A DNA stretch of 64,000 bases from a virus. The position numbers were made by a program, and so were the translations under genes. Positions 1-64,000 of the stretch are shown one piece after another. Within the stretch, counting starts at the first letter, position 1. Every line of letters starts with the position of its first letter. The stretch lies in the IMG/VR virus record IMGVR_UViG_3300010149_000010, one strand, 5' to 3'. The notes under the pieces were generated by a model. That model was given only the letters and a program-made list of their open reading frames with translations. It did not search any database and had not been told where the DNA came from.

Positions 1-2
1 TT

Positions 3-3000
3 GTTCATACTAATATTTCTGTTGGCTCTAAATCTTAAAGTTTCAATTTGATCCCCGAACTTAGATAGATGCGGAGACCAATCGTTAGGGCTTAGACCCT
101 CTTGACTCCCATCCAGGTCTTTTCTATTGTTTATGAAGTTTACACTTACTGCATTTATCATGTTATGTGAGGAAACAATAACATTATTAGACACAAGGTT
201 TCTCTTTGAAGAAACCAAATGGAACTGCCTAAAAGGCACAAATCTATCTTTTGTCTTTTTTATAAAATAATCGTACGCTTTTTCAGTAAAGAATTTTTTT
301 AATTTATCACCATTACTGCTATCTGTGTCATTAGACAAGGCCAATTCTCTTGGAAAGAGCTCGCCTATATTTTTCATACTTAAAGCGCCACCGTTTGCTT
401 CTTTCAAAGCCACATAGATAGCGTTGAGCTTTCTTATTTGGTTATTTGATATTTTTTTAGACCAGTAACGTTGACTTGGAACTCCAAAGAAAACTCTGTA
501 TTCAAGGCTATTCCCATATGGTCGAACCCCATAAATGTACCCAGGATGTCGCAAAGTGCATTCATGCAATATGTCCCATATTGTTTGTCCATTTACTATA
601 AACGTGTTTTCGTACTGAGCGACATCTAGCCGCTTATCTACCAAACTAAAAGGACTCAATTTTAAATCTTTCAGCTTGGAATCATTTGTTATGTTAATCA
701 TTCCCCATGTACTGTTGTTTATGAGTTTTTTACTTTCTTTGCTCATTGCTTCGACCCACTCTGAACCAGCAGAAGCCAATGAATCCCAGTATGAGTACGT
801 GGTGCTTGGTACATTTATCATATATTGTTTAGGGTGCGGAGAGAAAATATTGTCATCTTGTGGAGATAGAAGTTTCTTTTTCTTCAATTTATTCTTGTCT
901 TCGCTAAAGCTTCCTAGCATGCTGTAATACATAAATTTAGCAGAATCTATTATTACGTCTGCCCCTGCCAACATTACTGAAGTGACAAGCCCTCCTGTAA
1001 ATCCAACCGCAAGCGGCAAGGTAATACTACTGTAACCTCTTGCAAGAATATCAACGCCAATCTTTGACCCTAACCAAGTCTTTGACATTAAAGATGGTCC
1101 CAACCCACTCATTCCTAAAGCGCCAAAACCTCGCTGCTTTACGATTACTTGCTTTAAAAACTCTTCTCCAAGCTTATTCCCAGCCTGATATTTACCCGCT
1201 GTAAGTATCTGCGCAATCTTTTGGAATAATGTAACTACAGAGCCATTTAAGTAGCCATGCGCAATAACATTAGATCTTAAAGCTGCAAACCTCCCTCCAG
1301 TATTTACTACTAAGCTATTAAGCCCTCCAATGGAATTCAATTTAAGTGCTTCCATACCAAGCGGACCAAAAGTTCCAGGAGCTAAGTTGTACCTATTTGC
1401 GCGTATTAGATATTCTAACGCGTCATCAAAAGTATTTATAACTGGAGCGTATCCCGCTAGTTGTGCTGCTAAGGGATTTTTTGTTGAAGATCGCGCTACA
1501 AGATTAGATAAGTTTTGCGCTCGTTTAATAATTAAATCTTTAGCTCTTTGGCTTATTCCAAATGGGTTAATAAAGCTAATAGGCTTTACAAAAACAGCAT
1601 TAACGTAACGCCCAACACCCCTAGCAAAAGCTGCACCTTTTCCTGCACCAGCATACCAGCTTGTTATCTTTGTAACAAACGTTGTCTTGGCTCCCATTTT
1701 TAATAATGGCATGCCAAAAGTAAGCAATCCAACACCAATACCAATACCAAAAGTATTATCTGATACCCAATCAAAGAAGTTTCTACTTAAACTAAAATTA
1801 AAACTACTTTCTTTTTTATATATATCTAAATCTAAAGAAAAGTCTTTGTATTCGCCAAATTGAAATACTGCACCCACCTTAGATCTTCCGAAATGCTTCA
1901 ACTCATCGCTTAACATCATGCTACCTAATAATTGATGTGTACTATAAAAAGCATGTGCACTATTTTTATTTTTATTTCCGTTGCCTTTCCTCAAGGCCGT
2001 GAGCTCAACACCAAAACTTTGTACAGTGATATTACATATACTATTATTCTGCGCGTAATTTATGTCTGCAATCTTGCCTGAGATAAGCACGTCCAGCTCG
2101 TTAGTGTTGCTTTCATAACCAGCTCTAAGTTGAACAGTTACTCCTGGTCGAAGCACTATACTATCAATAAAGTTGCCTTCTTTTTTGAAGTTTTCTTCTT
2201 TTACATTTGGGTCTAGATCAACGTCTCTTAAAGCTCTTTTTTTAGTCCCATCTAGCACTCCGGAAATGTTTTGTAATTGTATAGTGGCTGTAGAGGCTGC
2301 TAGCTCTCTTGAGTTGTGAACATTAAAGCTAATTACAGAGTTGTAGTAAAAAAAATCATCGAAAGCAGTTAATCGATCTGTATAGATTTCGTCCTCTTCA
2401 ATTAGATACAGTCTGAATGTTGGAAAAGCATTTTTCATGGTTTTTAATTTGTAAATATTTTTACTGCTATCTTCAGACAGCCCCATAATGCTTTCTTTTC
2501 CGTAATCCTGCTCTATCTGCTCGCCTAATGTACGGTTGAGTTCTTTGTCTCCAGATTTTTTAATCTCTTTTAAGAAATCGTCTTTAATTTTAAAACCAAG
2601 ACTACTGCCAAAAGCGCTACTGAGCCTGCTAAGCTCCTTATTATACCTAGAATCAATCGCTTTGTTTGTTTCGGCTACTGTCTTCGTTACGGTTTTTATT
2701 ATTGCAGGTACAGCATTACTACTTGATGAGACCATGCTTTCACTCACAGTTACATTTATTTGAGCTTCTTCACTTACTTTTTCCGTGTTGTCAAACACAC
2801 CAATTTTAATTGGCGCTCCATAAGCCATCTTTTTCTCGTCTGATTCTCCAGTAATCATAAACTCAGAGATAGATCTCAAAACCTCTGTGCTATCCACAAG
2901 CTCGTTCACTATTTTTGTAGCAGATTCATTTCCTTCAAGCTTACTTTCAGGGCCAGTAAATATTCCATTTCTCAATCCTTTTTGAAACTGAATTGAGCTA

Positions 3001-6000
3001 TTTAATATTTTGTCTGCAGCTGCAAATTCTTTTTCTTTTGCAGACTTAACCATTGTGTCTAATATGTCATTACCGTCATGGTAGTAGAAACATGGAGACA
3101 AATTGGAATTGCTATAAAGATTATTAGGATCTTGAGGCAAGTCAATATCTGGGTAAGCATTTTCTTCTAGAAGTTCAAAAACGGTACTTCCATCAAGTAC
3201 TTTTAATAAAGTTGCATCTCTTGAATTTTCTACTATTTTTGGGTTTAAAGACATGTGCTCTTCTAAAATTGCGCTCAGAAGTTTCCTTAAGTAAGCAATT
3301 TTAAATCTATTCTCATTCTTTAAAGCTTCTTTCCCTTTGATTGTATTGAAATATTCTTTTAAGCCGTTTTTATTTTTTATTTGATAAGTGACTAGATATG
3401 GAAATCTATTCTCATTCTTTAAAGCTTCTGGATCCGATTTAATTTGAGCAGGATTCCTTGTATTAGGCCAGTAATATGGATCACTCTCTGATTGTTTTAA
3501 ATAAGAGATAGTCTTATTTGTTTTATCTATTTTTAAAATGTGATGATGATCTTCTTCATCAGGACCGGTCGTATTTACAGCTGGAAAAGTGAATAAAAAT
3601 CTTAAGTAATTTTTCATTTCTTTTAAAGTTAGTTCTTCTGCAAGCGCAAAGTTGGCCAACTTTGCATTTATATTTCCATTTTTATCATAAATGCCTTCGC
3701 TGTCTTTAAGGCTTCGTCTTATTAAATTTAGAGCTCTGCTTGATGCATCTAATTCAGACGCTACTTTGTTGAATTTTTCAAATATACTGAGTTCAGAAAA
3801 TATTGGTTTGACGTGATTGTTGATTCCGCTGCGGACCGTATCCGCACGACCTATCTCAGTTAAAAAATCTCCAATCTTTCGCCCGCCCTTAACACTTATA
3901 TTTACTCCTTCTCCAATAAGAAAATTCTTATTTTCTTCAAAGTATTTAATATAGAGTTTAAAGCTCTCTTTATCCTTTAAGAATTTTCCATGGGAGGCCA
4001 TGCCTGCAGTCACTCGTTCTAATTGCGATTTACCTTGACTATCTAAATTGCCTCCTAAAGCATCCCAAACACCATACATTTCAAGTGCTAAAAATACGCC
4101 ACTAATAACCCACCCTGCAGGGTTAATCTTGGTACCAGCAAAAAACAACGCTTGACTAATTCTATGGAGTGTTATTCCGGTGCCTATAGCACTTGCAGTT
4201 AGTGCAACTCCTTTTGTTGATTTTGAGATGTTGTTCGCTTCGCTCAGTATGGCTCCTGTGCTTAAACTTGTAACTCCCGTGAAAAGCCGCTCTGTGGAAG
4301 TATAAAAAGCAGGCAATACAGGAAAATTGTATAGTTCTTTTTGAATGAACTTCATTTCATCTTCAAATTCTTTGGCAGAATCTGTGTAGAGGTAAGGCTC
4401 CGTCAACATTAACGACGCCAACTCAGTAAAGCTTTTTAAAAGCTTATTGTTATTTAATTTAGCTCTAGTTAATGCATCTCTCTGAGCGCTCTTTGCATTT
4501 ACTTCTCCTACATTAAAGAATAATGATTTTGATTTTAAATCACTTTTATCTGTTATTACCCTGCTAGCAAACTGAGTTTTGGCCACTCCACTGAATCTAT
4601 CCATTCCTAGAGAGCCTGGAACTACGCTTTGAACTGTTTTAGTGCCATACTCAGTTGATGTTTGTATGTTTACTTTTAGCTCTTTCCCGTAATAACGGGT
4701 TACAGCTTTTATTACAGCCTTTTGTTCTTCACTTAGTTTCTTTTTGCCTTTGGGTGGAAAGAATTTTATCTCATACTTATTACCTGCTTGGGATATTTCA
4801 AAGTTGTATCTTCTCACTTTCCTCTCAGGTATCACTGCTTGAAAAGTAATCGATGCAGGCGTTACTGTTTCTTGATAAAGACTCTTTATTGCATTAGTAT
4901 CTACTAGATTATTATCTGACAGGAAAGTAATAAAATCTTCAGGCTTTGTAGAGGTTAGCTTGTATGCTTCTATATCTGCACTCTCTCTTGTGTCCTCCTT
5001 TAAAGCGGTTTTATCTTCTTTAGCTAAATCCCCTTCCTCTATTTCTTCAGCTTCATCATTGTCTAAATCACTTGATTCTTCAACTGCATCATCATTTGTT
5101 GGTAAATCGCCACTATCGAATACTTCATATATTCTTGGGAGCAAATATTGCACATCGTATTTAGTTCCATGACTGTGACTGTGACTTACTATAGTATAAC
5201 TGCCATCAATTACTGTCGCTAAAGGTACATCTCTAGAGTTAAGATTAGGTTCATCAGTCAAATCGTTGCTAAACATTTTTGGGACACTAGGAATCCCTGG
5301 AACAATCCTATGAAGCTCATTAATAAAGTGGCATGCAGCTTCAATTAGCTTATCTGGGAACTTTAATATCTGCCTTGGCCCGTCTGGGCCTGGATTATCA
5401 ATTACCTCAAACCCATATCTTTTTGCATTAGACGTTACAGGAGACAAAGCAAAATCAAAACCTATTGAGTTTGCATTAAAATTCCCCGCATGATTTGCTT
5501 GGTAGGCTGCGTCTACCATTTGGCTAGCAATTATAGTTCCATCTTTTTTATAACTTATACCAAAGTGACTACTTGTCGTGGTACCGGCCCATGTTCTTTT
5601 TAGAAACTCTGCGTTATGTCCACCATGGTGCAACATAATAAACTTGATATCATCGAGATCCCTCGGAGCTCGGCCAATCTGACCATCTGCATGATCTGTC
5701 TGTATGTTTATCTTTTCGTTTTGAGTGAAGTTTTCAAACTCAAATAAACCTCTAGTGTCTATTTCATAGCCTTTACCATTTATTATGACGCCTTTTTGGT
5801 CTTGTTGCTTGTAATACTCTTTTAAAGCGTCGTCAAAGCCACTTTTTCTTATATAAGCTTTAATAATAGCTATGTCTTCGTTCCAAAACTTCTTTTGATC
5901 AATAAACCGATACGGATCTTCTTTACCTCCCCATCGTCTTCTACTATCTCTCACATTCCAAGAAGAACCAATTTTATTTGCATGGTTAACAACAAAGTTT

Positions 6001-9000
6001 ACGTCTAAATGTATAAAACTACCTGCAGTGTTGGGCATAAGGTTATCATTAAAAATAGCTGCAGTGGGACCGGCGTTAGCGCCGGTCCCACTAATCCTGC
6101 CGCTTTGTCCCCCAATAGCACTACCGTAAATACCTATTCCAAAAATCCTTCTTCTGTTTCTTTTACCTTTTCTTTTGCCTATGCTGTCGAAGAAGAATCT
6201 TCTTTCTTCCAAGAGTTCAATTATTGCAGCTGCTTCACAAACATTCATATTATTTATGTATATGTCTGCAGCCCCACCTGTGAAGTGATTAGAAGCTGTA
6301 TCTCTGCTTCGTCCATCTAACTGTCTATCTAATGTAGAAAACGCATTGATAGCAAAATTCTTAGGGTTTGTTCCACTTATAGCTCTATGCTTTAAATAAA
6401 TATTTAAAAACTTCTGTAACGGGTCTAGGTAATCCTTACAAAATTCAAAAGCATTCTTATCTATATCCCCTACGAGTATTTTTTCAAGTCCTTGATTTTT
6501 AATCTGCGTCCTTAAATGCTTTTTTGAATGTGCATAGAAAGACTTCGCACCGAAATATATAGTATTCCAGTAATGATTTACATATTTGGCCGTAGAGTAC
6601 GACCTGGCATTACTGCTAACTGCACTTCCTCCTTGAGGACCAATATTAATGCCGCTTTGCTGAATTACTGAAGCGTACCTGCTTAAATAATTCTCATCTA
6701 CTTCGGAGCTTTTTGCCGCCCTTACTTCCTCTTCATCATAACACTTACTTTCACTAAAGCGTAAATTCAATCCAACCGCTCCCGGTGAACCTTCAATAGT
6801 AAATGTATCTACAGAAGAAATTAAAAATCTGGGTTTTATATCTCTGATTACAGCTTCTTGCTTGTTGTTAAACTCGACGACTTTTTCATCATTGTCAGCA
6901 TATTTAAAAGATCCTACAAGTTTTGTTATTAATGACTCAACGACAATATTTGCAGCGTCAGGTATTTGAGGAAAATTCTTAGCCATGTAAGCGGTATGCG
7001 CTCTGACGTTTTCTAATTCTTTGATTTTCGGAGGAAGCCCGTCACCAATTCCAGTGTACCCGATAAAATTAAACTGATAGCTAGGTTCTATGCTACCTAG
7101 AAACTGATGCGTAGGGTATTCATAACCAAGTACAGGAATAGAGCTGATAATGTTTCTCAAGCTACAAGAAACGTTTGTTATATCTTGCTCAAACTTTGGA
7201 AAAGAATCGCTGTTTACTCCGAAAGTATCCTTACCTGTGATCGCTTTAACATCTTCTTCAAACAAGTTAGAGTCGAATGAAAGTATCAGTGCTTTTTGAA
7301 AAACATTCTCTAGGCCACTTCGATACTGGTACTGAGAAAACCCTTCTTCTTCAATTACTCTTTTAATGGAGTTAATGTAAGGTAGATCCTTTTCAGTTAA
7401 ATATGTTTCGTTATCATTGCCTAATGAAACTTTAGAAACAGACCTTTTAACGACTTTACTGCTTTTTACATATTTTTCTTCTAAAGCTTTCCCAGTTAGT
7501 GTTAAGCAAAGATCATTTATTAATTGTCCACTTGCATTTATTGTAAACTCATTGTTCGTGTCAAAGTATCCAACTATTGTTCCCGCAGGAAAAACCTTTC
7601 CTTCTTGAGCCTTAATCCAATAACGCAAGTTCTCTTGCTCTTGTACTCCGCTGTATACTATCTTTTCTTCTTTTACACCACTTCCATTTGTAATAATTAT
7701 TTCCCCATTATTACTGTATGTGATCTTACCAGCTCTGATAGTCATTACTGCAAAAGCTAAATTGCTTGAATTGTTTTCATCCCATTCCTGAGTATTTTGA
7801 ACTTTATAGCCAGCGTTTGAAGTGCCTGTTATAAAAACATTACTACCAGGAGAATAATACCCAAAAGCTTGTAAAGATCTTTGTATTGGTAAAGAATATT
7901 CTTGAGAAATCGGGTCTATAGCTAGCCTTAAGTCTCTATCTTGTGGCGCACTTAAAGTTAAACCAGAGGTTACTGGTTTTGCTTCATTAATTACAGCTTC
8001 TTTTTTAGCTTCGTAGTCTTTGAAAAGTTTAAAGATTTTCTGTTTATTTTTTTTTATAACTTCATTTTGACTTTTTTCATTCATCCCTTTCACAATGCCT
8101 TTACGCAGACTTTTTCTGTGCCTGAATAGGAAGTTCCCCCCTAAGTTTAAAGACTTGTATTCCTTTGTCACAATTCTCGTATTAAGTCCACTCAACAGTA
8201 TCGAATGCGTCAGGTCTTTTCTGAACTTTAAAAGTTTATCATTTTTAATTCCATTAACTTTTAATTCGTGAATCCCTACTACGCTTGGTCTTTTAATGTT
8301 GCCTTCATACGCAGTACCCTGAAATAAATTGTAAACCTCTTCGTCTACAAATACCTCGTTTGGAACAAACTCTTCAATATTTTCCGTCCCTTTAACTACG
8401 TTTATTCCAAAACTTTCGTTTAAATATTTCAATTGCAAGAAGTTCGAATACCGTTTGTAAGCATTCGATTTTCTTGGGTCCGTAACAACACTTCTGCTTC
8501 TCGAAATAGCTTGTCTTGATAAGCTAAGAGGATTGTTACCATTAGGAGGGCTTAAGTCTCTTATTGTATTATTGCTACGTTTTAAATTTTTGCTGTATTT
8601 TAAAAGCGGCTTTCTTTGATCGGGCGTGCCTTTATATGTTGGGAAAATGGAATGCACATATTCTTTCACGCTTCCCTTATCTTCGACTTTCACTGTGTAG
8701 TCTTTTCTAAAGGTCAAAGATCTTCCAAAAGGTTTGTAGTTGAAATACCTTAGATCTAATTCTACTAAAAAAGCACCTGGCGAGCTAGGGTGGTTTGCAA
8801 TGTTCAAACCAAACACAGTAAAATAGTTAATTTGTGTAGCTACTGCATGGGTGTCTGATATGCTTTGCTGTATGAAACTATTTTGAATAGACACAAAAGG
8901 GTTGTTTCTTACTTGAGAAATCAATCGGTGCAAAAGTAGCAATGAGTCTGGTGCAAAAGTAATGCTAACCTGCGCGTGATAGTTACCATTTCCTGAAGCT

Positions 9001-9161
9001 ATTTTTGTGGAAACTCTAGATCTTAAAGTTTTCCACGCATATTCCAACCCCTCTTTATGCACTGATATTGCTGTAGGTGGAATATGAAGCTCAATATCGT
9101 TAATTACAAAATTAGCTTCTTGAGAATTAAACAGATCAGGAATGTTATTCAATTCACGCAT
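3..9161 (-). CDS. Giant baseplate hub / tail-tip protein (>3053 aa, runs off window start) with Peptidase M15-like and Amidase_2-like peptidoglycan hydrolase domains
   Basis: ATG at 9161 directly after the stop of the 2395-aa gene (MRELNNIPDLFNSQEANFVINDIELHIPP...). Frame checked open at 9161, about 6285, 6009, 5628 and 3-60, and the track lists no stop-terminated minus ORF here. SNHFTGGAAD...GIGIYG...FIHLD at about 6000-6370 (M15 HxxxxxxD/HxD). IMLHHGG...SSHFGI...HAGNFNANSIG...IVSH...KYD at about 5150-5660 (amidase Zn ligands). AFPTFRLYLIEE...LRPGVTVQLRAGY...ITVQSFG at about 2010-2435 resembles a hub domain. Confidence 0.8.
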   Translation of the reverse strand, partial: MRELNNIPDLFNSQEANFVINDIELHIPPTAISVHKEGLEYAWKTLRSRVSTKIASGNGNYHAQVSITFAPDSLLLLHRLISQVRNNPFVSIQNSFIQQSISDTHAVATQINYFTVFGLNIANHPSSPGAFLVELDLRYFNYKPFGRSLTFRKDYTVKVEDKGSVKEYVHSIFPTYKGTPDQRKPLLKYSKNLKRSNNTIRDLSPPNGNNPLSLSRQAISRSRSVVTDPRKSNAYKRYSNFLQLKYLNESFGINVVKGTENIEEFVPNEVFVDEEVYNLFQGTAYEGNIKRPSVVGIHELKVNGIKNDKLLKFRKDLTHSILLSGLNTRIVTKEYKSLNLGGNFLFRHRKSLRKGIVKGMNEKSQNEVIKKNKQKIFKLFKDYEAKKEAVINEAKPVTSGLTLSAPQDRDLRLAIDPISQEYSLPIQRSLQAFGYYSPGSNVFITGTSNAGYKVQNTQEWDENNSSNLAFAVMTIRAGKITYSNNGEIIITNGSGVKEEKIVYSGVQEQENLRYWIKAQEGKVFPAGTIVGYFDTNNEFTINASGQLINDLCLTLTGKALEEKYVKSSKVVKRSVSKVSLGNDNETYLTEKDLPYINSIKRVIEEEGFSQYQYRSGLENVFQKALILSFDSNLFEEDVKAITGKDTFGVNSDSFPKFEQDITNVSCSLRNIISSIPVLGYEYPTHQFLGSIEPSYQFNFIGYTGIGDGLPPKIKELENVRAHTAYMAKNFPQIPDAANIVVESLITKLVGSFKYADNDEKVVEFNNKQEAVIRDIKPRFLISSVDTFTIEGSPGAVGLNLRFSESKCYDEEEVRAAKSSEVDENYLSRYASVIQQSGINIGPQGGSAVSSNARSYSTAKYVNHYWNTIYFGAKSFYAHSKKHLRTQIKNQGLEKILVGDIDKNAFEFCKDYLDPLQKFLNIYLKHRAISGTNPKNFAINAFSTLDRQLDGRSRDTASNHFTGGAADIYINNMNVCEAAAIIELLEERRFFFDSIGKRKGKRNRRRIFGIGIYGSAIGGQSGRISGTGANAGPTAAIFNDNLMPNTAGSFIHLDVNFVVNHANKIGSSWNVRDSRRRWGGKEDPYRFIDQKKFWNEDIAIIKAYIRKSGFDDALKEYYKQQDQKGVIINGKGYEIDTRGLFEFENFTQNEKINIQTDHADGQIGRAPRDLDDIKFIMLHHGGHNAEFLKRTWAGTTTSSHFGISYKKDGTIIASQMVDAAYQANHAGNFNANSIGFDFALSPVTSNAKRYGFEVIDNPGPDGPRQILKFPDKLIEAACHFINELHRIVPGIPSVPKMFSNDLTDEPNLNSRDVPLATVIDGSYTIVSHSHSHGTKYDVQYLLPRIYEVFDSGDLPTNDDAVEESSDLDNDEAEEIEEGDLAKEDKTALKEDTRESADIEAYKLTSTKPEDFITFLSDNNLVDTNAIKSLYQETVTPASITFQAVIPERKVRRYNFEISQAGNKYEIKFFPPKGKKKLSEEQKAVIKAVTRYYGKELKVNIQTSTEYGTKTVQSVVPGSLGMDRFSGVAKTQFASRVITDKSDLKSKSLFFNVGEVNAKSAQRDALTRAKLNNNKLLKSFTELASLMLTEPYLYTDSAKEFEDEMKFIQKELYNFPVLPAFYTSTERLFTGVTSLSTGAILSEANNISKSTKGVALTASAIGTGITLHRISQALFFAGTKINPAGWVISGVFLALEMYGVWDALGGNLDSQGKSQLERVTAGMASHGKFLKDKESFKLYIKYFEENKNFLIGEGVNISVKGGRKIGDFLTEIGRADTVRSGINNHVKPIFSELSIFEKFNKVASELDASSRALNLIRRSLKDSEGIYDKNGNINAKLANFALAEELTLKEMKNYLRFLFTFPAVNTTGPDEEDHHHILKIDKTNKTISYLKQSESDPYYWPNTRNPAQIKSDPEALKNENRFPYLVTYQIKNKNGLKEYFNTIKGKEALKNENRFKIAYLRKLLSAILEEHMSLNPKIVENSRDATLLKVLDGSTVFELLEENAYPDIDLPQDPNNLYSNSNLSPCFYYHDGNDILDTMVKSAKEKEFAAADKILNSSIQFQKGLRNGIFTGPESKLEGNESATKIVNELVDSTEVLRSISEFMITGESDEKKMAYGAPIKIGVFDNTEKVSEEAQINVTVSESMVSSSSNAVPAIIKTVTKTVAETNKAIDSRYNKELSRLSSAFGSSLGFKIKDDFLKEIKKSGDKELNRTLGEQIEQDYGKESIMGLSEDSSKNIYKLKTMKNAFPTFRLYLIEEDEIYTDRLTAFDDFFYYNSVISFNVHNSRELAASTATIQLQNISGVLDGTKKRALRDVDLDPNVKEENFKKEGNFIDSIVLRPGVTVQLRAGYESNTNELDVLISGKIADINYAQNNSICNITVQSFGVELTALRKGNGNKNKNSAHAFYSTHQLLGSMMLSDELKHFGRSKVGAVFQFGEYKDFSLDLDIYKKESSFNFSLSRNFFDWVSDNTFGIGIGVGLLTFGMPLLKMGAKTTFVTKITSWYAGAGKGAAFARGVGRYVNAVFVKPISFINPFGISQRAKDLIIKRAQNLSNLVARSSTKNPLAAQLAGYAPVINTFDDALEYLIRANRYNLAPGTFGPLGMEALKLNSIGGLNSLVVNTGGRFAALRSNVIAHGYLNGSVVTLFQKIAQILTAGKYQAGNKLGEEFLKQVIVKQRGFGALGMSGLGPSLMSKTWLGSKIGVDILARGYSSITLPLAVGFTGGLVTSVMLAGADVIIDSAKFMYYSMLGSFSEDKNKLKKKKLLSPQDDNIFSPHPKQYMINVPSTTYSYWDSLASAGSEWVEAMSKESKKLINNSTWGMINITNDSKLKDLKLSPFSLVDKRLDVAQYENTFIVNGQTIWDILHECTLRHPGYIYGVRPYGNSLEYRVFFGVPSQRYWSKKISNNQIRKLNAIYVALKEANGGALSMKNIGELFPRELALSNDTDSSNGDKLKKFFTEKAYDYFIKKTKDRFVPFRQFHLVSSKRNLVSNNVIVSSHNMINAVSVNFINNRKDLDGSQEGLSPNDWSPHLSKFGDQIETLRFRANRNISMN

Positions 9162-9164
9162 ATT

Positions 9165-12100
9165 TTAATCTCTCATCATTTTATTAATATAGGCATTACC
9201 TATCGGCCTTCTATTGTCGTTGACAGTCAGTGACGCCTGCCCTCCAGCCGATACAAAGTGCTTGCCCATAGTTTGAGCTGCAGAAAGGCTTGGAGCCTCT
9301 CCGTACATCTTAATTGAACGATTCAATGATACAGTACTCACTCCGCTATTGATAGGTCTTTCATAAAAATTATCAATCCCATTTATCTTACCTGGGCTTA
9401 CGTTTCCGTGCTCTCTACTAAAACTTTGTTGCAAAGCTCTATTGCTTAAACCTTGCCCCGCTTTTAAAGCTTCTTTAGAGATAGAATCGGAAAATTTACC
9501 TCCAGGTTCAAGCGAGCTGCTTGGCGAATTTGCTCCCACAGCATACGAAGCCAAAAGCGAACCTGCAATTACTCCAGCCAAACCCTTGCTCCTGCTAACG
9601 GTTTCGCTAAAAGCACTTCTAGCAGAATCTACTTTAGAAAAAATCGATTCTATTTCATCAAGCTCGCCAGTAATCACTCCACCTTCCATTGAAAAACCCT
9701 TGTTCATTAGTTGGAACAATTGCTGGCTGTTAAACCTAGAAGAACCTTCTAATTTTCTTCCAAGTGCCTTGTTAGATGTAAAATCGTTAAATCCATATTT
9801 TTTTACATTTCTAGCCATAACATCAAAAGAGTCAAATATTTCTTGGACATTTAAATTTACGTCTCCTAGAGCTTCTCTAAACTTTTTCGTTGCATTACCT
9901 TCTCCTAAGTTATGGAACTCAATTGACTTTGCATCTATTTTTAAGTTGCCTTCAGCATTTTCCAACAAAGTTCCTTTGAATATCTTGTCCTGGAAAAAGC
10001 TTTTTAGAGCATCGCCCTTACCCGTATTAAAAGATGTTTTTAAAGCACTTAGGTATTCCCTAGAAATGTTAGCAGCAATCGGAAGCTTCTTGCCTTTAAT
10101 TCCTAAAACTTCTTGAGCCACTGATATTAAAGCTGCTCCACTTTGAATTTTTTTAAATTGAGCTGCAAAATCTCCACTAGTATCATCTGCAGCAGACTGT
10201 GCAAGTCCCAGCATTCCTGCTTTAACTTGCACATCTAGACCACCAATTCCCTTTACTATTTGTTCTTTCTGGTACTCGTCTACAATGGACTGAGCAACTG
10301 TCATTTGTGAGGCTCCCATGCGCTTCCCTAGCTTCTCTACACCTTCCCCAAGCAGGCTCATGTTAGTTAGAAACTCTGCACCATAAGTGTACATTTTTTT
10401 TGCGTCGATCCCTTGGTTTTTCATTTTATTTTTTAAAGTCTTGTCTACATCAAAAAATACCTGATAAGGATCCGCGTCAAAGTCTCCAATGCCAAACCTT
10501 GCAAAATCCATGCGCCCAGAAAAGGCAGTCCTTTTACCTGTATTTACATCTTCTATTTGCATGCTCATGTCTATTTGAGGAAACCTTACAGTCCCTCCTC
10601 CATGCTCGCCTTTCTCTAAGTGCTTGTTAAGCATATCTTTATATATACCACCATAAGCACTAACTTGCTCTTCGTTTAGTTTTCCGCTTTCTTTCAACAA
10701 TCTTAGTTCAGCCAAATCGGCACCTGTTTTAACTTCTCTTCCCAAAACATCGTCTAGGATTTTTAAAGGCCTGCTTATACCAGGCGCTCTTGGCTGAGTT
10801 TTGTTTCCTTGAAAATCTGTATCTAAACCGCTTACTTCAGGAGCGTTGTTCATTATTTTTTCATCTATATCTTTTATAGTTATATCACCTTCATTTTCTA
10901 TTGATTCTTTTTGAGCATTTTCTATTAATTGTTTTTGAGCTTTGATTTCGTCTTCTTCTTGATTTAATCTTTCTATTTCTTCGAAAAGCGCTTTTCTGCG
11001 TTTTTGTTTACCCCTAAAAGGGTTTTTTTCCATTTCGTTAAGATCGCGCGTTGCTCTTTGTGAAATTTCTCTTTGTGAATAGAAATTTGACGCTCTATCT
11101 TTCACCTCTGACATTTTTACTTCTTCTCCTCTAGCTTCTCTTCTGATTACATCGTAGGCGTCTATCTTTGTAGCTTGAGGCGCAAGAGTGTAATTGCTGT
11201 TTTCATTAAGGACTTTTCTTACCCTTCCTCTGTTTCGAGAACTTATCCTCTCTAAGAACGGTTCGAGACTTTCTTCTGTAACCATGCCTTTTTTTCGTGC
11301 CGCTATAATTTCTTCAGAAACTGCTGGCCCCACTCCTTTTAGCTGCATCAATTCCTCTTTTGTTGCTAAGTTTAAATTCACAACACTCGCTCCACCACTT
11401 CTTACTTCTTTTATCCTCTGCGATATTTGCTCCCTATTCATATTGATTTTGCTCCGACCCTTGTTGTCAGGTTGAGCTAGTTCTTCTAAAGGGTTCAATT
11501 TACTCCCCGTTTGATTTCCATACTCATCAAGTAAGGGTACGTTTTTTCCAGAAAACTTTCTTGCTAAAAACTCGTTTTCAAAGCCTTCCAAGCTTCTCAA
11601 GTGAGTTTTATTGTCAGCATTAAAACCAAAAAAAGGTCCCATTTCGTTTATGAATCCAATAGCCTCTTTTTTATTTTCGAAATGCCTAAAAGAAGATGTC
11701 AACCTACCTTCATCTACACTCCTTCCATATGCTCCAACGTCTTCTATAGTTTCTGTGAACTCTCTTTCTAAACTACGTCTTATGTTTCCTTCAGAGACAT
11801 CACCGCCTCCAAGAACAGCCCTTCCGTAAACGTCTTTATTTTTATCAGCAGCGGTAATTTGTTCGTTAATTTTATGTATTTTATTATCAATAATTTTTGC
11901 TTCTTCATTAAGACCTTTAAGTTCCTCTGCCTTTTTGCTATATTCTGTAGTTTTTGTTGAACCAGCTTTATTAAACTTCTTAATTTGTTCAATTATCGGC
12001 TCGGCCTTTTTTTTTATTTTTGAAAACTGATCTTGCAAAAGAGCTACTTTACTATGACGTTTAGCTTGTGCTGCACCTACGTCTTCAGCAAGAAGGTTCA

Positions 12101-15100
12101 AATTACTTTCTTGAGGTAGGTTTCCTGAAAATACACCATGCCGCCTCTCTATAAACCCTCCAGGTTCTTCTAAAATCTTTGAAGCATCTCGCCTTTTGTT
12201 TAAAAGGGACTCCCTTTCAGCAACAAACTTTTCGTAACCTTCTTCACCTTTTATACTGGCTCTTTCTTGTTTGATTTCTTGCCTTTTGGCATAAACTTCT
12301 TGCCCCCTAGTATAAACAGCATCTCTTTCATCAAGTTTTTCTAAACCAGTAACCCCTTTTAATATTTCCGAAACTTTATCTTGGTTTAATGATTTTCTAA
12401 TCTTTTTAAGATGCTCTACATAATCCGGTGTAAACTCTTCTCCTTTTTCTACATTTCTTAAAAACTGTAGTGGTTTTAGCTCTTTTTCAAAATCGTATTG
12501 ATAAATACCCATGCTTGCAAAAATGTGTGAAAAACCTATGAGAGGATTTCTTTGTATCGTTCCAGAAATTCCTTCTTTTTTGCTTCGATGCATGCCAGTA
12601 AAAAAGGCTTCCAAAGTCTCTTCCATTATTTTGTTTGTTTCTTTTTTGGTAGAGACTTTACCTTGAGAAGCTAAATGTTTATTTATTGCTGATTCGTAGG
12701 TACCCATTCCATCTAGGAAAGCCTGTTGATCCATAAATGCAACATAGCCCATTTCTTTGTTTACCACTTCAGACAAAGAGTCTACAATTTGCTTTTGAAC
12801 ATTCAGATCATCGCTAAAGATTGTAGCTCCAACGCCTTTTTTTCCTAAAGTGAACCCACCTCCCATATAAGAGCCTGATCCTAAGATTTTACCACTTAGT
12901 GTACTCCTGATCGCTGTACCCGTTATTTTGCTTAATCTTTTTCTAACTTCAGTAAAGCCTGAAATTGATTTTTCGATTTCATCTTCATCAGTTCCAGCAT
13001 CCTTCAACGAAGATAAAGATGATAGCAAGTCTGTAATATTTCTTCCGTATTCAGCTTCTACTTTTATGACTTCATCACTCGACCTGATCTCATGGCCTAA
13101 AAACCCTTGAAAGGTATCTTCTCCTGGGAGAAATATTTCTTTTTTGCCTCCAGTAAATTCGTACAGCCTATCCAGCCCCTCTTTAGAGAGGCCCATTTTT
13201 TCTAAATCAAGTATGTTCCCTCCTTTCCTGGCAGACAGTTTTTCAACGACTTCTTTCTCTTTGCCTTGCCCAAGGTCTAAAAGTTCAGTTACCTCTTCTT
13301 CGGTTAGTTTACCAACATCGCTTAAACCTGATATCTGCTCTTTTATATTTGTTGCATCAAGCTTTCCAAGAGATTCTTGTGTCAGCTTCATTCCCATCAA
13401 GCCTCCAGCGCGACTTTCGAATCCTTCCATTCTGGTTATCATTGAAGAAACGTATCCCGTCGCTTCTTTTGAATCCATCCCCCAAAAGGATCTTAAAGAA
13501 GAATAAAGATAGTTCGCAAACCTTGGTTCAGCCTTAGCTACGCTTCTGCCCAGGTCTGTATGTGGAGTACCAACAGTTCCAAACGCAGCACCGATTACCA
13601 CACCTCTTTTTGCTGTCTCTTCGATTTTACTTAAATAGGGATCAACATCAACTACACCCGCGTCTTTTAAACCCGCAGCTATTTTTCTTTCAAAATATTC
13701 TAAGTTTAAACCAAACTTTTTATTGCTTGCTTGGTTTCTAGCATAAGACATTACCATTCCAAAATGATCAGCACTTATTCCTTCATCACCAGCCCTTTTT
13801 GCAATTGTTTGAAAGAACTTCCCTAAAGTTGAAGCGCTTTTTTGCTTTGCAGACACTTGGTCTACATTTGTTAGCGTGCTTTTAAAATCACCCAATTGGT
13901 TGTCATTTATTTCGGTAAGCAATTCATCTGCATTGTCTAAAGACCCCATACTAGTATTTAATGCTTTGTCCATTGCTGCTTCATCCAACCCGAGCATCTT
14001 CATACCTCCGTGTATCTGCGTACGCAGATACCCAGCAGACTTTCCCAATTGAGCTGTTGTGGTAAGCAAGGTGTTCTCTATCCTTCCCCCAAAACCGTCT
14101 TTATTGAAAAACACCTCTCCAATGTCACGAACACCCAACTCTTCCAGTTTCTTCAACATAGAAGATTCATTAATTGTAAGCGTTGTGTCTTTGGCTAAAG
14201 AAGAGAATAGTTTGCTATAATCAACGTCTTGCAACACTTGGCCTTTAAGATGGTAGCGGTCCCTTCCTGTTTCCATGCTTTTTTCAGAAAGCCCAAGCGT
14301 AAATCTTTTCATACCTTTGTGACGTTTGATGTGCACAATTCTGTCGTCTTGTTTTCCTAAAACAGCACGCCCTTCAGAATCTCCAAATTGTTTGAAAAAA
14401 TCATCAATATCGTAATCGTCACCATCAACGAGTGAACCTATAGTTAAAAACTTTCTGTTATTGTCTTTTGAAGCATTTAAAACTTCCGTCAATAACTTGC
14501 TCTGGTTAATACCTTCTTTGTTTATGGTTTTTGTATAACCTTTTTTAACCTGAATGGTGCCCCCCATATAACTCATCCCTTCACCAAGGCCTAATTGAGC
14601 AGCAGGGTTTTTTATTTTTTTTGCTCCGTGTTGTGCTTCTTCAAGTTTTTCAAAAATCATAATAGCGCCAAAGTTTACGCCTCTGATATTTTTAGATACT
14701 TCCTTATCACTGGTGATTCCAATCAATTCATTGCTTGCCCCAGATATTTTAATGTCTCCCTTTTTTCCAAAAGTAGCGTCTCTTTCAACACCTGCAAACC
14801 CTGCTGCTAATTCGGGTCTTCCGTAAACTTGACCAGCACGCGCTGTTTGAGGCACTAAACTGCGGTCCAGTCGCCCATACCTTTTCATCGCATTGAAGGC
14901 CGTTTTTGTTTTTGTTCCAGAATCATTCTCCAGTCGCTCAATATGACCTACTATCATTTCTCTTTTTAAATCAAATGGATCCTTAAATCTAGAAGTCAAA
15001 GTTTGCGAACCTGAAGTACCTCCATAAATTTCTGACTCATATTGAAGTATTTTTTTCGTTACTTGCTCCCTGTCTTTTTGTGCAAATTTTTCCAGTCCAG

Positions 15101-16352
15101 CAATTCTATGTATTGATGATTGAAAAGCTCGAGAATCTATAAGTGTAGACATCAAGTCTTTGTCGATTAAATTTATTTCTTTTCCACCATTAATTGTTCT
15201 GCTTGAATTCAATCCTTCAATCATTGTTCTTGGGGTCTCTATTGACATCGACCTAATATAGTCATTGTACTCATTTATATTTGTCACGCTAAAATTTTGA
15301 AAAGACTGTTTGTTTTCTTTTATCAATCCAAATAAATGATCTTCTAAGCTCATTGTAGCGTCTTTTAGCGCAGCTGCTGCCCCAGTCCCCTTTGGGGTTG
15401 CTAACTGATTCAAATCTAAACTAGGGAAAATTTTTGCAGCGTCTATTACACCCCCACTAGTAGTGTACCGTGTAGACATATTCTCCGTCCCTCTTATTAT
15501 TGTCATTCCAGATCTTGGGTCTTTAGCCAGGTCTAAAGCTACGTTTTGAAACCTCCCACTGCTATGCTCTACTCTCGCATAAGTAGACTTACCTTCACCT
15601 GGTCCATACTCTTCTAAAGATACTAATTGTATATTCTTTCCTGAAGCCATGGATTTAAGTTCCCCATATTTCTTCGTCGCTTTTCTACTCAGATCACTTG
15701 TCGATGCTGACTTCCACTCTACAGTGGAGGTTCCTTCTGTTGTGAAATCTTTGAAGGTGGTATTGAATTGGCCTTTTGTTTTCATCATTGAAGAGTGTCT
15801 TTTTTTGAATTCTTGCAACTTTGGACCGCTAGTACTTACACTACTTTTATAAAAATCAATAGCAGTCCGCATATCAACCTGTTCGATGTTTCCTGTTTCA
15901 ACACCTTGGTACAGTTTTTCTAACGATGCTTTTAGTGATCCCGAATCATCAATCATGCTTTCGCTAGCAGTATCAAAAAGTGCTGACAAAAAAGCCCTTG
16001 CTTCATTTGCGGAAGATGTTTCATTAAACATTCTTTCTAGGTTCTCACTACTTAAAATCTCCTCTTTAAAAGTTTTAAGTGCTACTTTCCTGCTTTCGTT
16101 TACAACACTCTTTAACCTTTCAGCATCTTTTCTAATTATGCTTCCTGCCCGACCTAACTCATTTTGCGAAGCAGAAGAGTTCTTTAAAGCCCCTAAGCTC
16201 TTCTTTACACCTGATGTTAAATTTACATTCTCGTTTAACAGGTAGGCTGTCCCAGCCACAGCAGCGGCTCCTATTACTGTGCGTCCAGTGTTTTTTATAT
16301 TCGACACTTCTTTATCTTTTTGCTGCTCATTTAATAGATTTATTAAAGACAT
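9165..16352 (-). CDS. 2395-aa tape-measure-locus protein, candidate virion (tail-delivered) two-barrel RNA polymerase with ComEA-like HhH insert
   Basis: GIGDFDADPY (10470-10484, D1957/D1959/D1961); QRNP (12543-12551); upstream GLGEGMSYM and KLFSSLAK; downstream KGIGGLD and AQEVLGIKGK; HhH VNLNLATKEELMQLKGVGPAVSEEIIAAR (about 11290-11382); lies between the tape measure and hub genes. Confidence 0.65.
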   Translation of the reverse strand: MSLINLLNEQQKDKEVSNIKNTGRTVIGAAAVAGTAYLLNENVNLTSGVKKSLGALKNSSASQNELGRAGSIIRKDAERLKSVVNESRKVALKTFKEEILSSENLERMFNETSSANEARAFLSALFDTASESMIDDSGSLKASLEKLYQGVETGNIEQVDMRTAIDFYKSSVSTSGPKLQEFKKRHSSMMKTKGQFNTTFKDFTTEGTSTVEWKSASTSDLSRKATKKYGELKSMASGKNIQLVSLEEYGPGEGKSTYARVEHSSGRFQNVALDLAKDPRSGMTIIRGTENMSTRYTTSGGVIDAAKIFPSLDLNQLATPKGTGAAAALKDATMSLEDHLFGLIKENKQSFQNFSVTNINEYNDYIRSMSIETPRTMIEGLNSSRTINGGKEINLIDKDLMSTLIDSRAFQSSIHRIAGLEKFAQKDREQVTKKILQYESEIYGGTSGSQTLTSRFKDPFDLKREMIVGHIERLENDSGTKTKTAFNAMKRYGRLDRSLVPQTARAGQVYGRPELAAGFAGVERDATFGKKGDIKISGASNELIGITSDKEVSKNIRGVNFGAIMIFEKLEEAQHGAKKIKNPAAQLGLGEGMSYMGGTIQVKKGYTKTINKEGINQSKLLTEVLNASKDNNRKFLTIGSLVDGDDYDIDDFFKQFGDSEGRAVLGKQDDRIVHIKRHKGMKRFTLGLSEKSMETGRDRYHLKGQVLQDVDYSKLFSSLAKDTTLTINESSMLKKLEELGVRDIGEVFFNKDGFGGRIENTLLTTTAQLGKSAGYLRTQIHGGMKMLGLDEAAMDKALNTSMGSLDNADELLTEINDNQLGDFKSTLTNVDQVSAKQKSASTLGKFFQTIAKRAGDEGISADHFGMVMSYARNQASNKKFGLNLEYFERKIAAGLKDAGVVDVDPYLSKIEETAKRGVVIGAAFGTVGTPHTDLGRSVAKAEPRFANYLYSSLRSFWGMDSKEATGYVSSMITRMEGFESRAGGLMGMKLTQESLGKLDATNIKEQISGLSDVGKLTEEEVTELLDLGQGKEKEVVEKLSARKGGNILDLEKMGLSKEGLDRLYEFTGGKKEIFLPGEDTFQGFLGHEIRSSDEVIKVEAEYGRNITDLLSSLSSLKDAGTDEDEIEKSISGFTEVRKRLSKITGTAIRSTLSGKILGSGSYMGGGFTLGKKGVGATIFSDDLNVQKQIVDSLSEVVNKEMGYVAFMDQQAFLDGMGTYESAINKHLASQGKVSTKKETNKIMEETLEAFFTGMHRSKKEGISGTIQRNPLIGFSHIFASMGIYQYDFEKELKPLQFLRNVEKGEEFTPDYVEHLKKIRKSLNQDKVSEILKGVTGLEKLDERDAVYTRGQEVYAKRQEIKQERASIKGEEGYEKFVAERESLLNKRRDASKILEEPGGFIERRHGVFSGNLPQESNLNLLAEDVGAAQAKRHSKVALLQDQFSKIKKKAEPIIEQIKKFNKAGSTKTTEYSKKAEELKGLNEEAKIIDNKIHKINEQITAADKNKDVYGRAVLGGGDVSEGNIRRSLEREFTETIEDVGAYGRSVDEGRLTSSFRHFENKKEAIGFINEMGPFFGFNADNKTHLRSLEGFENEFLARKFSGKNVPLLDEYGNQTGSKLNPLEELAQPDNKGRSKINMNREQISQRIKEVRSGGASVVNLNLATKEELMQLKGVGPAVSEEIIAARKKGMVTEESLEPFLERISSRNRGRVRKVLNENSNYTLAPQATKIDAYDVIRREARGEEVKMSEVKDRASNFYSQREISQRATRDLNEMEKNPFRGKQKRRKALFEEIERLNQEEDEIKAQKQLIENAQKESIENEGDITIKDIDEKIMNNAPEVSGLDTDFQGNKTQPRAPGISRPLKILDDVLGREVKTGADLAELRLLKESGKLNEEQVSAYGGIYKDMLNKHLEKGEHGGGTVRFPQIDMSMQIEDVNTGKRTAFSGRMDFARFGIGDFDADPYQVFFDVDKTLKNKMKNQGIDAKKMYTYGAEFLTNMSLLGEGVEKLGKRMGASQMTVAQSIVDEYQKEQIVKGIGGLDVQVKAGMLGLAQSAADDTSGDFAAQFKKIQSGAALISVAQEVLGIKGKKLPIAANISREYLSALKTSFNTGKGDALKSFFQDKIFKGTLLENAEGNLKIDAKSIEFHNLGEGNATKKFREALGDVNLNVQEIFDSFDVMARNVKKYGFNDFTSNKALGRKLEGSSRFNSQQLFQLMNKGFSMEGGVITGELDEIESIFSKVDSARSAFSETVSRSKGLAGVIAGSLLASYAVGANSPSSSLEPGGKFSDSISKEALKAGQGLSNRALQQSFSREHGNVSPGKINGIDNFYERPINSGVSTVSLNRSIKMYGEAPSLSAAQTMGKHFVSAGGQASLTVNDNRRPIGNAYINKMMRD

Positions 16353-16353
16353 T

Positions 16354-19300
16354 TTAACCTCTTATCGCTAAACTTAACATTGACAGGATCTCAGTGCTCC
16401 TATCGTCGTTGTAATGTATTTCCGCTCTACTATTTTCATAAGGAGCGTGAGAAGTGTTTATTAAGGATTTACTAAAATCTATTCCCGTAGAATTCTTCAT
16501 TCCTCTTATAAGCCTGTTTCTTGCAGAGCTTCTTGATGGGCCTGGGCTCTCGTACATGAACATGTCAGAACCTTCCAAGTATGGCCTTCTCGAGGCTCTT
16601 CTAACTTGGCTATTCCAGACGTCATAATCGTGTGTCTCTTGACTGCTATTGTCTATGTATTTTACTTTAACATCTTCGATATCGACATCTTTGTGCCATC
16701 CGATCCAATCAGGCCCAGGTAGAGGTTTATTTATAAAGTACTTTTCAACCTCTTGCAATTGCTGACTCATATAGCCAGGATCTATGTTTGCTTTAGCACC
16801 TGCACCCATTAATGTCAATTTTTCACCGCTATCAACTCTGCCCCATACAGCTTTATAAAGATGCACTTGGTCTTCAGGTACAAGCTCTAGTATTTTTTCT
16901 CGATCAGCTTCTCTTGCATTTGCAAAAGCGTCAAAAAATCTTTTTTCTGCATTCGGAAGGGATAAGTACATGCTTAAAGCATCTCCATTAGGATTCACTC
17001 CCGTCCTAGTTTGAGCTGCCATCTTCATGTATCTTTGACGGTCCTTGCCATTCTCTGCACCTTGTGCAAGCTGCATAAACTTTAAAAATTGTAATTTATC
17101 AAAATGGCTGTCTAATTCTTCTCTTTTAGTTACATGTAATGGTTTTCCGCCCCACCCCATTAGGTTAGCTGCACTATACAAAGCTGGTCTGAACCAGTCC
17201 CTTACGTGCTTGTCCCAAAAAGCGTTTGTCGTACCGTAAACTCTTTCCTGCTCGTAAGCTTCTATTGCGGACCTTGTTTTACCCAAAAGTTTTTGCGTTG
17301 GTCTAAACCCGCCTGGAATTAAATATTCCGCAGGCGCACTCACTTTTCTAATTATGCTTTCTGCACCTTGATATAAACTTTTGGTGATATCTGATACTAC
17401 AGGAATTTTAATAGCATTTTTCGCATACTCAAAGTCCCTAGTAGGTGCGAGCTTTTTTCTATGTGCTTCAGAAGCGTTTTCTAAAATTCTATTTTCTAAA
17501 TCAGTTGTAAGCCCAGCGACTCTTCTTTCCATTAGTTGATTTCTTAACCGAATAGTCTCTCTCGATTTAGGCGACAAATCAGAGAGTATCTTGTACTTAT
17601 GTATGTCCGGATAGTCTTCTGGATCTAGACCTTCTACCTCTGGGTTTAAAGCTTCATAAGCTTTTCCAGGCATTCTAGAAAACCCATTTGGAATCGATCT
17701 GTATGGGTCTCCCCTCCTGTATCTTGCAGGCATCCATGAAGGCATTGTGTTGGCAATTGGGTTGTACTTTTCAATTGTAGATCTTGGTCGAGGAAGAATT
17801 CTTCTTATTGGCTCTGAAGTAAAACCTAGCCCACCCAAATCCATATCCCAATAATCTAGCACTCCAGAATCCATGTCTGAAGAAGAGGCCATTTGAAAAT
17901 CTCTTGTACCTATTGTTTCCCTACCGGTTACCAGTTTTTGCAAATAGTTTTTTGTATAACCAGTAAGACCCTCTATTTCTCTGAACTGATACTGCACTTC
18001 TCCTAAAAGCGAAGACGTAGAGTAGGGGCTTTTTGGAACTCCTGGCCCCATTTGGCCTAAAGCTTTACTAGATCCAAACTCTTGCAAGTAGGTGTGCTCG
18101 ACTTGCCCTTTGTCGTTGATTTGCATCAACTCTTCTTCATGCATTAGCCTTGGGGGTTTTATTAACCGACCAATTGTATTTGAAAGTATGCTCCCAATAA
18201 CGGGCACATCTTCAAAAGCAGAGCCACTTATTGGGTAAGGCCTATCATAGTAATTTTTCTCTTCCAAATGGTAAGTAAAATTCTTCAACATAAAACGGCT
18301 TAAAGGAGAGTATTCTTCTGTTTCATCTCCCCAAACAGCTTTCTCTTTTGCTTGCGTCATTAAAGATACATAAGCATGCGGCCTAAAATAACTAGTTTCA
18401 TTCCCTCCCAAAGGCGTCCCGCCACCTTCCCACCATCTTCCTTTTTTAATTTCTACAAGCTTTTTACCAGAATAAATTTCTTTTAGTTCATCTGGGTTTT
18501 CCATTGTACCAAAAAGGCTTCCCGTTAAAAGCTGATGTGTTGCTGCAACCCCTAAAAATAAAGCTCCAAATCTTCTTAAAATAGGTGAAGCATTTAAACT
18601 TTTAGCAAACTCATCGTAAGTCTTAGTTACTTCTTCACCGTTAACCATTCTTGTTACGTCCCCTTTCATCGGGGCGCCCAAGAATGAATGAAATATTTCT
18701 GCTCCAAGTATCTCAGTACGCCTTAGCGTGTTGTCTAAAATGCTTCCGGATTTATATTTACTGTTTATTATTTCAATTCTATCTAATAAAGATCTATTTA
18801 AATCATTGGATTTGTAATTATTATCATAAACGTCTGATCTAATTTTTGCATTTATATTATATTCAAAATCTAAGATTTCTTTCTCTCTTTTCGACACATC
18901 TGTAATGTTTCCGACAATTTGAAATAGATCTTTATTTTTATTAAAAAAAGTACCTAACTTTTTTATTTCTGAATTCTCTAAATCTCCTGCCCCTTTATTT
19001 TTAATTATTTCGTCAATACGCCTCGTATACTCTTTTATTTCCGGCGAGCCCGCATGTAGATTTGAAATCTCCTCACCAAGAGGGTTGTATTTCATAAAAT
19101 TTTCGCTGTAATTGCCACTTCCAGATTTTATTGGTACTAATGCATCATATAACGCTGATGCTTTTACTTGCTTACTTGTTAGAGGTATATCTACTTTTCC
19201 AGTTTTGGCGGAAGCAACTAAACCCACCCTGTCTTTTATAAAATCTGGCACAACTTTTTTTGCAATCTTATCTATTGCACTCAAATTATTGTCTGCGCTC

Positions 19301-20751
19301 TTTCTTAAATATTCACTTCCGTATCCTGAATATGACAAAGCAGCAGCGCCTAAACCTAAAAACAAACCAGTAGTTGCATCTGTGAAGCCAGGCATTATCC
19401 CTTCTATGCCTCTCTTTACATAAGACATTCCTGTGATTTGCCCTAGGTAAGATCGACCTATGTCCAGGTTTACAGCTGTAGTTGCTACCCCCTCTATGAT
19501 ACCTTTATCAAAACCTGGAGCCAGTAGTTGCGCTAAAAAAGCTGCCCCGCCGACTTTTGTTGGCGTGAATTTTCCTCCACCTTTGGACATCTTATCATAC
19601 AAATAAGCAAATCCAACGCTTGTGCCTGCTGAAGCAATTAAGTTACCTGCACTGCCATGATTCCTTCTGTAGTGGTCAATTGTAGCTAGCCCAATACTAG
19701 CTGCGCCAATCTTGCTGGCCTTGTAACCTATTTCAAAAAATTGCTTATAAAACGGCCCAGGCTTGGTAGTAAGGCCTAAGCCTGTAGCGTCTGCAAAAGC
19801 ACTAAGATGTTTTCCTAAAATAGGTATCTGCTCTTTTGTAGCTGATATAACTCTATTGAATCTATTTAAACCTGCTGACAAGTAAGCCGTTGGGTAGGCA
19901 GTTCTTCTTCTTAAATCTTCTAATGAAGAAAAACTACCTTTCGCTGAAGCTATTAAACCTAACCTCTCTACGCTACCGTCAGAACCTTTAAAAATATCTT
20001 CAAAGACTACTCCTGGCACGTCCATGTTCTGTACAGAGCCTTGATAAGCAGGATTGATTTTTCCTGAAAGGTTTAGTTCCTCTATCAAATCATAAGGGTC
20101 TGCTGAGTAACGTAAATTTTGCACGGCCACATCGCTAGACAAAAGTTTTGATGCGCCTTTTTTCGTCTTTAGTTTAGTTTCAATTCCAGTTTGCTTGCCA
20201 GTTGAATCAACAACTGGCTCTTGAAACTCTTCAAGCTCTTCAAAGATTAATCTCCCCCGACCCCTTTGTTTAGATTCTTGCTCGTAAACAAGCCTGAACC
20301 TATCGTCATCAGTAGAGAAATGAGTGGCTATGTCTGAATAAGAGTCCTCGCCAATAATACCCTTAACTAGGTTCCTTGTACTTTCTTTGCTTAAGGAGTC
20401 TGAAGAAAAAACATATTTGTGCATTTCCTTAGAGTCTAAAGATGAGACTCCCTTCTCCATGCCCAACGCTTCTGGAGAAAGATATGGGCTCATGAATTCA
20501 GGTAACCTAAAAGTATTTGCAAACCCAAAAGGAGTTTTGTTTGCTAAGTTTCTTATCTGCCGCTGCAAGATATCATATTTAGTATAAGTGTTTTTACTAC
20601 CACCATACTGGCTATTCATTAAGAAATGTGCCCCAGCAAGTCCTGCTGCATATGGTGTCAAGGATAGCGCCCCTTCTATTAGAGGGTGCATATCAGGTTC
20701 AGCCGCTACAGCTGAATAAAAAACACTACCAGGACCTTGTTGAGTAAACAT
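16354..20751 (-). CDS. Tape measure-like protein (1465 aa)
   Basis: Immediately follows two tail chaperone genes; helical, with several Gly/Ala-rich hydrophobic segments (e.g. GLFLGLGAAALSY, FGALFLGVAATHQLL). Confidence 0.65.
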   Translation of the reverse strand: MFTQQGPGSVFYSAVAAEPDMHPLIEGALSLTPYAAGLAGAHFLMNSQYGGSKNTYTKYDILQRQIRNLANKTPFGFANTFRLPEFMSPYLSPEALGMEKGVSSLDSKEMHKYVFSSDSLSKESTRNLVKGIIGEDSYSDIATHFSTDDDRFRLVYEQESKQRGRGRLIFEELEEFQEPVVDSTGKQTGIETKLKTKKGASKLLSSDVAVQNLRYSADPYDLIEELNLSGKINPAYQGSVQNMDVPGVVFEDIFKGSDGSVERLGLIASAKGSFSSLEDLRRRTAYPTAYLSAGLNRFNRVISATKEQIPILGKHLSAFADATGLGLTTKPGPFYKQFFEIGYKASKIGAASIGLATIDHYRRNHGSAGNLIASAGTSVGFAYLYDKMSKGGGKFTPTKVGGAAFLAQLLAPGFDKGIIEGVATTAVNLDIGRSYLGQITGMSYVKRGIEGIMPGFTDATTGLFLGLGAAALSYSGYGSEYLRKSADNNLSAIDKIAKKVVPDFIKDRVGLVASAKTGKVDIPLTSKQVKASALYDALVPIKSGSGNYSENFMKYNPLGEEISNLHAGSPEIKEYTRRIDEIIKNKGAGDLENSEIKKLGTFFNKNKDLFQIVGNITDVSKREKEILDFEYNINAKIRSDVYDNNYKSNDLNRSLLDRIEIINSKYKSGSILDNTLRRTEILGAEIFHSFLGAPMKGDVTRMVNGEEVTKTYDEFAKSLNASPILRRFGALFLGVAATHQLLTGSLFGTMENPDELKEIYSGKKLVEIKKGRWWEGGGTPLGGNETSYFRPHAYVSLMTQAKEKAVWGDETEEYSPLSRFMLKNFTYHLEEKNYYDRPYPISGSAFEDVPVIGSILSNTIGRLIKPPRLMHEEELMQINDKGQVEHTYLQEFGSSKALGQMGPGVPKSPYSTSSLLGEVQYQFREIEGLTGYTKNYLQKLVTGRETIGTRDFQMASSSDMDSGVLDYWDMDLGGLGFTSEPIRRILPRPRSTIEKYNPIANTMPSWMPARYRRGDPYRSIPNGFSRMPGKAYEALNPEVEGLDPEDYPDIHKYKILSDLSPKSRETIRLRNQLMERRVAGLTTDLENRILENASEAHRKKLAPTRDFEYAKNAIKIPVVSDITKSLYQGAESIIRKVSAPAEYLIPGGFRPTQKLLGKTRSAIEAYEQERVYGTTNAFWDKHVRDWFRPALYSAANLMGWGGKPLHVTKREELDSHFDKLQFLKFMQLAQGAENGKDRQRYMKMAAQTRTGVNPNGDALSMYLSLPNAEKRFFDAFANAREADREKILELVPEDQVHLYKAVWGRVDSGEKLTLMGAGAKANIDPGYMSQQLQEVEKYFINKPLPGPDWIGWHKDVDIEDVKVKYIDNSSQETHDYDVWNSQVRRASRRPYLEGSDMFMYESPGPSRSSARNRLIRGMKNSTGIDFSKSLINTSHAPYENSRAEIHYNDDRSTEILSMLSLAIRG

Positions 20752-20757
20752 TGTGAG

Positions 20758-21468
20758 CTACCTTTTATCTAGAGATCTAAGCTGCGAAGCGCTCAATTTC
20801 TCCTTATTCAGTCTGTTCATTTCTTCTTTTAAAAATTCCTGTTCGACTTCTTGCAATTCCCAGTAACCCAACTCTTTTTCTAGAAGCTGAGAATCGTTTA
20901 CATAGTGCGTTTCACTTTCAGGTTCTTTTGCACCCGCGTCAGGATCTTCATCTTGAATATTATACATTTCCTTATATATATTTTCTAGATTGATTCTTTC
21001 AAATCCTGATTTAGTTTTAGACAATAAATTTTCAGCTGCAACAAAATTTTTCAAAAATTGTTTTTCTGTCATATTCTCAATATCAATTGGAGCGATACTG
21101 TTAAACGCAGAAAAAATAGTACAACGCATATGCTCGTATATGCTGTCTATAGGGTTCAGTTTTCTTTCATTGGCAATTGCCAATAAAAATTCTTCTCCAC
21201 TATTGTCCCCCGACAACTTGTATATAAGCTCGCCAGTGCTAATTCCATAACCAGCAGGTAAAGAATTAGGTAAATAAGCAGTATTCACCAAACAGCACAA
21301 GTTGAATATTTCATCGTAAAGCAAATAAGGTGGTACGTTGCTATTTAACAATTTATTGAATAGATTAAACTCTTTTATTTTAAGTAATCTAAATTCAAAA
21401 GTGCAGAACTCATCAAATGCAATGCAATATAAATCACAGTCTGATTCTAAGACTTTTTTTAAATCCAT
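20758..21468 (-). CDS. Tail assembly chaperone-like protein (236 aa)
   Basis: Position before the tape measure gene; FEFRLL...C.L...LPAG...IYKLSG pattern mirrors the C-terminal domain of the upstream 303-aa protein. Confidence 0.55.
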   Translation of the reverse strand: MDLKKVLESDCDLYCIAFDEFCTFEFRLLKIKEFNLFNKLLNSNVPPYLLYDEIFNLCCLVNTAYLPNSLPAGYGISTGELIYKLSGDNSGEEFLLAIANERKLNPIDSIYEHMRCTIFSAFNSIAPIDIENMTEKQFLKNFVAAENLLSKTKSGFERINLENIYKEMYNIQDEDPDAGAKEPESETHYVNDSQLLEKELGYWELQEVEQEFLKEEMNRLNKEKLSASQLRSLDKR

Positions 21469-21482
21469 TGCAGCGCCCTATT

Positions 21483-22394
21483 CTAAAGCTGAGTAGTCAG
21501 TAACATTGACTGTTGCGGTGTTAAAAATCCAGAATTCAACAAAATCATCTGATAAAGAGAATCTAGTATACCCGCTTTGCAATACTCTAACCACCGCTCC
21601 TCTAAAGATGGCCACAGCACGCAGTAAAGAACTACTTTTTCTTTTAACTTTTCTTCAACTTCGTCAGGGTTTTGGCTCTCTTTTAATTTGTTCATTAACT
21701 CTTTTATTTTTCTCCACTCACCCCGAGTGAGGTGGTGATAGATATAAACCTCACCTTCTCCAAACGCCATTACATGGATTCCATTTTTCCCGTAAGCTTC
21801 TTTCCATGAGGATATCAAGTCTAAACTAGGTGGGTTTTTTTCACTACTCAACAACTCAAGAATCTGGTCTTTAAGGTCCACCTGCCCGCTGACTTCAGCT
21901 TGTGGCATTTCCTCCATAATTTCTTTCTCTTCTGATGCGATTGAATCTTCTAATGCTTTGAGTTCTTCTTCTAAGTTCATAGTTATAATCTCCGGTTCTG
22001 GTGTTGATTCTATTAATGCTTTAATGATGGTTGGTTCTTCTTCAGTTACTTCAACTTCTTTAGCAGGGGCAATTTTCACTTTTGCTTTTTTTTCAAGTTG
22101 ACGCTCTTTACTTTTTTCTAAAGCGGCCGCCTTTTTCTTTTCAAGCCTTTTTCTTTTCAATTCTTTTGCATTAGAAAGCTTTTCTTTTTCAGCTTCCACT
22201 TTTAACATTTCCGCTGTCGCGACTTTTTCAGCTTCTGTAAGCTTTGGCGCTGGTATGAAAGCGCTAGGCGGTAAGCTTTGAATGATTTGGTCGGCTGTAG
22301 GAGAGCCCCTTTCAAGGGCGTTTTTAGCCTTATCATTTAAAGGCTCTCCAAACATTACTAGATTTTGATTAAGCTTTTTACCTTTTATAGCCAT
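21483..22394 (-). CDS. Tail assembly chaperone (303 aa) with long charged N-terminal extension
   Basis: C-terminal IYHHLTRGEW...CVLWP...KAGILDSL...ILLNSGF; located between tube genes and tape measure. Confidence 0.6.
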   Translation of the reverse strand: MAIKGKKLNQNLVMFGEPLNDKAKNALERGSPTADQIIQSLPPSAFIPAPKLTEAEKVATAEMLKVEAEKEKLSNAKELKRKRLEKKKAAALEKSKERQLEKKAKVKIAPAKEVEVTEEEPTIIKALIESTPEPEIITMNLEEELKALEDSIASEEKEIMEEMPQAEVSGQVDLKDQILELLSSEKNPPSLDLISSWKEAYGKNGIHVMAFGEGEVYIYHHLTRGEWRKIKELMNKLKESQNPDEVEEKLKEKVVLYCVLWPSLEERWLEYCKAGILDSLYQMILLNSGFLTPQQSMLLTTQL

Positions 22395-22412
22395 TACTTA
22401 CCTTTTCAAAGT

Positions 22413-22877
22413 TTATTTAAGATTCTTAAATTCTATTGATCTACTTAAGAAACTATATTCTTCTAAAAGCACTTGTTCAGATATTTGAACTGTTTGCCCT
22501 CTAGAAATAATATAACAAGTTTTTAACACAATGTAACTTTGATCTCCAAATCTTATTTTAATATCAAACGCCTCTGTTAAAAAACCATTAAATGACATCA
22601 TCTCCGCCCGGCTTGAGACGGTAGAAAGAATGTCATTTATTATATAATCTGGTTTTACATAATTTACAACAAAATTACCTTGCACGATTTCTCTTCCTGG
22701 GAGCATTGCATCGAATTTTGTAGATGCGTATCCGTAAACAGGTTGTTGAGAGTTCTGTATGCTATAACTTATCCCTGCACACTCCAGCACCTCTTTGTAG
22801 CCAAGTTCTTTATCTGCATTTTCGAATGCAATAGATACATTTGCTCCAGAAAAATATTCGTAATTATAAAAACTCAT
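22413..22877 (-). CDS. Tail tube-like paralog (154 aa), possible tube initiator
   Basis: FSGANV / ISYSIQNSQQPVYG / GREIVQG / FDI motifs align with the tube protein motifs YSGVDI / LSYAIQREKAPIY / GKRGIAG / FDV. Confidence 0.6.
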   Translation of the reverse strand: MSFYNYEYFSGANVSIAFENADKELGYKEVLECAGISYSIQNSQQPVYGYASTKFDAMLPGREIVQGNFVVNYVKPDYIINDILSTVSSRAEMMSFNGFLTEAFDIKIRFGDQSYIVLKTCYIISRGQTVQISEQVLLEEYSFLSRSIEFKNLK

Positions 22878-22880
22878 AAT

Positions 22881-23798
22881 TTATCTTTCATATCCATCGA
22901 TCTCTACGCTTGTAGTTCCGAATTGATTTGGTTGAGCAGCTGGTTGCTGACTTTTATGACTGTTAATCAATTGCCTATAATACGGTTCATATAAGTCTTT
23001 GCCTTTGTGAGCATTATATGCATTGATAATTTCTTGAGAGGTTTGTTTGTTTAAATCAGTAAATGGTCTTACGTCTTGCGCTACGAACTGACAAACGACT
23101 TCAGTCACCATGTCATTTACAGAAGTAACAATACCTTCATTTACAAACTCTACACCTTCTAGCATCATAGATGCACCAGCGTCAGCAACCCCATTCCTAG
23201 CTACTTCAGTTTGATATCTAAGCATAATATTCACTGGTGATATTAATGTAGATATTTTATTATCAAATCTAATTTCACCGTACCCTGATCCAACCCCTTT
23301 CGTTTCTAAGTCTCTGGACCAGCCAATTAGATTGTTGTAAATGTTAGCAGGATCTTTTGCGGCCAACATTCTTAATGGATGGTCTTCTATTACTAAAAAC
23401 ACTATAGTTCCAGCAATAGTTCTAATACCACGAGTGTATCCAGAGACACCTCTTTCGCCAATCCTCCTTACGGGGGACTTGGCTTCATGTATCGAAATGG
23501 ATATCGTAGCCATTTGTGTTAAATGCACTGGAGTGAAAAAATTAGGGTTTGCCACTTCCTTGCTTGTGTCGTAAGTAGGGTCCAATTTTGGAACTCTACC
23601 AAAAGGGTTTTGGCCTCCTAAATAATGTCGCGTGGTATTTTGGAATAGCGTCCAACCAGCAACCTTAGTTTGATTAGCTGCTGCATTCTCCACTGCAATA
23701 GCTTCTATCCCTTCCCGCAACCCATCACTTCCAGGAAAAAAAGCAAACGCATCACAGTCTGATCCAGAATAGCTATATGTGTAATTAGCGCTACTCAT
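22881..23798 (-). CDS. Tail tube-like paralog (305 aa)
   Basis: YSGSD, ISISIHEAKSPV, RGIRTIAG, LEGVEFVNEG...SVND match motifs of the 290-aa tube protein. Confidence 0.65.
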   Translation of the reverse strand: MSSANYTYSYSGSDCDAFAFFPGSDGLREGIEAIAVENAAANQTKVAGWTLFQNTTRHYLGGQNPFGRVPKLDPTYDTSKEVANPNFFTPVHLTQMATISISIHEAKSPVRRIGERGVSGYTRGIRTIAGTIVFLVIEDHPLRMLAAKDPANIYNNLIGWSRDLETKGVGSGYGEIRFDNKISTLISPVNIMLRYQTEVARNGVADAGASMMLEGVEFVNEGIVTSVNDMVTEVVCQFVAQDVRPFTDLNKQTSQEIINAYNAHKGKDLYEPYYRQLINSHKSQQPAAQPNQFGTTSVEIDGYER

Positions 23799-25487
23799 TT
23801 ATACTCCTATTACGGTCGGGTCATTGTCATCAGGATCTGAGTTTGCACCCGAACCATCTTGATCATTATCAACGCTTTCATTTGCGTCTAAGGGGAAAGC
23901 GTCCCCAGGGTCAGTTACCCCGTCATTGTCATCGTCGTCGTCGTCAAAATTTGGAACTCCATCCCCATCAGTATCTACTGCTTCATGGAACCCTGAGCTA
24001 TCATCCCCAAAGTTAGGCGCTGGATCATCTCCATCTGGTATGCCGTCATTATCGTTGTCAGGGTCAGCTATATTGGGCACACCGTCATTATCTGTATCTT
24101 GGAATGTTCGCTCAACTTCGTCTTCTGTAAGTTCATCTACTTGAACGTCCTCTGCTTCTTCTATCCTCTCCTGTTCAAAAACAGCAGGGTCATCCATAAT
24201 ATCGGGGTTTGGATCATTTTCATTTAAGATACCGTCATTATCTCTATCTTCATCAAAATCTAATGGCTCATCTAACAAATCATCTGCTATATCTATTTCT
24301 TCGTCATCTATTAAGCTACCCTGATCTTTAACTTTAATACCACCACCGAATTCGCTTTCTTGGCTTGCACGTTTATCAAACCTTGCGGCGGTCTGTTTTG
24401 CTTCATTACTTTGCGGCGTAGTTTTACCCCGTTCGTCGCCCAAATCAAAACTACGCCAAGGCAAAATTGCTCTAGCAGTAAAGTTCAAAGAGTAAGGTAC
24501 TGTCATAGAATCTATGCTAAGCTCAGAGTTAGCAGACATAATTTCGCAACCATACAGTCTCATTTGAGCTGATTGACCGTATTCATTTACAGCTATTATT
24601 GTTATATCAAAAGGCAGTATTTGATCCAAATACTCAGCTTTACTTACTGTGTAATTCGAACCTAAATTATCTAAATTGTATTCATGGTTTAAAGCATAAT
24701 TCGAGTTTTGCCCAACTCTTTTCTCAACGATTGTTTCTTCAATTTTTACTGTAGGCTTGGCCCTTCTTCTTCTTATTACATTATTATTAATAATAAGTTG
24801 ACGCCTTTCTACTGCTTCATCATATGCAACATAATATGTAAAAGTGGGGGCCATTAATGCTAGGTCCATCGCGAGCTGACTAGCCCCGCCCCTGTAAACA
24901 ACGCCTTCAAAACCAGCACCAGCACACGATACTGCTGCCTGGATCAAAGCTCTAGCAATACCAGCAGCACCCAACCAAAAAGACTTAGCGAGGGTTTTAA
25001 GAGCACTTTCAAAAGCCGACTCTAAGCAATTATAAGCAGTGTCCTTTAGGGAAACACCAGGAAAAAAATTAGGTTTTATATATTCTTCATAAATCCATGT
25101 ATAACGTCCAGACAACGGCTCAGGGTCTTTTACTAAAGGCGCGGCAATATGTGTTTTCCGAGTCTGTTTTATTTTTTCTATTTTTTCTGAATAGAAAAGC
25201 TCATCTCTGTCTAACAGCGCTTTTTCATTTTCAAAAGACTTCGAATACAAAAGATCCAAATCTAAAAGCAAGCCTCTAATAACCCCGTTGATACCTCTCT
25301 TCCCCCTACCAAAAGAGATTGGATCAACAGAGCCCATAACATAATTAGGCGTCTTTTCACGCTGTATCATGTAACTTAACTGTTGAATACTTCCACATTC
25401 GTGACCATTGATTATCACCCTGATATCAACTCCAGAAAAAGAGCTATATGATTGTGATAAAGATGTAGAGGCATCTACTCTTGACAT
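23799..25487 (-). CDS. Tail tube paralog (562 aa) with C-terminal thrombospondin type-3-like Asp-rich Ca-binding repeats
   Basis: N-terminal FSGVDIRVIING and DQILPFD...NEYGQSAQMRLYGCEI nearly identical to the 290-aa tube; C-terminal DxDxDGxP repeats (DTDNDGVPN, DNDNDGIPD, DTDGDGVPN, DAFPLD). Confidence 0.75.
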   Translation of the reverse strand: MSRVDASTSLSQSYSSFSGVDIRVIINGHECGSIQQLSYMIQREKTPNYVMGSVDPISFGRGKRGINGVIRGLLLDLDLLYSKSFENEKALLDRDELFYSEKIEKIKQTRKTHIAAPLVKDPEPLSGRYTWIYEEYIKPNFFPGVSLKDTAYNCLESAFESALKTLAKSFWLGAAGIARALIQAAVSCAGAGFEGVVYRGGASQLAMDLALMAPTFTYYVAYDEAVERRQLIINNNVIRRRRAKPTVKIEETIVEKRVGQNSNYALNHEYNLDNLGSNYTVSKAEYLDQILPFDITIIAVNEYGQSAQMRLYGCEIMSANSELSIDSMTVPYSLNFTARAILPWRSFDLGDERGKTTPQSNEAKQTAARFDKRASQESEFGGGIKVKDQGSLIDDEEIDIADDLLDEPLDFDEDRDNDGILNENDPNPDIMDDPAVFEQERIEEAEDVQVDELTEDEVERTFQDTDNDGVPNIADPDNDNDGIPDGDDPAPNFGDDSSGFHEAVDTDGDGVPNFDDDDDDNDGVTDPGDAFPLDANESVDNDQDGSGANSDPDDNDPTVIGV

Positions 25488-25490
25488 AAT

Positions 25491-25545
25491 ATTACCCCAG
25501 GCTAAAAAGTTATTACTATTTATAACATTTATAGCTTGGGGTAAT
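25491..25545 (-). promoter_or_regulatory. Long intergenic stem-loop occluding the RBS of the 562-aa gene; TATAAATA within it
   Basis: ATTACCCCAGGCTA...TAGCTTGGGGTAAT inverted repeat (14 bp, 1 mismatch, plus inner GTTAT/ATAAC) ending 3 nt before the ATG at 25487. Confidence 0.6.
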
Positions 25546-25562
25546 CTACAATTAAGTTTAAC

Positions 25563-26435
25563 TTACTTGCTGTAAGTAAACCGTGAATCTGCATTAGCCT
25601 CCTTACCCGGTTGACCTTCCCTTACTGCATCTTTATCGTGGTGGTCATATAGTTCATCTCTTGCAGATTTTCCTGAGCTACCATTCAAAGCGAAACTTCT
25701 CCAAGGTAGAATCGTTCGACAAACATAAGTCATTTGATTCTCTATTACAATGTCGTCTATAGAAAAACCTGAACCCTCATTAAGAATTTCACATCCATAA
25801 AGACGCATCTGCGCAGATTGACCATACTCATTCGCAGCAACAATAGTTACATCAAACGGTAAGATCTGGTCTACATAAAATACTTTTGCAACAGAATAAT
25901 TGTTACCTAAGTTATCTAACTCATATGAACGTTGAGGATCAAAGCGTTGAGTTGGTCCGCCACTAAATTCTACGCTCGCGGGATCATTACCAGGAAGTGT
26001 CCGAAGTAATCTTCCTGCAAGATTACCATCAACATCTTTAAGGCTAACGGTAGAAGTTTCATTATTTGCATTATTCAAAGCGCTTGTGTTGTAATTAGTG
26101 ATGCTTTGATTATTCGTGCTAGACCCCCCCGCTTCACCACTGTAGCTAGGGAAAATTTCGTCTTTGTCAAGGAGAGCACGCTCACCAGTAAACGATGGCG
26201 TGTAAAGCATATGCACGTCCATCATAAGTGAGATCATCGTACCAGCAATACCACGCTTACCACGAGAGTAAGAAACGGGGTCTACTGATCCCATAACATA
26301 GATGGGTGCTTTCTCGCGCTGGATAGCGTAAGACAAAGCTTGCATACTGCCTGCTTGTGCACCGTTAATAATAACTCTAATATCAACACCTGAATAAGAT
26401 GTATAGGTTCTACTTAAGTCTAATGAAGTTGCCAT
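25563..26435 (-). CDS. Major tail tube protein (290 aa)
   Basis: Directly downstream of the sheath gene; strong RBS (AAGGAG); tube-type motifs YSGVDI, REKAPIY, RGKRGIAG, LPFDV. Confidence 0.75.
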   Translation of the reverse strand: MATSLDLSRTYTSYSGVDIRVIINGAQAGSMQALSYAIQREKAPIYVMGSVDPVSYSRGKRGIAGTMISLMMDVHMLYTPSFTGERALLDKDEIFPSYSGEAGGSSTNNQSITNYNTSALNNANNETSTVSLKDVDGNLAGRLLRTLPGNDPASVEFSGGPTQRFDPQRSYELDNLGNNYSVAKVFYVDQILPFDVTIVAANEYGQSAQMRLYGCEILNEGSGFSIDDIVIENQMTYVCRTILPWRSFALNGSSGKSARDELYDHHDKDAVREGQPGKEANADSRFTYSK

Positions 26436-26459
26436 TATTCAATCTCCTTTGTTTTTAAA

Positions 26460-29384
26460 TTAAATGCCGCTTGCAGGTGGTTCAAGAGTAAGATCAATAC
26501 TAATAGCTTCGATAGATAATGGCGGAATAAATGTTACAGAAAGTCTAACAATGCCATTAATTCTATCAAGCTGAGATCCACGCAATTGCGCGCTGAGCCT
26601 CTGAGCATACCCCAGTTGCACCAAGCTTCTACAAACACCATCTAGCCGTTGAGCCAAACTTGAAATCTGCTGATCAGTATAAGCAGAACCAATAATCTGC
26701 ATGCACTCATTTCGCATTCTTGTAAGGATGGCATTTCCCGCTAGAATAGACGAAACCTTACTGTAATCAGATGTTCTCAAAGCTGCAGTGTAAATCGAAG
26801 AAATCACTCCAGTTTGATCAATCATGCAAATTCTAAGTGCAGCAAGGTTATCTAAAACAGCTCTCGGCGTTCTTTGCTGCGCATCAAAACCAGCAATTCT
26901 ACCTCGAATCGGCCCAATAGGCTCCGTTCCAGGCTCTAGAACTGAAAGTAAGCCAGCAATCATTGGCCCAGCATTCCCAATATAAGGATTTGTTCTGCCA
27001 ATATTGATCTTCCTGCCGTTTGTTGAAATGCTTGATTGCGGGTCTTGAATCAAGCCATAAGCACCTACAACGATAACATGTTTTCCTAAATCAATAGGGT
27101 TGCCAAGCGAATCAATTGCCTCATCGGTATCATCAATCCCATATGGAATCCCATTAGGTAGCAAATCTCCATTGGTAAGGATTACACCGCCAAAAGCAGC
27201 TCCCCCTCTGTAATCGACTGCTCCAGCCAAAAGCTTTGTACCTAGAACACCACTACCATTCTGGATTACCTTAACATCACCATTACTTTCTACTCGATAA
27301 GTTGCGGGATTTCCTGCCCAAGCAGAAACTCCGTTTCTGCTTCTAGAAGGGGGTGAGCATGGCACTACCGCAATAGTCTGAGAGTAATTCGTAGACGCTT
27401 TGTAGGCTGCAGTAGCAGACTGATGTAAGAAAGATACTTCCCTGACTTCAACGTTTGAAGCTACCAAAGCAATACTTCCTTTAAGCGCTCCATCGATTAA
27501 GTTGCCATTGTAAACTGGATCCGTGAACGTTAGAATCCTTGACATAACTGCTTCTGGAATAACGTTTCCAGTAAGCTCAAAGTGACTCATGAAAAACGGG
27601 TCTACCTCAATTCTCTCTGGAGACTGAAGCGCGTACAAGCTTAAAGCCCTGCTACCATCAACCATTGAAGGTCGAAGTCGAACAACATTTACAAGGTCGC
27701 CCTCATCGAATCTTTGACCATCAATTTCCAAGGTTGCAAATGGTGTTTGAACCTCAATAGTTCCTTGGTAATCTGCAGCTTTGTAAATATCATACTCTGC
27801 TTCACTTTGACCCTCAACATTTACTTCCGTCCATGCAGCACCAATATAACCAGCATGGTCTTGCTCATTTAATGAAGTACGGTCATCAAAACCGTTACCT
27901 GCACCGTCGTTTTCGTTATTGTCACTAAATACACCAGCACCATCAGCTTTTAAAGCATCGTATTGAGCTTCACTAAATCCAATAGCGTCTACACCGTTTC
28001 CTGCAAAAGCGCCTAGTGCTTCAAATTCAACTTCATTCCTACCAAAAGTGTCATCAATGTCAGCTCTATCACAATCGAAAGAAACATGGCACTGGATTAA
28101 ACCTTTTTCATCAAAGAAAGATTCAACTTCAGTACTAGAGCCTGAAGCTTTTGGATGCATATGAAATTCTACAAGATTTAAAACGTCACCCACGCTTGCT
28201 TGCTTACTGCTGATTTTGTATTTCACACCATCATAAATGTATTCAGGGGCAACATTTGAATCACTGAAAGGATTTTTCCTGGCACTCATAAAGACGTGTG
28301 GGCGGCCATTGAACTCATATTTCCACATGTAGCCAAGGCTATTTTTCTGCCATGAAGCTTGAGCTCTCAAATCCATGCTGTTCGAAAGCTCAACTGCGCC
28401 AACATCTGCATAACATTTATCACAGTGTAAGAATGCAAGGTTTTCAAACTCAAGCTCATCGTAAGCTACCTCATTAGCAGCATATCTTTCACAATGATTA
28501 ATAAAATCGCCATTAGTACCTCCAAGGCCTCTAACCTTAAGCTCTCCACCAACATTTTCAGCGTTAAAGTCTGAAAGACTTTTGCTCTTTAACGCAAATT
28601 CATCAACAATTTTAATCTTGCTTAAATAACCGTCAAGAACTTCAACACCATTTAATGAAGAGGTTCCGTTTAAGTTAATTGAAGAGTTGCTTTGCATGCC
28701 AGCTTTAATGTCTGCCAATCTGTAAATTTCTTCAAGACTTGGATCAGTAGCATTCAAAATATTATCTTCGAATGTATCTGGAGTGTAAAGGAAATAACCT
28801 GCAGGAACGTTTAGCTCAACATCAAAAAGAGCCTCTGCAACGCTAGGTATCAAGATTCCTTCACTGTCAAAAACAGGCCTAGCGCTATCAGTGTTAAAAA
28901 TGATTGCTCTTTGACGTATCAGAGATCCCTCCCTGAAAGGCATTAGAATCAAACCCAATTGATCTTGAGTTGATTTTAAACCCTCTTCTGTTTTCGTTTC
29001 TCGAGTGGCAAAAGGTGTAATTCTGATCCACGCTTCTTTTTCTTGCATGCCTGCAGTGCTTTTTTCAAAGAACATGTGGTAAGGTTTAGCGCCAATCCTC
29101 ATCACGCTAAGCGGGGTCCGGTCGCCAGCAATGCTTTGTGCAGCTGCAACAACCTTTGTTACATCACTTTTTACGTTAAATTCTCTTGCAGCGTCTTGAA
29201 CTGCCACGACAGAAGATGCAGCTCTGTAAGCTTGTACGTCAAGGCCTGATTGGGCAGTAGCCGTCATCATCAGTCCAGGGCCAGTTGCAGGAGAATTTGC
29301 TGCTTGCCTCCGCATATTGTTGTCATTATAGGTGGCTGTCATTTCACCTGCAATGTTTGTATAAGTTAAATTTTCGTATGCCAT
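26460..29384 (-). CDS. Contractile tail sheath protein (974 aa)
   Basis: Size and position; sheath-like C-terminus (LDNLAALRI...IVRLSVTFIPPLSIEAISIDLTL); RBS CAGGAG. Confidence 0.8.
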   Translation of the reverse strand: MAYENLTYTNIAGEMTATYNDNNMRRQAANSPATGPGLMMTATAQSGLDVQAYRAASSVVAVQDAAREFNVKSDVTKVVAAAQSIAGDRTPLSVMRIGAKPYHMFFEKSTAGMQEKEAWIRITPFATRETKTEEGLKSTQDQLGLILMPFREGSLIRQRAIIFNTDSARPVFDSEGILIPSVAEALFDVELNVPAGYFLYTPDTFEDNILNATDPSLEEIYRLADIKAGMQSNSSINLNGTSSLNGVEVLDGYLSKIKIVDEFALKSKSLSDFNAENVGGELKVRGLGGTNGDFINHCERYAANEVAYDELEFENLAFLHCDKCYADVGAVELSNSMDLRAQASWQKNSLGYMWKYEFNGRPHVFMSARKNPFSDSNVAPEYIYDGVKYKISSKQASVGDVLNLVEFHMHPKASGSSTEVESFFDEKGLIQCHVSFDCDRADIDDTFGRNEVEFEALGAFAGNGVDAIGFSEAQYDALKADGAGVFSDNNENDGAGNGFDDRTSLNEQDHAGYIGAAWTEVNVEGQSEAEYDIYKAADYQGTIEVQTPFATLEIDGQRFDEGDLVNVVRLRPSMVDGSRALSLYALQSPERIEVDPFFMSHFELTGNVIPEAVMSRILTFTDPVYNGNLIDGALKGSIALVASNVEVREVSFLHQSATAAYKASTNYSQTIAVVPCSPPSRSRNGVSAWAGNPATYRVESNGDVKVIQNGSGVLGTKLLAGAVDYRGGAAFGGVILTNGDLLPNGIPYGIDDTDEAIDSLGNPIDLGKHVIVVGAYGLIQDPQSSISTNGRKINIGRTNPYIGNAGPMIAGLLSVLEPGTEPIGPIRGRIAGFDAQQRTPRAVLDNLAALRICMIDQTGVISSIYTAALRTSDYSKVSSILAGNAILTRMRNECMQIIGSAYTDQQISSLAQRLDGVCRSLVQLGYAQRLSAQLRGSQLDRINGIVRLSVTFIPPLSIEAISIDLTLEPPASGI

Positions 29385-29423
29385 TTGATAACTCCTGTGT
29401 CATAAGTTACGCGTAAAATAAAT

Positions 29424-30146
29424 TTATGAGGATAAGATTTTTAAATTAATAAGCGCTTTTTTTATTACTGAATAAGCTTTTGCATCGAATTCCCTGAATC
29501 TCAAAAAGAATCTTATGGGTCTTGAAAAAACTCTTTGACCATTTATACTCATATAATTGTCAGTTAGTCTTTCTTTCCAGAAAAATCTTTCTGCTCCTTT
29601 TAGCTCAAAAGCAAAAGCAGAGTTTACGAATAGCTTTTCCAACCATATTGCGCGTTTATTAGCCAGTTTGTTTGAGGTCGCCCAACAATTGAATTCTATT
29701 ACATGATCCACGGGTCTCGACTCCACTGTAATTATTTTGTTCGGCATGTTCGGTCGCATCTCTTGGTGCGAATATGTCGCTTTTCGATGCGGCCTATCTG
29801 TACCTTTAGTATTCATCATTCCTGGCTTTCTTTCGACCACCTTAAAAGTGATCACTTCACTACCATAGTCGTCCATGTTTTCAGGCGGATACTCTTCTAC
29901 TAGCCGAACTTTAGCTTTTTCCCTAACCCCGTCTTTGTTTTGAGAGTCTTCTATTATTTTTTGTGCTACATCAAAAAAACTATCAAGAGTTAAAGGCGCA
30001 GTATTTACCATAAAGACTCTATCCAAGTTTATGTTATATGGATTTCTTAAAATAAAATCTTCAGGAGCTAAAACCTCTGAAGATATATTTCCCAATCCGT
30101 CTACAACATGTATGAGTATTTGGTCGTTATTACGATAATCATGCAT
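29424..30146 (-). CDS. Tail terminator/completion protein (240 aa)
   Basis: Last neck gene before the sheath; VIEFNCWA...A...A..LE pattern typical of tail-terminator folds. Confidence 0.55.
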   Translation of the reverse strand: MHDYRNNDQILIHVVDGLGNISSEVLAPEDFILRNPYNINLDRVFMVNTAPLTLDSFFDVAQKIIEDSQNKDGVREKAKVRLVEEYPPENMDDYGSEVITFKVVERKPGMMNTKGTDRPHRKATYSHQEMRPNMPNKIITVESRPVDHVIEFNCWATSNKLANKRAIWLEKLFVNSAFAFELKGAERFFWKERLTDNYMSINGQRVFSRPIRFFLRFREFDAKAYSVIKKALINLKILSS

Positions 30147-30698
30147 TTAAATATTCTCTCTTATAGAACTGTCTTCTCTGCAATAAACGGCAATGTATTC
30201 AACCCGACCATTATCTGCTCGGTATTTCTGAATCGTTTCAGGTCTGTAAACTGTCTCTCTTTTGTATGGTACTAATAGCTTTCCTTCAATATCAAGAGAC
30301 AACTGAATTATTTTATCTCTGTAAGATAATTTTTCGTCATATCTTAAATAAAATATTTTATAATCAGTTCTTATTTCACCTGCAGCTATTCTTTTCATCC
30401 TGTTACCTTTCCCACCGTCTGCTCCTACTAGACTAGAATAACAGCGAGAAAATCTTTCATCCCAGATGTATCCCTCCCCCAAGCAGTGCTTACACTCAGT
30501 CTCCCCATCCGCTTCATCTGTCAACTGAGATACGCAAGCACATTTTATTAATTCATTTTCACTGTTTTTCCGAGCCGCTCTTATTAAAATTAAATGGTTG
30601 TGTGGTTTGCAGCCTCCAATACCAAAAACTATGTTATCGAATTCTTTGCGCAAATCTATTTCGCACCCATGAGATTCATCAAAGCTTCTAATGCTCAT
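30147..30698 (-). CDS. Head closure / neck protein (183 aa) with Cys motifs
   Basis: Neck position; CAC...CKHCLGEG zinc-finger-like motif; C-terminal RADNGRVEY. Confidence 0.5.
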   Translation of the reverse strand: MSIRSFDESHGCEIDLRKEFDNIVFGIGGCKPHNHLILIRAARKNSENELIKCACVSQLTDEADGETECKHCLGEGYIWDERFSRCYSSLVGADGGKGNRMKRIAAGEIRTDYKIFYLRYDEKLSYRDKIIQLSLDIEGKLLVPYKRETVYRPETIQKYRADNGRVEYIAVYCREDSSIRENI

Positions 30699-31759
30699 TT
30701 CCTGTTGCCTCGTTTTATTTGAGTGTACTCAAGATCAGTAAAAGGAGTGAAACCATGCTTATATTTGTTTTCTCCAAAAGCCCTGTATTTTGAATTTTGG
30801 CTAGGCTGAACATATCCTTCCACCCAAGGGTCGTGCCATTCTCTCGAAGTTTGGTACCCCCTTGATTTTCTGCTTTTTTCCGCAAATGCAGGCCCCAGAC
30901 CCTGTCCATTTACAATACACCCTCCTGCATTTACGACCCTCCACCATTCATCTCTTTCAGCTTTTAGCTCTTTGATTAAATCTTTAAGTTCAAAGTCTAA
31001 GCTATCTTTGTTTTGAATCATCAAATCTCCAAGTTGTTTCTGCTTGCCATCGGAACCTGCAGTTCCTATTGGCATACTAAACAACCTCAAAGCCGCATCG
31101 TACATCACAAACCTGCTTCTTGCAAAATAGTACCTCTCAGAATTTGGCTTTCTTCCTGTTATGTTGTCTGCCTCTAGGGAAGACCAGTGAATCGATAACG
31201 CTATTGTATCGTCAGGCACACTGTTAGCCCAGCCACCCATTTCCATTCTTAACATCTCTACTGATGCATAAAACGGATTGTACTCTGTAGTGAAGAATAG
31301 GTTGTAATCTTTCAGTAAAGCGTTTCCGTCTACATCTTTTATGTCTTTCAAATTGATCAACACTAGGCTGTTAAAATCTAAACCGCATTTAGGTTGGATT
31401 ACATTGCCTCCTCCAATTACTTGTAGCTCGCTTTCAAAAACAATGTTTTCTCCCAAAAGGCCTACAGTCCAAAAATCTTTCCAAGTTCCCTTTTGGTTAA
31501 AAGAAAAAGCTACATAATAGAATCCAACATCTATTTTCGTCACTTGCAATCCGGGATCAACAACGTTTCCATCTGGATCTTCAAAAATAACTGTGGCCCC
31601 GTTTATATCGCTGGGCTTCCCGCAACTGTCAGTAAAAAGCATTTTTAATTTTACTTCCTCACCAACAGTGAAGCATTGACGTTCACATTTAATCTTTTTA
31701 GTTTTTTTTGGAACTTGAATAGGGGTTCCGCAATTTTCATTTTTGTTAGAGCAGCTCAT
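30695..31759 (-). CDS. Head-tail adaptor (neck) protein (354 aa) with N-terminal Ig-like domain
   Basis: Position after capsid genes; GFYY...F...GTWKDFW beta-rich N-terminus; helical C-terminus with KQLGDL. Confidence 0.5.
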   Translation of the reverse strand: MSCSNKNENCGTPIQVPKKTKKIKCERQCFTVGEEVKLKMLFTDSCGKPSDINGATVIFEDPDGNVVDPGLQVTKIDVGFYYVAFSFNQKGTWKDFWTVGLLGENIVFESELQVIGGGNVIQPKCGLDFNSLVLINLKDIKDVDGNALLKDYNLFFTTEYNPFYASVEMLRMEMGGWANSVPDDTIALSIHWSSLEADNITGRKPNSERYYFARSRFVMYDAALRLFSMPIGTAGSDGKQKQLGDLMIQNKDSLDFELKDLIKELKAERDEWWRVVNAGGCIVNGQGLGPAFAEKSRKSRGYQTSREWHDPWVEGYVQPSQNSKYRAFGENKYKHGFTPFTDLEYTQIKRGNRK

Positions 31760-31772
31760 GATACACCTTAGC

Positions 31773-32969
31773 TTATATTTCCAAAGTTATAGTGTCTCCA
31801 GACACCGAAATGATTTTAAAAACTTTCTGCGGCCGATTAGATCTAGTCCCACCAGATCCGTCAAAAACACCACTGACAGAATGTGACTCAAGGGTTACGC
31901 TTTCTTGGGTCACACTTGCTGGGTCTATTTCTTTGTTAAATTTAATAAAGATTTTATTTAAATCTAACCTGACATTTACTTCTCCATCCGCAGGATTCAT
32001 AGATAAGACCTCAACCCTTTCTTCAGCTGGAGCGCCAATCGAGTCAGGTAGAAGTAATCCGCCAGGAGCAATAGGGCTTGTAGAGCTGTGCTCCGGATAT
32101 TCAAAGATTGAATCAGTGCCTGTGTTAAACTGTATGGTAAAAGATTGTTCTAATAATTCTTTACCGTGACAATCCACTTTAAATCTCTCACCTACTTCGT
32201 ACTCAGCAAGCTCAAATTTTATTAGAACCCCTTTTGAAGTCACTCTCCACCTTTGAACGCACCTACTCAGCCTAGAGTTCCATAAACTGTGAGCTGGGTT
32301 GTTAGGTTCTTCTTCTCCATCAAACCACCAAACGTACTTGGCTGAAGACCCGTTTCCAGGAGTTACAATCTTTATGTTTAGCTTAGCTTCATTCTCACCA
32401 CTCAAGGGTTCAAAAGACCCTTTTGATCTTAACCTTTTTGATTCAGATTTTTGTAAACCATCAAAATAGTAAGCATCAAATACTGTTCTTTCTGATATGC
32501 AATTGCTTTGACTGTATGCTGCTAATTCAGCAGGTACATTTTCTAAGTTGTCTAAGTTTTCTCCACAAATAAATAAATTATAACTTGTATTAATTTTAAG
32601 CGGATTTTTCGGTGTAACCACTAAGACTGTAAATGAATCGACCTCAACTTTTGATATTAATTTTTGAGAATCTATTACTTTTAATTCTTCCAGGTTGTTT
32701 ACTAAAAAGCTTTCAAACTCACACTCAACAAATCCTTTGAAACCTGGAGAATTCAAGAAGAACGGATTGGTACCATCAGAACGATTCAACCACAGCCCAT
32801 TATCAGGACCAGAAGTTTTATCACTATCAGGACCGTAAAGTATCACGCTTTCTTTAGCGGCCTTAAGGTCTAAAGGTTTATTAAATACTAATACTATTTC
32901 TTGACCAATAGGAAACTGATTCTCGTTATTTGTTGGGTAACTTTGGTCTGGATGGAATGTTATTCCCAT
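31773..32969 (-). CDS. Virion protein with bacterial Ig-like (Big_5-type) domains (398 aa)
   Basis: YPTNNE..FPIGQEIVLVFNKPLD and SMNPADGEVNVRLD..IFIKFNKEIDPASVT Ig-like motifs. Confidence 0.6.
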   Translation of the reverse strand: MGITFHPDQSYPTNNENQFPIGQEIVLVFNKPLDLKAAKESVILYGPDSDKTSGPDNGLWLNRSDGTNPFFLNSPGFKGFVECEFESFLVNNLEELKVIDSQKLISKVEVDSFTVLVVTPKNPLKINTSYNLFICGENLDNLENVPAELAAYSQSNCISERTVFDAYYFDGLQKSESKRLRSKGSFEPLSGENEAKLNIKIVTPGNGSSAKYVWWFDGEEEPNNPAHSLWNSRLSRCVQRWRVTSKGVLIKFELAEYEVGERFKVDCHGKELLEQSFTIQFNTGTDSIFEYPEHSSTSPIAPGGLLLPDSIGAPAEERVEVLSMNPADGEVNVRLDLNKIFIKFNKEIDPASVTQESVTLESHSVSGVFDGSGGTRSNRPQKVFKIISVSGDTITLEI

Positions 32970-33132
32970 TGTCTTCTCCTTCAGTGGTTACTTCTGTTAC
33001 TACAGGTATTTCAATTTTAACAAATTTTCCTTCTGTCTCTATTTCAAAATTATACTCCTCCTTATCTTCAAAATTAAAGCTCTCTTTAATAAGGATTTCC
33101 AATTCAGTTAGCCCGTTTTTAAATAAACCCAT
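32926..33132 (-). CDS. Small acidic hypothetical protein (68 aa; start re-assigned from the track)
   Basis: GGAG RBS 9 nt before the ATG at 33132; the longer track start would run through the terminator at 33150-33192. Confidence 0.45.
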   Translation of the reverse strand: MGLFKNGLTELEILIKESFNFEDKEEYNFEIETEGKFVKIEIPVVTEVTTEGEDNGNNIPSRPKLPNK

Positions 33133-33149
33133 TATTACAAACTCCATAA

Positions 33150-33192
33150 ACAATAAAAGGGAATGAAAGCCTTTGAGCTCCCATCCCCTTTT
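33150..33192 (-). terminator. Intrinsic terminator after the major capsid gene
   Basis: Minus strand AAAAGGGGATGGGAGC-TCAAAG-GCTTTCATTCCCTTTT then ATTGTTT; long stem with G-U pairs and a U-rich tail. Confidence 0.7.
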
Positions 33193-33239
33193 ATACAAAA
33201 GTAACCTTACCAAATCAATGGTAGTCAAAAAGCCTTTGA

Positions 33240-34586
33240 CTAGAGGTTAGACTTTACATCACTTTCTTCGATGTCAAGAAGATCTCCAACCTGAGCGTTA
33301 ACCGACCCATCATACTCATTGAGAGCACGCTTGACGTTCTTGAAGACGCCAACGCCTTGACCCTCATGCGCTACTGCAAAACCGTAACGCTCACGAATCT
33401 TTACCTTTACGGTCTCGGTGCCCTCATCGCGCCACTCAACAGTAGTAGCGTCTTCATCAACAAGGTGGAAACCAACATTTCCACTAGAGAGAAGGAAGAT
33501 GTCGCCAGTCTCAGTCTCAGGATCATAAGGACAGAGAGGAGACACAATGATCTGGAAGCCAAACGGGAAATATGACGGAAGCTTAGGGGCAGAAGTCATC
33601 TGCTGGCTGCGCTCAAGTACAGAGGTAACTGCACCGCCATTAGAGCCTTGACCGCTACTGCCAATGCCGCGAGGATTGACAACGCGAGTACCGTTGCTAG
33701 GTCCTCGTGCACCAAGAGCACCGTTACTATAGGGGTCGCGAGGACCTGGATCACCAGTGTAAGGGTTGAAGATAGAACCACCACCATGTGCAAGCATCAT
33801 AGTCTTCATTACGGGATCTTGAATAAAGGTGTAGTAAAAGAGTGGATGCATAAGTAGGGTATCAGGGGTGAAACCTTCCTCGCTCATGTGAGCCATAGCA
33901 CGCATGAGGTTCTCCATAGTCATTGAACCATTAGCGACAAGCTTCGGAGTGCCAGCGACCTCTTTAACGCCGCGACCAGTGCATACACCATAAAGTGAGC
34001 TAGCAGGCTGGAGGTTGTCAAAAAGTGAAGTACCAAGCTGCTTAAGGAAAGCTACGGCCTTCTGCTCCTTGTGGCGAACCATCGCATTACCCATGAGCTC
34101 AAGATTCTTCGCCATAATATCAAACGTACTATAACGAAGAGCTTCGTCAGTAAAAGAAGCAGCAATACCACTCTTGCCGATGAATGCAGTCGAAACAGCG
34201 CCACCCATTTGGAAGTTTACTTCTGGGTAGGTGCCTGACTCTTGTACATCCGCAGCATAAACTGCACCCATAGCACCAGCAAGAATCTGAGTATTCAGCC
34301 CCTTAGCTTGGATTCGAGTGAACAGTGGCGTAATGTTCATCCGAGGCTCTACAGGCTCTCGTATGAGAATCTCCATAGACTGCTGGAGCAAAGGAGAGAT
34401 CTCTGAAGAAGAGATTGCATCACGATTCTTAGGAGAAATTACGTTTACAAACTCATTCCAAGTAACCATCTCTTCACTATCAGGAAGATGACCACGGTTA
34501 TGAATCATATCAGCTACGTAACGAGCAGCAGCTTTCTTATTGTTTGGAAGCTCTAGGGTGTTTCCATCTGTTAGTTTAAATGCCAT
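33240..34586 (-). CDS. Major capsid protein (448 aa, HK97-type)
   Basis: Position after the protease and a second head gene; KSGIAASFTDEAL, PDTLLMHP, KIRERYGF motifs; biased codon use; RBS AAGGA; followed by a terminator. Confidence 0.85.
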   Translation of the reverse strand: MAFKLTDGNTLELPNNKKAAARYVADMIHNRGHLPDSEEMVTWNEFVNVISPKNRDAISSSEISPLLQQSMEILIREPVEPRMNITPLFTRIQAKGLNTQILAGAMGAVYAADVQESGTYPEVNFQMGGAVSTAFIGKSGIAASFTDEALRYSTFDIMAKNLELMGNAMVRHKEQKAVAFLKQLGTSLFDNLQPASSLYGVCTGRGVKEVAGTPKLVANGSMTMENLMRAMAHMSEEGFTPDTLLMHPLFYYTFIQDPVMKTMMLAHGGGSIFNPYTGDPGPRDPYSNGALGARGPSNGTRVVNPRGIGSSGQGSNGGAVTSVLERSQQMTSAPKLPSYFPFGFQIIVSPLCPYDPETETGDIFLLSSGNVGFHLVDEDATTVEWRDEGTETVKVKIRERYGFAVAHEGQGVGVFKNVKRALNEYDGSVNAQVGDLLDIEESDVKSNL

Positions 34587-34611
34587 GATAAATATCCTTT
34601 ATATTAATTTA

Positions 34612-35937
34612 TTACTGAATCTTGACGTTAACAATTGCGATTTCGTCAGCAATAACTTCATCTGAAAGAGTAATCAAATCAGAGAAGCCCTTCGTAGCAG
34701 AACCAGGCATCTTAGCATCAGCGCCAAACTCCTCGCCCTTCCAACCAGTGCGAACGCGCTCAAGAAGACCACGAGGCTCCTTCTGGAGCTCAAGGAGTCG
34801 ACCAACAGTAAGCTCTTGCTCGCGTTGAAGCTTGCCAAGACCAGCCTCAATATCTCCCTCTGTGCCACCCGCTACAAGAGACAACCAGTTCAAACTTCGA
34901 GCAACAAAGTTAGAGTTCTCGTCAAATGTAACAAAATCACCAGGCTTGCAATCACCAACAAAGTGCATCATCTGCTCTTGAGCAGAAGCAGCACCTGCAT
35001 AATCAAATGCAGTAAGGGCAGTAAGGGCATCACCGTTAGCATCAATAGGAGCCTGTGCAGCGCCAGCAGCTTGGAAGAAAATTACTCGACCTGCGTCGCC
35101 ATCAAGATACCAGTCGCCAGCCTTCACTAAAAGGCCAATGTCGCTACGTTCACGGCCAGACCAGGCACCCTGAGCGGTCTCAGCAACAACTGGAGTTCTA
35201 GAAGTATGTGAAGCAAGCTTGCTGGTCCACTCGTAAGCCATACTTGCTGACATATCCAGATGCGAATAGCGATGAAGTGCACCAAGTTGCGCGCCTGACT
35301 TCAAAGTATTAGCTCCAAACACATCTTCAGCCGTTGCATCACAAACATGACCAACGCGCATTTGGATATCAGTAAAGAACTGAATGAGGTGTTGCTTCTG
35401 GTAGTTAGTGAAATGAAGGTTCGCTGGGTCATCACCAGCCCAAGCATAAACGTCATAAGCAGCCACACCAACAGGTGCGCTAATGAAAAGTGCGCCAACA
35501 GCTTGGCAAGACGCATCGTCGTCAGTGGGGACCTCGTCAGTTATAACCCAACCGTGACTAATAACAGCAACCATTGCGTCTTCGTTTTTGACAACTTTCG
35601 CAGCAGTAACGAAATCACCGGTTTCAATGTCAATCACTCTAGCCTTCACATCTTCAGCCGTGTACTCAATGAAAGTATCGCCTTTAGCGCCCTCAAGTCT
35701 GCGGAGCAGGCCTGCTGGAACGACTCGACCAGTTGAATCAAACGAAACAACCTTCCCAGAAGAAATAGTAAAGTAATCTTTAGAGGCTTCATTTTGCCAG
35801 ATTACAGGTAACCAAGAAGCAGGTTTCCATTCACCTGCAGGGACTGAAGCATTCATTTGAACGGTATTGTTAGGAGTGATGTTATCCATCATATCCGTTC
35901 TAACTTTAAATGCACTTTGGAATCGACTAATAGCCAT
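34612..35937 (-). CDS. Abundant head protein, probable capsid decoration/stabiliser (441 aa)
   Basis: Between protease and capsid genes; RBS AGGAG; same GC-richer codon bias as the capsid gene; GDFVTFDENSNFV motif. Confidence 0.55.
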   Translation of the reverse strand: MAISRFQSAFKVRTDMMDNITPNNTVQMNASVPAGEWKPASWLPVIWQNEASKDYFTISSGKVVSFDSTGRVVPAGLLRRLEGAKGDTFIEYTAEDVKARVIDIETGDFVTAAKVVKNEDAMVAVISHGWVITDEVPTDDDASCQAVGALFISAPVGVAAYDVYAWAGDDPANLHFTNYQKQHLIQFFTDIQMRVGHVCDATAEDVFGANTLKSGAQLGALHRYSHLDMSASMAYEWTSKLASHTSRTPVVAETAQGAWSGRERSDIGLLVKAGDWYLDGDAGRVIFFQAAGAAQAPIDANGDALTALTAFDYAGAASAQEQMMHFVGDCKPGDFVTFDENSNFVARSLNWLSLVAGGTEGDIEAGLGKLQREQELTVGRLLELQKEPRGLLERVRTGWKGEEFGADAKMPGSATKGFSDLITLSDEVIADEIAIVNVKIQ

Positions 35938-35968
35938 AATTCATCTCCTAAGTTTTGTGTTCTTTTAA

Positions 35969-38761
35969 TTAAAAGTTATTTGGGTTGAAACCACGAGGTA
36001 AGTAATTAGATTTAGAATAAAGATAGTTGTCTGCAGCATCTTTCCCATTGTCAGATAGAATAGTCTTGTAGTCCATTACGATCTTCTGCTCAAACGCACC
36101 TAATGCATCGTAGCTAGATCTGCTTGAATATTCCTCTTCGCTTGCATGGGCTGAAGGACTTGTTACTTTATCCATATTAGAGAGTACCTTTTCAGACATT
36201 GAAAAAACTTTTTCCGTTTCTTTTTCTAGTATTAATACTTTTTCATCTTCATTTTCAACTAAATCTTCATTTTTTTCAATAGTAACACTTAAATCACTGT
36301 CACTTCCAACTGAATTTAATTTATTATTTTCAATAAAAGCGACTACAGTTTTAAATTTATTTTCTAGATCGTAATACTGTTCTTTTAAATTGTCAATTTT
36401 TTTAAGTAGTTTCAATGTTTCTTCTGAAGCGTCGCAGTCCATTATCGATGCTTTCTCATCTACACTAAGAAGCACTCTCGCTTTGACATTTTCTGGAAAT
36501 TTAGATCTCTCAATTAAATCTCTTGCTGCAATAACGTGAGCACAGTCATGAATTGGAAATGATCTTTCTGGTCCACAAAAAGCAGAATCAGGCAAACTAT
36601 TCCTTGCTTCAGCAGTCAGCTGCAAACCCTCTTTCATTGTCAACGCGCTTAAGGCAAGATCAAGAATTTGCCAATCAATTTCAACTTTATCGTCTTGATC
36701 TAAAGTATCTTCTTCAAAGTAAGATTCGTCATGCTCTTCTTGTTCCTCTTCATTCGGTTCTGAAACTTCTTCTTCAAGGTCAAGTTCCAAGCCCACTTCT
36801 TCTTCACTTAATATCTTTTCACTCATGTTAAAGTCCTTTTTGGGTTTATCCATTTTTTCAGATGATTTTTTTGAATGTCCAGCAGGCAGCAAATCGTTGT
36901 CTTGCCTGTACTTTGGGTTTGAAGGGCTGCCACTCCTTACCAACTTTAAGAAAGCGTTAACTCTAGCAACACCCCACCCAGATCGCGACATGTTCGGTCT
37001 GTGAGTCGATGAGAAAGCACCAGCCCCTCTTCGATAAACTGCTTTTAGCATGCCTAGTGTAACTTTCTTACCTTTTTCTTTTCCATATTTTTCGTTATGG
37101 GCTTTTAGCTTTTCTTTTAAAGAATTTAAAACTGAGCCTACTTCAATCTTGGAACTCGCTTTAGACGCAGACCCTTCTTTGTTTTTCTTGGACCCTTTAA
37201 TTCTTTCACTAGGTTTTGCTGGAGTTTTGGCACCCTTACCCTTTGGCGAAGACTTATAAGCATCAAGATCGTAATCTCCAATCATAGTTACTTCACTTTC
37301 ATTATCGTTGGCTGCGCTTACCTTTATTGCCCAATCGATTCCTGAGGTCCCTCCCCAGCCCAACCACGCAACATAGCCTCTGTCTTTCCATGGTTCAGAC
37401 TTGAATTTTGGATCAACTGCTGCATTTTTTCTATGCCTGTTAAAAGCAGACATTCTTTTTACTGTAGACAAACCAATTTCGCTTTTGGTAGCAAGTTGTC
37501 TTGCTCTTGCCCAACCAACAGGCGTCATACCTTTTACTTCTGAGCCTTTCTCCTCTTTCCATTTTAGAACCTTTTGCGCATTCCCTCTTGCGCCAGAAGG
37601 TACTTTGAATGTTTTTTCATCCAGAAGCTCCTCCACGAGTTCTTCCAGTTGCACATACTCCTCTACAAAAGCTTCCTCATCTACGCTTCGCATGCTTCCA
37701 GAATACGTAACCTTGATGATCATTGTGTCTTTATCACCCTTTTGAGTGATGAAAGTTTCTCCACTTTTATGCAAATCATTCATTTGCTTTTCTGAAATGG
37801 CCATTTTGTGATCGTACTGCTTTTCTACTTTTTGACTTTTACTTTCTTCTTCTTCTTTTTCGGCTTCACCTTCGTAGGCATCGATTTGTTCGGTTGCTTG
37901 TAGCTCATTATGGTTCCTTAATGTATAAATAGAATCGCTCATTAAAATATCTTCTTTAAATGAATAGTTGTCTGCTAAGTTTTTATCATCTATATTGTCG
38001 GATAGTTCCATATTGACGATTTGAGATAGGTCGTCTGCAGGAGTATTTACTACTGAGCCTTCTAGGACTATGAAGTCGCCTGTTATAAATACGCAAGTCT
38101 CTCCGTCATATTTTTTGCCATGTCGATGCTCGCACATTCCATCCGTAACCCAATCTTGACTACAGATACTACAAACGTGCCTGTCTGTAGTGGACCCTGC
38201 GCTAAACGTCATGTAACGACCGTCTAAGAACTTTTTAATAGATTCTTCATCTAGTATATTAGCTTGAACTCTCATTCTTCCAAGACCGGGCCATTGCTTG
38301 TTGTCTATTAAGTTCAATTTTTTTAACGTGGTGTATATTTTGTCTGGCTCGTCGTCTACAAAAGCGTTATGTATATTCAACATTGCTTCGTTTGAATTTA
38401 AAAACGTAGAAGCATCTTCTGTTAAGCTCTGCCACTCCCCACCAACAAACCGACCTATTGGTTCACCTGATTGGTCGTGATTTTTTAATATTGGTTTGGG
38501 ATACGGATGGACTAACGAATCAATTCCTTTTTGCTGCCCTTTAGTAGAGTAAATCCTGTTGTTTATTCTACGTCCAGAGTGAGAAAGATCGTAAGTTATT
38601 ATAAGTCCTTTTTTATACTTGTCAGCGCTTTCTAGTAAATTATCAATAGCAATAATCTTCTCAGCTTTATTCAAAGACAGTATGTTTCTATCAGGATTTA
38701 TTTGTATAAAGTCGTTGTACTTGATAAATTTGTTCATTTTTAACCTCTCGGGATTAAACAT
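35969..38761 (-). CDS. Prohead protease-scaffold (930 aa) with three inserted small domains
   Basis: SHSG..NNRIY...KPILKNHD...PIGR...TFSAG...CSIC...CEH...C...EGSVVNTPAD protease domain; acidic coiled C-terminus; follows the portal gene. Confidence 0.8.
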   Translation of the reverse strand: MFNPERLKMNKFIKYNDFIQINPDRNILSLNKAEKIIAIDNLLESADKYKKGLIITYDLSHSGRRINNRIYSTKGQQKGIDSLVHPYPKPILKNHDQSGEPIGRFVGGEWQSLTEDASTFLNSNEAMLNIHNAFVDDEPDKIYTTLKKLNLIDNKQWPGLGRMRVQANILDEESIKKFLDGRYMTFSAGSTTDRHVCSICSQDWVTDGMCEHRHGKKYDGETCVFITGDFIVLEGSVVNTPADDLSQIVNMELSDNIDDKNLADNYSFKEDILMSDSIYTLRNHNELQATEQIDAYEGEAEKEEEESKSQKVEKQYDHKMAISEKQMNDLHKSGETFITQKGDKDTMIIKVTYSGSMRSVDEEAFVEEYVQLEELVEELLDEKTFKVPSGARGNAQKVLKWKEEKGSEVKGMTPVGWARARQLATKSEIGLSTVKRMSAFNRHRKNAAVDPKFKSEPWKDRGYVAWLGWGGTSGIDWAIKVSAANDNESEVTMIGDYDLDAYKSSPKGKGAKTPAKPSERIKGSKKNKEGSASKASSKIEVGSVLNSLKEKLKAHNEKYGKEKGKKVTLGMLKAVYRRGAGAFSSTHRPNMSRSGWGVARVNAFLKLVRSGSPSNPKYRQDNDLLPAGHSKKSSEKMDKPKKDFNMSEKILSEEEVGLELDLEEEVSEPNEEEQEEHDESYFEEDTLDQDDKVEIDWQILDLALSALTMKEGLQLTAEARNSLPDSAFCGPERSFPIHDCAHVIAARDLIERSKFPENVKARVLLSVDEKASIMDCDASEETLKLLKKIDNLKEQYYDLENKFKTVVAFIENNKLNSVGSDSDLSVTIEKNEDLVENEDEKVLILEKETEKVFSMSEKVLSNMDKVTSPSAHASEEEYSSRSSYDALGAFEQKIVMDYKTILSDNGKDAADNYLYSKSNYLPRGFNPNNF

Positions 38762-38778
38762 ATCTTAATATATTTATA

Positions 38779-40266
38779 TTAGTAGTTTTCAAGTATTTTC
38801 AATATATCAGATATATTATCTGTATTCTTTATCTTTTCGTATAAATTCTTATCACTTTCAGTAATCTTTGGACTAGTTTTCTGACCGTGTTGATTTTCTG
38901 GTTTAGAAATGTTGTTGCTGACATTTAATTGAGCATTACTTTTCTTTTTCGGATAAAGAATTTCATATAACTCTTCTTTATCTTTTTCTTGAATTGGCCT
39001 TTCACCTAGCTTGACTCTTGCTTCCGTTTCCGAAAGTAAATTGTTCAACCAAAGCTGAATTACTTGATTTTCTAACTTAATTTTTTCTTCTTTATCTACA
39101 GCGCCAAATTTTATATAAACCATTCTGTCAGGATTGACTATGGCATCTTGATATCCGCCCTCACATAGCAATTCGTTAATTATATACGTTTCAACAAAAG
39201 TCTTAACATTCCTTTGCAACGCTTCTACATCTTGAATTGCTATTTTTGAAAGTGCATTTGCAGTACTTCTATTGGCTGAATCTCCTTCACCCATATCCAT
39301 TGGAGTTACTCCTAGTCCTGCGTAAACTCTTTTTTTAAAATAATCTAAGTATTCTTTTATTCTTAGAGCTTTTCCTTCAGAACCAATAGCTGATATCTTA
39401 TGCCTATGGTCAGAAACAAAAATACCACCCGAAGGCATGTACTCTATTGTATTTCGGACAAGGTCTGATTCTTTTGTTCCGTCAGGACCGTACCTTTCTG
39501 GCATCGTATCACTTCCCACAGTATAGTGGTACAATGGATGAAGGTTCGAATCTATCATTTCTTCAATGTTTTCTTCTAGTCTTCTTAAAAGAGCAACATC
39601 TTCTAGAACTGGTAGTATTTCTGGCGTTCCCATAGTGAACCCAGGTTTTTTATTCGTATAAAAGTGTATGATATCGCTTGGCGAAAATTCTTTGCTTTCA
39701 GAATTACCTGGCTGCTTTTGTAAGATTTTTTTTAATTCTCCGTTTTTCTTTAATTTAAACCATAATGTTTCAAAAGGTAAAATGAAATAACCGGCCACAG
39801 GTTCTATTTCTTTTTCTCCTCGCTTAAGTACATTTCCAGAAGATGCATCTTTATTTCTAGTCTTTACCCAAGCACAATTACTATATCTGACTAAGTCATG
39901 CGCCAAGTCCGCCATTAACAAATTGAAAGGTACGCCTGAGACCGTTTCTATCTCTTTAATTCTATAATTAATATATTTAACAGTTTCTTTATCGTTACCT
40001 ACAAACTCCCACCCAGCTAAAATAAACCTTTGCACTTTTTTCTGTATCGCTTTAAATAAAAAAGCGTCAGTGTCTTGCGCTATCTGTATTTCTGTAAGAT
40101 CGTATTCAGGTTTAAACCAACGTCCCCTATGCCTATCTGCATATGACATTGCTCTGCCGTTAATTTTTTTAACTTTAACGCCGGAAAGTTTTGCACCTTG
40201 AATCGGTACATTTCGATCTTTGTTAGATATAGCGTTCAACATGTTTTCAAAATCGACTGCTTTCAT
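38779..40266 (-). CDS. Portal protein (495 aa)
   Basis: DLVRYSNCAWVK, FSPSDIIHF, GTPEILPVL, VYAGLGV..MDMG, LLSETEARVKLG portal-type motifs; position upstream of the protease. Confidence 0.85.
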   Translation of the reverse strand: MKAVDFENMLNAISNKDRNVPIQGAKLSGVKVKKINGRAMSYADRHRGRWFKPEYDLTEIQIAQDTDAFLFKAIQKKVQRFILAGWEFVGNDKETVKYINYRIKEIETVSGVPFNLLMADLAHDLVRYSNCAWVKTRNKDASSGNVLKRGEKEIEPVAGYFILPFETLWFKLKKNGELKKILQKQPGNSESKEFSPSDIIHFYTNKKPGFTMGTPEILPVLEDVALLRRLEENIEEMIDSNLHPLYHYTVGSDTMPERYGPDGTKESDLVRNTIEYMPSGGIFVSDHRHKISAIGSEGKALRIKEYLDYFKKRVYAGLGVTPMDMGEGDSANRSTANALSKIAIQDVEALQRNVKTFVETYIINELLCEGGYQDAIVNPDRMVYIKFGAVDKEEKIKLENQVIQLWLNNLLSETEARVKLGERPIQEKDKEELYEILYPKKKSNAQLNVSNNISKPENQHGQKTSPKITESDKNLYEKIKNTDNISDILKILENY

Positions 40267-40281
40267 TTTGTTTCCTTATAA

Positions 40282-42534
40282 TCAAGTAGATGCAATTGAT
40301 TGAGCTATCAACAGATTACCTTTTGCTAATTCAGGGGAATCTAACTCATCGACTACTATGTTGGGTATTTTCTTTAAAACTTCTTCTAGATCTGTGTCAG
40401 GCCCAGATTCGCTAAGACTCGTTAATCCTTCTGATTCATACTTTATTCTTGCATACATAATATGCTCTTCCTCTATAGATATAAAGTCTTCTTCAGGATT
40501 ATTAAAATCCCAAAAAGGCAATCTGGGAATAAAATCTGCATCTTCACTGGTAGAAAACAATACCACATAATAGATAATGGCTTTGTCATTTCTTTCCTTA
40601 AAAGAGCACATCTCTTTAGTTTTCTCTATAAAAGAACTCCCAAAAGAGTCCATTGCTATAAAAATGATCTGGTTCACATTCTTTGTTTTAATGATACCTT
40701 CATATCTCTTTTTTATGTTTCCGCCATTAAATCTTGCAGGCAGCCCAGCCCCAAAAAATATATTGTCTTCTACCATTACGTCATAATTAGGCAAATAATC
40801 TTTAGGGTCTCTTTGACCGCTATGTTCTATTGGCAATTCTAGAGTCGAAAAGAAACTGCTACCTAAAGCAGCATAGTCTTGTTTTGAATTCATGTTCGCT
40901 ATAAAGCCAGCAATTGTACTTTCAATCTCAGATATACACGCTGTCATTAATGCTATTCTTGCATTGTCGTAGTTGATTTTTTGATTGCCAATTTCCATTG
41001 GAAGTGCTAAAGGCAAATTTAACATATTTGCTAGTATCGTCATACTGCTATCTAGTACATTGGTATCAGTGCTGGTAATTTTATTATATACTGGCTTTAC
41101 AACAACATCTACGAAATTTGCAGTAGGGTTAATTTGTTTGTATTTTTTCCAAAACCATATCCAGAATGCTAAAGCTCCTCCATAAGAAAAACTTAAATTA
41201 TTAAAAGAATCTACTACTCTAAAAAACCCGCTTTTTATTTTCTGTTCATATACACTTTTTCGCGCCGCTGCTTTTTCAGCTTCCGTATCCACAAGCGCCG
41301 CTGCTTTTTCAGCTTCTGTAACGAACTCATTTAATTCATAAATATGATCAGAAATAGAAAAAACAGTCATACCTTCAACCATGAGTTTAAAACACCAGTT
41401 AGCTTTTCCAATTTGCTGATACTCAGCCGAATTAGTTATAACTCCGACTTGACTTAAATGATAGCACTCATGCCTAATGGTATTTTTGTACCTTTCATAC
41501 TTTTCATTACCTTCATAAGTTGGGCTTTTATAATCAAACAAATCAAAAAACATTATTTTTTCACTAGGGCTAACATGAGCAATAATGCCACTTTTTCTGT
41601 CTTTTATATACTTAAATTTTACTTCTATTTTATTAGGAATACCTTTTAAGTGGTCGAAACCACTGTAACTCGTTGCACTTCTAGTAGCAATTTTAAACCC
41701 ATCTGCAATTGTTTTTTGAAACAACTTATTGCTCATGATGAAAGTTAATTCACTCAGCCTTTGCTCAATAGAAACTATTGCACTGTATTTTTCTTCAAGG
41801 TAGTCGTCATTGAAATTATATTCTAGTAAAATAGTATTATCTGCACCCAGCCCCACTTGAACTAATTGCTTAAAAGAACAAATCCCTAATTTAAACTTTT
41901 CTGCTTTGCTAGTGTACCCTAATTCTTTAAAAACTTTGATATTAAGAAGAGTACTATCTAGTTTTTGATCCTCGTAACCAGTTAAGAAATTATTTATTCT
42001 TCTTAATTTTGCAAACTTCAAAGATGCGTTAGCTATTTTTCTTAAATCTCTTACATAGCCTTCTTTTCTTGAGATATCTGTATTTAACATATCGTCGTAA
42101 AAATGTATTAACGGTTTAGCTATAGTACTTGTAGACTTTGGTGCTGTCTCTCTTACTCTCTCTTGCTGAACTGGCTCTTTAGGTTGCTCTGTCCTAGGAG
42201 GAATCATTGTTGAACCAATTGCAGAACCTACAATCTCAGGTGCTGGTTCCAGAATCGGTTGAGCAGCGCCAACAGGCTTTGCCTCCTCCGTTGGCTCCAG
42301 TCCCTTGCTTGAAGCATCAGTACTATAAGGTACCTCAACGTCGCTATATCTTGGTTTTGGTAAAAAACCAAGAGAAGTTAACTCTTCTATTGTTTTTCCT
42401 GCAGGGACTTCTTTGGTAATAACTCTTACACTCTTTATACTTTCTTTACCTTTGTAAAGTTTTTTCAAGTAAAGGTCATAAGCTTTGGAAACGAACTCAT
42501 TTGAGCGTTTTTGCGGATCAAGCGTGTAGCCCAT
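40282..42534 (-). CDS. 750-aa protein with zincin metallopeptidase motif
   Basis: IRHECYHLSQ (41458-41472) and downstream MVEG third ligand (about 41374). Confidence 0.5.
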   Translation of the reverse strand: MGYTLDPQKRSNEFVSKAYDLYLKKLYKGKESIKSVRVITKEVPAGKTIEELTSLGFLPKPRYSDVEVPYSTDASSKGLEPTEEAKPVGAAQPILEPAPEIVGSAIGSTMIPPRTEQPKEPVQQERVRETAPKSTSTIAKPLIHFYDDMLNTDISRKEGYVRDLRKIANASLKFAKLRRINNFLTGYEDQKLDSTLLNIKVFKELGYTSKAEKFKLGICSFKQLVQVGLGADNTILLEYNFNDDYLEEKYSAIVSIEQRLSELTFIMSNKLFQKTIADGFKIATRSATSYSGFDHLKGIPNKIEVKFKYIKDRKSGIIAHVSPSEKIMFFDLFDYKSPTYEGNEKYERYKNTIRHECYHLSQVGVITNSAEYQQIGKANWCFKLMVEGMTVFSISDHIYELNEFVTEAEKAAALVDTEAEKAAARKSVYEQKIKSGFFRVVDSFNNLSFSYGGALAFWIWFWKKYKQINPTANFVDVVVKPVYNKITSTDTNVLDSSMTILANMLNLPLALPMEIGNQKINYDNARIALMTACISEIESTIAGFIANMNSKQDYAALGSSFFSTLELPIEHSGQRDPKDYLPNYDVMVEDNIFFGAGLPARFNGGNIKKRYEGIIKTKNVNQIIFIAMDSFGSSFIEKTKEMCSFKERNDKAIIYYVVLFSTSEDADFIPRLPFWDFNNPEEDFISIEEEHIMYARIKYESEGLTSLSESGPDTDLEEVLKKIPNIVVDELDSPELAKGNLLIAQSIAST
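41262..41316. repeat. In-frame tandem duplication, 33-bp period (TEAEKAAA x2)
   Basis: GCGCCGCTGCTTTTTCAGCTTC at 41262 and 41295. Confidence 0.85.
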
Positions 42535-44755
42535 TTAGAATCCCCTCGTATATAGCATCTAGATTGTCTTTTTTAACTTTTAACACTGAGCTCAATTCTG
42601 AACATTCATTCAAATTAATTATAGTCGTCGTATCTGTTACTTTATGCTTTATTTCAATGTATTCTTCAGGACTTAGACTTACTCCTCTGTAAGTCATTGG
42701 CAACGACTCTGTTTTTATTAAAATATTTTCATTGTTCGCTGCTATGATCTTTTCTATCGTTTCTTTATTTTGCTTTATATTTTTGCAACTCAACCCCTCT
42801 TCAAAGATCTTCATTATAAGTTTAATAAAACGCACTAAGTGGGCAATCATTTGAACTTCTCCAAGAAGCTTAAATTCAGACGCCACTGTATCTCCAATAA
42901 AAACTTGTAAAGCTTTTAATGTTTGAATAATTTTCCCCACCTGTTCATTCATCCAGAGTTTTGCTTTCATAAGATATGCAATTATTGTTTTTTCAACCCA
43001 TTGAAAGGGATCGCTAGATTCGATTTTTGCTACCCAGCCTTTAGGCCTGTAGTTAATTAAATCTTTTGGCTGCCTGTACTGGTTGCTTACATCAACTCCA
43101 TACTTGGCGAAAGCGTAATCTATCGCGTTCCAGTCGCTTTTCTTTATGCTTGAGTCTCTAGCTTCGATAGGGCCTATCAATGGTATCTTGCTGTTACTGT
43201 TTGGGTTAAAATCAAAATTTAATTTTTTATTTGGTTTTTTTGATTTACTAAAAAATGGTGTGGTTATTTCTTTTGTGTCTGCTACAAAATCAAAATTAAA
43301 AAAGTCTTTTTCGCTTTCTAGCTTTTCTTTTTTTTCTGCCGCTTCTATTTTTTTTTCATATGAACGTTTAAGCTCATCTCCTTGACCTTTGATTTCATTG
43401 CTTTTAGTTTTGTAACTATGGTTCAAGTAATGTTTCAAATCAGAGTTGTCTGGATCTTTCAAGTACTCCTCAAGCATTTTTTGAGTGTTACTCAAGGTAT
43501 ATGTTGGGGTGTTGTTTTGAATGGTTGTTTCTTTTAACCATTCAGCAAATTCTTCCAGCTCCTCTGGAACTTTCTTGCTACTGTATCCCTTCATATCACT
43601 TTCTTCTTCTTGGAGCTTGTCATTCATTTCTTCTATGAGATCATCGTACTCCTGTTTTAAGTCTACTGATGCGGGGTCAAACCAGCTGTTTGGTGTCACC
43701 TTTTGAACAGCATAACCCACTTGATTCACTGCACTTATTGTTTCCTTAGTTATTCTTTCCCCAGAAGCGACGATACTCTTAATTGCGCTCATGACGGTTC
43801 TCAAAGAGTTAATAATACAATCAATGAAAGGATTTACAATTTTAGGAACAGACTCTACCGCTTGTACTAAATAGTTTAATACGGCCTTGATCATACTTCC
43901 AAACATCGACGTCCAATCAAACCTAACCTTAGCTAAATCCATTGAATACTTTGCAAAAAGTGTTGGCAAGACTAGGTTTATGCCTATCAGGTTTGCTGGG
44001 CAGCTAAAGTTAGCTCCAAAGTTACCTAAGAAAGCACAAAGAGAGCCATACAACTGTGAAGGGTCCATTGCTTTCTTCATGAGCTTGAGGGTGCTCGCTA
44101 CTTGCTTTAACAGTTTATCTAAGTTAAACACAAATTCAAGTGAAGGTAGTGTCAGCTTGAAGTCGATGTCAATCATGCAGTTTAAGCATTCTTCTACGCT
44201 AAGCTTATAAGTTTTCCCACCTATATCTACGGTTGGCGCGTTTTTATCTATGTAATCTGTTACTTTAGCTCCGAAACTTTGATTATACTCGTTCGTGAAT
44301 TTCTTTCTATACTCATACCCTACATTTCCATCTTTCTCATTAAGCAGGTCCAAGTTCTTCTTTACAACAGCGTCTTGCGGATCCCACCACTCTTCAGTAG
44401 GCTCCCCTTTGCTGTCTGTAAAAGAGCATCTCGAATAAAAATGATCCACTTTTTCTTTCGCATTTAAGCTTGAAACTTTTGTTGTTACTGCTTCTCGTGG
44501 GTCGCTTCTCTGCTCATCTAAAACTACCGCGTTGACTATGTCTCCCATAGAGCTTTCTGCGGATAGTAATGAGAGTTCTATAGTTGATTGCATCCCAGTT
44601 AAGGGGTGCTGGTAAGCCGTCAATATAACTTCTTCTGAAGGGTCCCCCTTTCCAACCTCTTTAAACATGCCTTCTTCATACGCTTGTATCAATGCTATTG
44701 CATCGAAAAGCAATAAGTCGTCATCGTTTAAAATTTTACCTTCCATCAGAAACAT
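42518..44755 (-). CDS. Hypothetical helical protein (745 aa), probably virion-associated
   Basis: Long ORF in the structural operon with overlapping neighbours; no recognised motif. Confidence 0.6.
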   Translation of the reverse strand: MFLMEGKILNDDDLLLFDAIALIQAYEEGMFKEVGKGDPSEEVILTAYQHPLTGMQSTIELSLLSAESSMGDIVNAVVLDEQRSDPREAVTTKVSSLNAKEKVDHFYSRCSFTDSKGEPTEEWWDPQDAVVKKNLDLLNEKDGNVGYEYRKKFTNEYNQSFGAKVTDYIDKNAPTVDIGGKTYKLSVEECLNCMIDIDFKLTLPSLEFVFNLDKLLKQVASTLKLMKKAMDPSQLYGSLCAFLGNFGANFSCPANLIGINLVLPTLFAKYSMDLAKVRFDWTSMFGSMIKAVLNYLVQAVESVPKIVNPFIDCIINSLRTVMSAIKSIVASGERITKETISAVNQVGYAVQKVTPNSWFDPASVDLKQEYDDLIEEMNDKLQEEESDMKGYSSKKVPEELEEFAEWLKETTIQNNTPTYTLSNTQKMLEEYLKDPDNSDLKHYLNHSYKTKSNEIKGQGDELKRSYEKKIEAAEKKEKLESEKDFFNFDFVADTKEITTPFFSKSKKPNKKLNFDFNPNSNSKIPLIGPIEARDSSIKKSDWNAIDYAFAKYGVDVSNQYRQPKDLINYRPKGWVAKIESSDPFQWVEKTIIAYLMKAKLWMNEQVGKIIQTLKALQVFIGDTVASEFKLLGEVQMIAHLVRFIKLIMKIFEEGLSCKNIKQNKETIEKIIAANNENILIKTESLPMTYRGVSLSPEEYIEIKHKVTDTTTIINLNECSELSSVLKVKKDNLDAIYEGILNGLHA

Positions 44756-45059
44756 CCTTGTATTTCGATCGTTTAGAGCGCGGTTTTTCTAAATTACTTT
44801 TGTATTCCATAGCTTTTAAAACCGCAGTTTCTCTTTCTGAAATTATGTCACCTTCAAGATCATCTAAGATTTCTGGATTCAATCTTTTAATCACAGTCAT
44901 CAAAAGATTCAGTCGAGAAACAAGATTGTCAAGATCTTCTATTGTAGCAAAATCTCTTGCTATTTTTTTAAACATCTTTTGATATTGCTCTTCAAGCTCA
45001 TTTTCCCCACTGTCGAAATCGTTATCATAGCCTTTTTGCATGTTTTTAAATACTCCCAT
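44736..45059 (-). CDS. Hypothetical protein (107 aa)
   Basis: Co-oriented and translationally coupled ORF. Confidence 0.6.
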   Translation of the reverse strand: MGVFKNMQKGYDNDFDSGENELEEQYQKMFKKIARDFATIEDLDNLVSRLNLLMTVIKRLNPEILDDLEGDIISERETAVLKAMEYKSNLEKPRSKRSKYKDVSDGR

Positions 45060-45531
45060 TTTCTGCTATCCCTTCTACTATTTCTAACGTTTCTGAAAGT
45101 TCGATAACGCGCTTCAATTCCACTAATGTCATGTAATCGTTATAGGTTATTTCGTTTTTAATCCCACCAAAAGTATTTGTTGCGCAGGTTTTTAACCTTG
45201 TATTTCTCGAAATGTCTAACGTGAAACTGTTACTTGACTCCCTGACAGATCTGTCTATTTCGCTTTTTCTATCTTTTATGTTCTTTATGAGCATTCGTGA
45301 TTTTTGTTTGAGCTGGGTTAACTTTTCTTTTAATACTCTCGATTCTTTTTCAGTAAAAGCTCTTTCAGGATTTTCTCTAAGGCTCTTCATCATTGTTTCT
45401 AAAGCTGGATCTGACATGTCTTCTTTAGAGAGTTTTTGCTCTTCGTTCAGCTTACTACTAAAACCTTTTAGCAGCTCTTCTTTTTCGAAAAGTATCTTGT
45501 TATCAAACACGTCATCAAAAAAATCAGACAT
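45046..45531 (-). CDS. Hypothetical coiled-coil protein (161 aa)
   Basis: Co-oriented ORF, TAATG-coupled to the upstream gene. Confidence 0.6.
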   Translation of the reverse strand: MSDFFDDVFDNKILFEKEELLKGFSSKLNEEQKLSKEDMSDPALETMMKSLRENPERAFTEKESRVLKEKLTQLKQKSRMLIKNIKDRKSEIDRSVRESSNSFTLDISRNTRLKTCATNTFGGIKNEITYNDYMTLVELKRVIELSETLEIVEGIAENGSI

Positions 45532-45968
45532 TAAATTACCCCATCGACCAACTTTTTGAAGTATTTTAAACTTAAGTTTATGTCCGTCTTGTATTGCGGA
45601 TCTGTATGTCCAGGGCAGAAAACTCTAACCCATACAGGGAATAAAGATTCTGTATTGGCAACTTCGGAAGAGCCTATGTTGGCGGGTAATGTAATCTCAT
45701 TATTTACTATTACATCGCCCCACTCTTTTTCTGTTGGTTGCTCAGATCCAAATTTTAATTTAACAGACCACCCAGAAGCGCTAAATATACCACCCAACTC
45801 AAGATCTGCCATTTCTATTTTTAATCTTATGTTTTCGTAATAAAACTCAGGAAATTGATTTTTAAAGTAAAAAACAAATTCTTGTTGCCCACCTGTGAAA
45901 CCATTGTGCTCTGTTACAAAAGGGCCGGTTATAGGCTGTAACTCAGAATCCAATATAATTAAACTCAT
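45531..45968 (-). CDS. Hypothetical beta-rich structural protein (145 aa)
   Basis: Co-oriented ORF, ATGA overlap; PVWVRVFCPG motif. Confidence 0.6.
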   Translation of the reverse strand: MSLIILDSELQPITGPFVTEHNGFTGGQQEFVFYFKNQFPEFYYENIRLKIEMADLELGGIFSASGWSVKLKFGSEQPTEKEWGDVIVNNEITLPANIGSSEVANTESLFPVWVRVFCPGHTDPQYKTDINLSLKYFKKLVDGVI

Positions 45969-47704
45969 ATTCTGTTTCCTCTGTGTGCATTGAAGCCACG
46001 ACGATAATCACGTCTATCTGCATTGCCAGTAAAAGCTACTCCTGATAACATACCACCACCAAGAACTAAAGCTCTATTGTTCATTGCAACATTCTTTTCT
46101 TTATTAGGGTTCAACATGTCTCTCATCTTCTTTTTGCCAAACCCTTTTAAACGTTCATCATCGTCACTCATCTTTTGAATCGCAGTTAAGTTTTGGCGTC
46201 TAGCTTGACCCCCTGTTAATGGGTCTGTCTCTATGGCGGTTCTTGTTTTTAAATCGCCAGCGTTGTTTGAACCAGTATATAGATCATCAACAGTTTGTCC
46301 TGCGTTCTTTTTATTTGGCAATCCCAAATCTGAAACTTTTAAATCCCCTCTTCCACTATTAGCTAATTCTTTTATTGTTGTTCCTTTTGCAGCAATTGTT
46401 CTTCTTGCACCTTCTTCTGCCATATCATCTCCAAGTATGTTTTTCATCATAGCACCTTCTATATCGCCCATAGAGCCAGCAACACCCTTAGCTATACCCT
46501 TTACACTTAATGCACCAAGACCGCCCACTGCTGCGCCTTCTGTGAAGTCACCGCCCATAGCAACGTTAGCACCACCAGCTAAACCTGCTACTGCAGCAAT
46601 ACCCATTACGCTTTCCATCCCAGTGCCTTCACCAGCCATACCTCTTAGAAGAGCATTGGGGCTAGCTGTAGCTCCTGCACGACTAAAACCACCGTACATG
46701 TTGCCAATCTCACTCTGGTTCTTAAGCATGGACTGCATGCCTTCTTCGCTGAGTTGCCCACCTTCATCACCAACTCTTTTTACTTCACCTCTAAAGGCTT
46801 CAAGTCCTTTAACCCCTTCCTCATCCAATCCGCCTTTTTTTAACACCCCTGCGAATTCATCACCACTTTTACCGAAAGCATCTTTTAGTACACTTGACTC
46901 AACGCCAAATGCTTCTGCCGTTGCTTCCGAAGAAAATACGTTCTTGTAACTTTGTTCAAAGTTTTGTCCAGCTTCTGCCGCAGCTCTCCCTGAGGTATCT
47001 CCTGCAAGGCCTCTTGTTACAGGGTTGTTGCTTACTGCATCCATTGTCGCTCCTGCTGCTTTTCTTACAGCGTCTGGCCCTTCAGTCACAAGTCGGCCAA
47101 CCAACCCTTGAACACCCGTATTTGGGTTTCCCAGCCTCTCAGCAACACTTTCGATAGAATCAATGCCACTTTTAGCAACATCACCAAGGCTATCAAGTCC
47201 GCTTTTAGCGGCTCCACCTACTCTTTCACCAACATGAGTAGCAAAACCTGCCACACTTTCAGCACCAGATTTTAAATCACTTTTAACTGCATCAAATATT
47301 ATGCCGCCACCTTCATTTAACGCCCCACCTATATCAGAAACACCCTGCTTTGCAGCCCTTGCAGCGTTTACTGTAGTATCTACTGCGCCTCCAACCCTAT
47401 CTCCAAGCAATAGTCTTGGTATTGTTGTCGGCTTTATATCTCTTCGATAGCTGGTAACAGCTTCGTCAGCTCGAATCTTTCTTGCAGCGTGTGTGTTTGA
47501 ACTACTTATAAACTCCCTTTGTTGCGCTGCATTCATCTGTTCGAAGCCAGCATCACCACCAACATCACTTCTTTTAGCGCTATTTGCAAAGTTTTGAACT
47601 TGCCTAGCAGTTTTTTTTCTACCACTTCCTAAAAAAGTTCTTACTGCAGCTAAATCTACAGCCTCCGTAGCCTCGCCTGCTAAAAGTCTTGGGATTATAC
47701 TCAT
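45965..47704 (-). CDS. Gly/Ala-rich protein (579 aa), candidate internal/ejection protein
   Basis: Amphipathic repeats (AKSGLDSLGDVAKSGIDSIESVA), hydrophobic Gly-rich segments, basic C-terminus. Confidence 0.5.
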   Translation of the reverse strand: MSIIPRLLAGEATEAVDLAAVRTFLGSGRKKTARQVQNFANSAKRSDVGGDAGFEQMNAAQQREFISSSNTHAARKIRADEAVTSYRRDIKPTTIPRLLLGDRVGGAVDTTVNAARAAKQGVSDIGGALNEGGGIIFDAVKSDLKSGAESVAGFATHVGERVGGAAKSGLDSLGDVAKSGIDSIESVAERLGNPNTGVQGLVGRLVTEGPDAVRKAAGATMDAVSNNPVTRGLAGDTSGRAAAEAGQNFEQSYKNVFSSEATAEAFGVESSVLKDAFGKSGDEFAGVLKKGGLDEEGVKGLEAFRGEVKRVGDEGGQLSEEGMQSMLKNQSEIGNMYGGFSRAGATASPNALLRGMAGEGTGMESVMGIAAVAGLAGGANVAMGGDFTEGAAVGGLGALSVKGIAKGVAGSMGDIEGAMMKNILGDDMAEEGARRTIAAKGTTIKELANSGRGDLKVSDLGLPNKKNAGQTVDDLYTGSNNAGDLKTRTAIETDPLTGGQARRQNLTAIQKMSDDDERLKGFGKKKMRDMLNPNKEKNVAMNNRALVLGGGMLSGVAFTGNADRRDYRRGFNAHRGNRI

Positions 47705-47707
47705 GTT

Positions 47708-49915
47708 TTATCTCCAGCTTCTTTTTTTACGACCAAAGCGGCCACGTTTCGGAGCGCGATGCAATTCGCTTATCGGTGTCATACCTTGCTCAGTACCTCT
47801 ATAAGAGTTAATACCTTCTAGTATGGAAATAGGTTTTTCTTCTTTTATACTACGAGAACGGCTACTTTTTCCATCTTCTGGCCACAAACCTTGCGATTTG
47901 TATTTTTCTTTTATCATTCTATCTTCTTCGTCTGAACCACCACCTCTCATAATATTTAAAACATTTAAATCGCCCGAAGAGCCTTGTTTCTTTTTCGCCT
48001 CGTATAAGTCTCTAACTTGTTCACTCGGAGATCTGTAAATATTTCTTATTGTTTCCGCTTTATGAAAGCTGGGAGCGCTTATTTGCATTTGGCTACCCGA
48101 GTAGATAGACTCTTCTAACACCAAGCCGCCAAGAGCAAGCATGAAAGCGTCAAGCCTGTGGTCTCCCACTTTTTCATTTTGCTTCCCGTATACAGGCTTA
48201 TTGTTTTGCTTGTTCCGTTTTTCAATAATAAAATTGAAGAACTGGTTTTTTAAAACTTCTTCTTCTACTGGAAATTTGAACAAACCATCTTGAAGTATTC
48301 TTACTGCGTTCTCCACAAGAAAATGCTTGCCGGATTTTTTTATATCAGCATTTGTTATAGGGTCTTTTAACTTTATGTTACTGCTGAAATTAAAAGCTAC
48401 CAACCTGTCAGCTATGAGTACTGTTTCTTGCTCTTTGGCAGTTTTGTTCTTTTTAGCTCGAAGTGTATATGATTGGTATTTTATGTCTTCAATTATTGTA
48501 TGCCCATATCCTTCATCTGCGTAAATGTGATCTGGTTTCCACTTGTAGTTTAGATCTACCAGCTCTCTAATCCATCTTTTAGCGCTAAACTCTGAGTGCG
48601 GCACATTAACAGCATCTAAAGCCAGCCAAATTTTACTGCCAGGAAAATACCCAATTACATAAAATTCCGTTCCTGCATTTTTATTCCAGTCGATACCAAT
48701 AGCTATTGTTCTTTCACTTGCATTTCTTAACCCTAGTTTTCTCTCTAGTACTTGGGGCGAGTAAGCCTCGTCATAGGTATAATCTATACGTGCGTTATAA
48801 ACCCAATCCTTTTTAAATACACCTTGTTGGTCTTCTATGAAAACAGCCATATATTCTGCCATAAAGGACTCTTGAGTAGAATCTCTTAGGATCTCTTCTT
48901 TAATCTGCTCCCAATGAGGAATAACTGAAGAGGGTAAAAAGTCTTCCCTAAAATCATCTCTAGACAAGCACCATTCATGAAACTTGCCCTTCTTGCCAAT
49001 CGGAGTGGAAGTAGCTATAAGAATCGTATCAGGCGTTGTAGCTAAAATTGGATTGATGACTTTGTCCAACACCTCTTCTGGAATCATGTCCATCTCATCC
49101 AAGTAAACAATAGAAGCGGACTGACCACGCATAGTGCCACCACCACTACCATCAGATCTCATGCCTATACCCGATACAAAACCTTGCACCACTGCACCAT
49201 TTTTGAATTCCATCTTATACGTTGGGGTTTTTATGTACAGGCTATCTCCAGTGCCAGAAGAAACTTCGTTCATTAACTCTAAATTTCTTTTTAAAAGTTT
49301 TTCCATCTCTTCAAACAAGTTTGTTAATTGTGCCTGATAAGGAGTAACAATCATTATCGCAGGCCCCATATAAACTATGTTACCTTGTGAGTCTCTACCT
49401 CTATCTAGTTTTAAATTGTACGCGTAATATAAAAGTTTCAACGCTATCGCAAATGATTTTCCTGAGCGACGACCCTCTCTTACTGCCATCCTTTTGGAAG
49501 TGCATCGAATCTGCTCTTTCTGATAAGATCTCAAAAACCATTTATCATCTTTGTCCGAAAAACCAAACATTAGCTCCACCCAAGCAGCAGGGTCTATTGA
49601 TGCTTTTAGTATTTTTCGCGCTTGATCTTCAGGGATTTCAGCCTCTTTAGAAATCTCTTTTATTCTTGACGCTGCACCATCAGGTAATTTTCTTGGTATA
49701 TAAGTGCATTTTATCCTGTTCGAGCCGTATTTATTTATTTGTCTTATCTGGCAGGTTACGCAGGTTTTGTGGACATCTGTTTTTAAAGAAAATTCTCTCT
49801 TGAAATAAGTCAGCAATTCTTCTGGAATTGTTGCGTCTGGATCTTGATGACTTACACCATACTCGTTTGTAACATAAAGCTCACTCTCTATTAGCTTTTT
49901 AAGTTTAGGATGCAT
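47708..49915 (-). CDS. terL: Terminase large subunit (735 aa)
   Basis: Q-motif YQKE, Walker A GRRSGKS, Walker B VYLDEMD, motif III ATSTP, RNase H-like GIDWN...ADEG...DHRLDA. Confidence 0.95.
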   Translation of the reverse strand: MHPKLKKLIESELYVTNEYGVSHQDPDATIPEELLTYFKREFSLKTDVHKTCVTCQIRQINKYGSNRIKCTYIPRKLPDGAASRIKEISKEAEIPEDQARKILKASIDPAAWVELMFGFSDKDDKWFLRSYQKEQIRCTSKRMAVREGRRSGKSFAIALKLLYYAYNLKLDRGRDSQGNIVYMGPAIMIVTPYQAQLTNLFEEMEKLLKRNLELMNEVSSGTGDSLYIKTPTYKMEFKNGAVVQGFVSGIGMRSDGSGGGTMRGQSASIVYLDEMDMIPEEVLDKVINPILATTPDTILIATSTPIGKKGKFHEWCLSRDDFREDFLPSSVIPHWEQIKEEILRDSTQESFMAEYMAVFIEDQQGVFKKDWVYNARIDYTYDEAYSPQVLERKLGLRNASERTIAIGIDWNKNAGTEFYVIGYFPGSKIWLALDAVNVPHSEFSAKRWIRELVDLNYKWKPDHIYADEGYGHTIIEDIKYQSYTLRAKKNKTAKEQETVLIADRLVAFNFSSNIKLKDPITNADIKKSGKHFLVENAVRILQDGLFKFPVEEEVLKNQFFNFIIEKRNKQNNKPVYGKQNEKVGDHRLDAFMLALGGLVLEESIYSGSQMQISAPSFHKAETIRNIYRSPSEQVRDLYEAKKKQGSSGDLNVLNIMRGGGSDEEDRMIKEKYKSQGLWPEDGKSSRSRSIKEEKPISILEGINSYRGTEQGMTPISELHRAPKRGRFGRKKRSWR

Positions 49916-49916
49916 A

Positions 49917-51017
49917 TTACCTCCTGTGGTGAGAGAACATGTCTCTATTCATGTGTACTATTGAAGCTTCCTGACCGAAAGCAGACCTAGCGTTTGTATG
50001 CGACTTATGCATTGATTGTATAGCTCTTTGTCTCATAGTGACAGCATTTTGTGTAAAGTGTGCAGAAACATCTGAAGCAAAATTCAAACCCCTTCCTTTT
50101 TCTTCATGCTTGAAGCCTGCTTCCAAAGCCGAATAGGTTGACTTAAATAGCATTGTCCCGGCCATTATACCTATCCCAGCAACGCCCGCTTTTAAAGGCG
50201 TGCCAAACATATAAGATCCAAGCTTTGCACCTCCAGCAGCGCCGAATATACTACCCACCATCCCTGTTACGCCTTCATTTATGTTTAGGTTATATGCCGT
50301 ATTGACGAATCCGGTAGCAGTTTCCGCTGCAGCTCTACCTGCAGCCATACCGGCCATAGCACCAACGTAACCTCCCATAATTGGCATCATCCTACCAACC
50401 ATTGGAGATCCCAGCACGCTTCTTTGTGTTGACGCGCTCTTTACGTCTTTCAGAGCGTTTTCCTTTGTGTTGAAAAACGTTTCCGCTTTTTTCGAATCTG
50501 TTATGTCGTAAAGTATGTTACTTTCTCTCATGCCATGGTAGTTTGCGAAAACATCTTGAATCATGTAATCTCTTAGCCCTACTGCACCTTCTGTTGAAGC
50601 TGCATGAACAGCTCCGAAAGCTGTCATGGCTATAGGTAAACCAATTGATTTTTTCGTTAACTTTTGCAAACCTCCAGCTTTTATAGTTCCATCATTAGCT
50701 CTCGTAAATACATCCCCAACATCATCCGTAAAGTTTACCATTGCTTCTTTATTAAAAAGCCCGCCTCCAGTGGTGAAACGTGCGTTGCTCTGCCCGCCCC
50801 TAACCGTGGTTGCAAAACCAGCCTCACCGCCTGTCTTTTTTGAAAAAACGGGTCCAAAATGATTTTCAGCTGCAAACGTTTCTGCACCAGCTGAATAAAA
50901 CATACCTTGCATAGCTTTAGGTCCAAGCAAGAAAGCGGCGGTTAGCGCTGGAGCAACATTGCCAAAAGTTGTTAAACTCGATTGTCTAAAAGTTTCTAAA
51001 TCTCCAGTATCAAACAT
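49917..51017 (-). CDS. Gly/Ala-rich membrane-like protein (366 aa), candidate ejection protein
   Basis: Glycine-zipper-like GGYVGAMAGMAAG and GSIFGAAGGAKLG segments; C-terminal TMRQRAIQSMHKSHTNARSAFGQEA. Confidence 0.5.
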   Translation of the reverse strand: MFDTGDLETFRQSSLTTFGNVAPALTAAFLLGPKAMQGMFYSAGAETFAAENHFGPVFSKKTGGEAGFATTVRGGQSNARFTTGGGLFNKEAMVNFTDDVGDVFTRANDGTIKAGGLQKLTKKSIGLPIAMTAFGAVHAASTEGAVGLRDYMIQDVFANYHGMRESNILYDITDSKKAETFFNTKENALKDVKSASTQRSVLGSPMVGRMMPIMGGYVGAMAGMAAGRAAAETATGFVNTAYNLNINEGVTGMVGSIFGAAGGAKLGSYMFGTPLKAGVAGIGIMAGTMLFKSTYSALEAGFKHEEKGRGLNFASDVSAHFTQNAVTMRQRAIQSMHKSHTNARSAFGQEASIVHMNRDMFSHHRR

Positions 51018-51019
51018 GA

Positions 51020-54000
51020 TTACATCCTATGGTGTGAGATTGGCGAATTAAACATATTGTGATTTGCTGCTACCTGCAAACTTTCCATCGCCACTTGCCG
51101 TTTATATTTTTGAATCTTTTTCATTTCATTAGACTCTTGGTTTTGAATCTTGTTTGCTTCATGAACCTTTTTAGCAGAAAGAGTGTCTTTGACTAAATGG
51201 TAATTATTTTCCCTTAAAGATCTACTGTTGAGTTTAGCACCAGACCCTTTAGAACCTCTATTCTTCACCATTCCGCCTAAATCACTTTTCATTTCGTCCA
51301 TATGTGAAAGTATAGAATTAGTATTATAGCCAAAGCTTTGGAGATCTAAATCGTGCGGTAACGAATATTTCCTGTCTGGTTTAAAAACACTTACGCTATT
51401 TTTACTTTGACCTGCTTTAAGTTTTTCTGACACCCCTTTAATGTCGTCCATTATCTGATCAGTTACCCCACCTGAAGATTGAGCTTGATTCATTAAGGAT
51501 CTAATAGACATTAAGTTTGCATTTTTTGCAACTTTTCTAACATTTGCTAAAGTGTTAAAAGTTGTAGTTTCACCACTGGCTCTGACTATCTCTTTGTAAG
51601 CTTGGAAAAAACCTGTCTTCCACATTCCTCTTTTTGAATCTTGCGCATACTCTTGTGCGCTTTCAAAAGCTTGCTGGTTATATATCGGGGGTTTACCCTT
51701 AGATTTGTAGGGTAAGTATGCTGCCGCGCCTCTTCTTACTAACTCTAAGTTTAGATTTTTTCCATCGACGTAAATCATACCAACTTGGCGACCATATGTC
51801 GTGTCATCCGGACTCGTTACTAATCTTACATCTTTAGCTTTGTTGATCAAATCTCTTGCTATAGCTTTTGCTTTTTCCGCATACGGCTGTGCCTTTCTAT
51901 CTGCATGCGCAGTCTCAGGAGCATCAATACCAGCCAAACGTATTGACATTGACTCTTGCTTTCCAGTACCCATAAAATCAGACAAAGGTGAATTTACATT
52001 TCCTTTCCTTTGAATAGATATTGTGTCTGCATCCTGTACGTTTAAATTAAAACGTTTCTTATCAAATTTATACTCTATTAGATTCTTACCTCTCAAAGAC
52101 CCGCCATATGCATCTTCTGAAAGTCTTTCAGCTCCGCTGAAAATAATGTTTTTACTTTCTTTTGAAATACCCATTTGGCGTCTAAAAGCAGTAGAAATAA
52201 ATTTTTTAAAGAAAAATCCTATATCACCTTTTTCGCTAAAGTGCCTCTGTCCAAATTTCTGCTGAATATATCTGTGGCGCTCCCTTCTCATTTGGTGGTC
52301 TTCAAGCACTCCTTGAGTATAAGCAGGGCCTTGATATGGAGATCCAAAATCAGTCAAGGCTTTTCTCATTAACGAGCCAAGCCCCGATTCTTGCATACCT
52401 TCTATACGACCGTACTTTGCTTTTATGCTTTTGACATAAGACTCCTGGTTCCCTCCGTAAAATTGACTTTGCGCTTCAAGAAACTTGCTTAAATCAGGGG
52501 CTATTAACTGTCCTGACTTTTCGTCTTCGTAGCTCGTCTTCGTTGACAGTGCAGCTAACCCTCCAGCAATTGCTGCGTACTTGCCTAAGTGCATTTTTGC
52601 AATTTCTCTAATGCTCTTATTTAAGTATAATGAACTCTTTCTTTTTGCTGACCGACTCACGCTTTCCGCAGCGCTGCTAACTGGAGGGAGCTTCTTGGAG
52701 CCACTACCCCCTTCCAAAGCTTTCGGCACAACCTCTGAAAGATTGCTTTGAGGTTTTGGTTTACTCAAGCCATCAGATATTGTTTCTTTATTTATATGAC
52801 TTCCTAAAGCTTTTGTTGGAACTTCAATTTGCTTTTGCCTAGGCGCCTCTGACCCCATAAAACGCTGTATGTTCCTTAAAAAATCTTCGCTAAACTGCCC
52901 TCCAGACAAGCGCTCTTTAAACATCCGATGCACTTCAGGCGCAGCTTCTGATTGCTGCAAAGCAGCTTTTCTCATTCCAGGGCTATCAGCGATATCGCCT
53001 TCAGAATCTAAAAAGCGCCCGTAAGTTTTTTTTGCCTCTTCTAGTATTTCAGCTTTATCAACATTCTTATAGGTGTCTAAACCATTTAGATGGTCAAAAA
53101 TTTCATCAAAACTCGTTATTCGAACCTGCTTGCTTTGCGGACCTACAGTTATCTTTTCTTTAGATGTGATATCACCAATCTTTTTAGCTTGCTCCACTAC
53201 TCTAAAACCAGGTTTGGACTCTCTAATGGTTACTGCACCTCTATCTATTCTCTCCAGCATGCTTTTTCCTACACGCTGCCTAAAGCCTATCTCGTCCAAA
53301 CCTTTAGAAACTGTTCCGTCTACTAACCTTGCTTCTTGATTGTAATAGTTGCTTAAATGACCATAAGTCATGAATCTGAAATAAGCCCCTTTGCCAGCTT
53401 TAGCTTGAGCAAGGAGTTCTTGTCCCTCACGTCCTCCTATGTCGACTAGACGTTTTGCCTCCAGTTGATCTAAACTTTCTTTGAGTACTTTGTCCTCTGT
53501 TATGGCTACGTCACCTAAAGCCATATGTGATTCAGCTTCACGCATAGCTTTAACTGCATCGTCAATCGATGCAATCTCTCCAGAGTCTTCAGCTAATCTT
53601 AATTGCTCTGTAAATCCAAAAAGACGGCCCTGAACTTCCATTGATAATGAGGTCGGCCCTTTTTGATCTATTATGCCTTCGTTTATCAATTGCGATTGTT
53701 GAGCCTTTACCATATCTATAATATCTCTGACATCGCCCTCTTGAGTGTGTTCTAGTAAGGCTTTATACATTCCTGAAAAATCGCCACTCTTTAAAGCTAA
53801 GGATCTTTGCTTATTGTATTCAACTCCAGTCGTGTAAAAGGGATCTCCTGAAGTAGAAGATACTCCCTCAATAACACCATAGAATGGGTTTTGCGTCAGT
53901 AAATTTTTATTTTCTGCTAGATTTAAAGCAGATAGTTCACTTTGGTATCTTCCATACTGAAAGCCTTCAAAGAATTGCTTCCTGTCTAAGGGTACCAGAC

Positions 54001-55105
54001 CTTGAGACGCCCTATGATCTTTTAATGCTTCGAAAGATCTTTCTGCGCCAGCATCTATTTGTGCACCGAACTGCTTGGCTTCAAAAGATGCATTTGCAAT
54101 CCATGTTATTTTGCCTTTTATTGCATTCGCTAAATCCTTAGTCATCAAGTCTTCAATAGAGTCAGTGCTTTTGAAAACTAAACCACCCTTGAACTTTTCA
54201 GAAAGTTCACCCCTAGAACGACCTGTGGTTTCATGTATGAAATCTATCAGATCGTCGCTCGTAGCTTTGCCCGTTGATATCGCGTCAAACATCTTCCTTT
54301 TAGTTACAGTTTCTGGACTTAACGCTTTTCCTGCTTCATCTACCCCTATGCCGGCTTTAATTAATTTGTCTTCATCAGCTAATAAGAGCGCTTGAAACCT
54401 ATCCGTCTCTATTAAATAATCTTGAATCGAAGATTTTAAAGCGACGTCTGTCTCGACTAAAGGCTTTACTTCTTCAGCTAGCTGAAAAACGCTAATTTCA
54501 TTTTTGGCAAATTTATCTCTAATTTCAGCTAGCTCCGTGCTCAAGCTACCAGGCTCTTCTCCAATCTTCAACATGTCGACTAGAGTAGATATAAACTTAC
54601 CTTCTCTGTGACTTCTTACGTCTTGCTTTTTTCCTACTAATCTTCTTGGACCTCTTCTCGAAAGCGCTTCCTCCCCACCTGCTTTGTCTTGTGTTATCAA
54701 CTCAGGCTTAGGGCTAAACATATACCCCTTTTGCTCTGCAGGGTTGTATACAGCGACCTGGTGGATTATGTCACCACCTTTAAGACCTGTAGTTTCGATG
54801 TCCATTAAAATTGATTTTTTTAATATTTCATCTTTAGAAAGTTTTGTAGCAGGGCCTATTTTTTTTACATCATATTTTACTTCTCCAGAGCTCGTAACTC
54901 CAGTCGCTTCAGTAGCAGCAACAGAAATTATTTTGGCGTTTTTACCATAAGCAGCTTTCACTTTTTGAAGTATGTCGGCTTCTACTTGTTTCGGTTTTAA
55001 AGGAAACCCATATTCTTGTTTTACGCCGTCTACTTCTAACTCAACAAATATTATTTGGGTTGCATCTGTCGTATTAATATAGCTGTAATACTTATTCTTA
55101 ATCAT
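51020..55105 (-). CDS. DEDDh-type 3'-5' exonuclease fused to staphylococcal nuclease (SNase) domain (1361 aa)
   Basis: ExoI MDIETTG (about 54785-54805), ExoII ANASFE, ExoIII HMALGD (about 53510-53527); SNase DADT...IRLAGIDAPE...YGR...LNLELVRRG...RGMW (about 51620-52040). Confidence 0.8.
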   Translation of the reverse strand: MIKNKYYSYINTTDATQIIFVELEVDGVKQEYGFPLKPKQVEADILQKVKAAYGKNAKIISVAATEATGVTSSGEVKYDVKKIGPATKLSKDEILKKSILMDIETTGLKGGDIIHQVAVYNPAEQKGYMFSPKPELITQDKAGGEEALSRRGPRRLVGKKQDVRSHREGKFISTLVDMLKIGEEPGSLSTELAEIRDKFAKNEISVFQLAEEVKPLVETDVALKSSIQDYLIETDRFQALLLADEDKLIKAGIGVDEAGKALSPETVTKRKMFDAISTGKATSDDLIDFIHETTGRSRGELSEKFKGGLVFKSTDSIEDLMTKDLANAIKGKITWIANASFEAKQFGAQIDAGAERSFEALKDHRASQGLVPLDRKQFFEGFQYGRYQSELSALNLAENKNLLTQNPFYGVIEGVSSTSGDPFYTTGVEYNKQRSLALKSGDFSGMYKALLEHTQEGDVRDIIDMVKAQQSQLINEGIIDQKGPTSLSMEVQGRLFGFTEQLRLAEDSGEIASIDDAVKAMREAESHMALGDVAITEDKVLKESLDQLEAKRLVDIGGREGQELLAQAKAGKGAYFRFMTYGHLSNYYNQEARLVDGTVSKGLDEIGFRQRVGKSMLERIDRGAVTIRESKPGFRVVEQAKKIGDITSKEKITVGPQSKQVRITSFDEIFDHLNGLDTYKNVDKAEILEEAKKTYGRFLDSEGDIADSPGMRKAALQQSEAAPEVHRMFKERLSGGQFSEDFLRNIQRFMGSEAPRQKQIEVPTKALGSHINKETISDGLSKPKPQSNLSEVVPKALEGGSGSKKLPPVSSAAESVSRSAKRKSSLYLNKSIREIAKMHLGKYAAIAGGLAALSTKTSYEDEKSGQLIAPDLSKFLEAQSQFYGGNQESYVKSIKAKYGRIEGMQESGLGSLMRKALTDFGSPYQGPAYTQGVLEDHQMRRERHRYIQQKFGQRHFSEKGDIGFFFKKFISTAFRRQMGISKESKNIIFSGAERLSEDAYGGSLRGKNLIEYKFDKKRFNLNVQDADTISIQRKGNVNSPLSDFMGTGKQESMSIRLAGIDAPETAHADRKAQPYAEKAKAIARDLINKAKDVRLVTSPDDTTYGRQVGMIYVDGKNLNLELVRRGAAAYLPYKSKGKPPIYNQQAFESAQEYAQDSKRGMWKTGFFQAYKEIVRASGETTTFNTLANVRKVAKNANLMSIRSLMNQAQSSGGVTDQIMDDIKGVSEKLKAGQSKNSVSVFKPDRKYSLPHDLDLQSFGYNTNSILSHMDEMKSDLGGMVKNRGSKGSGAKLNSRSLRENNYHLVKDTLSAKKVHEANKIQNQESNEMKKIQKYKRQVAMESLQVAANHNMFNSPISHHRM

Positions 55106-55862
55106 CTAAAAGTATCTCTTCTGCGCCTTCTGGCGCTTCTATAGAATACAGAGCCTCTCTCAAACGAGATATCTCTTCTAGTACTCTCGAGTTATTATTA
55201 GACTCGCCCATCTTAATCATGAACTCTGCTTTGGTCTTTCTAGTTTGAACCAACTTGTCCAACCACTTCTCACGTCGCTTCTCCAATCTATCAATCATTT
55301 CTATGATTGGGTGTAGCTTAGTTGTTTCAGCTCTATCTCCATTCTCATTAAAACCAGTAATATCTGTCATCATAAAATCACGTCCATCACCTTTTTTATC
55401 GCCTTGAGATAAAACCATTAAGCTGCGGTTTTTATACAAGTCTATTAAAGCTAACTCATTCACTATAGACATTTCTACAGGATCATTAGGATCAACATCT
55501 AAGTGCTGCAAGTAGTCTATAATTTTTTGTTCTACAAAAAACTTTTCCATGACGCATTCGCGTCCAACAGGATAATTAGATATCGGCCCAAAGTCCAGAT
55601 TCCCTTCCACGTCCATATCCGGTATAGGGCAACGTTTAACGAACGGACATTTTTCAGGGCCTAGGCAGACTAAAGGCGCAGAAGCATGCACACCACTTTT
55701 TATTGCGCTAACAGACTGTTTGACGCGCGTTAATTTTTTACTGTCTAATCTTGCTAGATAACTGGAATACTCATCACTAGATTTTGTTATAGTTTCGAAA
55801 AATTTGCCTTGGCGCAATTCTTTTGAATCATCTTTTTCAATTTTTACAAGTGAGTCTTTCAT
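55098..55862 (-). CDS. Probable terminase small subunit (254 aa)
   Basis: First gene of the packaging operon; Cys cluster then helical region ending HPIIEMIDRLEKRREKWLDKLVQTR; RBS AAGGA. Confidence 0.55.
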   Translation of the reverse strand: MKDSLVKIEKDDSKELRQGKFFETITKSSDEYSSYLARLDSKKLTRVKQSVSAIKSGVHASAPLVCLGPEKCPFVKRCPIPDMDVEGNLDFGPISNYPVGRECVMEKFFVEQKIIDYLQHLDVDPNDPVEMSIVNELALIDLYKNRSLMVLSQGDKKGDGRDFMMTDITGFNENGDRAETTKLHPIIEMIDRLEKRREKWLDKLVQTRKTKAEFMIKMGESNNNSRVLEEISRLREALYSIEAPEGAEEILLDD

Positions 55863-56184
55863 GCAATCTTTTCCTTATATTTTATGTTTAATAATAGCAT
55901 ATTCCATTTTCTGGTTTAAAGGCAACGCCAGAATAGTATTTGATATGCATTTGACACCATTCAGGTGGTGGCTTTACACCAGCTTGATAACCAACTACCT
56001 CATGCTTTGGTCCTGGTGGCATTTAGTAGCAAGGTATAAAATATGGGGAGCTATGGCAATAACTTATTGTTTGCATGCTATCATTGAGTTAAGTTTGAAT
56101 TCTTACTTTTACAGCCCGCCCGCCATGAAACAGATTGCAGGTATCTTTTTACTGCTATCTGGCACTTATTTAATAATGAGGTGA
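55861..56184 (+). CDS. Small four-helix membrane protein (107 aa), SMR/DMT-like
   Basis: About four hydrophobic segments, C-terminal KQIAGIFLLLSGTYLI; start re-assigned to ATG 55861 (in frame with the track ORF). Confidence 0.5.
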   Translation: MQSFPYILCLIIAYSIFWFKGNARIVFDMHLTPFRWWLYTSLITNYLMLWSWWHLVARYKIWGAMAITYCLHAIIELSLNSYFYSPPAMKQIAGIFLLLSGTYLIMR

Positions 56185-56187
56185 TAC

Positions 56188-56556
56188 ATGAATTCTACAG
56201 TAACCCTACCCAAAACCAAAAATTATCAACATGTCAGACACTGGGACTTGGTTGACATTTGGAAAGACTCAGCTTCGCTTCAACCAATAGAAGTTAAGGT
56301 AGATACGCTTTGGAAGGAATATGAAGGGATTTATTGTTGGCTGGAAGTTGGTGACAAAGTTACTCATGCTCATTTTTTGCACCATCTAGACAGGATAATG
56401 AGCGCTGACCTAAGTTACCCTATAATACTCTCTGAAGAAAACTACATTATGGATGGCGTGCATAGGCTTATGAAATGTAAGTACCTAGGTATAACGTCTA
56501 TTCATTGTTTAAAATTTAAAAAAGACCCTGTGTCAAAAGGAAAAATTAATGCTTAA
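56188..56556 (+). CDS. ParB-N/sulfiredoxin-like domain protein (122 aa)
   Basis: ADLSYPIIL...IMDGVHRL...LG signature; RBS GAGGT. Confidence 0.7.
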   Translation: MNSTVTLPKTKNYQHVRHWDLVDIWKDSASLQPIEVKVDTLWKEYEGIYCWLEVGDKVTHAHFLHHLDRIMSADLSYPIILSEENYIMDGVHRLMKCKYLGITSIHCLKFKKDPVSKGKINA

Positions 56557-56758
56557 AAGGCAGAAAATATCTAAACTACCAATACAAGAGATAAACCAAC
56601 ATATCTCAGCATACGAAAGGATGCTTGATTTTTATCAAGATTATTTAAATACTAAAGGTGATTACATTTACGTCAATGAGAGAGTCCAGTATTTAAATGG
56701 TAAATTAGCAGAATGTCTAATTGCGCGAGAAATCCATATAGAAGAAAACACCCAATAG
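56549..56758 (+). CDS. Hypothetical protein (69 aa)
   Basis: Overlaps the upstream gene end; RBS AAGGA. Confidence 0.55.
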   Translation: MLKRQKISKLPIQEINQHISAYERMLDFYQDYLNTKGDYIYVNERVQYLNGKLAECLIAREIHIEENTQ

Positions 56759-56896
56759 GGCCAGCCTTAGTTTAAAATTAAAAAATTTAAATTTGAGCTT
56801 TTTAATATTAGCCGAAATAAAACAGGCACCTTTTCTATAAAAGCAAAAGATTGATTGATGAATCGGGGGAGAGTAGTTGGGTGATGTGTACGAATG

Positions 56897-56954
56897 ATAT
56901 AAATTATATTTAGAAAAGGCCCTATGGTTGGATCGAAATATATAAATTATATTT
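56897..56954. repeat. 15-bp direct repeat ATATAAATTATATTT x2 (near-palindromic)
   Basis: Copies at 56897-56911 and 56940-56954 in the largest non-coding gap. Confidence 0.8.
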
Positions 56955-57097
56955 GGGGGTATTTATATTAATGGTGTTTTTGCACTCTTAGAGTTGCGAG
57001 CCCACCCCCGTTTGAGCATGGGTTAAGCTTCCCCCCTACACATCAGTGATAAATCACACACCTACATCACTGATTTTTGCCCCAGAAGGACATTATT

Positions 57098-57568
57098 ATG
57101 GATACTTGGCAAATCATCGCCATCATCTTCACAACCCTTCACCTTGCTTTCTTTTCACAATACTTTATCTTGGGATGCTCTATCTTAGAGCATATTGAGA
57201 ATAAGAAAATTGAAGCAGGTAACCGAGCATACGCTGCTTGGAAGCTTGGGTTTATCGCCCCTCGCAACCTTGCTTATATAAATGCAATCGCCTCTCAGCC
57301 TTTCTACCTCTTTGAGGTGGCAAAGTGGGAGAACCTTCAGGTCTATCATCATGTTGATGGAACCTGGTATGACATTGATTCTGGTAACTTAAGGGGTTAC
57401 GTCAAGATCAATAGGGAAGGCCAGATTGGTTTCAGTAAAAATCGGCATCTCGTAGAGAGTAAGTGTCGTATCATGCTCAGAGTTAGTGAGGGTGGGCTTT
57501 GCTATATCTTGGATCCTTCACTCAGAAAGAGTGAGAGAAACAGGTGGCATGAGCGCTGGTCCATCTAA
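57098..57568 (+). CDS. Hypothetical early membrane protein (156 aa)
   Basis: RBS GAAGGA before ATG 57098; N-terminal TM WQIIAIIFTTLHLAFFSQYFILG. Confidence 0.65.
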   Translation: MDTWQIIAIIFTTLHLAFFSQYFILGCSILEHIENKKIEAGNRAYAAWKLGFIAPRNLAYINAIASQPFYLFEVAKWENLQVYHHVDGTWYDIDSGNLRGYVKINREGQIGFSKNRHLVESKCRIMLRVSEGGLCYILDPSLRKSERNRWHERWSI

Positions 57569-57599
57569 ATTTTATCCTAGAAAAGTGCTATGTTTTCGG

Positions 57600-57622
57600 A
57601 AGCCCCCTTCGGGGCTTTTTTT
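57600..57622 (+). terminator. Intrinsic terminator
   Basis: AAGCCCC-CTTC-GGGGCTT followed by a T run. Confidence 0.85.
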
Positions 57623-57660
57623 AATTTACCCTACTTCAATGGATGCTTAAGCACATCCAT
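57617..57660 (+). promoter_or_regulatory. Repeated AATTT-N10-AATGG-hairpin element, copy 1 (candidate phage promoter)
   Basis: TTTTTTAATTT ACCCTACTTC A ATGGATG-CTTAAGCA-CATCCAT. Confidence 0.55.
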
Positions 57661-57732
57661 CTCTCATGTTGAGGGTAAAGCGCACCAGTGCAATGCTTCT
57701 ACGCAATTCTTCGTTGTCGGAAGGACATCATC

Positions 57733-59022
57733 ATGCGTAACTTATCTATCCTTGCCTTTATTGGCTTCCTATTCTTATTCACTGGCTGCGGCGTTGTGCG
57801 CAATGTGGCCTCAACCCTCAACCACGAGATCTGCGAAAAGAGCTACAACAAGTTTGTATGCCCAACCGTATCTGAACCAGCACATACACCCCTCTGCTAT
57901 GGGGTAAGTGTACGCACCACTGCCGGAGTCGATAACTTTGCCCATACCGATCAGGGGCCATTTTGCAAGAAACTCCAAAATGAGGCTACGCGTAAAGCCT
58001 TCCAATCAAAGCCAGGGACAACCTGCGCCATCAAAGGCAAGGGTAAATTTCAGAAGGTTGTATGTGCCGGCTTCCATCACGCTGGCGGCATCTTACTCAT
58101 CCTCTTGACGCTTCTTTGGGGGCGTGGTTTACGCGATCTTATGGTCGCTAGTGTAGAGAATGAAGATACCCGTCGCCCCTTTGATGGAATGTGGGAGGGG
58201 TGCAGAGTGATGATTATCGCCTGCATTGGGGCTGTGGTTTTACTAGCGTTAACCACAAACGCTTATAGCCAGCCTTGTGTCAACAAGGCTTATACAATAA
58301 GTCAACCGTCTGACATCTTGGAGTGCGAGATGACCCTCTCCACTCCAGAGAGCAACATGAGGTATACTTTAACGGCCCTAGATTTGGCTCAAGATAAAGT
58401 CTGCAATATACACCATCCGAACATGGGCATTGTAGCTTGCTACGACCTCTATGACGAGGCCCGCGCCCTCTTTAAGGCGAGGGCAGCCTTGTTGATGCTG
58501 AAAGAAGCGACACGAATCGTTGATATCAATGAAAGCGTCACGACCCCCACGCCATGTGGGGCAAATAAGCACTTGTGTGCTTCAGTGGGATGGGATAAGG
58601 CAAGTGGAATCGGCCTATTCTTTTCCTTCATCATTTCTTTACTCCTCTCTCGTCGCAAGACGAGAGAGGAGTGGTTCGGTTTTGAAACACTCCTGTACAG
58701 GGAGACGAGGAACGCCGTTTGGGCAATCGAGGACGAGCTATACAAAGCTCGTTGGATCGAGCGTGTGATTGAGGCTGCAATCACTCTCGCAGCCTTCTCT
58801 TTTGGGGGGCTCGTATTAGGGATTACATCCACCTTCTTGGCCCAGAAGAGATACGGGTGGGCGAGCATCTTCTGTGTGTTCGTATCAGTTCTCCTCTGGG
58901 GCTCTGCCCTGGAATGGATCCTTTTTGTACTCAAAGCATTAACGTGCTTCCTCTCAAACACTGAGGAGGGGTTCCGTTTCGTTAGGTGGGCGCTCCATCA
59001 GCGATGGAAACGTCAACTGTAA
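57733..59022 (+). CDS. Cys-rich multi-pass membrane lipoprotein (429 aa)
   Basis: RBS GAAGGA before ATG 57733; MRNLSILAFIGFLFLFTG-C lipobox; two Cys-rich regions each followed by TM segments. Confidence 0.65.
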   Translation: MRNLSILAFIGFLFLFTGCGVVRNVASTLNHEICEKSYNKFVCPTVSEPAHTPLCYGVSVRTTAGVDNFAHTDQGPFCKKLQNEATRKAFQSKPGTTCAIKGKGKFQKVVCAGFHHAGGILLILLTLLWGRGLRDLMVASVENEDTRRPFDGMWEGCRVMIIACIGAVVLLALTTNAYSQPCVNKAYTISQPSDILECEMTLSTPESNMRYTLTALDLAQDKVCNIHHPNMGIVACYDLYDEARALFKARAALLMLKEATRIVDINESVTTPTPCGANKHLCASVGWDKASGIGLFFSFIISLLLSRRKTREEWFGFETLLYRETRNAVWAIEDELYKARWIERVIEAAITLAAFSFGGLVLGITSTFLAQKRYGWASIFCVFVSVLLWGSALEWILFVLKALTCFLSNTEEGFRFVRWALHQRWKRQL

Positions 59023-59056
59023 GTAAAACAATCAAAAAAGTATTTATGTTTTTTGG

Positions 59057-59080
59057 AGCTCCCTTTTGGGAGCTTTTTTT
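59057..59080 (+). terminator. Intrinsic terminator
   Basis: AGCTCCC-TTTT-GGGAGCT followed by T6. Confidence 0.85.
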
Positions 59081-59115
59081 AATTTACTCCTTTTAATGGG
59101 GGTTTAACATCCTCC
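59075..59115 (+). promoter_or_regulatory. Repeated AATTT-N9-AATGG-hairpin element, copy 2
   Basis: TTTTTTAATTT ACTCCTTTT AAT GGGGG-TTTAACAT-CCTCC. Confidence 0.5.
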
Positions 59116-59175
59116 TTTGTAATTCTGCATAAAAAAAAGTGTAACCTAAATGTAGCCAAATACAGGAGTATTACT

Positions 59176-59814
59176 ATGGCTTATAAAATCTTTAACAACA
59201 CAGGGCGAGCCCTGTGCAGCGAAAGAGAGAATGGTTTTATTGTTCTCTTCTCAGAAAAAAGAGATTTCAAAGACTACCAATTCAACGACCTCGACGGAAA
59301 AGCGATAGTAGAGGCGATCTGGAGTCCAAGCGGTTTTGTTGACGCTCACTATTTCTTCTTCAGCAAAGTCTGGTTTTCTGCAGACAAGGTGAGATCATTC
59401 AACGATCTGTGCATCGTAAAGCGTGATCCAGCGTACCCAGAGCGCTTCATCGAAACACCTGTCAAGGAACTTAAAGAGAGCGTATTCCAGGCAATTCTTT
59501 CATGTTCATTTGACGGTGTTTCTGATGACGAGCTTCAAGACCTTGCTAATCTTCGATCCACATTTGAAGATGATCTTCGTCGCGCAAGAGACGAGGTAGA
59601 GAGATTCGCGCATTCGTGGAGATGCAGGGATGGGAGCGTTCTCCCAGCACACGATCAAAAGGTCATTATCCAGCTCCGTGAAGAAGAAAAGAAGAGGGTC
59701 GACCCATCACTGTTGCTCCATTCCTATCACCACCTTATGATGGAGTTCAGAAGAGAGCTCCATCGCAGAGGACTAATTCTGAGAATGGGGAACATCGTTC
59801 CTTTTCAATATTGA
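59176..59814 (+). CDS. Hypothetical early protein (212 aa)
   Basis: RBS CAGGAG; bounded by terminators on both sides. Confidence 0.7.
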   Translation: MAYKIFNNTGRALCSERENGFIVLFSEKRDFKDYQFNDLDGKAIVEAIWSPSGFVDAHYFFFSKVWFSADKVRSFNDLCIVKRDPAYPERFIETPVKELKESVFQAILSCSFDGVSDDELQDLANLRSTFEDDLRRARDEVERFAHSWRCRDGSVLPAHDQKVIIQLREEEKKRVDPSLLLHSYHHLMMEFRRELHRRGLILRMGNIVPFQY

Positions 59815-59853
59815 TCGCTAAAAGAGCCAACTGAAGATTAAGAAACACCTAAA

Positions 59854-59891
59854 GCCCTGGAGTGCACCACCGCACTTCGGGGCAGTTTTTT
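59854..59891 (+). terminator. Intrinsic terminator
   Basis: GCCCTGGAGTGC-ACCACC-GCACTTCGGGGC (12-bp stem, 2 G-U) then AG and T6. Confidence 0.8.
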
Positions 59892-59931
59892 AATTTGTTT
59901 CCTTTAATGGAGAGATTATAGCAACTCTCCA
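59886..59931 (+). promoter_or_regulatory. Repeated AATTT-N9-AATGG-hairpin element, copy 3
   Basis: TTTTTTAATTT GTTTCCTTT AA TGGAGAG-ATTATAGCAA-CTCTCCA. Confidence 0.55.
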
Positions 59932-60002
59932 GCCTTCAGAATAGAAGGTGCCATTAGGCTTCGTGGTATACACACAACCCCCTACAGAAAGGGACTGAGA
60001 CA

Positions 60003-63000
60003 ATGCGTAAAGCAATTTTCTCACTTTTCCTTGGCCTGCTGTGGGCAGCTAGCTGTTATTCAGTCTATGTTGCTCCTCTAGCATTGCCTGCGTCCGCCGT
60101 GGATGCAGCGCCAATTGTTCATCCTTCAGCAGAGGTCGCAAAACCTCTTGCTACCAACCGCACTGACAACGCAACTGCTGAGATTGACCATCTTCGCAGT
60201 ACTACTATTAACAGTGGAAGCTCTACCCCTAGTCAAGGTACCTTCCCCATTAATAACCCTAACGCATTACGTCCTCGTCGTAGAGGTATTATGCGTCGCA
60301 GAAAGCTGAAGTCACGAAAGGGCAACCGCCTTGTTAGTGATGCCTTTATCAAATTTGTCTTTGGTTACCACCGTGTAACTTACATGAGTGGCAATTGGCT
60401 GTGTTACGAAGAGACGCCTTACACAGAGGCAGACTTCAAAGTGAGTAAACCAGCTAAAGCTCGTAAGAAAGCGAAGAAATCCTGGCGTCAGCTAAAGGGT
60501 GAGGCAACACGTCTTTACCAGAAGGCTGCAAAGCTTCGTAAGCGCAATCCAGAATATCCGCCTGCAATAGCCTGTGCGGTGTTTGCCAAAGCACAAAAAC
60601 TTCATCATAAAGCCAATGATATGAAGAAGGCATTAAAAGAGGCTCAACCGACAGCACGTCAACAGCGTTCATTCCGACGCTCAGTGTTGAGAGCGGAAGC
60701 CAAAACTTGCGAGCAGTTTATCAAAGCTGAGTTAGTGAGCAATGTGGACCAAGCTAAAGAGCTGATTCAAAAGGTCCTCAGTGGTGACACTAATGGAGCT
60801 GCATTGAGACTATTACAAAAATCTCAATTAGGGCGCATTTACGTAAAATATGGTATCCTCCAGGCGCCGATGAAAGAGGAAGAAGTCGAGAGACCTACGA
60901 ACCCAGTAGTCAGACACATCAAAGTAGCAGAAACCCCTGCAAGGGTATGGACCCCATTGATGCGTGCAGCGATTATAGTTATTGCACCACTCATGCTAGG
61001 TATGGATGCGGATGTAGGTACCGTCGCAGAAGTCACTTATGCTAGTGCTTCTGGTGGTATTTTAATGATGACCCTGAAGAACGTCTTGAATACTCCAGCC
61101 CGTAAGCGTGAAGCAGCGCAAGACGGGTACAATCGTTACGCAGAGCAGTCGATCAAAGCTGCAAAGGGTAGTGAATGGGATGTTTTCTCCCTCATGCGAT
61201 TCAGTCGCAGTGGTAAAGGTGCGCCGATCACCAACGGCAAAGCCCACGATACTGACAAGCAGAAGGGTCGTGCTGTCCGTATTATTCAAGATAGCATCGG
61301 CGGGGCGTACTGCCCAAAGGTAAAGTCATTCGCCAGGATGCTTGGAATTGAACTCGGCGTGGACAACTGTCTCCGTTATGAAGTTGACGACCAAATGGAT
61401 GAGGTACTAAAAGCTGACGTCGTCGAGATCTTAATGGCAGCCAGCTTTGTTATTCTTTGTGACGGCTTTGCTGTTCACAAGAGCATTGCTCGCCCCTTCA
61501 TTGAGTACGGGGAGACTATGTTCGGCAATGCTGTAGCTGTGCGCTCTTACTTCCGCAGTCTAATCACCACACCAGAGCTCTACACGGTCAACCAGGACTT
61601 ACCTATCTTCTTGGGTGACCTCGATGAGCTTATGGGATGGGCGGAGAACGATGGTGGCGCTGTGCATACCAATCGCCTGAGCGTGAGCATGCAGTTCCGA
61701 GGGATCGCGAAAGTGCTTGAGGCGAAGTACCGCATCTTGTCCAAGGGCATCACAACTTCTGCTAAGGTTATTGCTGACATCACTGATGACGTCGACAAGC
61801 CTGTCTTCGTCAACTATGAAGGCGATGAGGAAGGCCACATCAAGGGTGAGGTTCGCCTAAGCAAAAAGGTTGACGAGTGCATCCGTGTTGCAGTAGAGGA
61901 AGAATTCAACGCTCTGCATGCTGTTAACACGGCGACTAAAGAGCAGCTTTGCTTAGTTGCAGGAATTGGCCCTAAGACCGCTGAAAAGATCGTTGAAGCT
62001 CGTAATGCTGCAGGTGGGGCATTCGCTGACATGGATGCGTTCTACAACGTGTCAAGGCGCCTTGATCCCAGCAACCCGGACGCGCTTCGCGTCTTGCGTT
62101 GGTCTTTTGGCCACAAGGGCCGTGTTTACTCAGTGGGCCTATTCCTTGACAAGGGTTGTCTCAAGGGAGAAGACAAGAATGCTTGGGACTGGAACAAGCT
62201 CAACTTCTTCGGCGTCAACGGCCAAAATGTCGACTTCTGGTCTATCGCTATCGACCAGATTGGCGGCAAGATCAGCTTGGGCTGGCAGGTAGTCCAGTTA
62301 TTAGACGCTGACTTCATCGGCGGTTTGTTCAAGAACACTGATGGTAGTCTTGGAATCGCGGCCCAAAAGTTAGCGCGCCAGATCGACAATGCAATCGAGC
62401 AGGAACACCCTCTTTGTAAGCATCTCCTTGATGCAATTGAAGACAAGGGCGGTGACATTGAAAACTTGATGTCAGCCGTAAAAGCTATTTCCGTGCTTCA
62501 GGGCCTCGGGAAGACCGCCTCTAAGCGCATCAGCAATGGTCTCGGTGCGAAGGCAGGATCTTACTATGTTCAGATGATCGACATGGGTGGCGACTGGGTA
62601 ATTATCAAAACACCCAAGGCCAAGGATGGCAAGGGTTACAAGCGATGGGCTACTTGCTTCTTCGGTCGTACACCGAACCAGGGGCACGAGACCGTCCGCG
62701 CACCTATGGCGCTATCACCAACTTATGTCGGTGGATTCTTGAGGGATTATCTTGATAATGGCTTTGACGCTGTAGAGAAGCACGGCAAACAAGCCGTAAA
62801 ATTCGTTATGGGTCTCAATGATGCTTGTGGTCATGATACCGATGTAGTACGTCTTCGCTGCCGTGCGATCTTGACGATGCTCCCAGCTGTAATTGATGGA
62901 ATTGCTTTAGTCGACTCAACTCTACAACAAAAGGTATGCGGCGACAATGATGGCGACCGTAACATGATCAGCTTCGACAAGATGCTCGTTGCAATCGCCA

Positions 63001-64000
63001 AGCATATCACCCGTAAGCATCCTACTACATTCCCTGCGCGCGAGCAGTCAAAGAAGTTCGTTCTCAATACCTTTGATGATGTGGTCTTGGAGAAGGGCGG
63101 CTGGCTTCGTAGCTTTAACAAGTACATGAAAACAGGTGACTCTTCGGAGTTGCTTCTCATTTCCAAGTTCCTTTCTGCCCCCGGTGGGACTCCAGGGCAA
63201 GGGAACGTGGGTGGTGTGACGCAATGTGCTGCTGCACCAATGCTTTTCTGTGACTGGCACTGGGTCAAGAAGGATGGCAAAGATGTCTACGAGCCAGTCA
63301 ATCCAGCCGCTCGCAAGTTGGTCAATTATCTTTACTTGTGCCAGCAGATCGCCATTGACCGCCAAAAGTATTACTATTTGGCGCCTTCGCTGCTGCATTG
63401 GTTCTTTGCTGACCTTGAGGTTGGTGACGCAGTCATCAAAGAGTTGAAGGCAGGCGGCCATGCGGACACTAATTGGCTTCACAGTCACTACCCAATTCAG
63501 GGTGCTGCTGATATGTCGTTCGAAGAATACCAAGCCGCTTGGAAAAATGGTACATTGCCTGTGATCTCAGAGATCATCCCAGGCATGGGTAAAGGCGCTA
63601 TGGGCGGTCAATCTGTCGCTCCGATGATGTACTCCAACGGCCCGCTTTACGTGTGGACCGCGTGGCAGGTTAACGGTATTAACCTCGGCTTTGATTACTT
63701 CGATAAAGACAGGATGGTTGAGCTTTCTGGGTTCTTTGACGAAGAGATTGCTCAGACTGCTGACTGGCAGGGTATCATTGACCACCTCAATCTCAGTGTC
63801 TCAGCTGAACAGCTCGAGGAAAGCTGGGTGTGGCCTGGCTACATCACGGGTTGGGTCAACACCAACTTCCGTGAGTCTCAAGATCTCTCTCCAGAGACCT
63901 TCCAGTCTGCTCGCATCCATGCCAACAATGTGTGGCTCGAGAAAATGGAGCAGGCAGGTATCGATGCTGACCCAGCCGTAACTCTCGTTGAGAGTGGGTT
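60003..64000 (+). CDS. Single-chain two-barrel RNA polymerase of the YonO / cellular-RdRP-like type (>1332 aa, runs off window end) with hydrophobic N-terminus and HhH insert
   Basis: Hand translation from ATG 60003 gives an uninterrupted frame with ordered motifs NDGG (61647), QFRG (about 61692), SKG (61740), KGCLK, SLGWQVVQLL, GRTP (62664-62675), GDNDGD (D981-D985, 62943-62957), GNVGGVT, QQIAIDRQK (63342-63368). Confidence 0.85.
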   Translation, partial: MRKAIFSLFLGLLWAASCYSVYVAPLALPASAVDAAPIVHPSAEVAKPLATNRTDNATAEIDHLRSTTINSGSSTPSQGTFPINNPNALRPRRRGIMRRRKLKSRKGNRLVSDAFIKFVFGYHRVTYMSGNWLCYEETPYTEADFKVSKPAKARKKAKKSWRQLKGEATRLYQKAAKLRKRNPEYPPAIACAVFAKAQKLHHKANDMKKALKEAQPTARQQRSFRRSVLRAEAKTCEQFIKAELVSNVDQAKELIQKVLSGDTNGAALRLLQKSQLGRIYVKYGILQAPMKEEEVERPTNPVVRHIKVAETPARVWTPLMRAAIIVIAPLMLGMDADVGTVAEVTYASASGGILMMTLKNVLNTPARKREAAQDGYNRYAEQSIKAAKGSEWDVFSLMRFSRSGKGAPITNGKAHDTDKQKGRAVRIIQDSIGGAYCPKVKSFARMLGIELGVDNCLRYEVDDQMDEVLKADVVEILMAASFVILCDGFAVHKSIARPFIEYGETMFGNAVAVRSYFRSLITTPELYTVNQDLPIFLGDLDELMGWAENDGGAVHTNRLSVSMQFRGIAKVLEAKYRILSKGITTSAKVIADITDDVDKPVFVNYEGDEEGHIKGEVRLSKKVDECIRVAVEEEFNALHAVNTATKEQLCLVAGIGPKTAEKIVEARNAAGGAFADMDAFYNVSRRLDPSNPDALRVLRWSFGHKGRVYSVGLFLDKGCLKGEDKNAWDWNKLNFFGVNGQNVDFWSIAIDQIGGKISLGWQVVQLLDADFIGGLFKNTDGSLGIAAQKLARQIDNAIEQEHPLCKHLLDAIEDKGGDIENLMSAVKAISVLQGLGKTASKRISNGLGAKAGSYYVQMIDMGGDWVIIKTPKAKDGKGYKRWATCFFGRTPNQGHETVRAPMALSPTYVGGFLRDYLDNGFDAVEKHGKQAVKFVMGLNDACGHDTDVVRLRCRAILTMLPAVIDGIALVDSTLQQKVCGDNDGDRNMISFDKMLVAIAKHITRKHPTTFPAREQSKKFVLNTFDDVVLEKGGWLRSFNKYMKTGDSSELLLISKFLSAPGGTPGQGNVGGVTQCAAAPMLFCDWHWVKKDGKDVYEPVNPAARKLVNYLYLCQQIAIDRQKYYYLAPSLLHWFFADLEVGDAVIKELKAGGHADTNWLHSHYPIQGAADMSFEEYQAAWKNGTLPVISEIIPGMGKGAMGGQSVAPMMYSNGPLYVWTAWQVNGINLGFDYFDKDRMVELSGFFDEEIAQTADWQGIIDHLNLSVSAEQLEESWVWPGYITGWVNTNFRESQDLSPETFQSARIHANNVWLEKMEQAGIDADPAVTLVESG

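What the first reader, a model, noticed from the sequence alone, without database searches (positions are those of the whole stretch)
60003..64000. YonO/RdRP-like RNA polymerase missed by the ORF track
The frame from ATG 60003 is open to the window end. It shows the ordered motif set of the cellular RdRP/YonO family: DG, QxR, KG, second Lys, LxxQxxQLL, RxP, DxDGD, (I/V)G, AIDxxK. The catalytic loop is DNDGD, with Asn where F/L/Y is usual. DNA-dependent activity is inferred from the phage context.
Basis: partly seen in the sequence, partly recalled or inferred. Interest (0 to 1): 0.85.

Follow-up and report, generated by a model that had tools for sequence, protein, structure and literature searches.

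The report
Giant single-chain phage RNA polymerase
A 2,174-residue gene of an uncultured marine contractile-tailed phage very probably encodes a single-chain RNA polymerase of the same two-barrel kind as cellular RNA polymerases, from a family that standard annotation libraries miss, with a DNA-binding insert, a membrane-anchor-like start and its own conserved promoter-like signal.

Summary
The frame from ATG 60003 is open to the window end, and identical sister contigs complete it to 2,174 aa. All nine motifs are present in the stated order and are invariant or nearly so across about 35 relatives of 20-90% identity.

An AlphaFold model of residues 470-1320 matches only single-chain two-barrel RNA polymerases at the top: QDE-1 (Z 11.3), maize RDR2 (10.1), Thermus phage P74 gp62 (9.8) and P23-45 gp96 (8.3). 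Both barrels are recovered.

Pfam, PHROGs and PDB sequence searches see only a helix-hairpin-helix insert. A profile-profile comparison with the family of Bacillus phage 0305phi8-36 gp99 is colinear but weak (E 1e-3).

New here:
- an (HhH)2 DNA-binding module inserted in the first barrel;
- a hydrophobic N-terminal anchor in most relatives;
- a GC-rich island around the gene, seen in three lineages;
- a terminator plus promoter-like cassette before the gene and its neighbours, conserved in four phage lineages and confined to this block in a complete 161.8-kb genome.

Most likely this is an early-expressed, non-virion DNA-dependent RNA polymerase; a virion-packaged role is not excluded. The scan reached the same reading before on another genome (e1-3505229).

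The parts
60003..64000 (+). 5' 61% of the RNA polymerase gene (aa 1-1332 of 2,174). It continues to a stop 2,527 nt beyond the window (L001:10001-16525).
   Evidence: Open frame. Full-length identical protein P0002 on three contigs.
60012..60074 (+). N-terminal hydrophobic segment (aa 4-24) that looks like a signal peptide or membrane anchor. A low-complexity, strongly basic region follows, to about aa 300.
   Evidence: Hydropathy scan: about 20 of 32 family members have a hydrophobic N-terminal helix despite no sequence identity. P0017's apparent lack is explained by an upstream ATG in L006.
61578..62252 (+). First double-psi beta-barrel (DPBB-B, beta-subunit-like; aa 526-750). It carries DG, QxR, K581-G582 and K721-G722.
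   Evidence: AlphaFold model, pLDDT mostly 75-90. DPBB proteins (expansin, phage baseplate barrel) align to model 53-281. QDE-1, RDR2 and gp62 alignments span it.
61908..62060 (+). ComEA-like (HhH)2 non-specific DNA-binding module (aa 636-686), inserted inside DPBB-B between the two conserved Lys.
   Evidence: Pfam HHH_3 E 4e-9. ComEA, Tex and TEFM structures align to model 162-233, Z 6-7. Present in some subfamilies and absent in others.
62547..63029 (+). Second double-psi beta-barrel (DPBB-A, beta-prime-like; aa 849-1009). It carries K850, RTPNQ and the catalytic loop GDNDGD (nt 62940-62957).
   Evidence: pLDDT about 80-92. Isolated DPBB domains and the beta-prime/Rpb1 barrels of RNA polymerases I-III, archaeal and viral enzymes align to model 380-540. 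D981, D983, G984 and D985 are invariant.
63303..63368 (+). Bridge-helix-like long helix (aa 1101-1122) ending in the invariant AIDxQK. A poorly modelled stretch follows where a trigger loop would lie.
   Evidence: Model helix 632-653. I1118, D1119 and K1122 are invariant. It aligns with the IDxAK helix of the gp99 family.
59854..59930 (+). Cassette 73-149 nt upstream of the RNA polymerase ATG: intrinsic terminator hairpin, T-run, AATTTG, 6 nt, CTTTAATGG, then a second stem-loop (59909-59930).
   Evidence: Terminator scan. Pattern found 3 times in the window against 0.01 expected. Alignment of 14 copies.
59055..59115 (+). Second copy of the cassette, upstream of ORF 59176-59814.
57598..57660 (+). 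Third copy of the cassette, upstream of ORF 57733-59022.
9165..16352 (-). Possibly related: a 2,395-aa tail-locus protein with an invariant FPQI...GRMDFxRFxIGDFDAD motif and an HhH motif. It is a candidate second (virion) polymerase and is not established.
   Evidence: Motif invariant in 17 homologues; two distant ones read GDFDGD and GDMDGD. The fold model is mostly long helices with no polymerase match, and profile comparisons are not significant.

Best explanation
The gene encodes a 2,174-aa single-chain, two-barrel, Mg-dependent RNA polymerase of a phage. The active site would lie between a beta-like barrel that supplies the conserved Lys/Arg (K581, K721, R566) and a beta-prime-like barrel that supplies D981, D983 and D985. 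This is shown at the level of sequence conservation and predicted fold.

The following steps are inferred:
- It copies DNA, helped by the (HhH)2 duplex-binding insert.
- It is made early. Its gene sits a few genes into the arm that diverges from the structural module, inside a small GC-rich block whose genes each carry the same terminator plus promoter-like cassette.
- It then transcribes the rest of the roughly 160-kb genome, which in a complete relative encodes no sigma factor and no T7-type polymerase.
- Its N-terminal hydrophobic helix would tether it to the membrane.

The cassette-bearing pre-early genes would be read by the host polymerase or by a virion-delivered enzyme.
For: Fold:
- Model of aa 470-1320: pLDDT 70, pTM 0.65.
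- VIA-align top five are all single-chain two-barrel RNA polymerases: QDE-1 Z 11.3 (390 aligned), RDR2 10.1 (404), P74 gp62 9.8 (398), P23-45 gp96 8.3 and 7.9.
- Foldseek top hits are QDE-1 (E 5.8e-4), phi14:2 gp66, RDR2 and gp62/gp64, then beta-prime.
- BFVD: phage proteins named RNA-dependent RNA polymerase, plus entries whose length or source phage match gp99, phi14:2 gp66 and a P23-45 polymerase.

Sequence:
- Invariant ordered motifs, identical in kind and order to the PF05183-positive gp99 family.
- hhalign E 9.7e-4 over 200 colinear columns.

DNA template: HHH_3 insert.

Early, non-virion role:
- The position is conserved in relatives of 26-37% identity: SNase giant and a 250-aa gene on one strand, then a strand switch, small ORFs and the polymerase.
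- It is the same position as 0305phi8-36 gp99. The record flags about 30 mass-spectrometry virion proteins there, but not gp99.
- The portal is closest to that phage's.
- The cassette occurs 3 times in the window (0.01 expected), 10 times in L007, 2 in L008 and 4 in L009.
- The complete genome G001 has only 4 copies, all on one strand at 12.4-22.0 kb, bracketing the polymerase gene.
- G001 has no Sigma70_r2 match. A search for a T7-type RNA_pol also found nothing, but its control rang in no genome, so that search is uninformative.
Against: - No sequence library recognises the catalytic core.
- Structural scores are moderate (TM 0.29; Z 11 on an 851-residue model), from a shallow 15-sequence alignment.
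- No activity, template or timing data exist.
- Known non-virion single-chain enzymes are much smaller (about 590-1,220 aa). Giant size with large flanking regions is typical of virion-packaged polymerases (phi14:2 gp66 2,180 aa; N4; P23-45 gp96).
- The N-terminal hydrophobic helix, and the thrombospondin-type repeats in some relatives, would also suit an ejected envelope-associated protein.
- The C-terminal 850 aa are unexplained.
Confidence: 0.62

Rival explanations
1. It is the same two-barrel RNA polymerase, but virion-packaged. It would be ejected with the DNA, anchor in the envelope by its N-terminal helix, and itself read the cassette promoters of the pre-early block, including its own gene. 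This would resemble N4, crAss-like and P23-45 virion polymerases.
For: - Size of 2,174 aa, with about 470 aa N-terminal and about 850 aa C-terminal regions of unknown function, as in phi14:2 gp66 and as noted for virion polymerase fusions.
- A conserved hydrophobic N-terminus, and TSP_3 repeats in relatives.
- The cassette is highly conserved between phages whose polymerases are only 32-37% identical, and it lacks sigma-70 geometry. This suits a phage-encoded reader that is present at time zero.
Against: - The gene lies outside the structural and tail module, on the opposite strand among small ORFs.
- Its positional counterpart gp99 is not among the mass-spectrometry virion proteins of 0305phi8-36.
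- A polymerase that must be packaged late would be driven by the same signal as pre-early genes.
Confidence: 0.25
2. It is a two-barrel enzyme with another main activity: an RNA-dependent RNA polymerase, a primer-making or replication enzyme, or a PolD-like DNA polymerase.
For: The closest solved folds (QDE-1, RDR2) act on RNA or ssDNA templates. The two-barrel fold also includes archaeal PolD.
Against: - The context is a dsDNA tailed phage.
- The protein carries a duplex-DNA-binding HhH insert.
- PolD is not among the structural matches.
- Characterised phage members of this lineage (YonO, gp66, gp64, gp96) are DNA-dependent transcriptases.
Confidence: 0.07
3. It is not a polymerase. It would be a structural or ejection protein that retains a decayed two-barrel scaffold.
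For: There are no hits in any sequence library, there are large uncharacterised regions, and the N-terminus is membrane-like.
Against: The catalytic triad, the Gly of DxDGD, both Lys, RxP and AIDxQK are invariant across 27-35 sequences down to about 20% identity. This is the signature of a maintained active site.
Confidence: 0.04

Closest known systems
Bacillus phage 0305phi8-36 gp99 (ABS83659.1, 1,218 aa), a YonO-like single-chain two-barrel RNA polymerase within Pfam RdRP PF05183
   Same: - The ordered motif set is the same: DG, QxR, KG, K, WQ..L, RxP, DxDGD, (I/V)G, IDxxK.
- Position 2 of the loop is small or polar (DTDGD against DNDGD).
- The genome position is the same, a few genes into the arm diverging from the terminase-portal-capsid module.
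- The two phages share related portals, 35% identity.
- The profile alignment is colinear, E 9.7e-4.
   Different: - No HMM-level similarity: the A2 profile finds only an HhH motif elsewhere in that genome, and there is no PF05183 hit.
- The window protein is 950 aa longer.
- It has an HhH insert in the first barrel, an N-terminal hydrophobic helix and an 850-aa C-terminal region.
Neurospora QDE-1 and plant RDR2 (eukaryotic RNA-silencing polymerases)
   Same: These are the best structural matches: Z 11.3 and 10.1, about 390-400 residues aligned across both barrels, the connector and the bridge helix. Both have DxDGD with Gly at position 4.
   Different: About 10-12% identity. They are eukaryotic, act in RNA interference on ssDNA or RNA templates, and have no HhH insert or membrane anchor.
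Thermus phage P23-45/P74-26 non-virion polymerase gp64/gp62 and the tape-measure-fused virion polymerase gp96
   Same: Single-chain two-barrel phage transcriptases, Z 9.8 and 8.3. They offer a precedent for a pre-early gene set that includes the non-virion polymerase gene.
   Different: gp64/gp62 are about 590-616 aa. There is no detectable sequence similarity, and the promoters and host are different.
crAss-like phage phi14:2 gp66 virion RNA polymerase (2,180 aa)
   Same: Nearly identical length. Two barrels in one chain, flanked by large regions of unknown fold. Structural match over 437 residues (Z 5.2; Foldseek rank 2).
   Different: gp66 has DFDID, with Ile/Val at position 4, where this protein has DNDGD. 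gp66 is encoded in the structural block and shown to be packaged. This phage is contractile-tailed, not crAss-like.
Bacillus prophage SPbeta YonO
   Same: A single-chain DNA-dependent RNA polymerase of the same lineage that transcribes phage late genes. Some YonO-class proteins carry DNDGD.
   Different: About 100 kDa against about 240 kDa.

Membership tests
Two-barrel (DPBB) RNA polymerase superfamily | Two double-psi beta-barrel domains forming one cleft | tested here: met
   In the AlphaFold model, isolated DPBB domains align to residues 380-540 (Z about 5.4) and 53-281 (Z about 5.7-6.3). Whole-model best matches are QDE-1, RDR2, gp62 and gp96 at Z 8-11. This is a prediction, not an experimental structure.
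Two-barrel (DPBB) RNA polymerase superfamily | DxDxD Mg-binding triad in the beta-prime-like barrel | tested here: met
   GDNDGD at aa 980-985. D981, D983, G984 and D985 are invariant in 27 sequences. It lies in a loop before strand 518-521 of the confidently modelled barrel.
Two-barrel (DPBB) RNA polymerase superfamily | Two conserved basic residues in the beta-like barrel | tested here: met
   K581 and K721 are invariant, and R566 as well, within model barrel 57-281. Their geometry at the active site was not inspected, as no coordinates were available.
Two-barrel (DPBB) RNA polymerase superfamily | Bridge helix and trigger loop after the catalytic barrel | tested here: inconclusive
   A long helix (model 632-653) ends in the invariant AIDxQK and aligns with IDxAK of the gp99 family. 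The following 90 residues have pLDDT below 50.
Two-barrel (DPBB) RNA polymerase superfamily | Template-dependent RNA synthesis | not testable with these tools
   Needs purified protein.
Cellular RdRP / YonO / gp99 family as defined by Pfam PF05183 | Significant match to the PF05183 profile | tested here: not met
   No hit at E up to 10 for P0001, or up to 1 for P0002 and three relatives. There is none in the six-frame search of the complete relative G001. gp99 itself scores E 1.2e-18.
Cellular RdRP / YonO / gp99 family as defined by Pfam PF05183 | Ordered motif series DG, QxR, KG, K, (W)Q..L, RxP, DxDGD, (I/V)G, IDxxK | tested here: met
   All are present in the same order in both families. 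Profile-profile E 9.7e-4, probability 22%, 200 columns.
crAss-like virion RNA polymerase (gp66 family) | DFDxD with Ile/Val at position 4; gene in the structural block; packaged in virions | tested here: not met
   The motif is DNDGD with invariant Gly. The gene lies on the opposite arm. The phage has a sheath and a 0305phi8-36-like portal. Packaging is untestable here.
Non-virion (early-expressed) phage RNA polymerase | Expressed early from the incoming genome; absent from particles; transcribes middle and late genes | not testable with these tools
   Only indirect evidence: conserved position, the cassette regulon, and the gp99 analogy.

The most novel reading that the evidence does not exclude
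These roughly 160-kb marine contractile-tailed phages may run a self-contained two-polymerase programme. A tail-locus giant protein with an invariant GDFDAD/GDFDGD loop (window 9165-16352) would be ejected and read the four or so hairpin-flanked cassette promoters of a GC-rich pre-early block. That block encodes a membrane-anchored 2,174-aa two-barrel polymerase. Tethered at the entry site, this enzyme would both transcribe and help draw in the remaining genome.
Probability: 0.15. Interest if true: 0.85.

Novelty: new variant of a known kind. Interest (0 to 1): 0.62.

Why it matters
Single-chain two-barrel RNA polymerases are the simplest relatives of the cellular transcription enzyme. They are also central to ideas on the origin of eukaryotic RNA-silencing polymerases. 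Only a handful of phage lineages have been studied: YonO, phi14:2 gp66 and P23-45 gp64/gp96.

This family extends that set to abundant uncultured marine phages (Tara Oceans and IMG/VR contigs). Pfam, PHROGs and PDB sequence searches do not detect it, so such genomes are annotated as having no polymerase.

The family combines features not reported together:
- a duplex-DNA-binding (HhH)2 module inserted in a catalytic barrel;
- a membrane-anchor-like N-terminus;
- a 2,000-aa format outside the structural module.

It also comes with a sharply defined, conserved candidate promoter. That makes promoter recognition by a minimal two-barrel enzyme directly testable in vitro.

Tried and rejected
**Sequence searches that found nothing beyond the HhH motif**
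- Pfam at E 10.
- PHROGs.
- tblastn against 50,697 phage records.
- PDB by phmmer and by family profile.
- The A2 profile on the 0305phi8-36 genome.
- hhalign of A2 against the single gp99 sequence: probability 0.1.

**Second polymerase (window 9165-16352)**
- A 1,200-residue model (pLDDT 65, pTM 0.37) is mostly long helices.
- VIA-align and Foldseek returned only coiled-coil or SMC-like matches.
- hhalign against the polymerase family placed GDFDAD on GDNDGD, but at probability 0.1.
- A PDB profile search found nothing, and phage tblastn found nothing.
- The region around the motif was modelled below pLDDT 50, so this neither supports nor excludes a polymerase.

**Other readings considered**
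- crAss-like phage was my first guess, from the giant ORFs. I rejected it: the portal is 0305phi8-36-like and a tail sheath is present.
- Chimeric assembly or recent transfer as the cause of the GC jump is rejected. Three contigs share the junctions, and the island recurs in relatives of 34-37% identity.
- The cassette as a sigma-70 promoter is not supported. The spacing is wrong, and sigma-70-like sites are not enriched: 10 found against 12.1 expected.

**Searches that led nowhere**
- A late-promoter motif: k-mer enrichment and TATAAAAG-type words gave nothing convincing.
- Hammerhead-like strings seen by eye in L006 intergenic repeats: no Rfam match at E 0.1.

- The protein-atlas search.
- The look-up of sequencing runs.
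- As a result, the C-terminal 850 aa went unexamined beyond HMM searches, and no expression data were obtained.


Full report
**1. The observation**

The frame starting at ATG 60003 runs without a stop to the last complete codon of the window, 1,332 codons. A protein search returned a 2,174-aa protein (P0002) identical over residues 480-1332. Its first 1,332 residues equal the window translation exactly.

P0002 is encoded on three independent contigs. Two could be read: L001 (ENA, 90.7 kb) and L002 (Logan, 11.1 kb). Both have the same neighbours as the window. The gene is therefore real and intact, and it ends 2,527 nt past the window.

**2. Conservation**

Fifteen full-length relatives (26-84% identity in the core) and a further set found by an exhaustive profile search give about 35 family members of 1,480-2,330 aa.

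In a 27-sequence core alignment reaching 18-26% identity, the invariant columns are almost exactly the motif residues: G551, Q564, R566, K581, G582, K721, Q762, P891, D981, D983, G984, D985, E1014, G1070, Q1115, I1118, D1119 and K1122.

Position 2 of the catalytic loop is N, S, A or D in all members. Asn is not unprecedented: the supplement of Chaban et al. 2024 (PMC10770324) lists YonO-class phage proteins with DNDGD.

**3. What sequence libraries see**

They see nothing but a helix-hairpin-helix motif (Pfam HHH_3, aa 641-685, E 4e-9). There is no Pfam RdRP hit even at E 10, no PHROG, no tblastn match in 50,697 phage records, and no PDB match by sequence or profile.

**4. Fold**

An AlphaFold2 model of aa 470-1320, built on the 15-sequence alignment, has mean pLDDT 70 and pTM 0.65. 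Both barrel regions are mostly at 75-92.

An exhaustive structural alignment against 48,161 PDB representatives puts five single-chain two-barrel RNA polymerases on top:

| Match | Z | Residues aligned |
|---|---|---|
| QDE-1 | 11.3 | 390 |
| Maize RDR2 | 10.1 | 404 |
| Thermus phage P74 gp62 | 9.8 | 398 |
| P23-45 gp96, crystal 1 | 8.3 | 303 |
| P23-45 gp96, crystal 2 | 7.9 | 299 |

These are followed by HhH domains on model 162-233. Next come the large subunits of RNA polymerases I, II, III and IV, archaeal, ASFV and vaccinia enzymes, and phiKZ/AR9 non-virion subunits. Isolated DPBB domains align to model 380-540, and other DPBB proteins to 53-281. phi14:2 gp66 aligns over 437 residues (Z 5.2).

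Foldseek agrees: QDE-1 E 5.8e-4, then gp66, RDR2 and gp62/gp64, then bacterial beta-prime.

In the viral predicted-structure library the best matches are uncharacterised or 'RNA dependent RNA polymerase' phage proteins. Further down are a 1,218-aa entry matching gp99 in length, a phi14:2 structural protein and a P23-45 protein.

The scores are moderate, and the model rests on a shallow alignment.

**5. Link to a known family by sequence**

Iyer et al. 2021 (PMC7824862) name gp99 of Bacillus phage 0305phi8-36 as a YonO-like single-chain enzyme. gp99 hits Pfam RdRP at E 1.2e-18.

Its family (17 sequences, all PF05183-positive) has the same ordered invariant motifs: DG, QxR, KG, K, WQ..L, RxP, DTDGD, IG and IDxAK.

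A profile-profile comparison with the 27-sequence alignment gives E 9.7e-4 (probability 22%) over 200 colinear columns. It aligns GDNDGD with ADTDGD, NVG with IGE, and AIDxQK with IDxAK. I treat this as weak but independent support. The new family lies in the same lineage but outside the Pfam family.

**6. Anatomy beyond the core**

- **(HhH)2 insert.** A ComEA-like (HhH)2 module sits inside the first barrel, between the two conserved Lys. It is present in several subfamilies and absent in others. (HhH)2 modules bind duplex DNA without sequence specificity (established knowledge). This is the main new argument for a DNA template.
- **N-terminal helix.** About 20 of 32 members start with a hydrophobic helix that looks like a signal peptide or anchor, despite no sequence similarity. 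One apparent exception (P0017) regains it if an upstream ATG in L006 is used. Some subfamilies place the positive charges after the helix, which would leave the bulk of the protein in the cytoplasm.
- **Flanking regions.** A basic low-complexity stretch follows the helix, and some relatives carry thrombospondin-type-3 repeats. The C-terminal 850 aa are conserved but unexplained.

**7. Genome context**

The window is a tailed phage:
- large terminase 47708-49915, portal 38779-40266 and major capsid 33240-34586;
- tail sheath 26460-29384 and a set of paralogues 22413-26435, probably tail-tube proteins;
- three giant proteins: 1,465 aa, 2,395 aa, and more than 3,053 aa with amidase/endolysin similarity.

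All of these lie on the minus strand. The portal is closest to Bacillus phage 0305phi8-36 and Acinetobacter phage ME3 (32-36% identity). The phage is not crAss-like.

The polymerase gene is the sixth ORF of the arm that diverges from the structural module at about 55.9-56.2 kb. The same arrangement recurs in relatives of 26-37% identity: an SNase-domain giant and a gene of about 250 aa on one strand, then a strand switch, a few small ORFs and the polymerase.

This matches the position of gp99 in 0305phi8-36. That record flags about 30 virion proteins identified by mass spectrometry, but not gp99.

**8. A conserved cassette**

Each of the three genes ending with the polymerase is preceded by the same elements. 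First comes a strong intrinsic terminator hairpin and a T-run. Then come AATTT(A/G), 6-8 nt, and CTT(T/C)AATGG. A second stem-loop whose stem co-varies between copies closes the cassette.

The core pattern occurs 3 times in the window against 0.01 expected. It occurs 10 times in L007, 2 in L008 and 4 in L009, always on the coding strand in intergenic regions and always including the spacer before the polymerase gene.

In the complete 161,781-bp relative with direct terminal repeats (G001), there are only four copies. All lie on one strand between 12.4 and 22.0 kb, bracketing the polymerase gene at 13.0-19.5 kb.

The spacing does not fit a sigma-70 promoter, and sigma-70-like sites are not enriched in the region. 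G001 has no Sigma70_r2 domain, no T7-type polymerase and no PF05183 match. The T7-type search is uninformative, because its control rang in no genome.

The block is also a compositional island. GC is 46-53% against 35-41% in the structural arm, and the polymerase gene has GC3 0.54 against 0.27-0.33 in the terminase, portal and giant structural genes. The same island is seen in L006 and L007. This is unexplained.

**9. Mechanism**

Shown (by prediction and conservation): the protein has a maintained two-barrel polymerase active site.

Inferred:
- DNA-dependent RNA synthesis.
- Early expression from the cassette as part of a tiny pre-early regulon.
- Transcription of the remaining genome.

This programme resembles T7 (host polymerase first) or P23-45 (virion polymerase first).

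The giant size and hydrophobic N-terminus also fit a packaged, ejected enzyme. I give about 0.62 to the early non-virion reading, 0.25 to the virion reading, and about 0.9 in total to the protein being an active two-barrel RNA polymerase.

**10. A possible second polymerase**

The 2,395-aa tail-locus protein has an invariant FPQI...GRMDFxRFxIGDFDAD block whose spacing resembles beta-prime RxP...DFDGD. Two distant homologues read GDFDGD and GDMDGD. It co-occurs with the polymerase in G001; P0171 and P0007 also share a 161,753-bp longest-contig length, but whether that is one contig was not checked.

Its model is mostly long helices with no polymerase match, and profile comparisons are not significant. 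It remains a lead only.

**11. Earlier scan notes**

A follow-up on another genome (e1-3505229) reached the same reading for a 2,175-aa homologue, with gp99 as the closest known relative. First-stage notes on this genome proposed the tail-locus virion polymerase and a two-polymerase system (e1-5684254, e1-5684261). I tested these claims myself, as described above.

**12. Verdict**

This is a new, unannotated variant of a known kind of enzyme. Its distinctive additions are the HhH insert, the N-terminal anchor, the giant format outside the structural module, and a conserved promoter-like cassette.

Noticed in passing
window 9165-16352 (-): A 2,395-aa protein in the tail/tape-measure zone with an HhH motif (aa 1656-1689) and an invariant FPQI...GRMDFxRFxIGDFDAD block. 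Distant homologues read GDFDGD and GDMDGD. This resembles the beta-prime catalytic barrel signature, but the fold model and profile comparisons gave no polymerase match.
   Followed up: partly
window 57598-57660, 59055-59115, 59854-59930 (+); L007 (10 copies); L008 (2); L009 (4): A conserved cassette of terminator hairpin, T-run, AATTT(A/G), N6-8, CTTYAATGG and a co-varying stem-loop precedes each gene of the GC-rich early block. A complete 161.8-kb relative has only 4 copies, all around the polymerase gene.
   Followed up: yes
window ~57000-64000 and beyond (L001 7000-18000); L006 1-14000; L007 2000-16000: A GC-rich compositional island (46-62% GC against 33-45% in the flanks; GC3 0.54 against about 0.3) covers the polymerase gene and its neighbours. 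It is conserved in three divergent phage lineages and is unexplained.
   Followed up: partly
window 3-9161 (-): An open-ended giant ORF (more than 3,053 aa) with an N-acetylmuramoyl-L-alanine amidase domain (aa 1171-1283) and similarity to an endolysin PHROG (aa 2193-2400). It is probably an ejected or baseplate cell-wall-degrading protein.
   Followed up: no
window 51020-55105 (-): A 1,361-aa protein with a staphylococcal-nuclease domain (aa 1055-1163), conserved next to the strand switch in distant relatives. Its role is unknown.
   Followed up: no
window 22413-26435 (-), repeats at 23927-24250: Four adjacent paralogous genes downstream of the sheath gene, probably tail-tube paralogues although the PHROG is labelled head protein. 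One of them contains tandem D-x-D-N-D-G-like (thrombospondin-type) repeats.
   Followed up: no
L001 17885-20240 and 25033-25189 (3.9-6.2 kb and 11.0-11.2 kb beyond the window end): A 2.3-kb stretch with no credible ORF that contains one weak tRNA match (19865-19931). Two good tRNA genes lie further on. An earlier scan note proposes ribozymes there, but Rfam at gathering threshold found only tRNAs.
   Followed up: partly
L006 535-768, 1920-2075, 2610-2732: In a GC-rich relative the AATTT/AATGG cassette is absent. The early intergenic regions instead share a different repeated element (CCTAGG..CGAAAC..hairpin..GTC..hairpin..CTGATGAG) that looks hammerhead-like by eye. No Rfam family matched at E 0.1.
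   Followed up: partly
L006 19426-20647: A relative carries adenylosuccinate synthase and a Lyase_1 (adenylosuccinate-lyase-like) gene downstream of the early block. These are auxiliary purine-metabolism genes.
   Followed up: no

Follow-up and report, generated by a model that had tools for sequence, protein, structure and literature searches.

Phage RNA polymerases (RNAPs) are model enzymes whose site of action is mostly assumed to be the cytoplasm. Regulators of the ToxR/CadC type exert DNA-directed transcription functions while tethered to the inner membrane; these are small DNA-binding activators, however, not polymerases, and are non-homologous to the protein described here. For the virion RNAPs (vRNAPs) gp50 of phage N4 and gp71 of Pseudomonas phage DEV (Schitoviridae) a membrane-spanning N-terminal domain has been proposed, and in the corresponding model the polymerase is held at the inner membrane (PMC11445570, PMC13434306), which provides a precedent for a membrane-held polymerase (PMC13434306). 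The ejected N4/DEV enzymes are reported to be free of cysteine (PMC11445570). In P23-45 the virion RNAP forms a fusion with a tape-measure protein that has membrane domains (bioRxiv 10.1101/2022.12.01.518664), and the preprint on gp66 of the crAss-like phage phi14:2 mentions no membrane segment. N-terminal membrane modules are lacking in QDE-1, plant RDR2 and SPbeta YonO, which are cellular or prophage enzymes. No report of a membrane-anchored two-barrel phage RNAP came up in literature searches. The preliminary description of the present locus had called a membrane anchor unusual for this family: this stands for two-barrel RNAPs of the YonO, gp66 and gp64 type, for which none has been described, but needs qualification in view of the membrane domains proposed for the N4/DEV and P23-45 vRNAPs.

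We analyzed a 64,000-nt stretch of DNA (the window) in which the gene for a giant RNAP of an uncultured marine phage begins. Like N4 gp50 and DEV gp71 the window protein is a giant with a three-part layout, and both types have a predicted membrane-spanning domain before the RNAP core, a likeness that is an analogy of layout only. However, the N4/DEV core has the T7-like single-subunit fold whereas the window protein has the two-barrel fold and in this respect is not of the N4 type. The N4/DEV transmembrane (TM) helices are internal (residues 572-820 in DEV) and do not form an N-terminal signal-peptide-like leader; the N4/DEV enzymes lack cysteine and are encoded beside ejection proteins in the late region, whereas the window protein has 28 Cys and lies among small, early-looking genes. 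The two-barrel enzymes gp64/gp62 of P23-45/P74-26 comprise about 590 aa, with no membrane segment described in the paper, as compared with 2174 aa for the window protein, which, unlike them, is extended at both termini and contains an HhH insert. The crAss-like gp66 (6VR4) is also a single-chain two-barrel RNAP, of 2180 aa; it is packaged in the virion and encoded in the structural block.

The polymerase and its reading frame

The gene and the landmarks of the polymerase body are located as follows.

59988-59994, + strand: Shine-Dalgarno-like AAAGGGA, 9 nt upstream of the ATG, conserved in relatives
60003, + strand: ATG start of the polymerase ORF (2174 aa), which extends past the end of the window
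61065-63998, + strand: strongly conserved polymerase body from its start, continuing beyond the window to the last residue of the protein, 2174
about 61908-62057, + strand: HhH insert
62667-62684, + strand: RTPNQG
62940-62957, + strand: GDNDGD
63201-63215, + strand: GNVGG
63348-63368, + strand: IAIDRQK

Judged by its motifs and its modelled fold, the window protein is a single-chain two-barrel RNAP of 2174 aa, with RNA synthesis as its predicted activity. The DxDGD, RxPxQ and Q..ID.QK motifs are invariant in the family alignment. GDNDGD (residues 980-985) supplies the DxDxD/DxDGD metal-binding loop of the beta'-like barrel, which reads DNDGD here and DFDID in gp66; the D, D, G and D of this loop do not change in any of 21 sequences, which reach down to ~21% identity. 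In the beta-like barrel the basic residues K721 and K725 show almost no variation, and the RxP motif that precedes DxDGD, R889-x-P891-x-Q893, does not vary at all. An AF2 model of the core (pLDDT 75) gave QDE-1, crAss gp66 and P74 gp62 as top Foldseek matches, gp66 ranking second with a weak score (prob 0.28); the fold of the catalytic core is common to the window protein and the solved two-barrel RNAPs. The assignment as RNA polymerase made in the preliminary description is thereby borne out and narrowed to the two-barrel kind. Searched against the PDB by sequence and by profile, the core gave no match and no detectable similarity to the QDE-1/RDR2 type, tblastn of the core against GenBank phages gave none, and a search of IMG/VR returned just one related locus. 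PHROGs and Pfam yielded nothing for the N-terminal region, the sole Pfam match in the protein being the HhH insert.

A second large ORF of the window was considered as a possible virion RNAP, on the model of P23-45 with its two polymerases, a vRNAP fused to the tape-measure protein and an early non-virion RNAP.

9165-16352, - strand: 2395-aa ORF with conserved QRNP and GD[FY]DAD motifs

The comparisons lent this reading no support, but the model used in part of them is poor at the motif: hhalign against the RNAP profile gave a probability of <1%, a PDB profile search returned HhH and coiled-coil matches only, and the AF2 model was poor around the motif (pLDDT <50), with only coiled-coil proteins returned by Foldseek.

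The first ~340 codons belong, by comparison with relatives, to the polymerase as a genuine, translated, constrained and conserved part. Nine homologues (2059-2189 aa) from ENA, JGI, Logan and TARA assemblies keep a single ORF, one of them (P0005) being read on 24 contigs, and all indels among relatives are in frame. Purifying selection acts on codons 90-354 (dN/dS 0.07-0.28), including the variable basic region (0.14-0.18), and AAAGGGA or GGAG is kept before the ATG in relatives. A separate upstream gene, fused through a lost stop codon or by mis-assembly, had been named as the finding that would overturn the preliminary description. It could appeal to P0012, a 417-aa protein that matches residues 4-413 only, but P0012 is cut by the end of its 2285-nt contig, the full-length relatives, which come from independent assemblies, all retain an undivided ORF, and the search of representatives gave no free-standing N-terminal or N-terminally shortened form, fragments of the contig-end type aside. 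The chance that the region is a separate gene is practically negligible.

Homologue alignment places the onset of strong conservation at about residue 355, with the N-terminal module kept as well. A possible internal start had been noticed at this very point.

61053-61070, + strand: GGTGGT (61053-61058) and in-frame ATGATG (61065-61070, codons 355/356), judged to be a chance occurrence

From here a soluble polymerase would be made beside the anchored form. GGTGGT agrees with GGAGGT in 5/6 positions at a distance of 6-9 nt upstream of the ATGs, relatives of at least 66% full-length identity retain M356, and the site falls exactly at the onset of strong conservation. However, relatives have other bases in place of GGTGG (ACAGCGACA in L002 and L001, GCGGGT in L006), and L007 does not conserve them either; M355 varies (M/K/V/A), and in P0010 the aligned position is not a Met. 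Moreover, 40 of the 440 internal in-frame ATGs of the window's genes (9%), three of them in the polymerase ORF, have a Shine-Dalgarno-like match at least as good. To judge from these comparisons the second start looks like chance, and the proposal of long anchored and short soluble isoforms, which we regard as very improbable, is not upheld.

The N-terminal module and the structured mRNA

All sequence features that had been named for the N-terminal region are present, and the module is composed as follows.

60003-60098, + strand: signal-peptide-like leader, residues 1-32, reading MRKAIFSLFLGLLWAASCYSVYVAPLALPASA; n-region MRK, h-region AIFSLFLGLLWAA, candidate signal-peptidase sites C18-Y-S20 and A30-S-A32, each followed by V
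60099-60269, + strand: S/T/P/N/A-rich, slightly acidic linker, residues 33-89
60270-60320, + strand: Arg-rich cluster R90-K106, RPRRRGIMRRRKLKSRK; its (L)RPRxR motif recurs in distant relatives
60321-60944, + strand: strongly basic variable region, including KARKKAKK (K152-K159, 60456-60479)
60945-61001, + strand: second hydrophobic segment V315-G333, containing the conserved motif PLMxG and of marginal TM quality here (hydrophobic part L319-G333 at 60957-61001)

The proposed order of elements would thus be a Sec-type signal or signal anchor (1-20/32), a flexible linker (33-89), the RPRxR cluster (90-106), a basic stretch (107-310), the PLMxG hydrophobic segment (315-333) with an acidic flank on its C-terminal side, and the polymerase body from ~355 on. 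Residues 90-320 contain 54 K/R and 20 D/E (net charge +34); the very basic stretch 107-310 is, by its composition, probably helical and nucleic-acid-binding. P0007 and P0008 carry a different module in place of the variable basic region.

The leader codons overlap a second conserved feature, at the level of RNA.

59854-59883, + strand: intrinsic-terminator-like hairpin at the end of the upstream gene unit
59888-59930, + strand: third copy of the element TTTTAATTT-N-AATGG, then a hairpin GGAGAG..CTCTCC (59909-59930)
59943-60275, + strand: structured RNA domain, 5' UTR and codons 1 to ~90

The element TTTTAATTT-N-AATGG occurs three times on the + strand, as against 0.04 copies expected by chance, and also precedes the two preceding + strand genes; together with its hairpin it may serve as a phage-specific promoter or as a regulatory element. 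Downstream of it the 5' UTR and codons 1-90 form a conserved structured RNA, as predicted by folding and comparison with relatives and newly noticed here. In the predicted structure a long-range helix pairs 59943-59952 with 60237-60245 and encloses hairpins at 60039-60081, 60088-60108, 60129-60151 and 60174-60200, the AUG lying inside a small hairpin. The z-score of the domain is -3.5, and pairing stands at 89.5%, as compared with 35-49% for slid controls, with 16 pairs changed on both sides. Synonymous-site conservation reaches 77% in the structured region versus 19.5% gene-wide. An overlapping ORF was rejected as its cause: relatives break the +1 frame ORF (60103-60309), and no start is conserved in the antisense frame. 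Rfam returned a sub-threshold chance match only for 59700-60500. The structured mRNA probably controls translation or stability of the polymerase gene. Conservation of the leader may partly reflect this overlapping RNA structure and not the peptide, which counts against a membrane function of the leader.

Evidence for a proposed membrane signal

All nine homologues (46-100% identity) retain both hydrophobic stretches, the leader and the second segment. The preliminary description had spoken of a signal-peptide-like N-terminus, and this holds: an n/h/c layout with small residues at -3/-1 is kept in 11 leader-bearing sequences (P0002-P0009, P0012, P0017 and P0021), all of which show the pattern [C/S]-x-[S/A/G] followed by V. 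By a manual rule, as opposed to a trained predictor, the layout is of the Sec type (SPase I), with a positive n-region, an h-region of 10-15 residues and small -3/-1 residues. The leader reaches 49% identity in P0017 and P0021, with a core of only 23-27%. The early mature region is compatible with export, as residues 21-46 contain no K or R and residues 33-89 contain 5 D/E versus 3 K/R; residues 90-320 at net +34 are not export-like. A lipoprotein reading (SPase II) of C18 was rejected: AAS-C of the window protein fits a permissive form of the lipobox [LVI][ASTVI][GAS]C, but position -1 is V, T or F in relatives, and in P0009 the Cys is missing. The 95-aa leader was found on no other kind of protein among proteins of 168-2000 aa, which is weak evidence, and no second copy of it occurs in the window or in the relatives' loci.

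In distant relatives (23-40% core identity) the N-terminal region, and no other part of the protein, contains 1-4 stronger TM-like helices. Helices of strong hydrophobicity (KD 2.0-3.1) lie within the first ~400 residues of P0010, P0011, P0013, P0014, P0017, P0018, P0020, P0022, P0024, P0025, P0028 and P0029. With a strict criterion (an uncharged run of at least 17 residues with mean KD of at least 1.8) applied to 19 family representatives, 17 runs were found in the first 430 residues and none in the other ~30,000. N-terminal hydrophobicity exceeds chance, and predicted TM-like helices are a family-wide property confined to the N-terminal region. The window protein's own segments fail the strict criterion, with a KD19 of about 1.75, a value much like that of a buried core strand; their moderate hydrophobicity suggests signal-peptide grade, not strong-TM grade.

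This moderate hydrophobicity would also suit a cytosolic protein whose N-terminus is no membrane signal at all, the hydrophobic start being either a helix buried in the fold or a side effect of the RNA structure, and the basic region binding nucleic acid. The strong nucleotide-level constraint, with compensatory changes within h-region codons, points the same way, as does the failure of charge counts to give a consistent topology. We consider this unlikely, however: relatives with unrelated leaders and without nucleotide similarity (P0010, P0020, P0022, P0024, P0028, P0029, P0011, P0013 and P0018) still have stronger TM-like helices (KD 2.0-3.1), and only in the N-terminal region.

Because of the Sec-type layout, and of the much stronger TM helices that distant relatives have in this position, the best reading is a polymerase tethered to the membrane, as had been suggested. 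The first ~340 codons would accordingly form a genuine N-terminal module that most likely attaches the RNAP to the host cytoplasmic membrane, a statement that on sequence grounds we hold at about an even balance. The polymerase would be made early or in mid-infection and not packaged; the leader would target it to the membrane while its body works in the cytoplasm, and phage transcription might be concentrated at the membrane, possibly at the site of DNA entry. Positive-inside charge counts across the family gave no consistent topology and often placed the polymerase 'outside'. The net charge of +34 makes residues 90-320 improbable as a periplasmic loop, which was counted against membrane attachment; a simple 2-TM hairpin is awkward for the window protein for this reason. 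The acidic flank that follows the second hydrophobic segment likewise speaks against attachment.

Synthesis in the cell or delivery with the virion

Membrane contact could also be made from the other side. The RNAP may be packaged in the virion and expelled with the DNA, its hydrophobic leader and its Arg-rich or basic N-terminal domain entering or crossing the inner membrane from the periplasmic side, so that the polymerase stays anchored at the entry site and transcribes early genes. This role has been proposed for N4 gp50 and DEV gp71 and resembles T7 gp16. The size of 2174 aa and the NTD-RNAP-CTD layout recall crAss gp66 (2180 aa) and N4 gp50, and for these vRNAPs an NTD that spans the membrane has been proposed directly ahead of the RNAP core. 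An N-terminal domain of net charge +34 would suit DNA binding and electrophoretic entry, and the charges flanking the TM segments break the rules of co-translational insertion. The early-type genes lack a sigma70-like promoter, so a pre-made phage RNAP may be needed, and the 2395-aa ORF gave nothing as an alternative virion RNAP. On the other hand, the polymerase has 28 Cys (1.3%), while likely internal or ejected proteins of this phage are strictly Cys-free: no Cys occurs in five proteins of the structural/packaging block (2395, 1465, 1361, 579 and 366 aa) nor in any of the 18 relatives of the 2395-aa protein. The gene lies outside the structural block, among small, early-looking + strand genes that share the cassette of terminator, TTTTAATTT..AATGG and hairpin, and a small-gene neighbourhood was seen in all eight relatives examined. 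A canonical Sec-type leader would send the protein to the membrane during synthesis, and the best structural neighbours include the non-virion P74 gp62. We regard ejection from the virion as possible but doubtful; between the two routes, synthesis and insertion in the infected cell are slightly favoured over virion delivery as for N4 gp50.

No sigma70-like promoter was found before the polymerase gene itself. If the polymerase is the sole phage RNAP and is not delivered by the virion, transcription of its gene is hard to account for, which counts against synthesis in the cell. All phage RNAPs of more than 2000 aa that are known to us are virion proteins, and this likewise counts against a non-virion enzyme.

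Were the polymerase delivered by ejection, the N4 idea of a polymerase as part of the DNA ejectosome would extend to the two-barrel fold and to a contractile-tailed phage; were it made in the cell, it would be, to our knowledge, the first integral-membrane DNA-dependent RNAP. Either outcome offers a testable handle on how a large phage genome is transcribed, and perhaps pulled in, at the envelope. Extending the membrane-attached reading to the family as a whole, we tentatively propose giant two-barrel RNAPs of uncultured marine phages that are made in the infected cell, are inserted co-translationally into the host inner membrane by a Sec-type leader or TM helices and carry out membrane-fixed transcription, their synthesis being gated by a structured mRNA leader of ~330 nt that overlaps the signal-peptide codons. 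Such a membrane-fixed polymerase could reel in the 160-kb genome or organize it at the envelope. With a structured RNA overlapping the peptide, the leader would provide a clean case of dual peptide and RNA constraint.

The polymerase gene and its N-terminal module

The window comes from an uncultured marine phage (G+C 39.5%, contig ~159 kb) whose relatives are present in the TARA, GOS and JGI marine metagenomes; its polymerase has no match among cultured phages. By sequence alone (PDB, Pfam, PHROGs) only a ComEA-type HhH insert of the polymerase was matched. That the ORF encodes an RNA polymerase is established by an alignment of 21 sequences (residues 690–1420, relatives to ~21% identity), in which RxPxQ, G-DxDGD, GQ..G and Q..ID.QK are invariant, and by an AF2 model covering this part (mean pLDDT 75), for which Foldseek ranked QDE-1, crAss-like phi14:2 gp66 and P74 gp62 at the top. 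Every residue and base cited in the preliminary description was found in place. The layout of the window and of the polymerase gene is:

3–55862, − strand: structural/packaging block (terminase, portal, major capsid and sheath-like genes)
From ~57.0 kb, + strand: small genes, then the polymerase ORF
60003 to window end, + strand: polymerase ORF (full product P0002, 2174 aa)
Codons 1–32: leader MRKAIFSLFLGLLWAASCYSVYVAPLALPASA
Codons 33–89: S/T/P/N/A-rich linker
Codons 90–106: basic tract RPRRRGIMRRRKLKSRK
Codons 152–159: KARKKAKK
Codons 319–333: second hydrophobic segment LMRAAIIVIAPLMLG
61053–61058: GGTGGT
61065–61070: ATGATG, codons 355/356

The N-terminal region belongs to the polymerase gene. 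We rejected a separate upstream gene: nine homologues from independent assemblies (46–100% identity, 2059–2189 aa), one of them read on 24 contigs, have the same uninterrupted ORF, and the sole N-terminus-only protein, P0012 (417 aa), breaks off where its 2285-nt contig ends. AGGAG-type Shine-Dalgarno (SD) sites are usual for the window's genes; AAAGGGA lies 9 nt before the ATG at 60003 and is kept at five relatives' loci (L002, L005, L006, L008 and L009). All indels among the polymerase relatives are in frame, and a dN/dS of 0.07–0.28 in codons 90–354 indicates purifying selection. Strong conservation sets in near residue 355 and more distant relatives can be aligned from ~340–390 onward, so that residues 1–~340 make up a module of their own that is more plastic. 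In two relatives, P0007 and P0008, a shorter, different segment replaces residues ~90–310. Compared with window 60240–60945, this swap begins just past the nucleotide-conserved island encoding GSSTPSQG and rejoins at the PLMxG segment; from the sequences it looks like recombination at conserved boundaries.

An internal start at codons 355/356, proposed earlier as the source of a soluble isoform, is very improbable, and we regard this part of the observation as ordinary. GGTGGT matches GGAGGT at 5/6 positions; at a spacing of 4–10, an equal or better SD-like match precedes 40 of the 440 internal in-frame ATGs in the window's genes, three of them within the polymerase ORF. The SD-like bases are replaced in relatives (ACAGCGACA at L002 and L001, GCGGGT at L006), residue 355 is M, K, V or A, and in P0010 no Met aligns there.

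Conserved RNA structure at the 5′ end of the gene

A conserved structured RNA spans the polymerase 5′ UTR and codons 1–90 (59943–60275, + strand); no Rfam family matches it. In codons 2–90, 77% of the amino-acid-invariant degenerate codons are identical in four relatives, compared with 19.5% gene-wide, and pS in this stretch is 0.15–0.45 against 0.6–0.8 elsewhere. At locus L009, where the polymerase core is only 27% identical, 81.5% of the 60 nt upstream of the gene and 67% of the nucleotides encoding the leader match the window. An overlapping ORF was ruled out, as it does not account for this constraint. RNAalifold yielded 10 helices with 89.5% of cells paired (35–49% with partners slid) and 16 pairs changed on both sides (4–8 with partners slid), values reached by none of 500 shuffles, although these counts are biased in favour of a structure derived from six sequences only. 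Nine compensatory pairs fall within the signal-peptide h-region codons. The single-sequence fold has −101 kcal/mol, compared with −83.6 ± 5 for shuffles (z = −3.5). A long-range helix (59943–59952 with 60237–60245) closes the structure, and the AUG sits inside a small hairpin, an arrangement suggestive of control at the level of translation. Because of the nucleotide constraint, part of the leader conservation may be RNA-driven; such a constraint cannot explain TM helices in relatives with unrelated sequences.

Hydrophobic segments and probable membrane attachment

The comparative evidence indicates that the hydrophobic N-terminus is meaningful. Close relatives as well as P0017 and P0021 (core 23–27% identical, leader 49%) share an n/h/c layout, after which come [C/S]-x-[S/A/G]|V and then SVS[A/V]|VDAAP. 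Relatives with unrelated N-terminal sequences have much stronger TM-like helices at or soon after the start. TM-like helices (KD, hydropathy score) in relatives' proteins are:

P0010, residues 16–34: KD 2.9
P0022, residues 7–25 (KD 3.1) and 133–151
P0017, residues 183–201: KD 2.7–3.0
P0020, P0024, P0028, P0029, P0018, P0014, P0011, P0013: further stronger helices

By a strict criterion (uncharged run of at least 17, mean KD at least 1.8), 19 representatives have 17 TM-like runs, all of them within their first 430 residues; the other ~30,000 residues contain none. In many family members an Arg-rich (L)RPRxR cluster lies ahead of the next hydrophobic helix. The signal-peptide-like N-terminus noted before is upheld by the conserved layout and the family-wide enrichment, but P0002's own segments are only moderately hydrophobic, the second having just 13 uncharged residues between R321 and D335; this is more in keeping with a cleavable signal peptide than with a permanent anchor. 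Reading C18 as a lipoprotein cysteine does not hold up in relatives.

Most probably, the N-terminal module attaches the polymerase to the cytoplasmic membrane. Of the membrane-tethered RNAP proposed earlier, the conserved module, the TM-like helices enriched there, the RNAP fold and the gene context are supported directly, whereas we infer actual membrane insertion, topology and expression timing. The mode of anchoring would be decided by virion or non-virion status. For a tether synthesized in the infected cell we see the chances as evenly balanced; delivery from the virion by ejection appears rather unlikely. For N4-like phages, the idea of a phage RNAP held at the membrane is already established as a proposal: in the N4 and DEV virion RNAPs a membrane-spanning NTD is proposed to hold the refolded enzyme at the inner membrane (PMC11445570, PMC13434306). 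For two-barrel phage RNAPs of the YonO, gp66 or gp64 type, no paper that we found describes a segment for membrane attachment or a signal sequence. Ejection would agree with the giant size and three-part layout, reminiscent of N4 gp50, DEV gp71 and crAss gp66, with a net charge of +34 over residues 90–320 and with TM flanks whose charges break the positive-inside rule if the polymerase is taken to be cytoplasmic.

Gene context and cysteine-free proteins

Three times (0.04 expected by chance), a terminator leads into TTTTAATTT-N-AATGG and then a hairpin of variable sequence, once ahead of each of three consecutive genes:

57619–57642, + strand
59077–59099, + strand
59888–59910, + strand

None of the TTTTAATTT copies resembles a sigma70 promoter, and the lack of such a promoter ahead of the polymerase gene would suit ejection; however, the gene is the third of these three + strand units, and small ORFs surround it in all relatives examined, both of which speak against ejection. 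The upstream neighbour (57688–59022, + strand; likely true start ATG ~57733) has no Pfam or PHROG match. From the internal Met it reads MRNLSILAFIGFLFLFTGC, a lipoprotein-type signal, with ~six TM-like segments and 19 Cys; given these segments, the early-looking block also codes for an integral membrane protein. On the same strand 3′ of the polymerase gene, two small ORFs (~142–185 and 111–185 aa) without Pfam match are present in all lineages seen (L002, L006, L008, L009, L010 and L011), possibly conserved accessory genes.

Cysteine content also speaks against ejection: the ejected N4 and DEV polymerases are reported to lack Cys (PMC11445570), whereas the window's polymerase has 28, compared with none in five proteins of the structural/packaging block:

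9165–16352, − strand: 2395 aa
16354–20751, − strand: 1465 aa
51020–55105, − strand: 1361 aa
45965–47704, − strand: 579 aa
49917–51017, − strand: 366 aa

The 2395-aa protein has 18 relatives in the database (2031–3057 aa), and these too are all Cys-free. By analogy with the N4/DEV vRNAP, zero Cys may mark capsid-internal or ejected proteins; the Cys-free set would then be the phage's likely internal or ejected proteins, the polymerase not among them.

In P23-45 the virion RNAP lies at the tape-measure locus (bioRxiv 10.1101/2022.12.01.518664). As a candidate for a second RNAP of this kind we compared the 2395-aa ORF, in which QRNP and GD[FY]DAD motifs are conserved alongside a ComEA-type HhH; none of the comparisons lent support to an RNAP fold. 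With hhalign it did not match the polymerase profile, and a PDB profile search gave HhH and coiled-coil matches only. Its AF2 model (pLDDT 64) is mostly coiled coil, and Foldseek returned SMC-like coiled coils for this model, which is poor at the motif (pLDDT <50 around GDFDAD). As modelled, the protein looks coiled-coil-rich and tape-measure-like. In the adjacent ORF (3–9161, − strand; 3053+ aa), residues ~1171–1283 correspond to an Amidase_2 (N-acetylmuramoyl-L-alanine amidase) domain, which suggests a virion-associated cell-wall hydrolase inside a giant tail protein.
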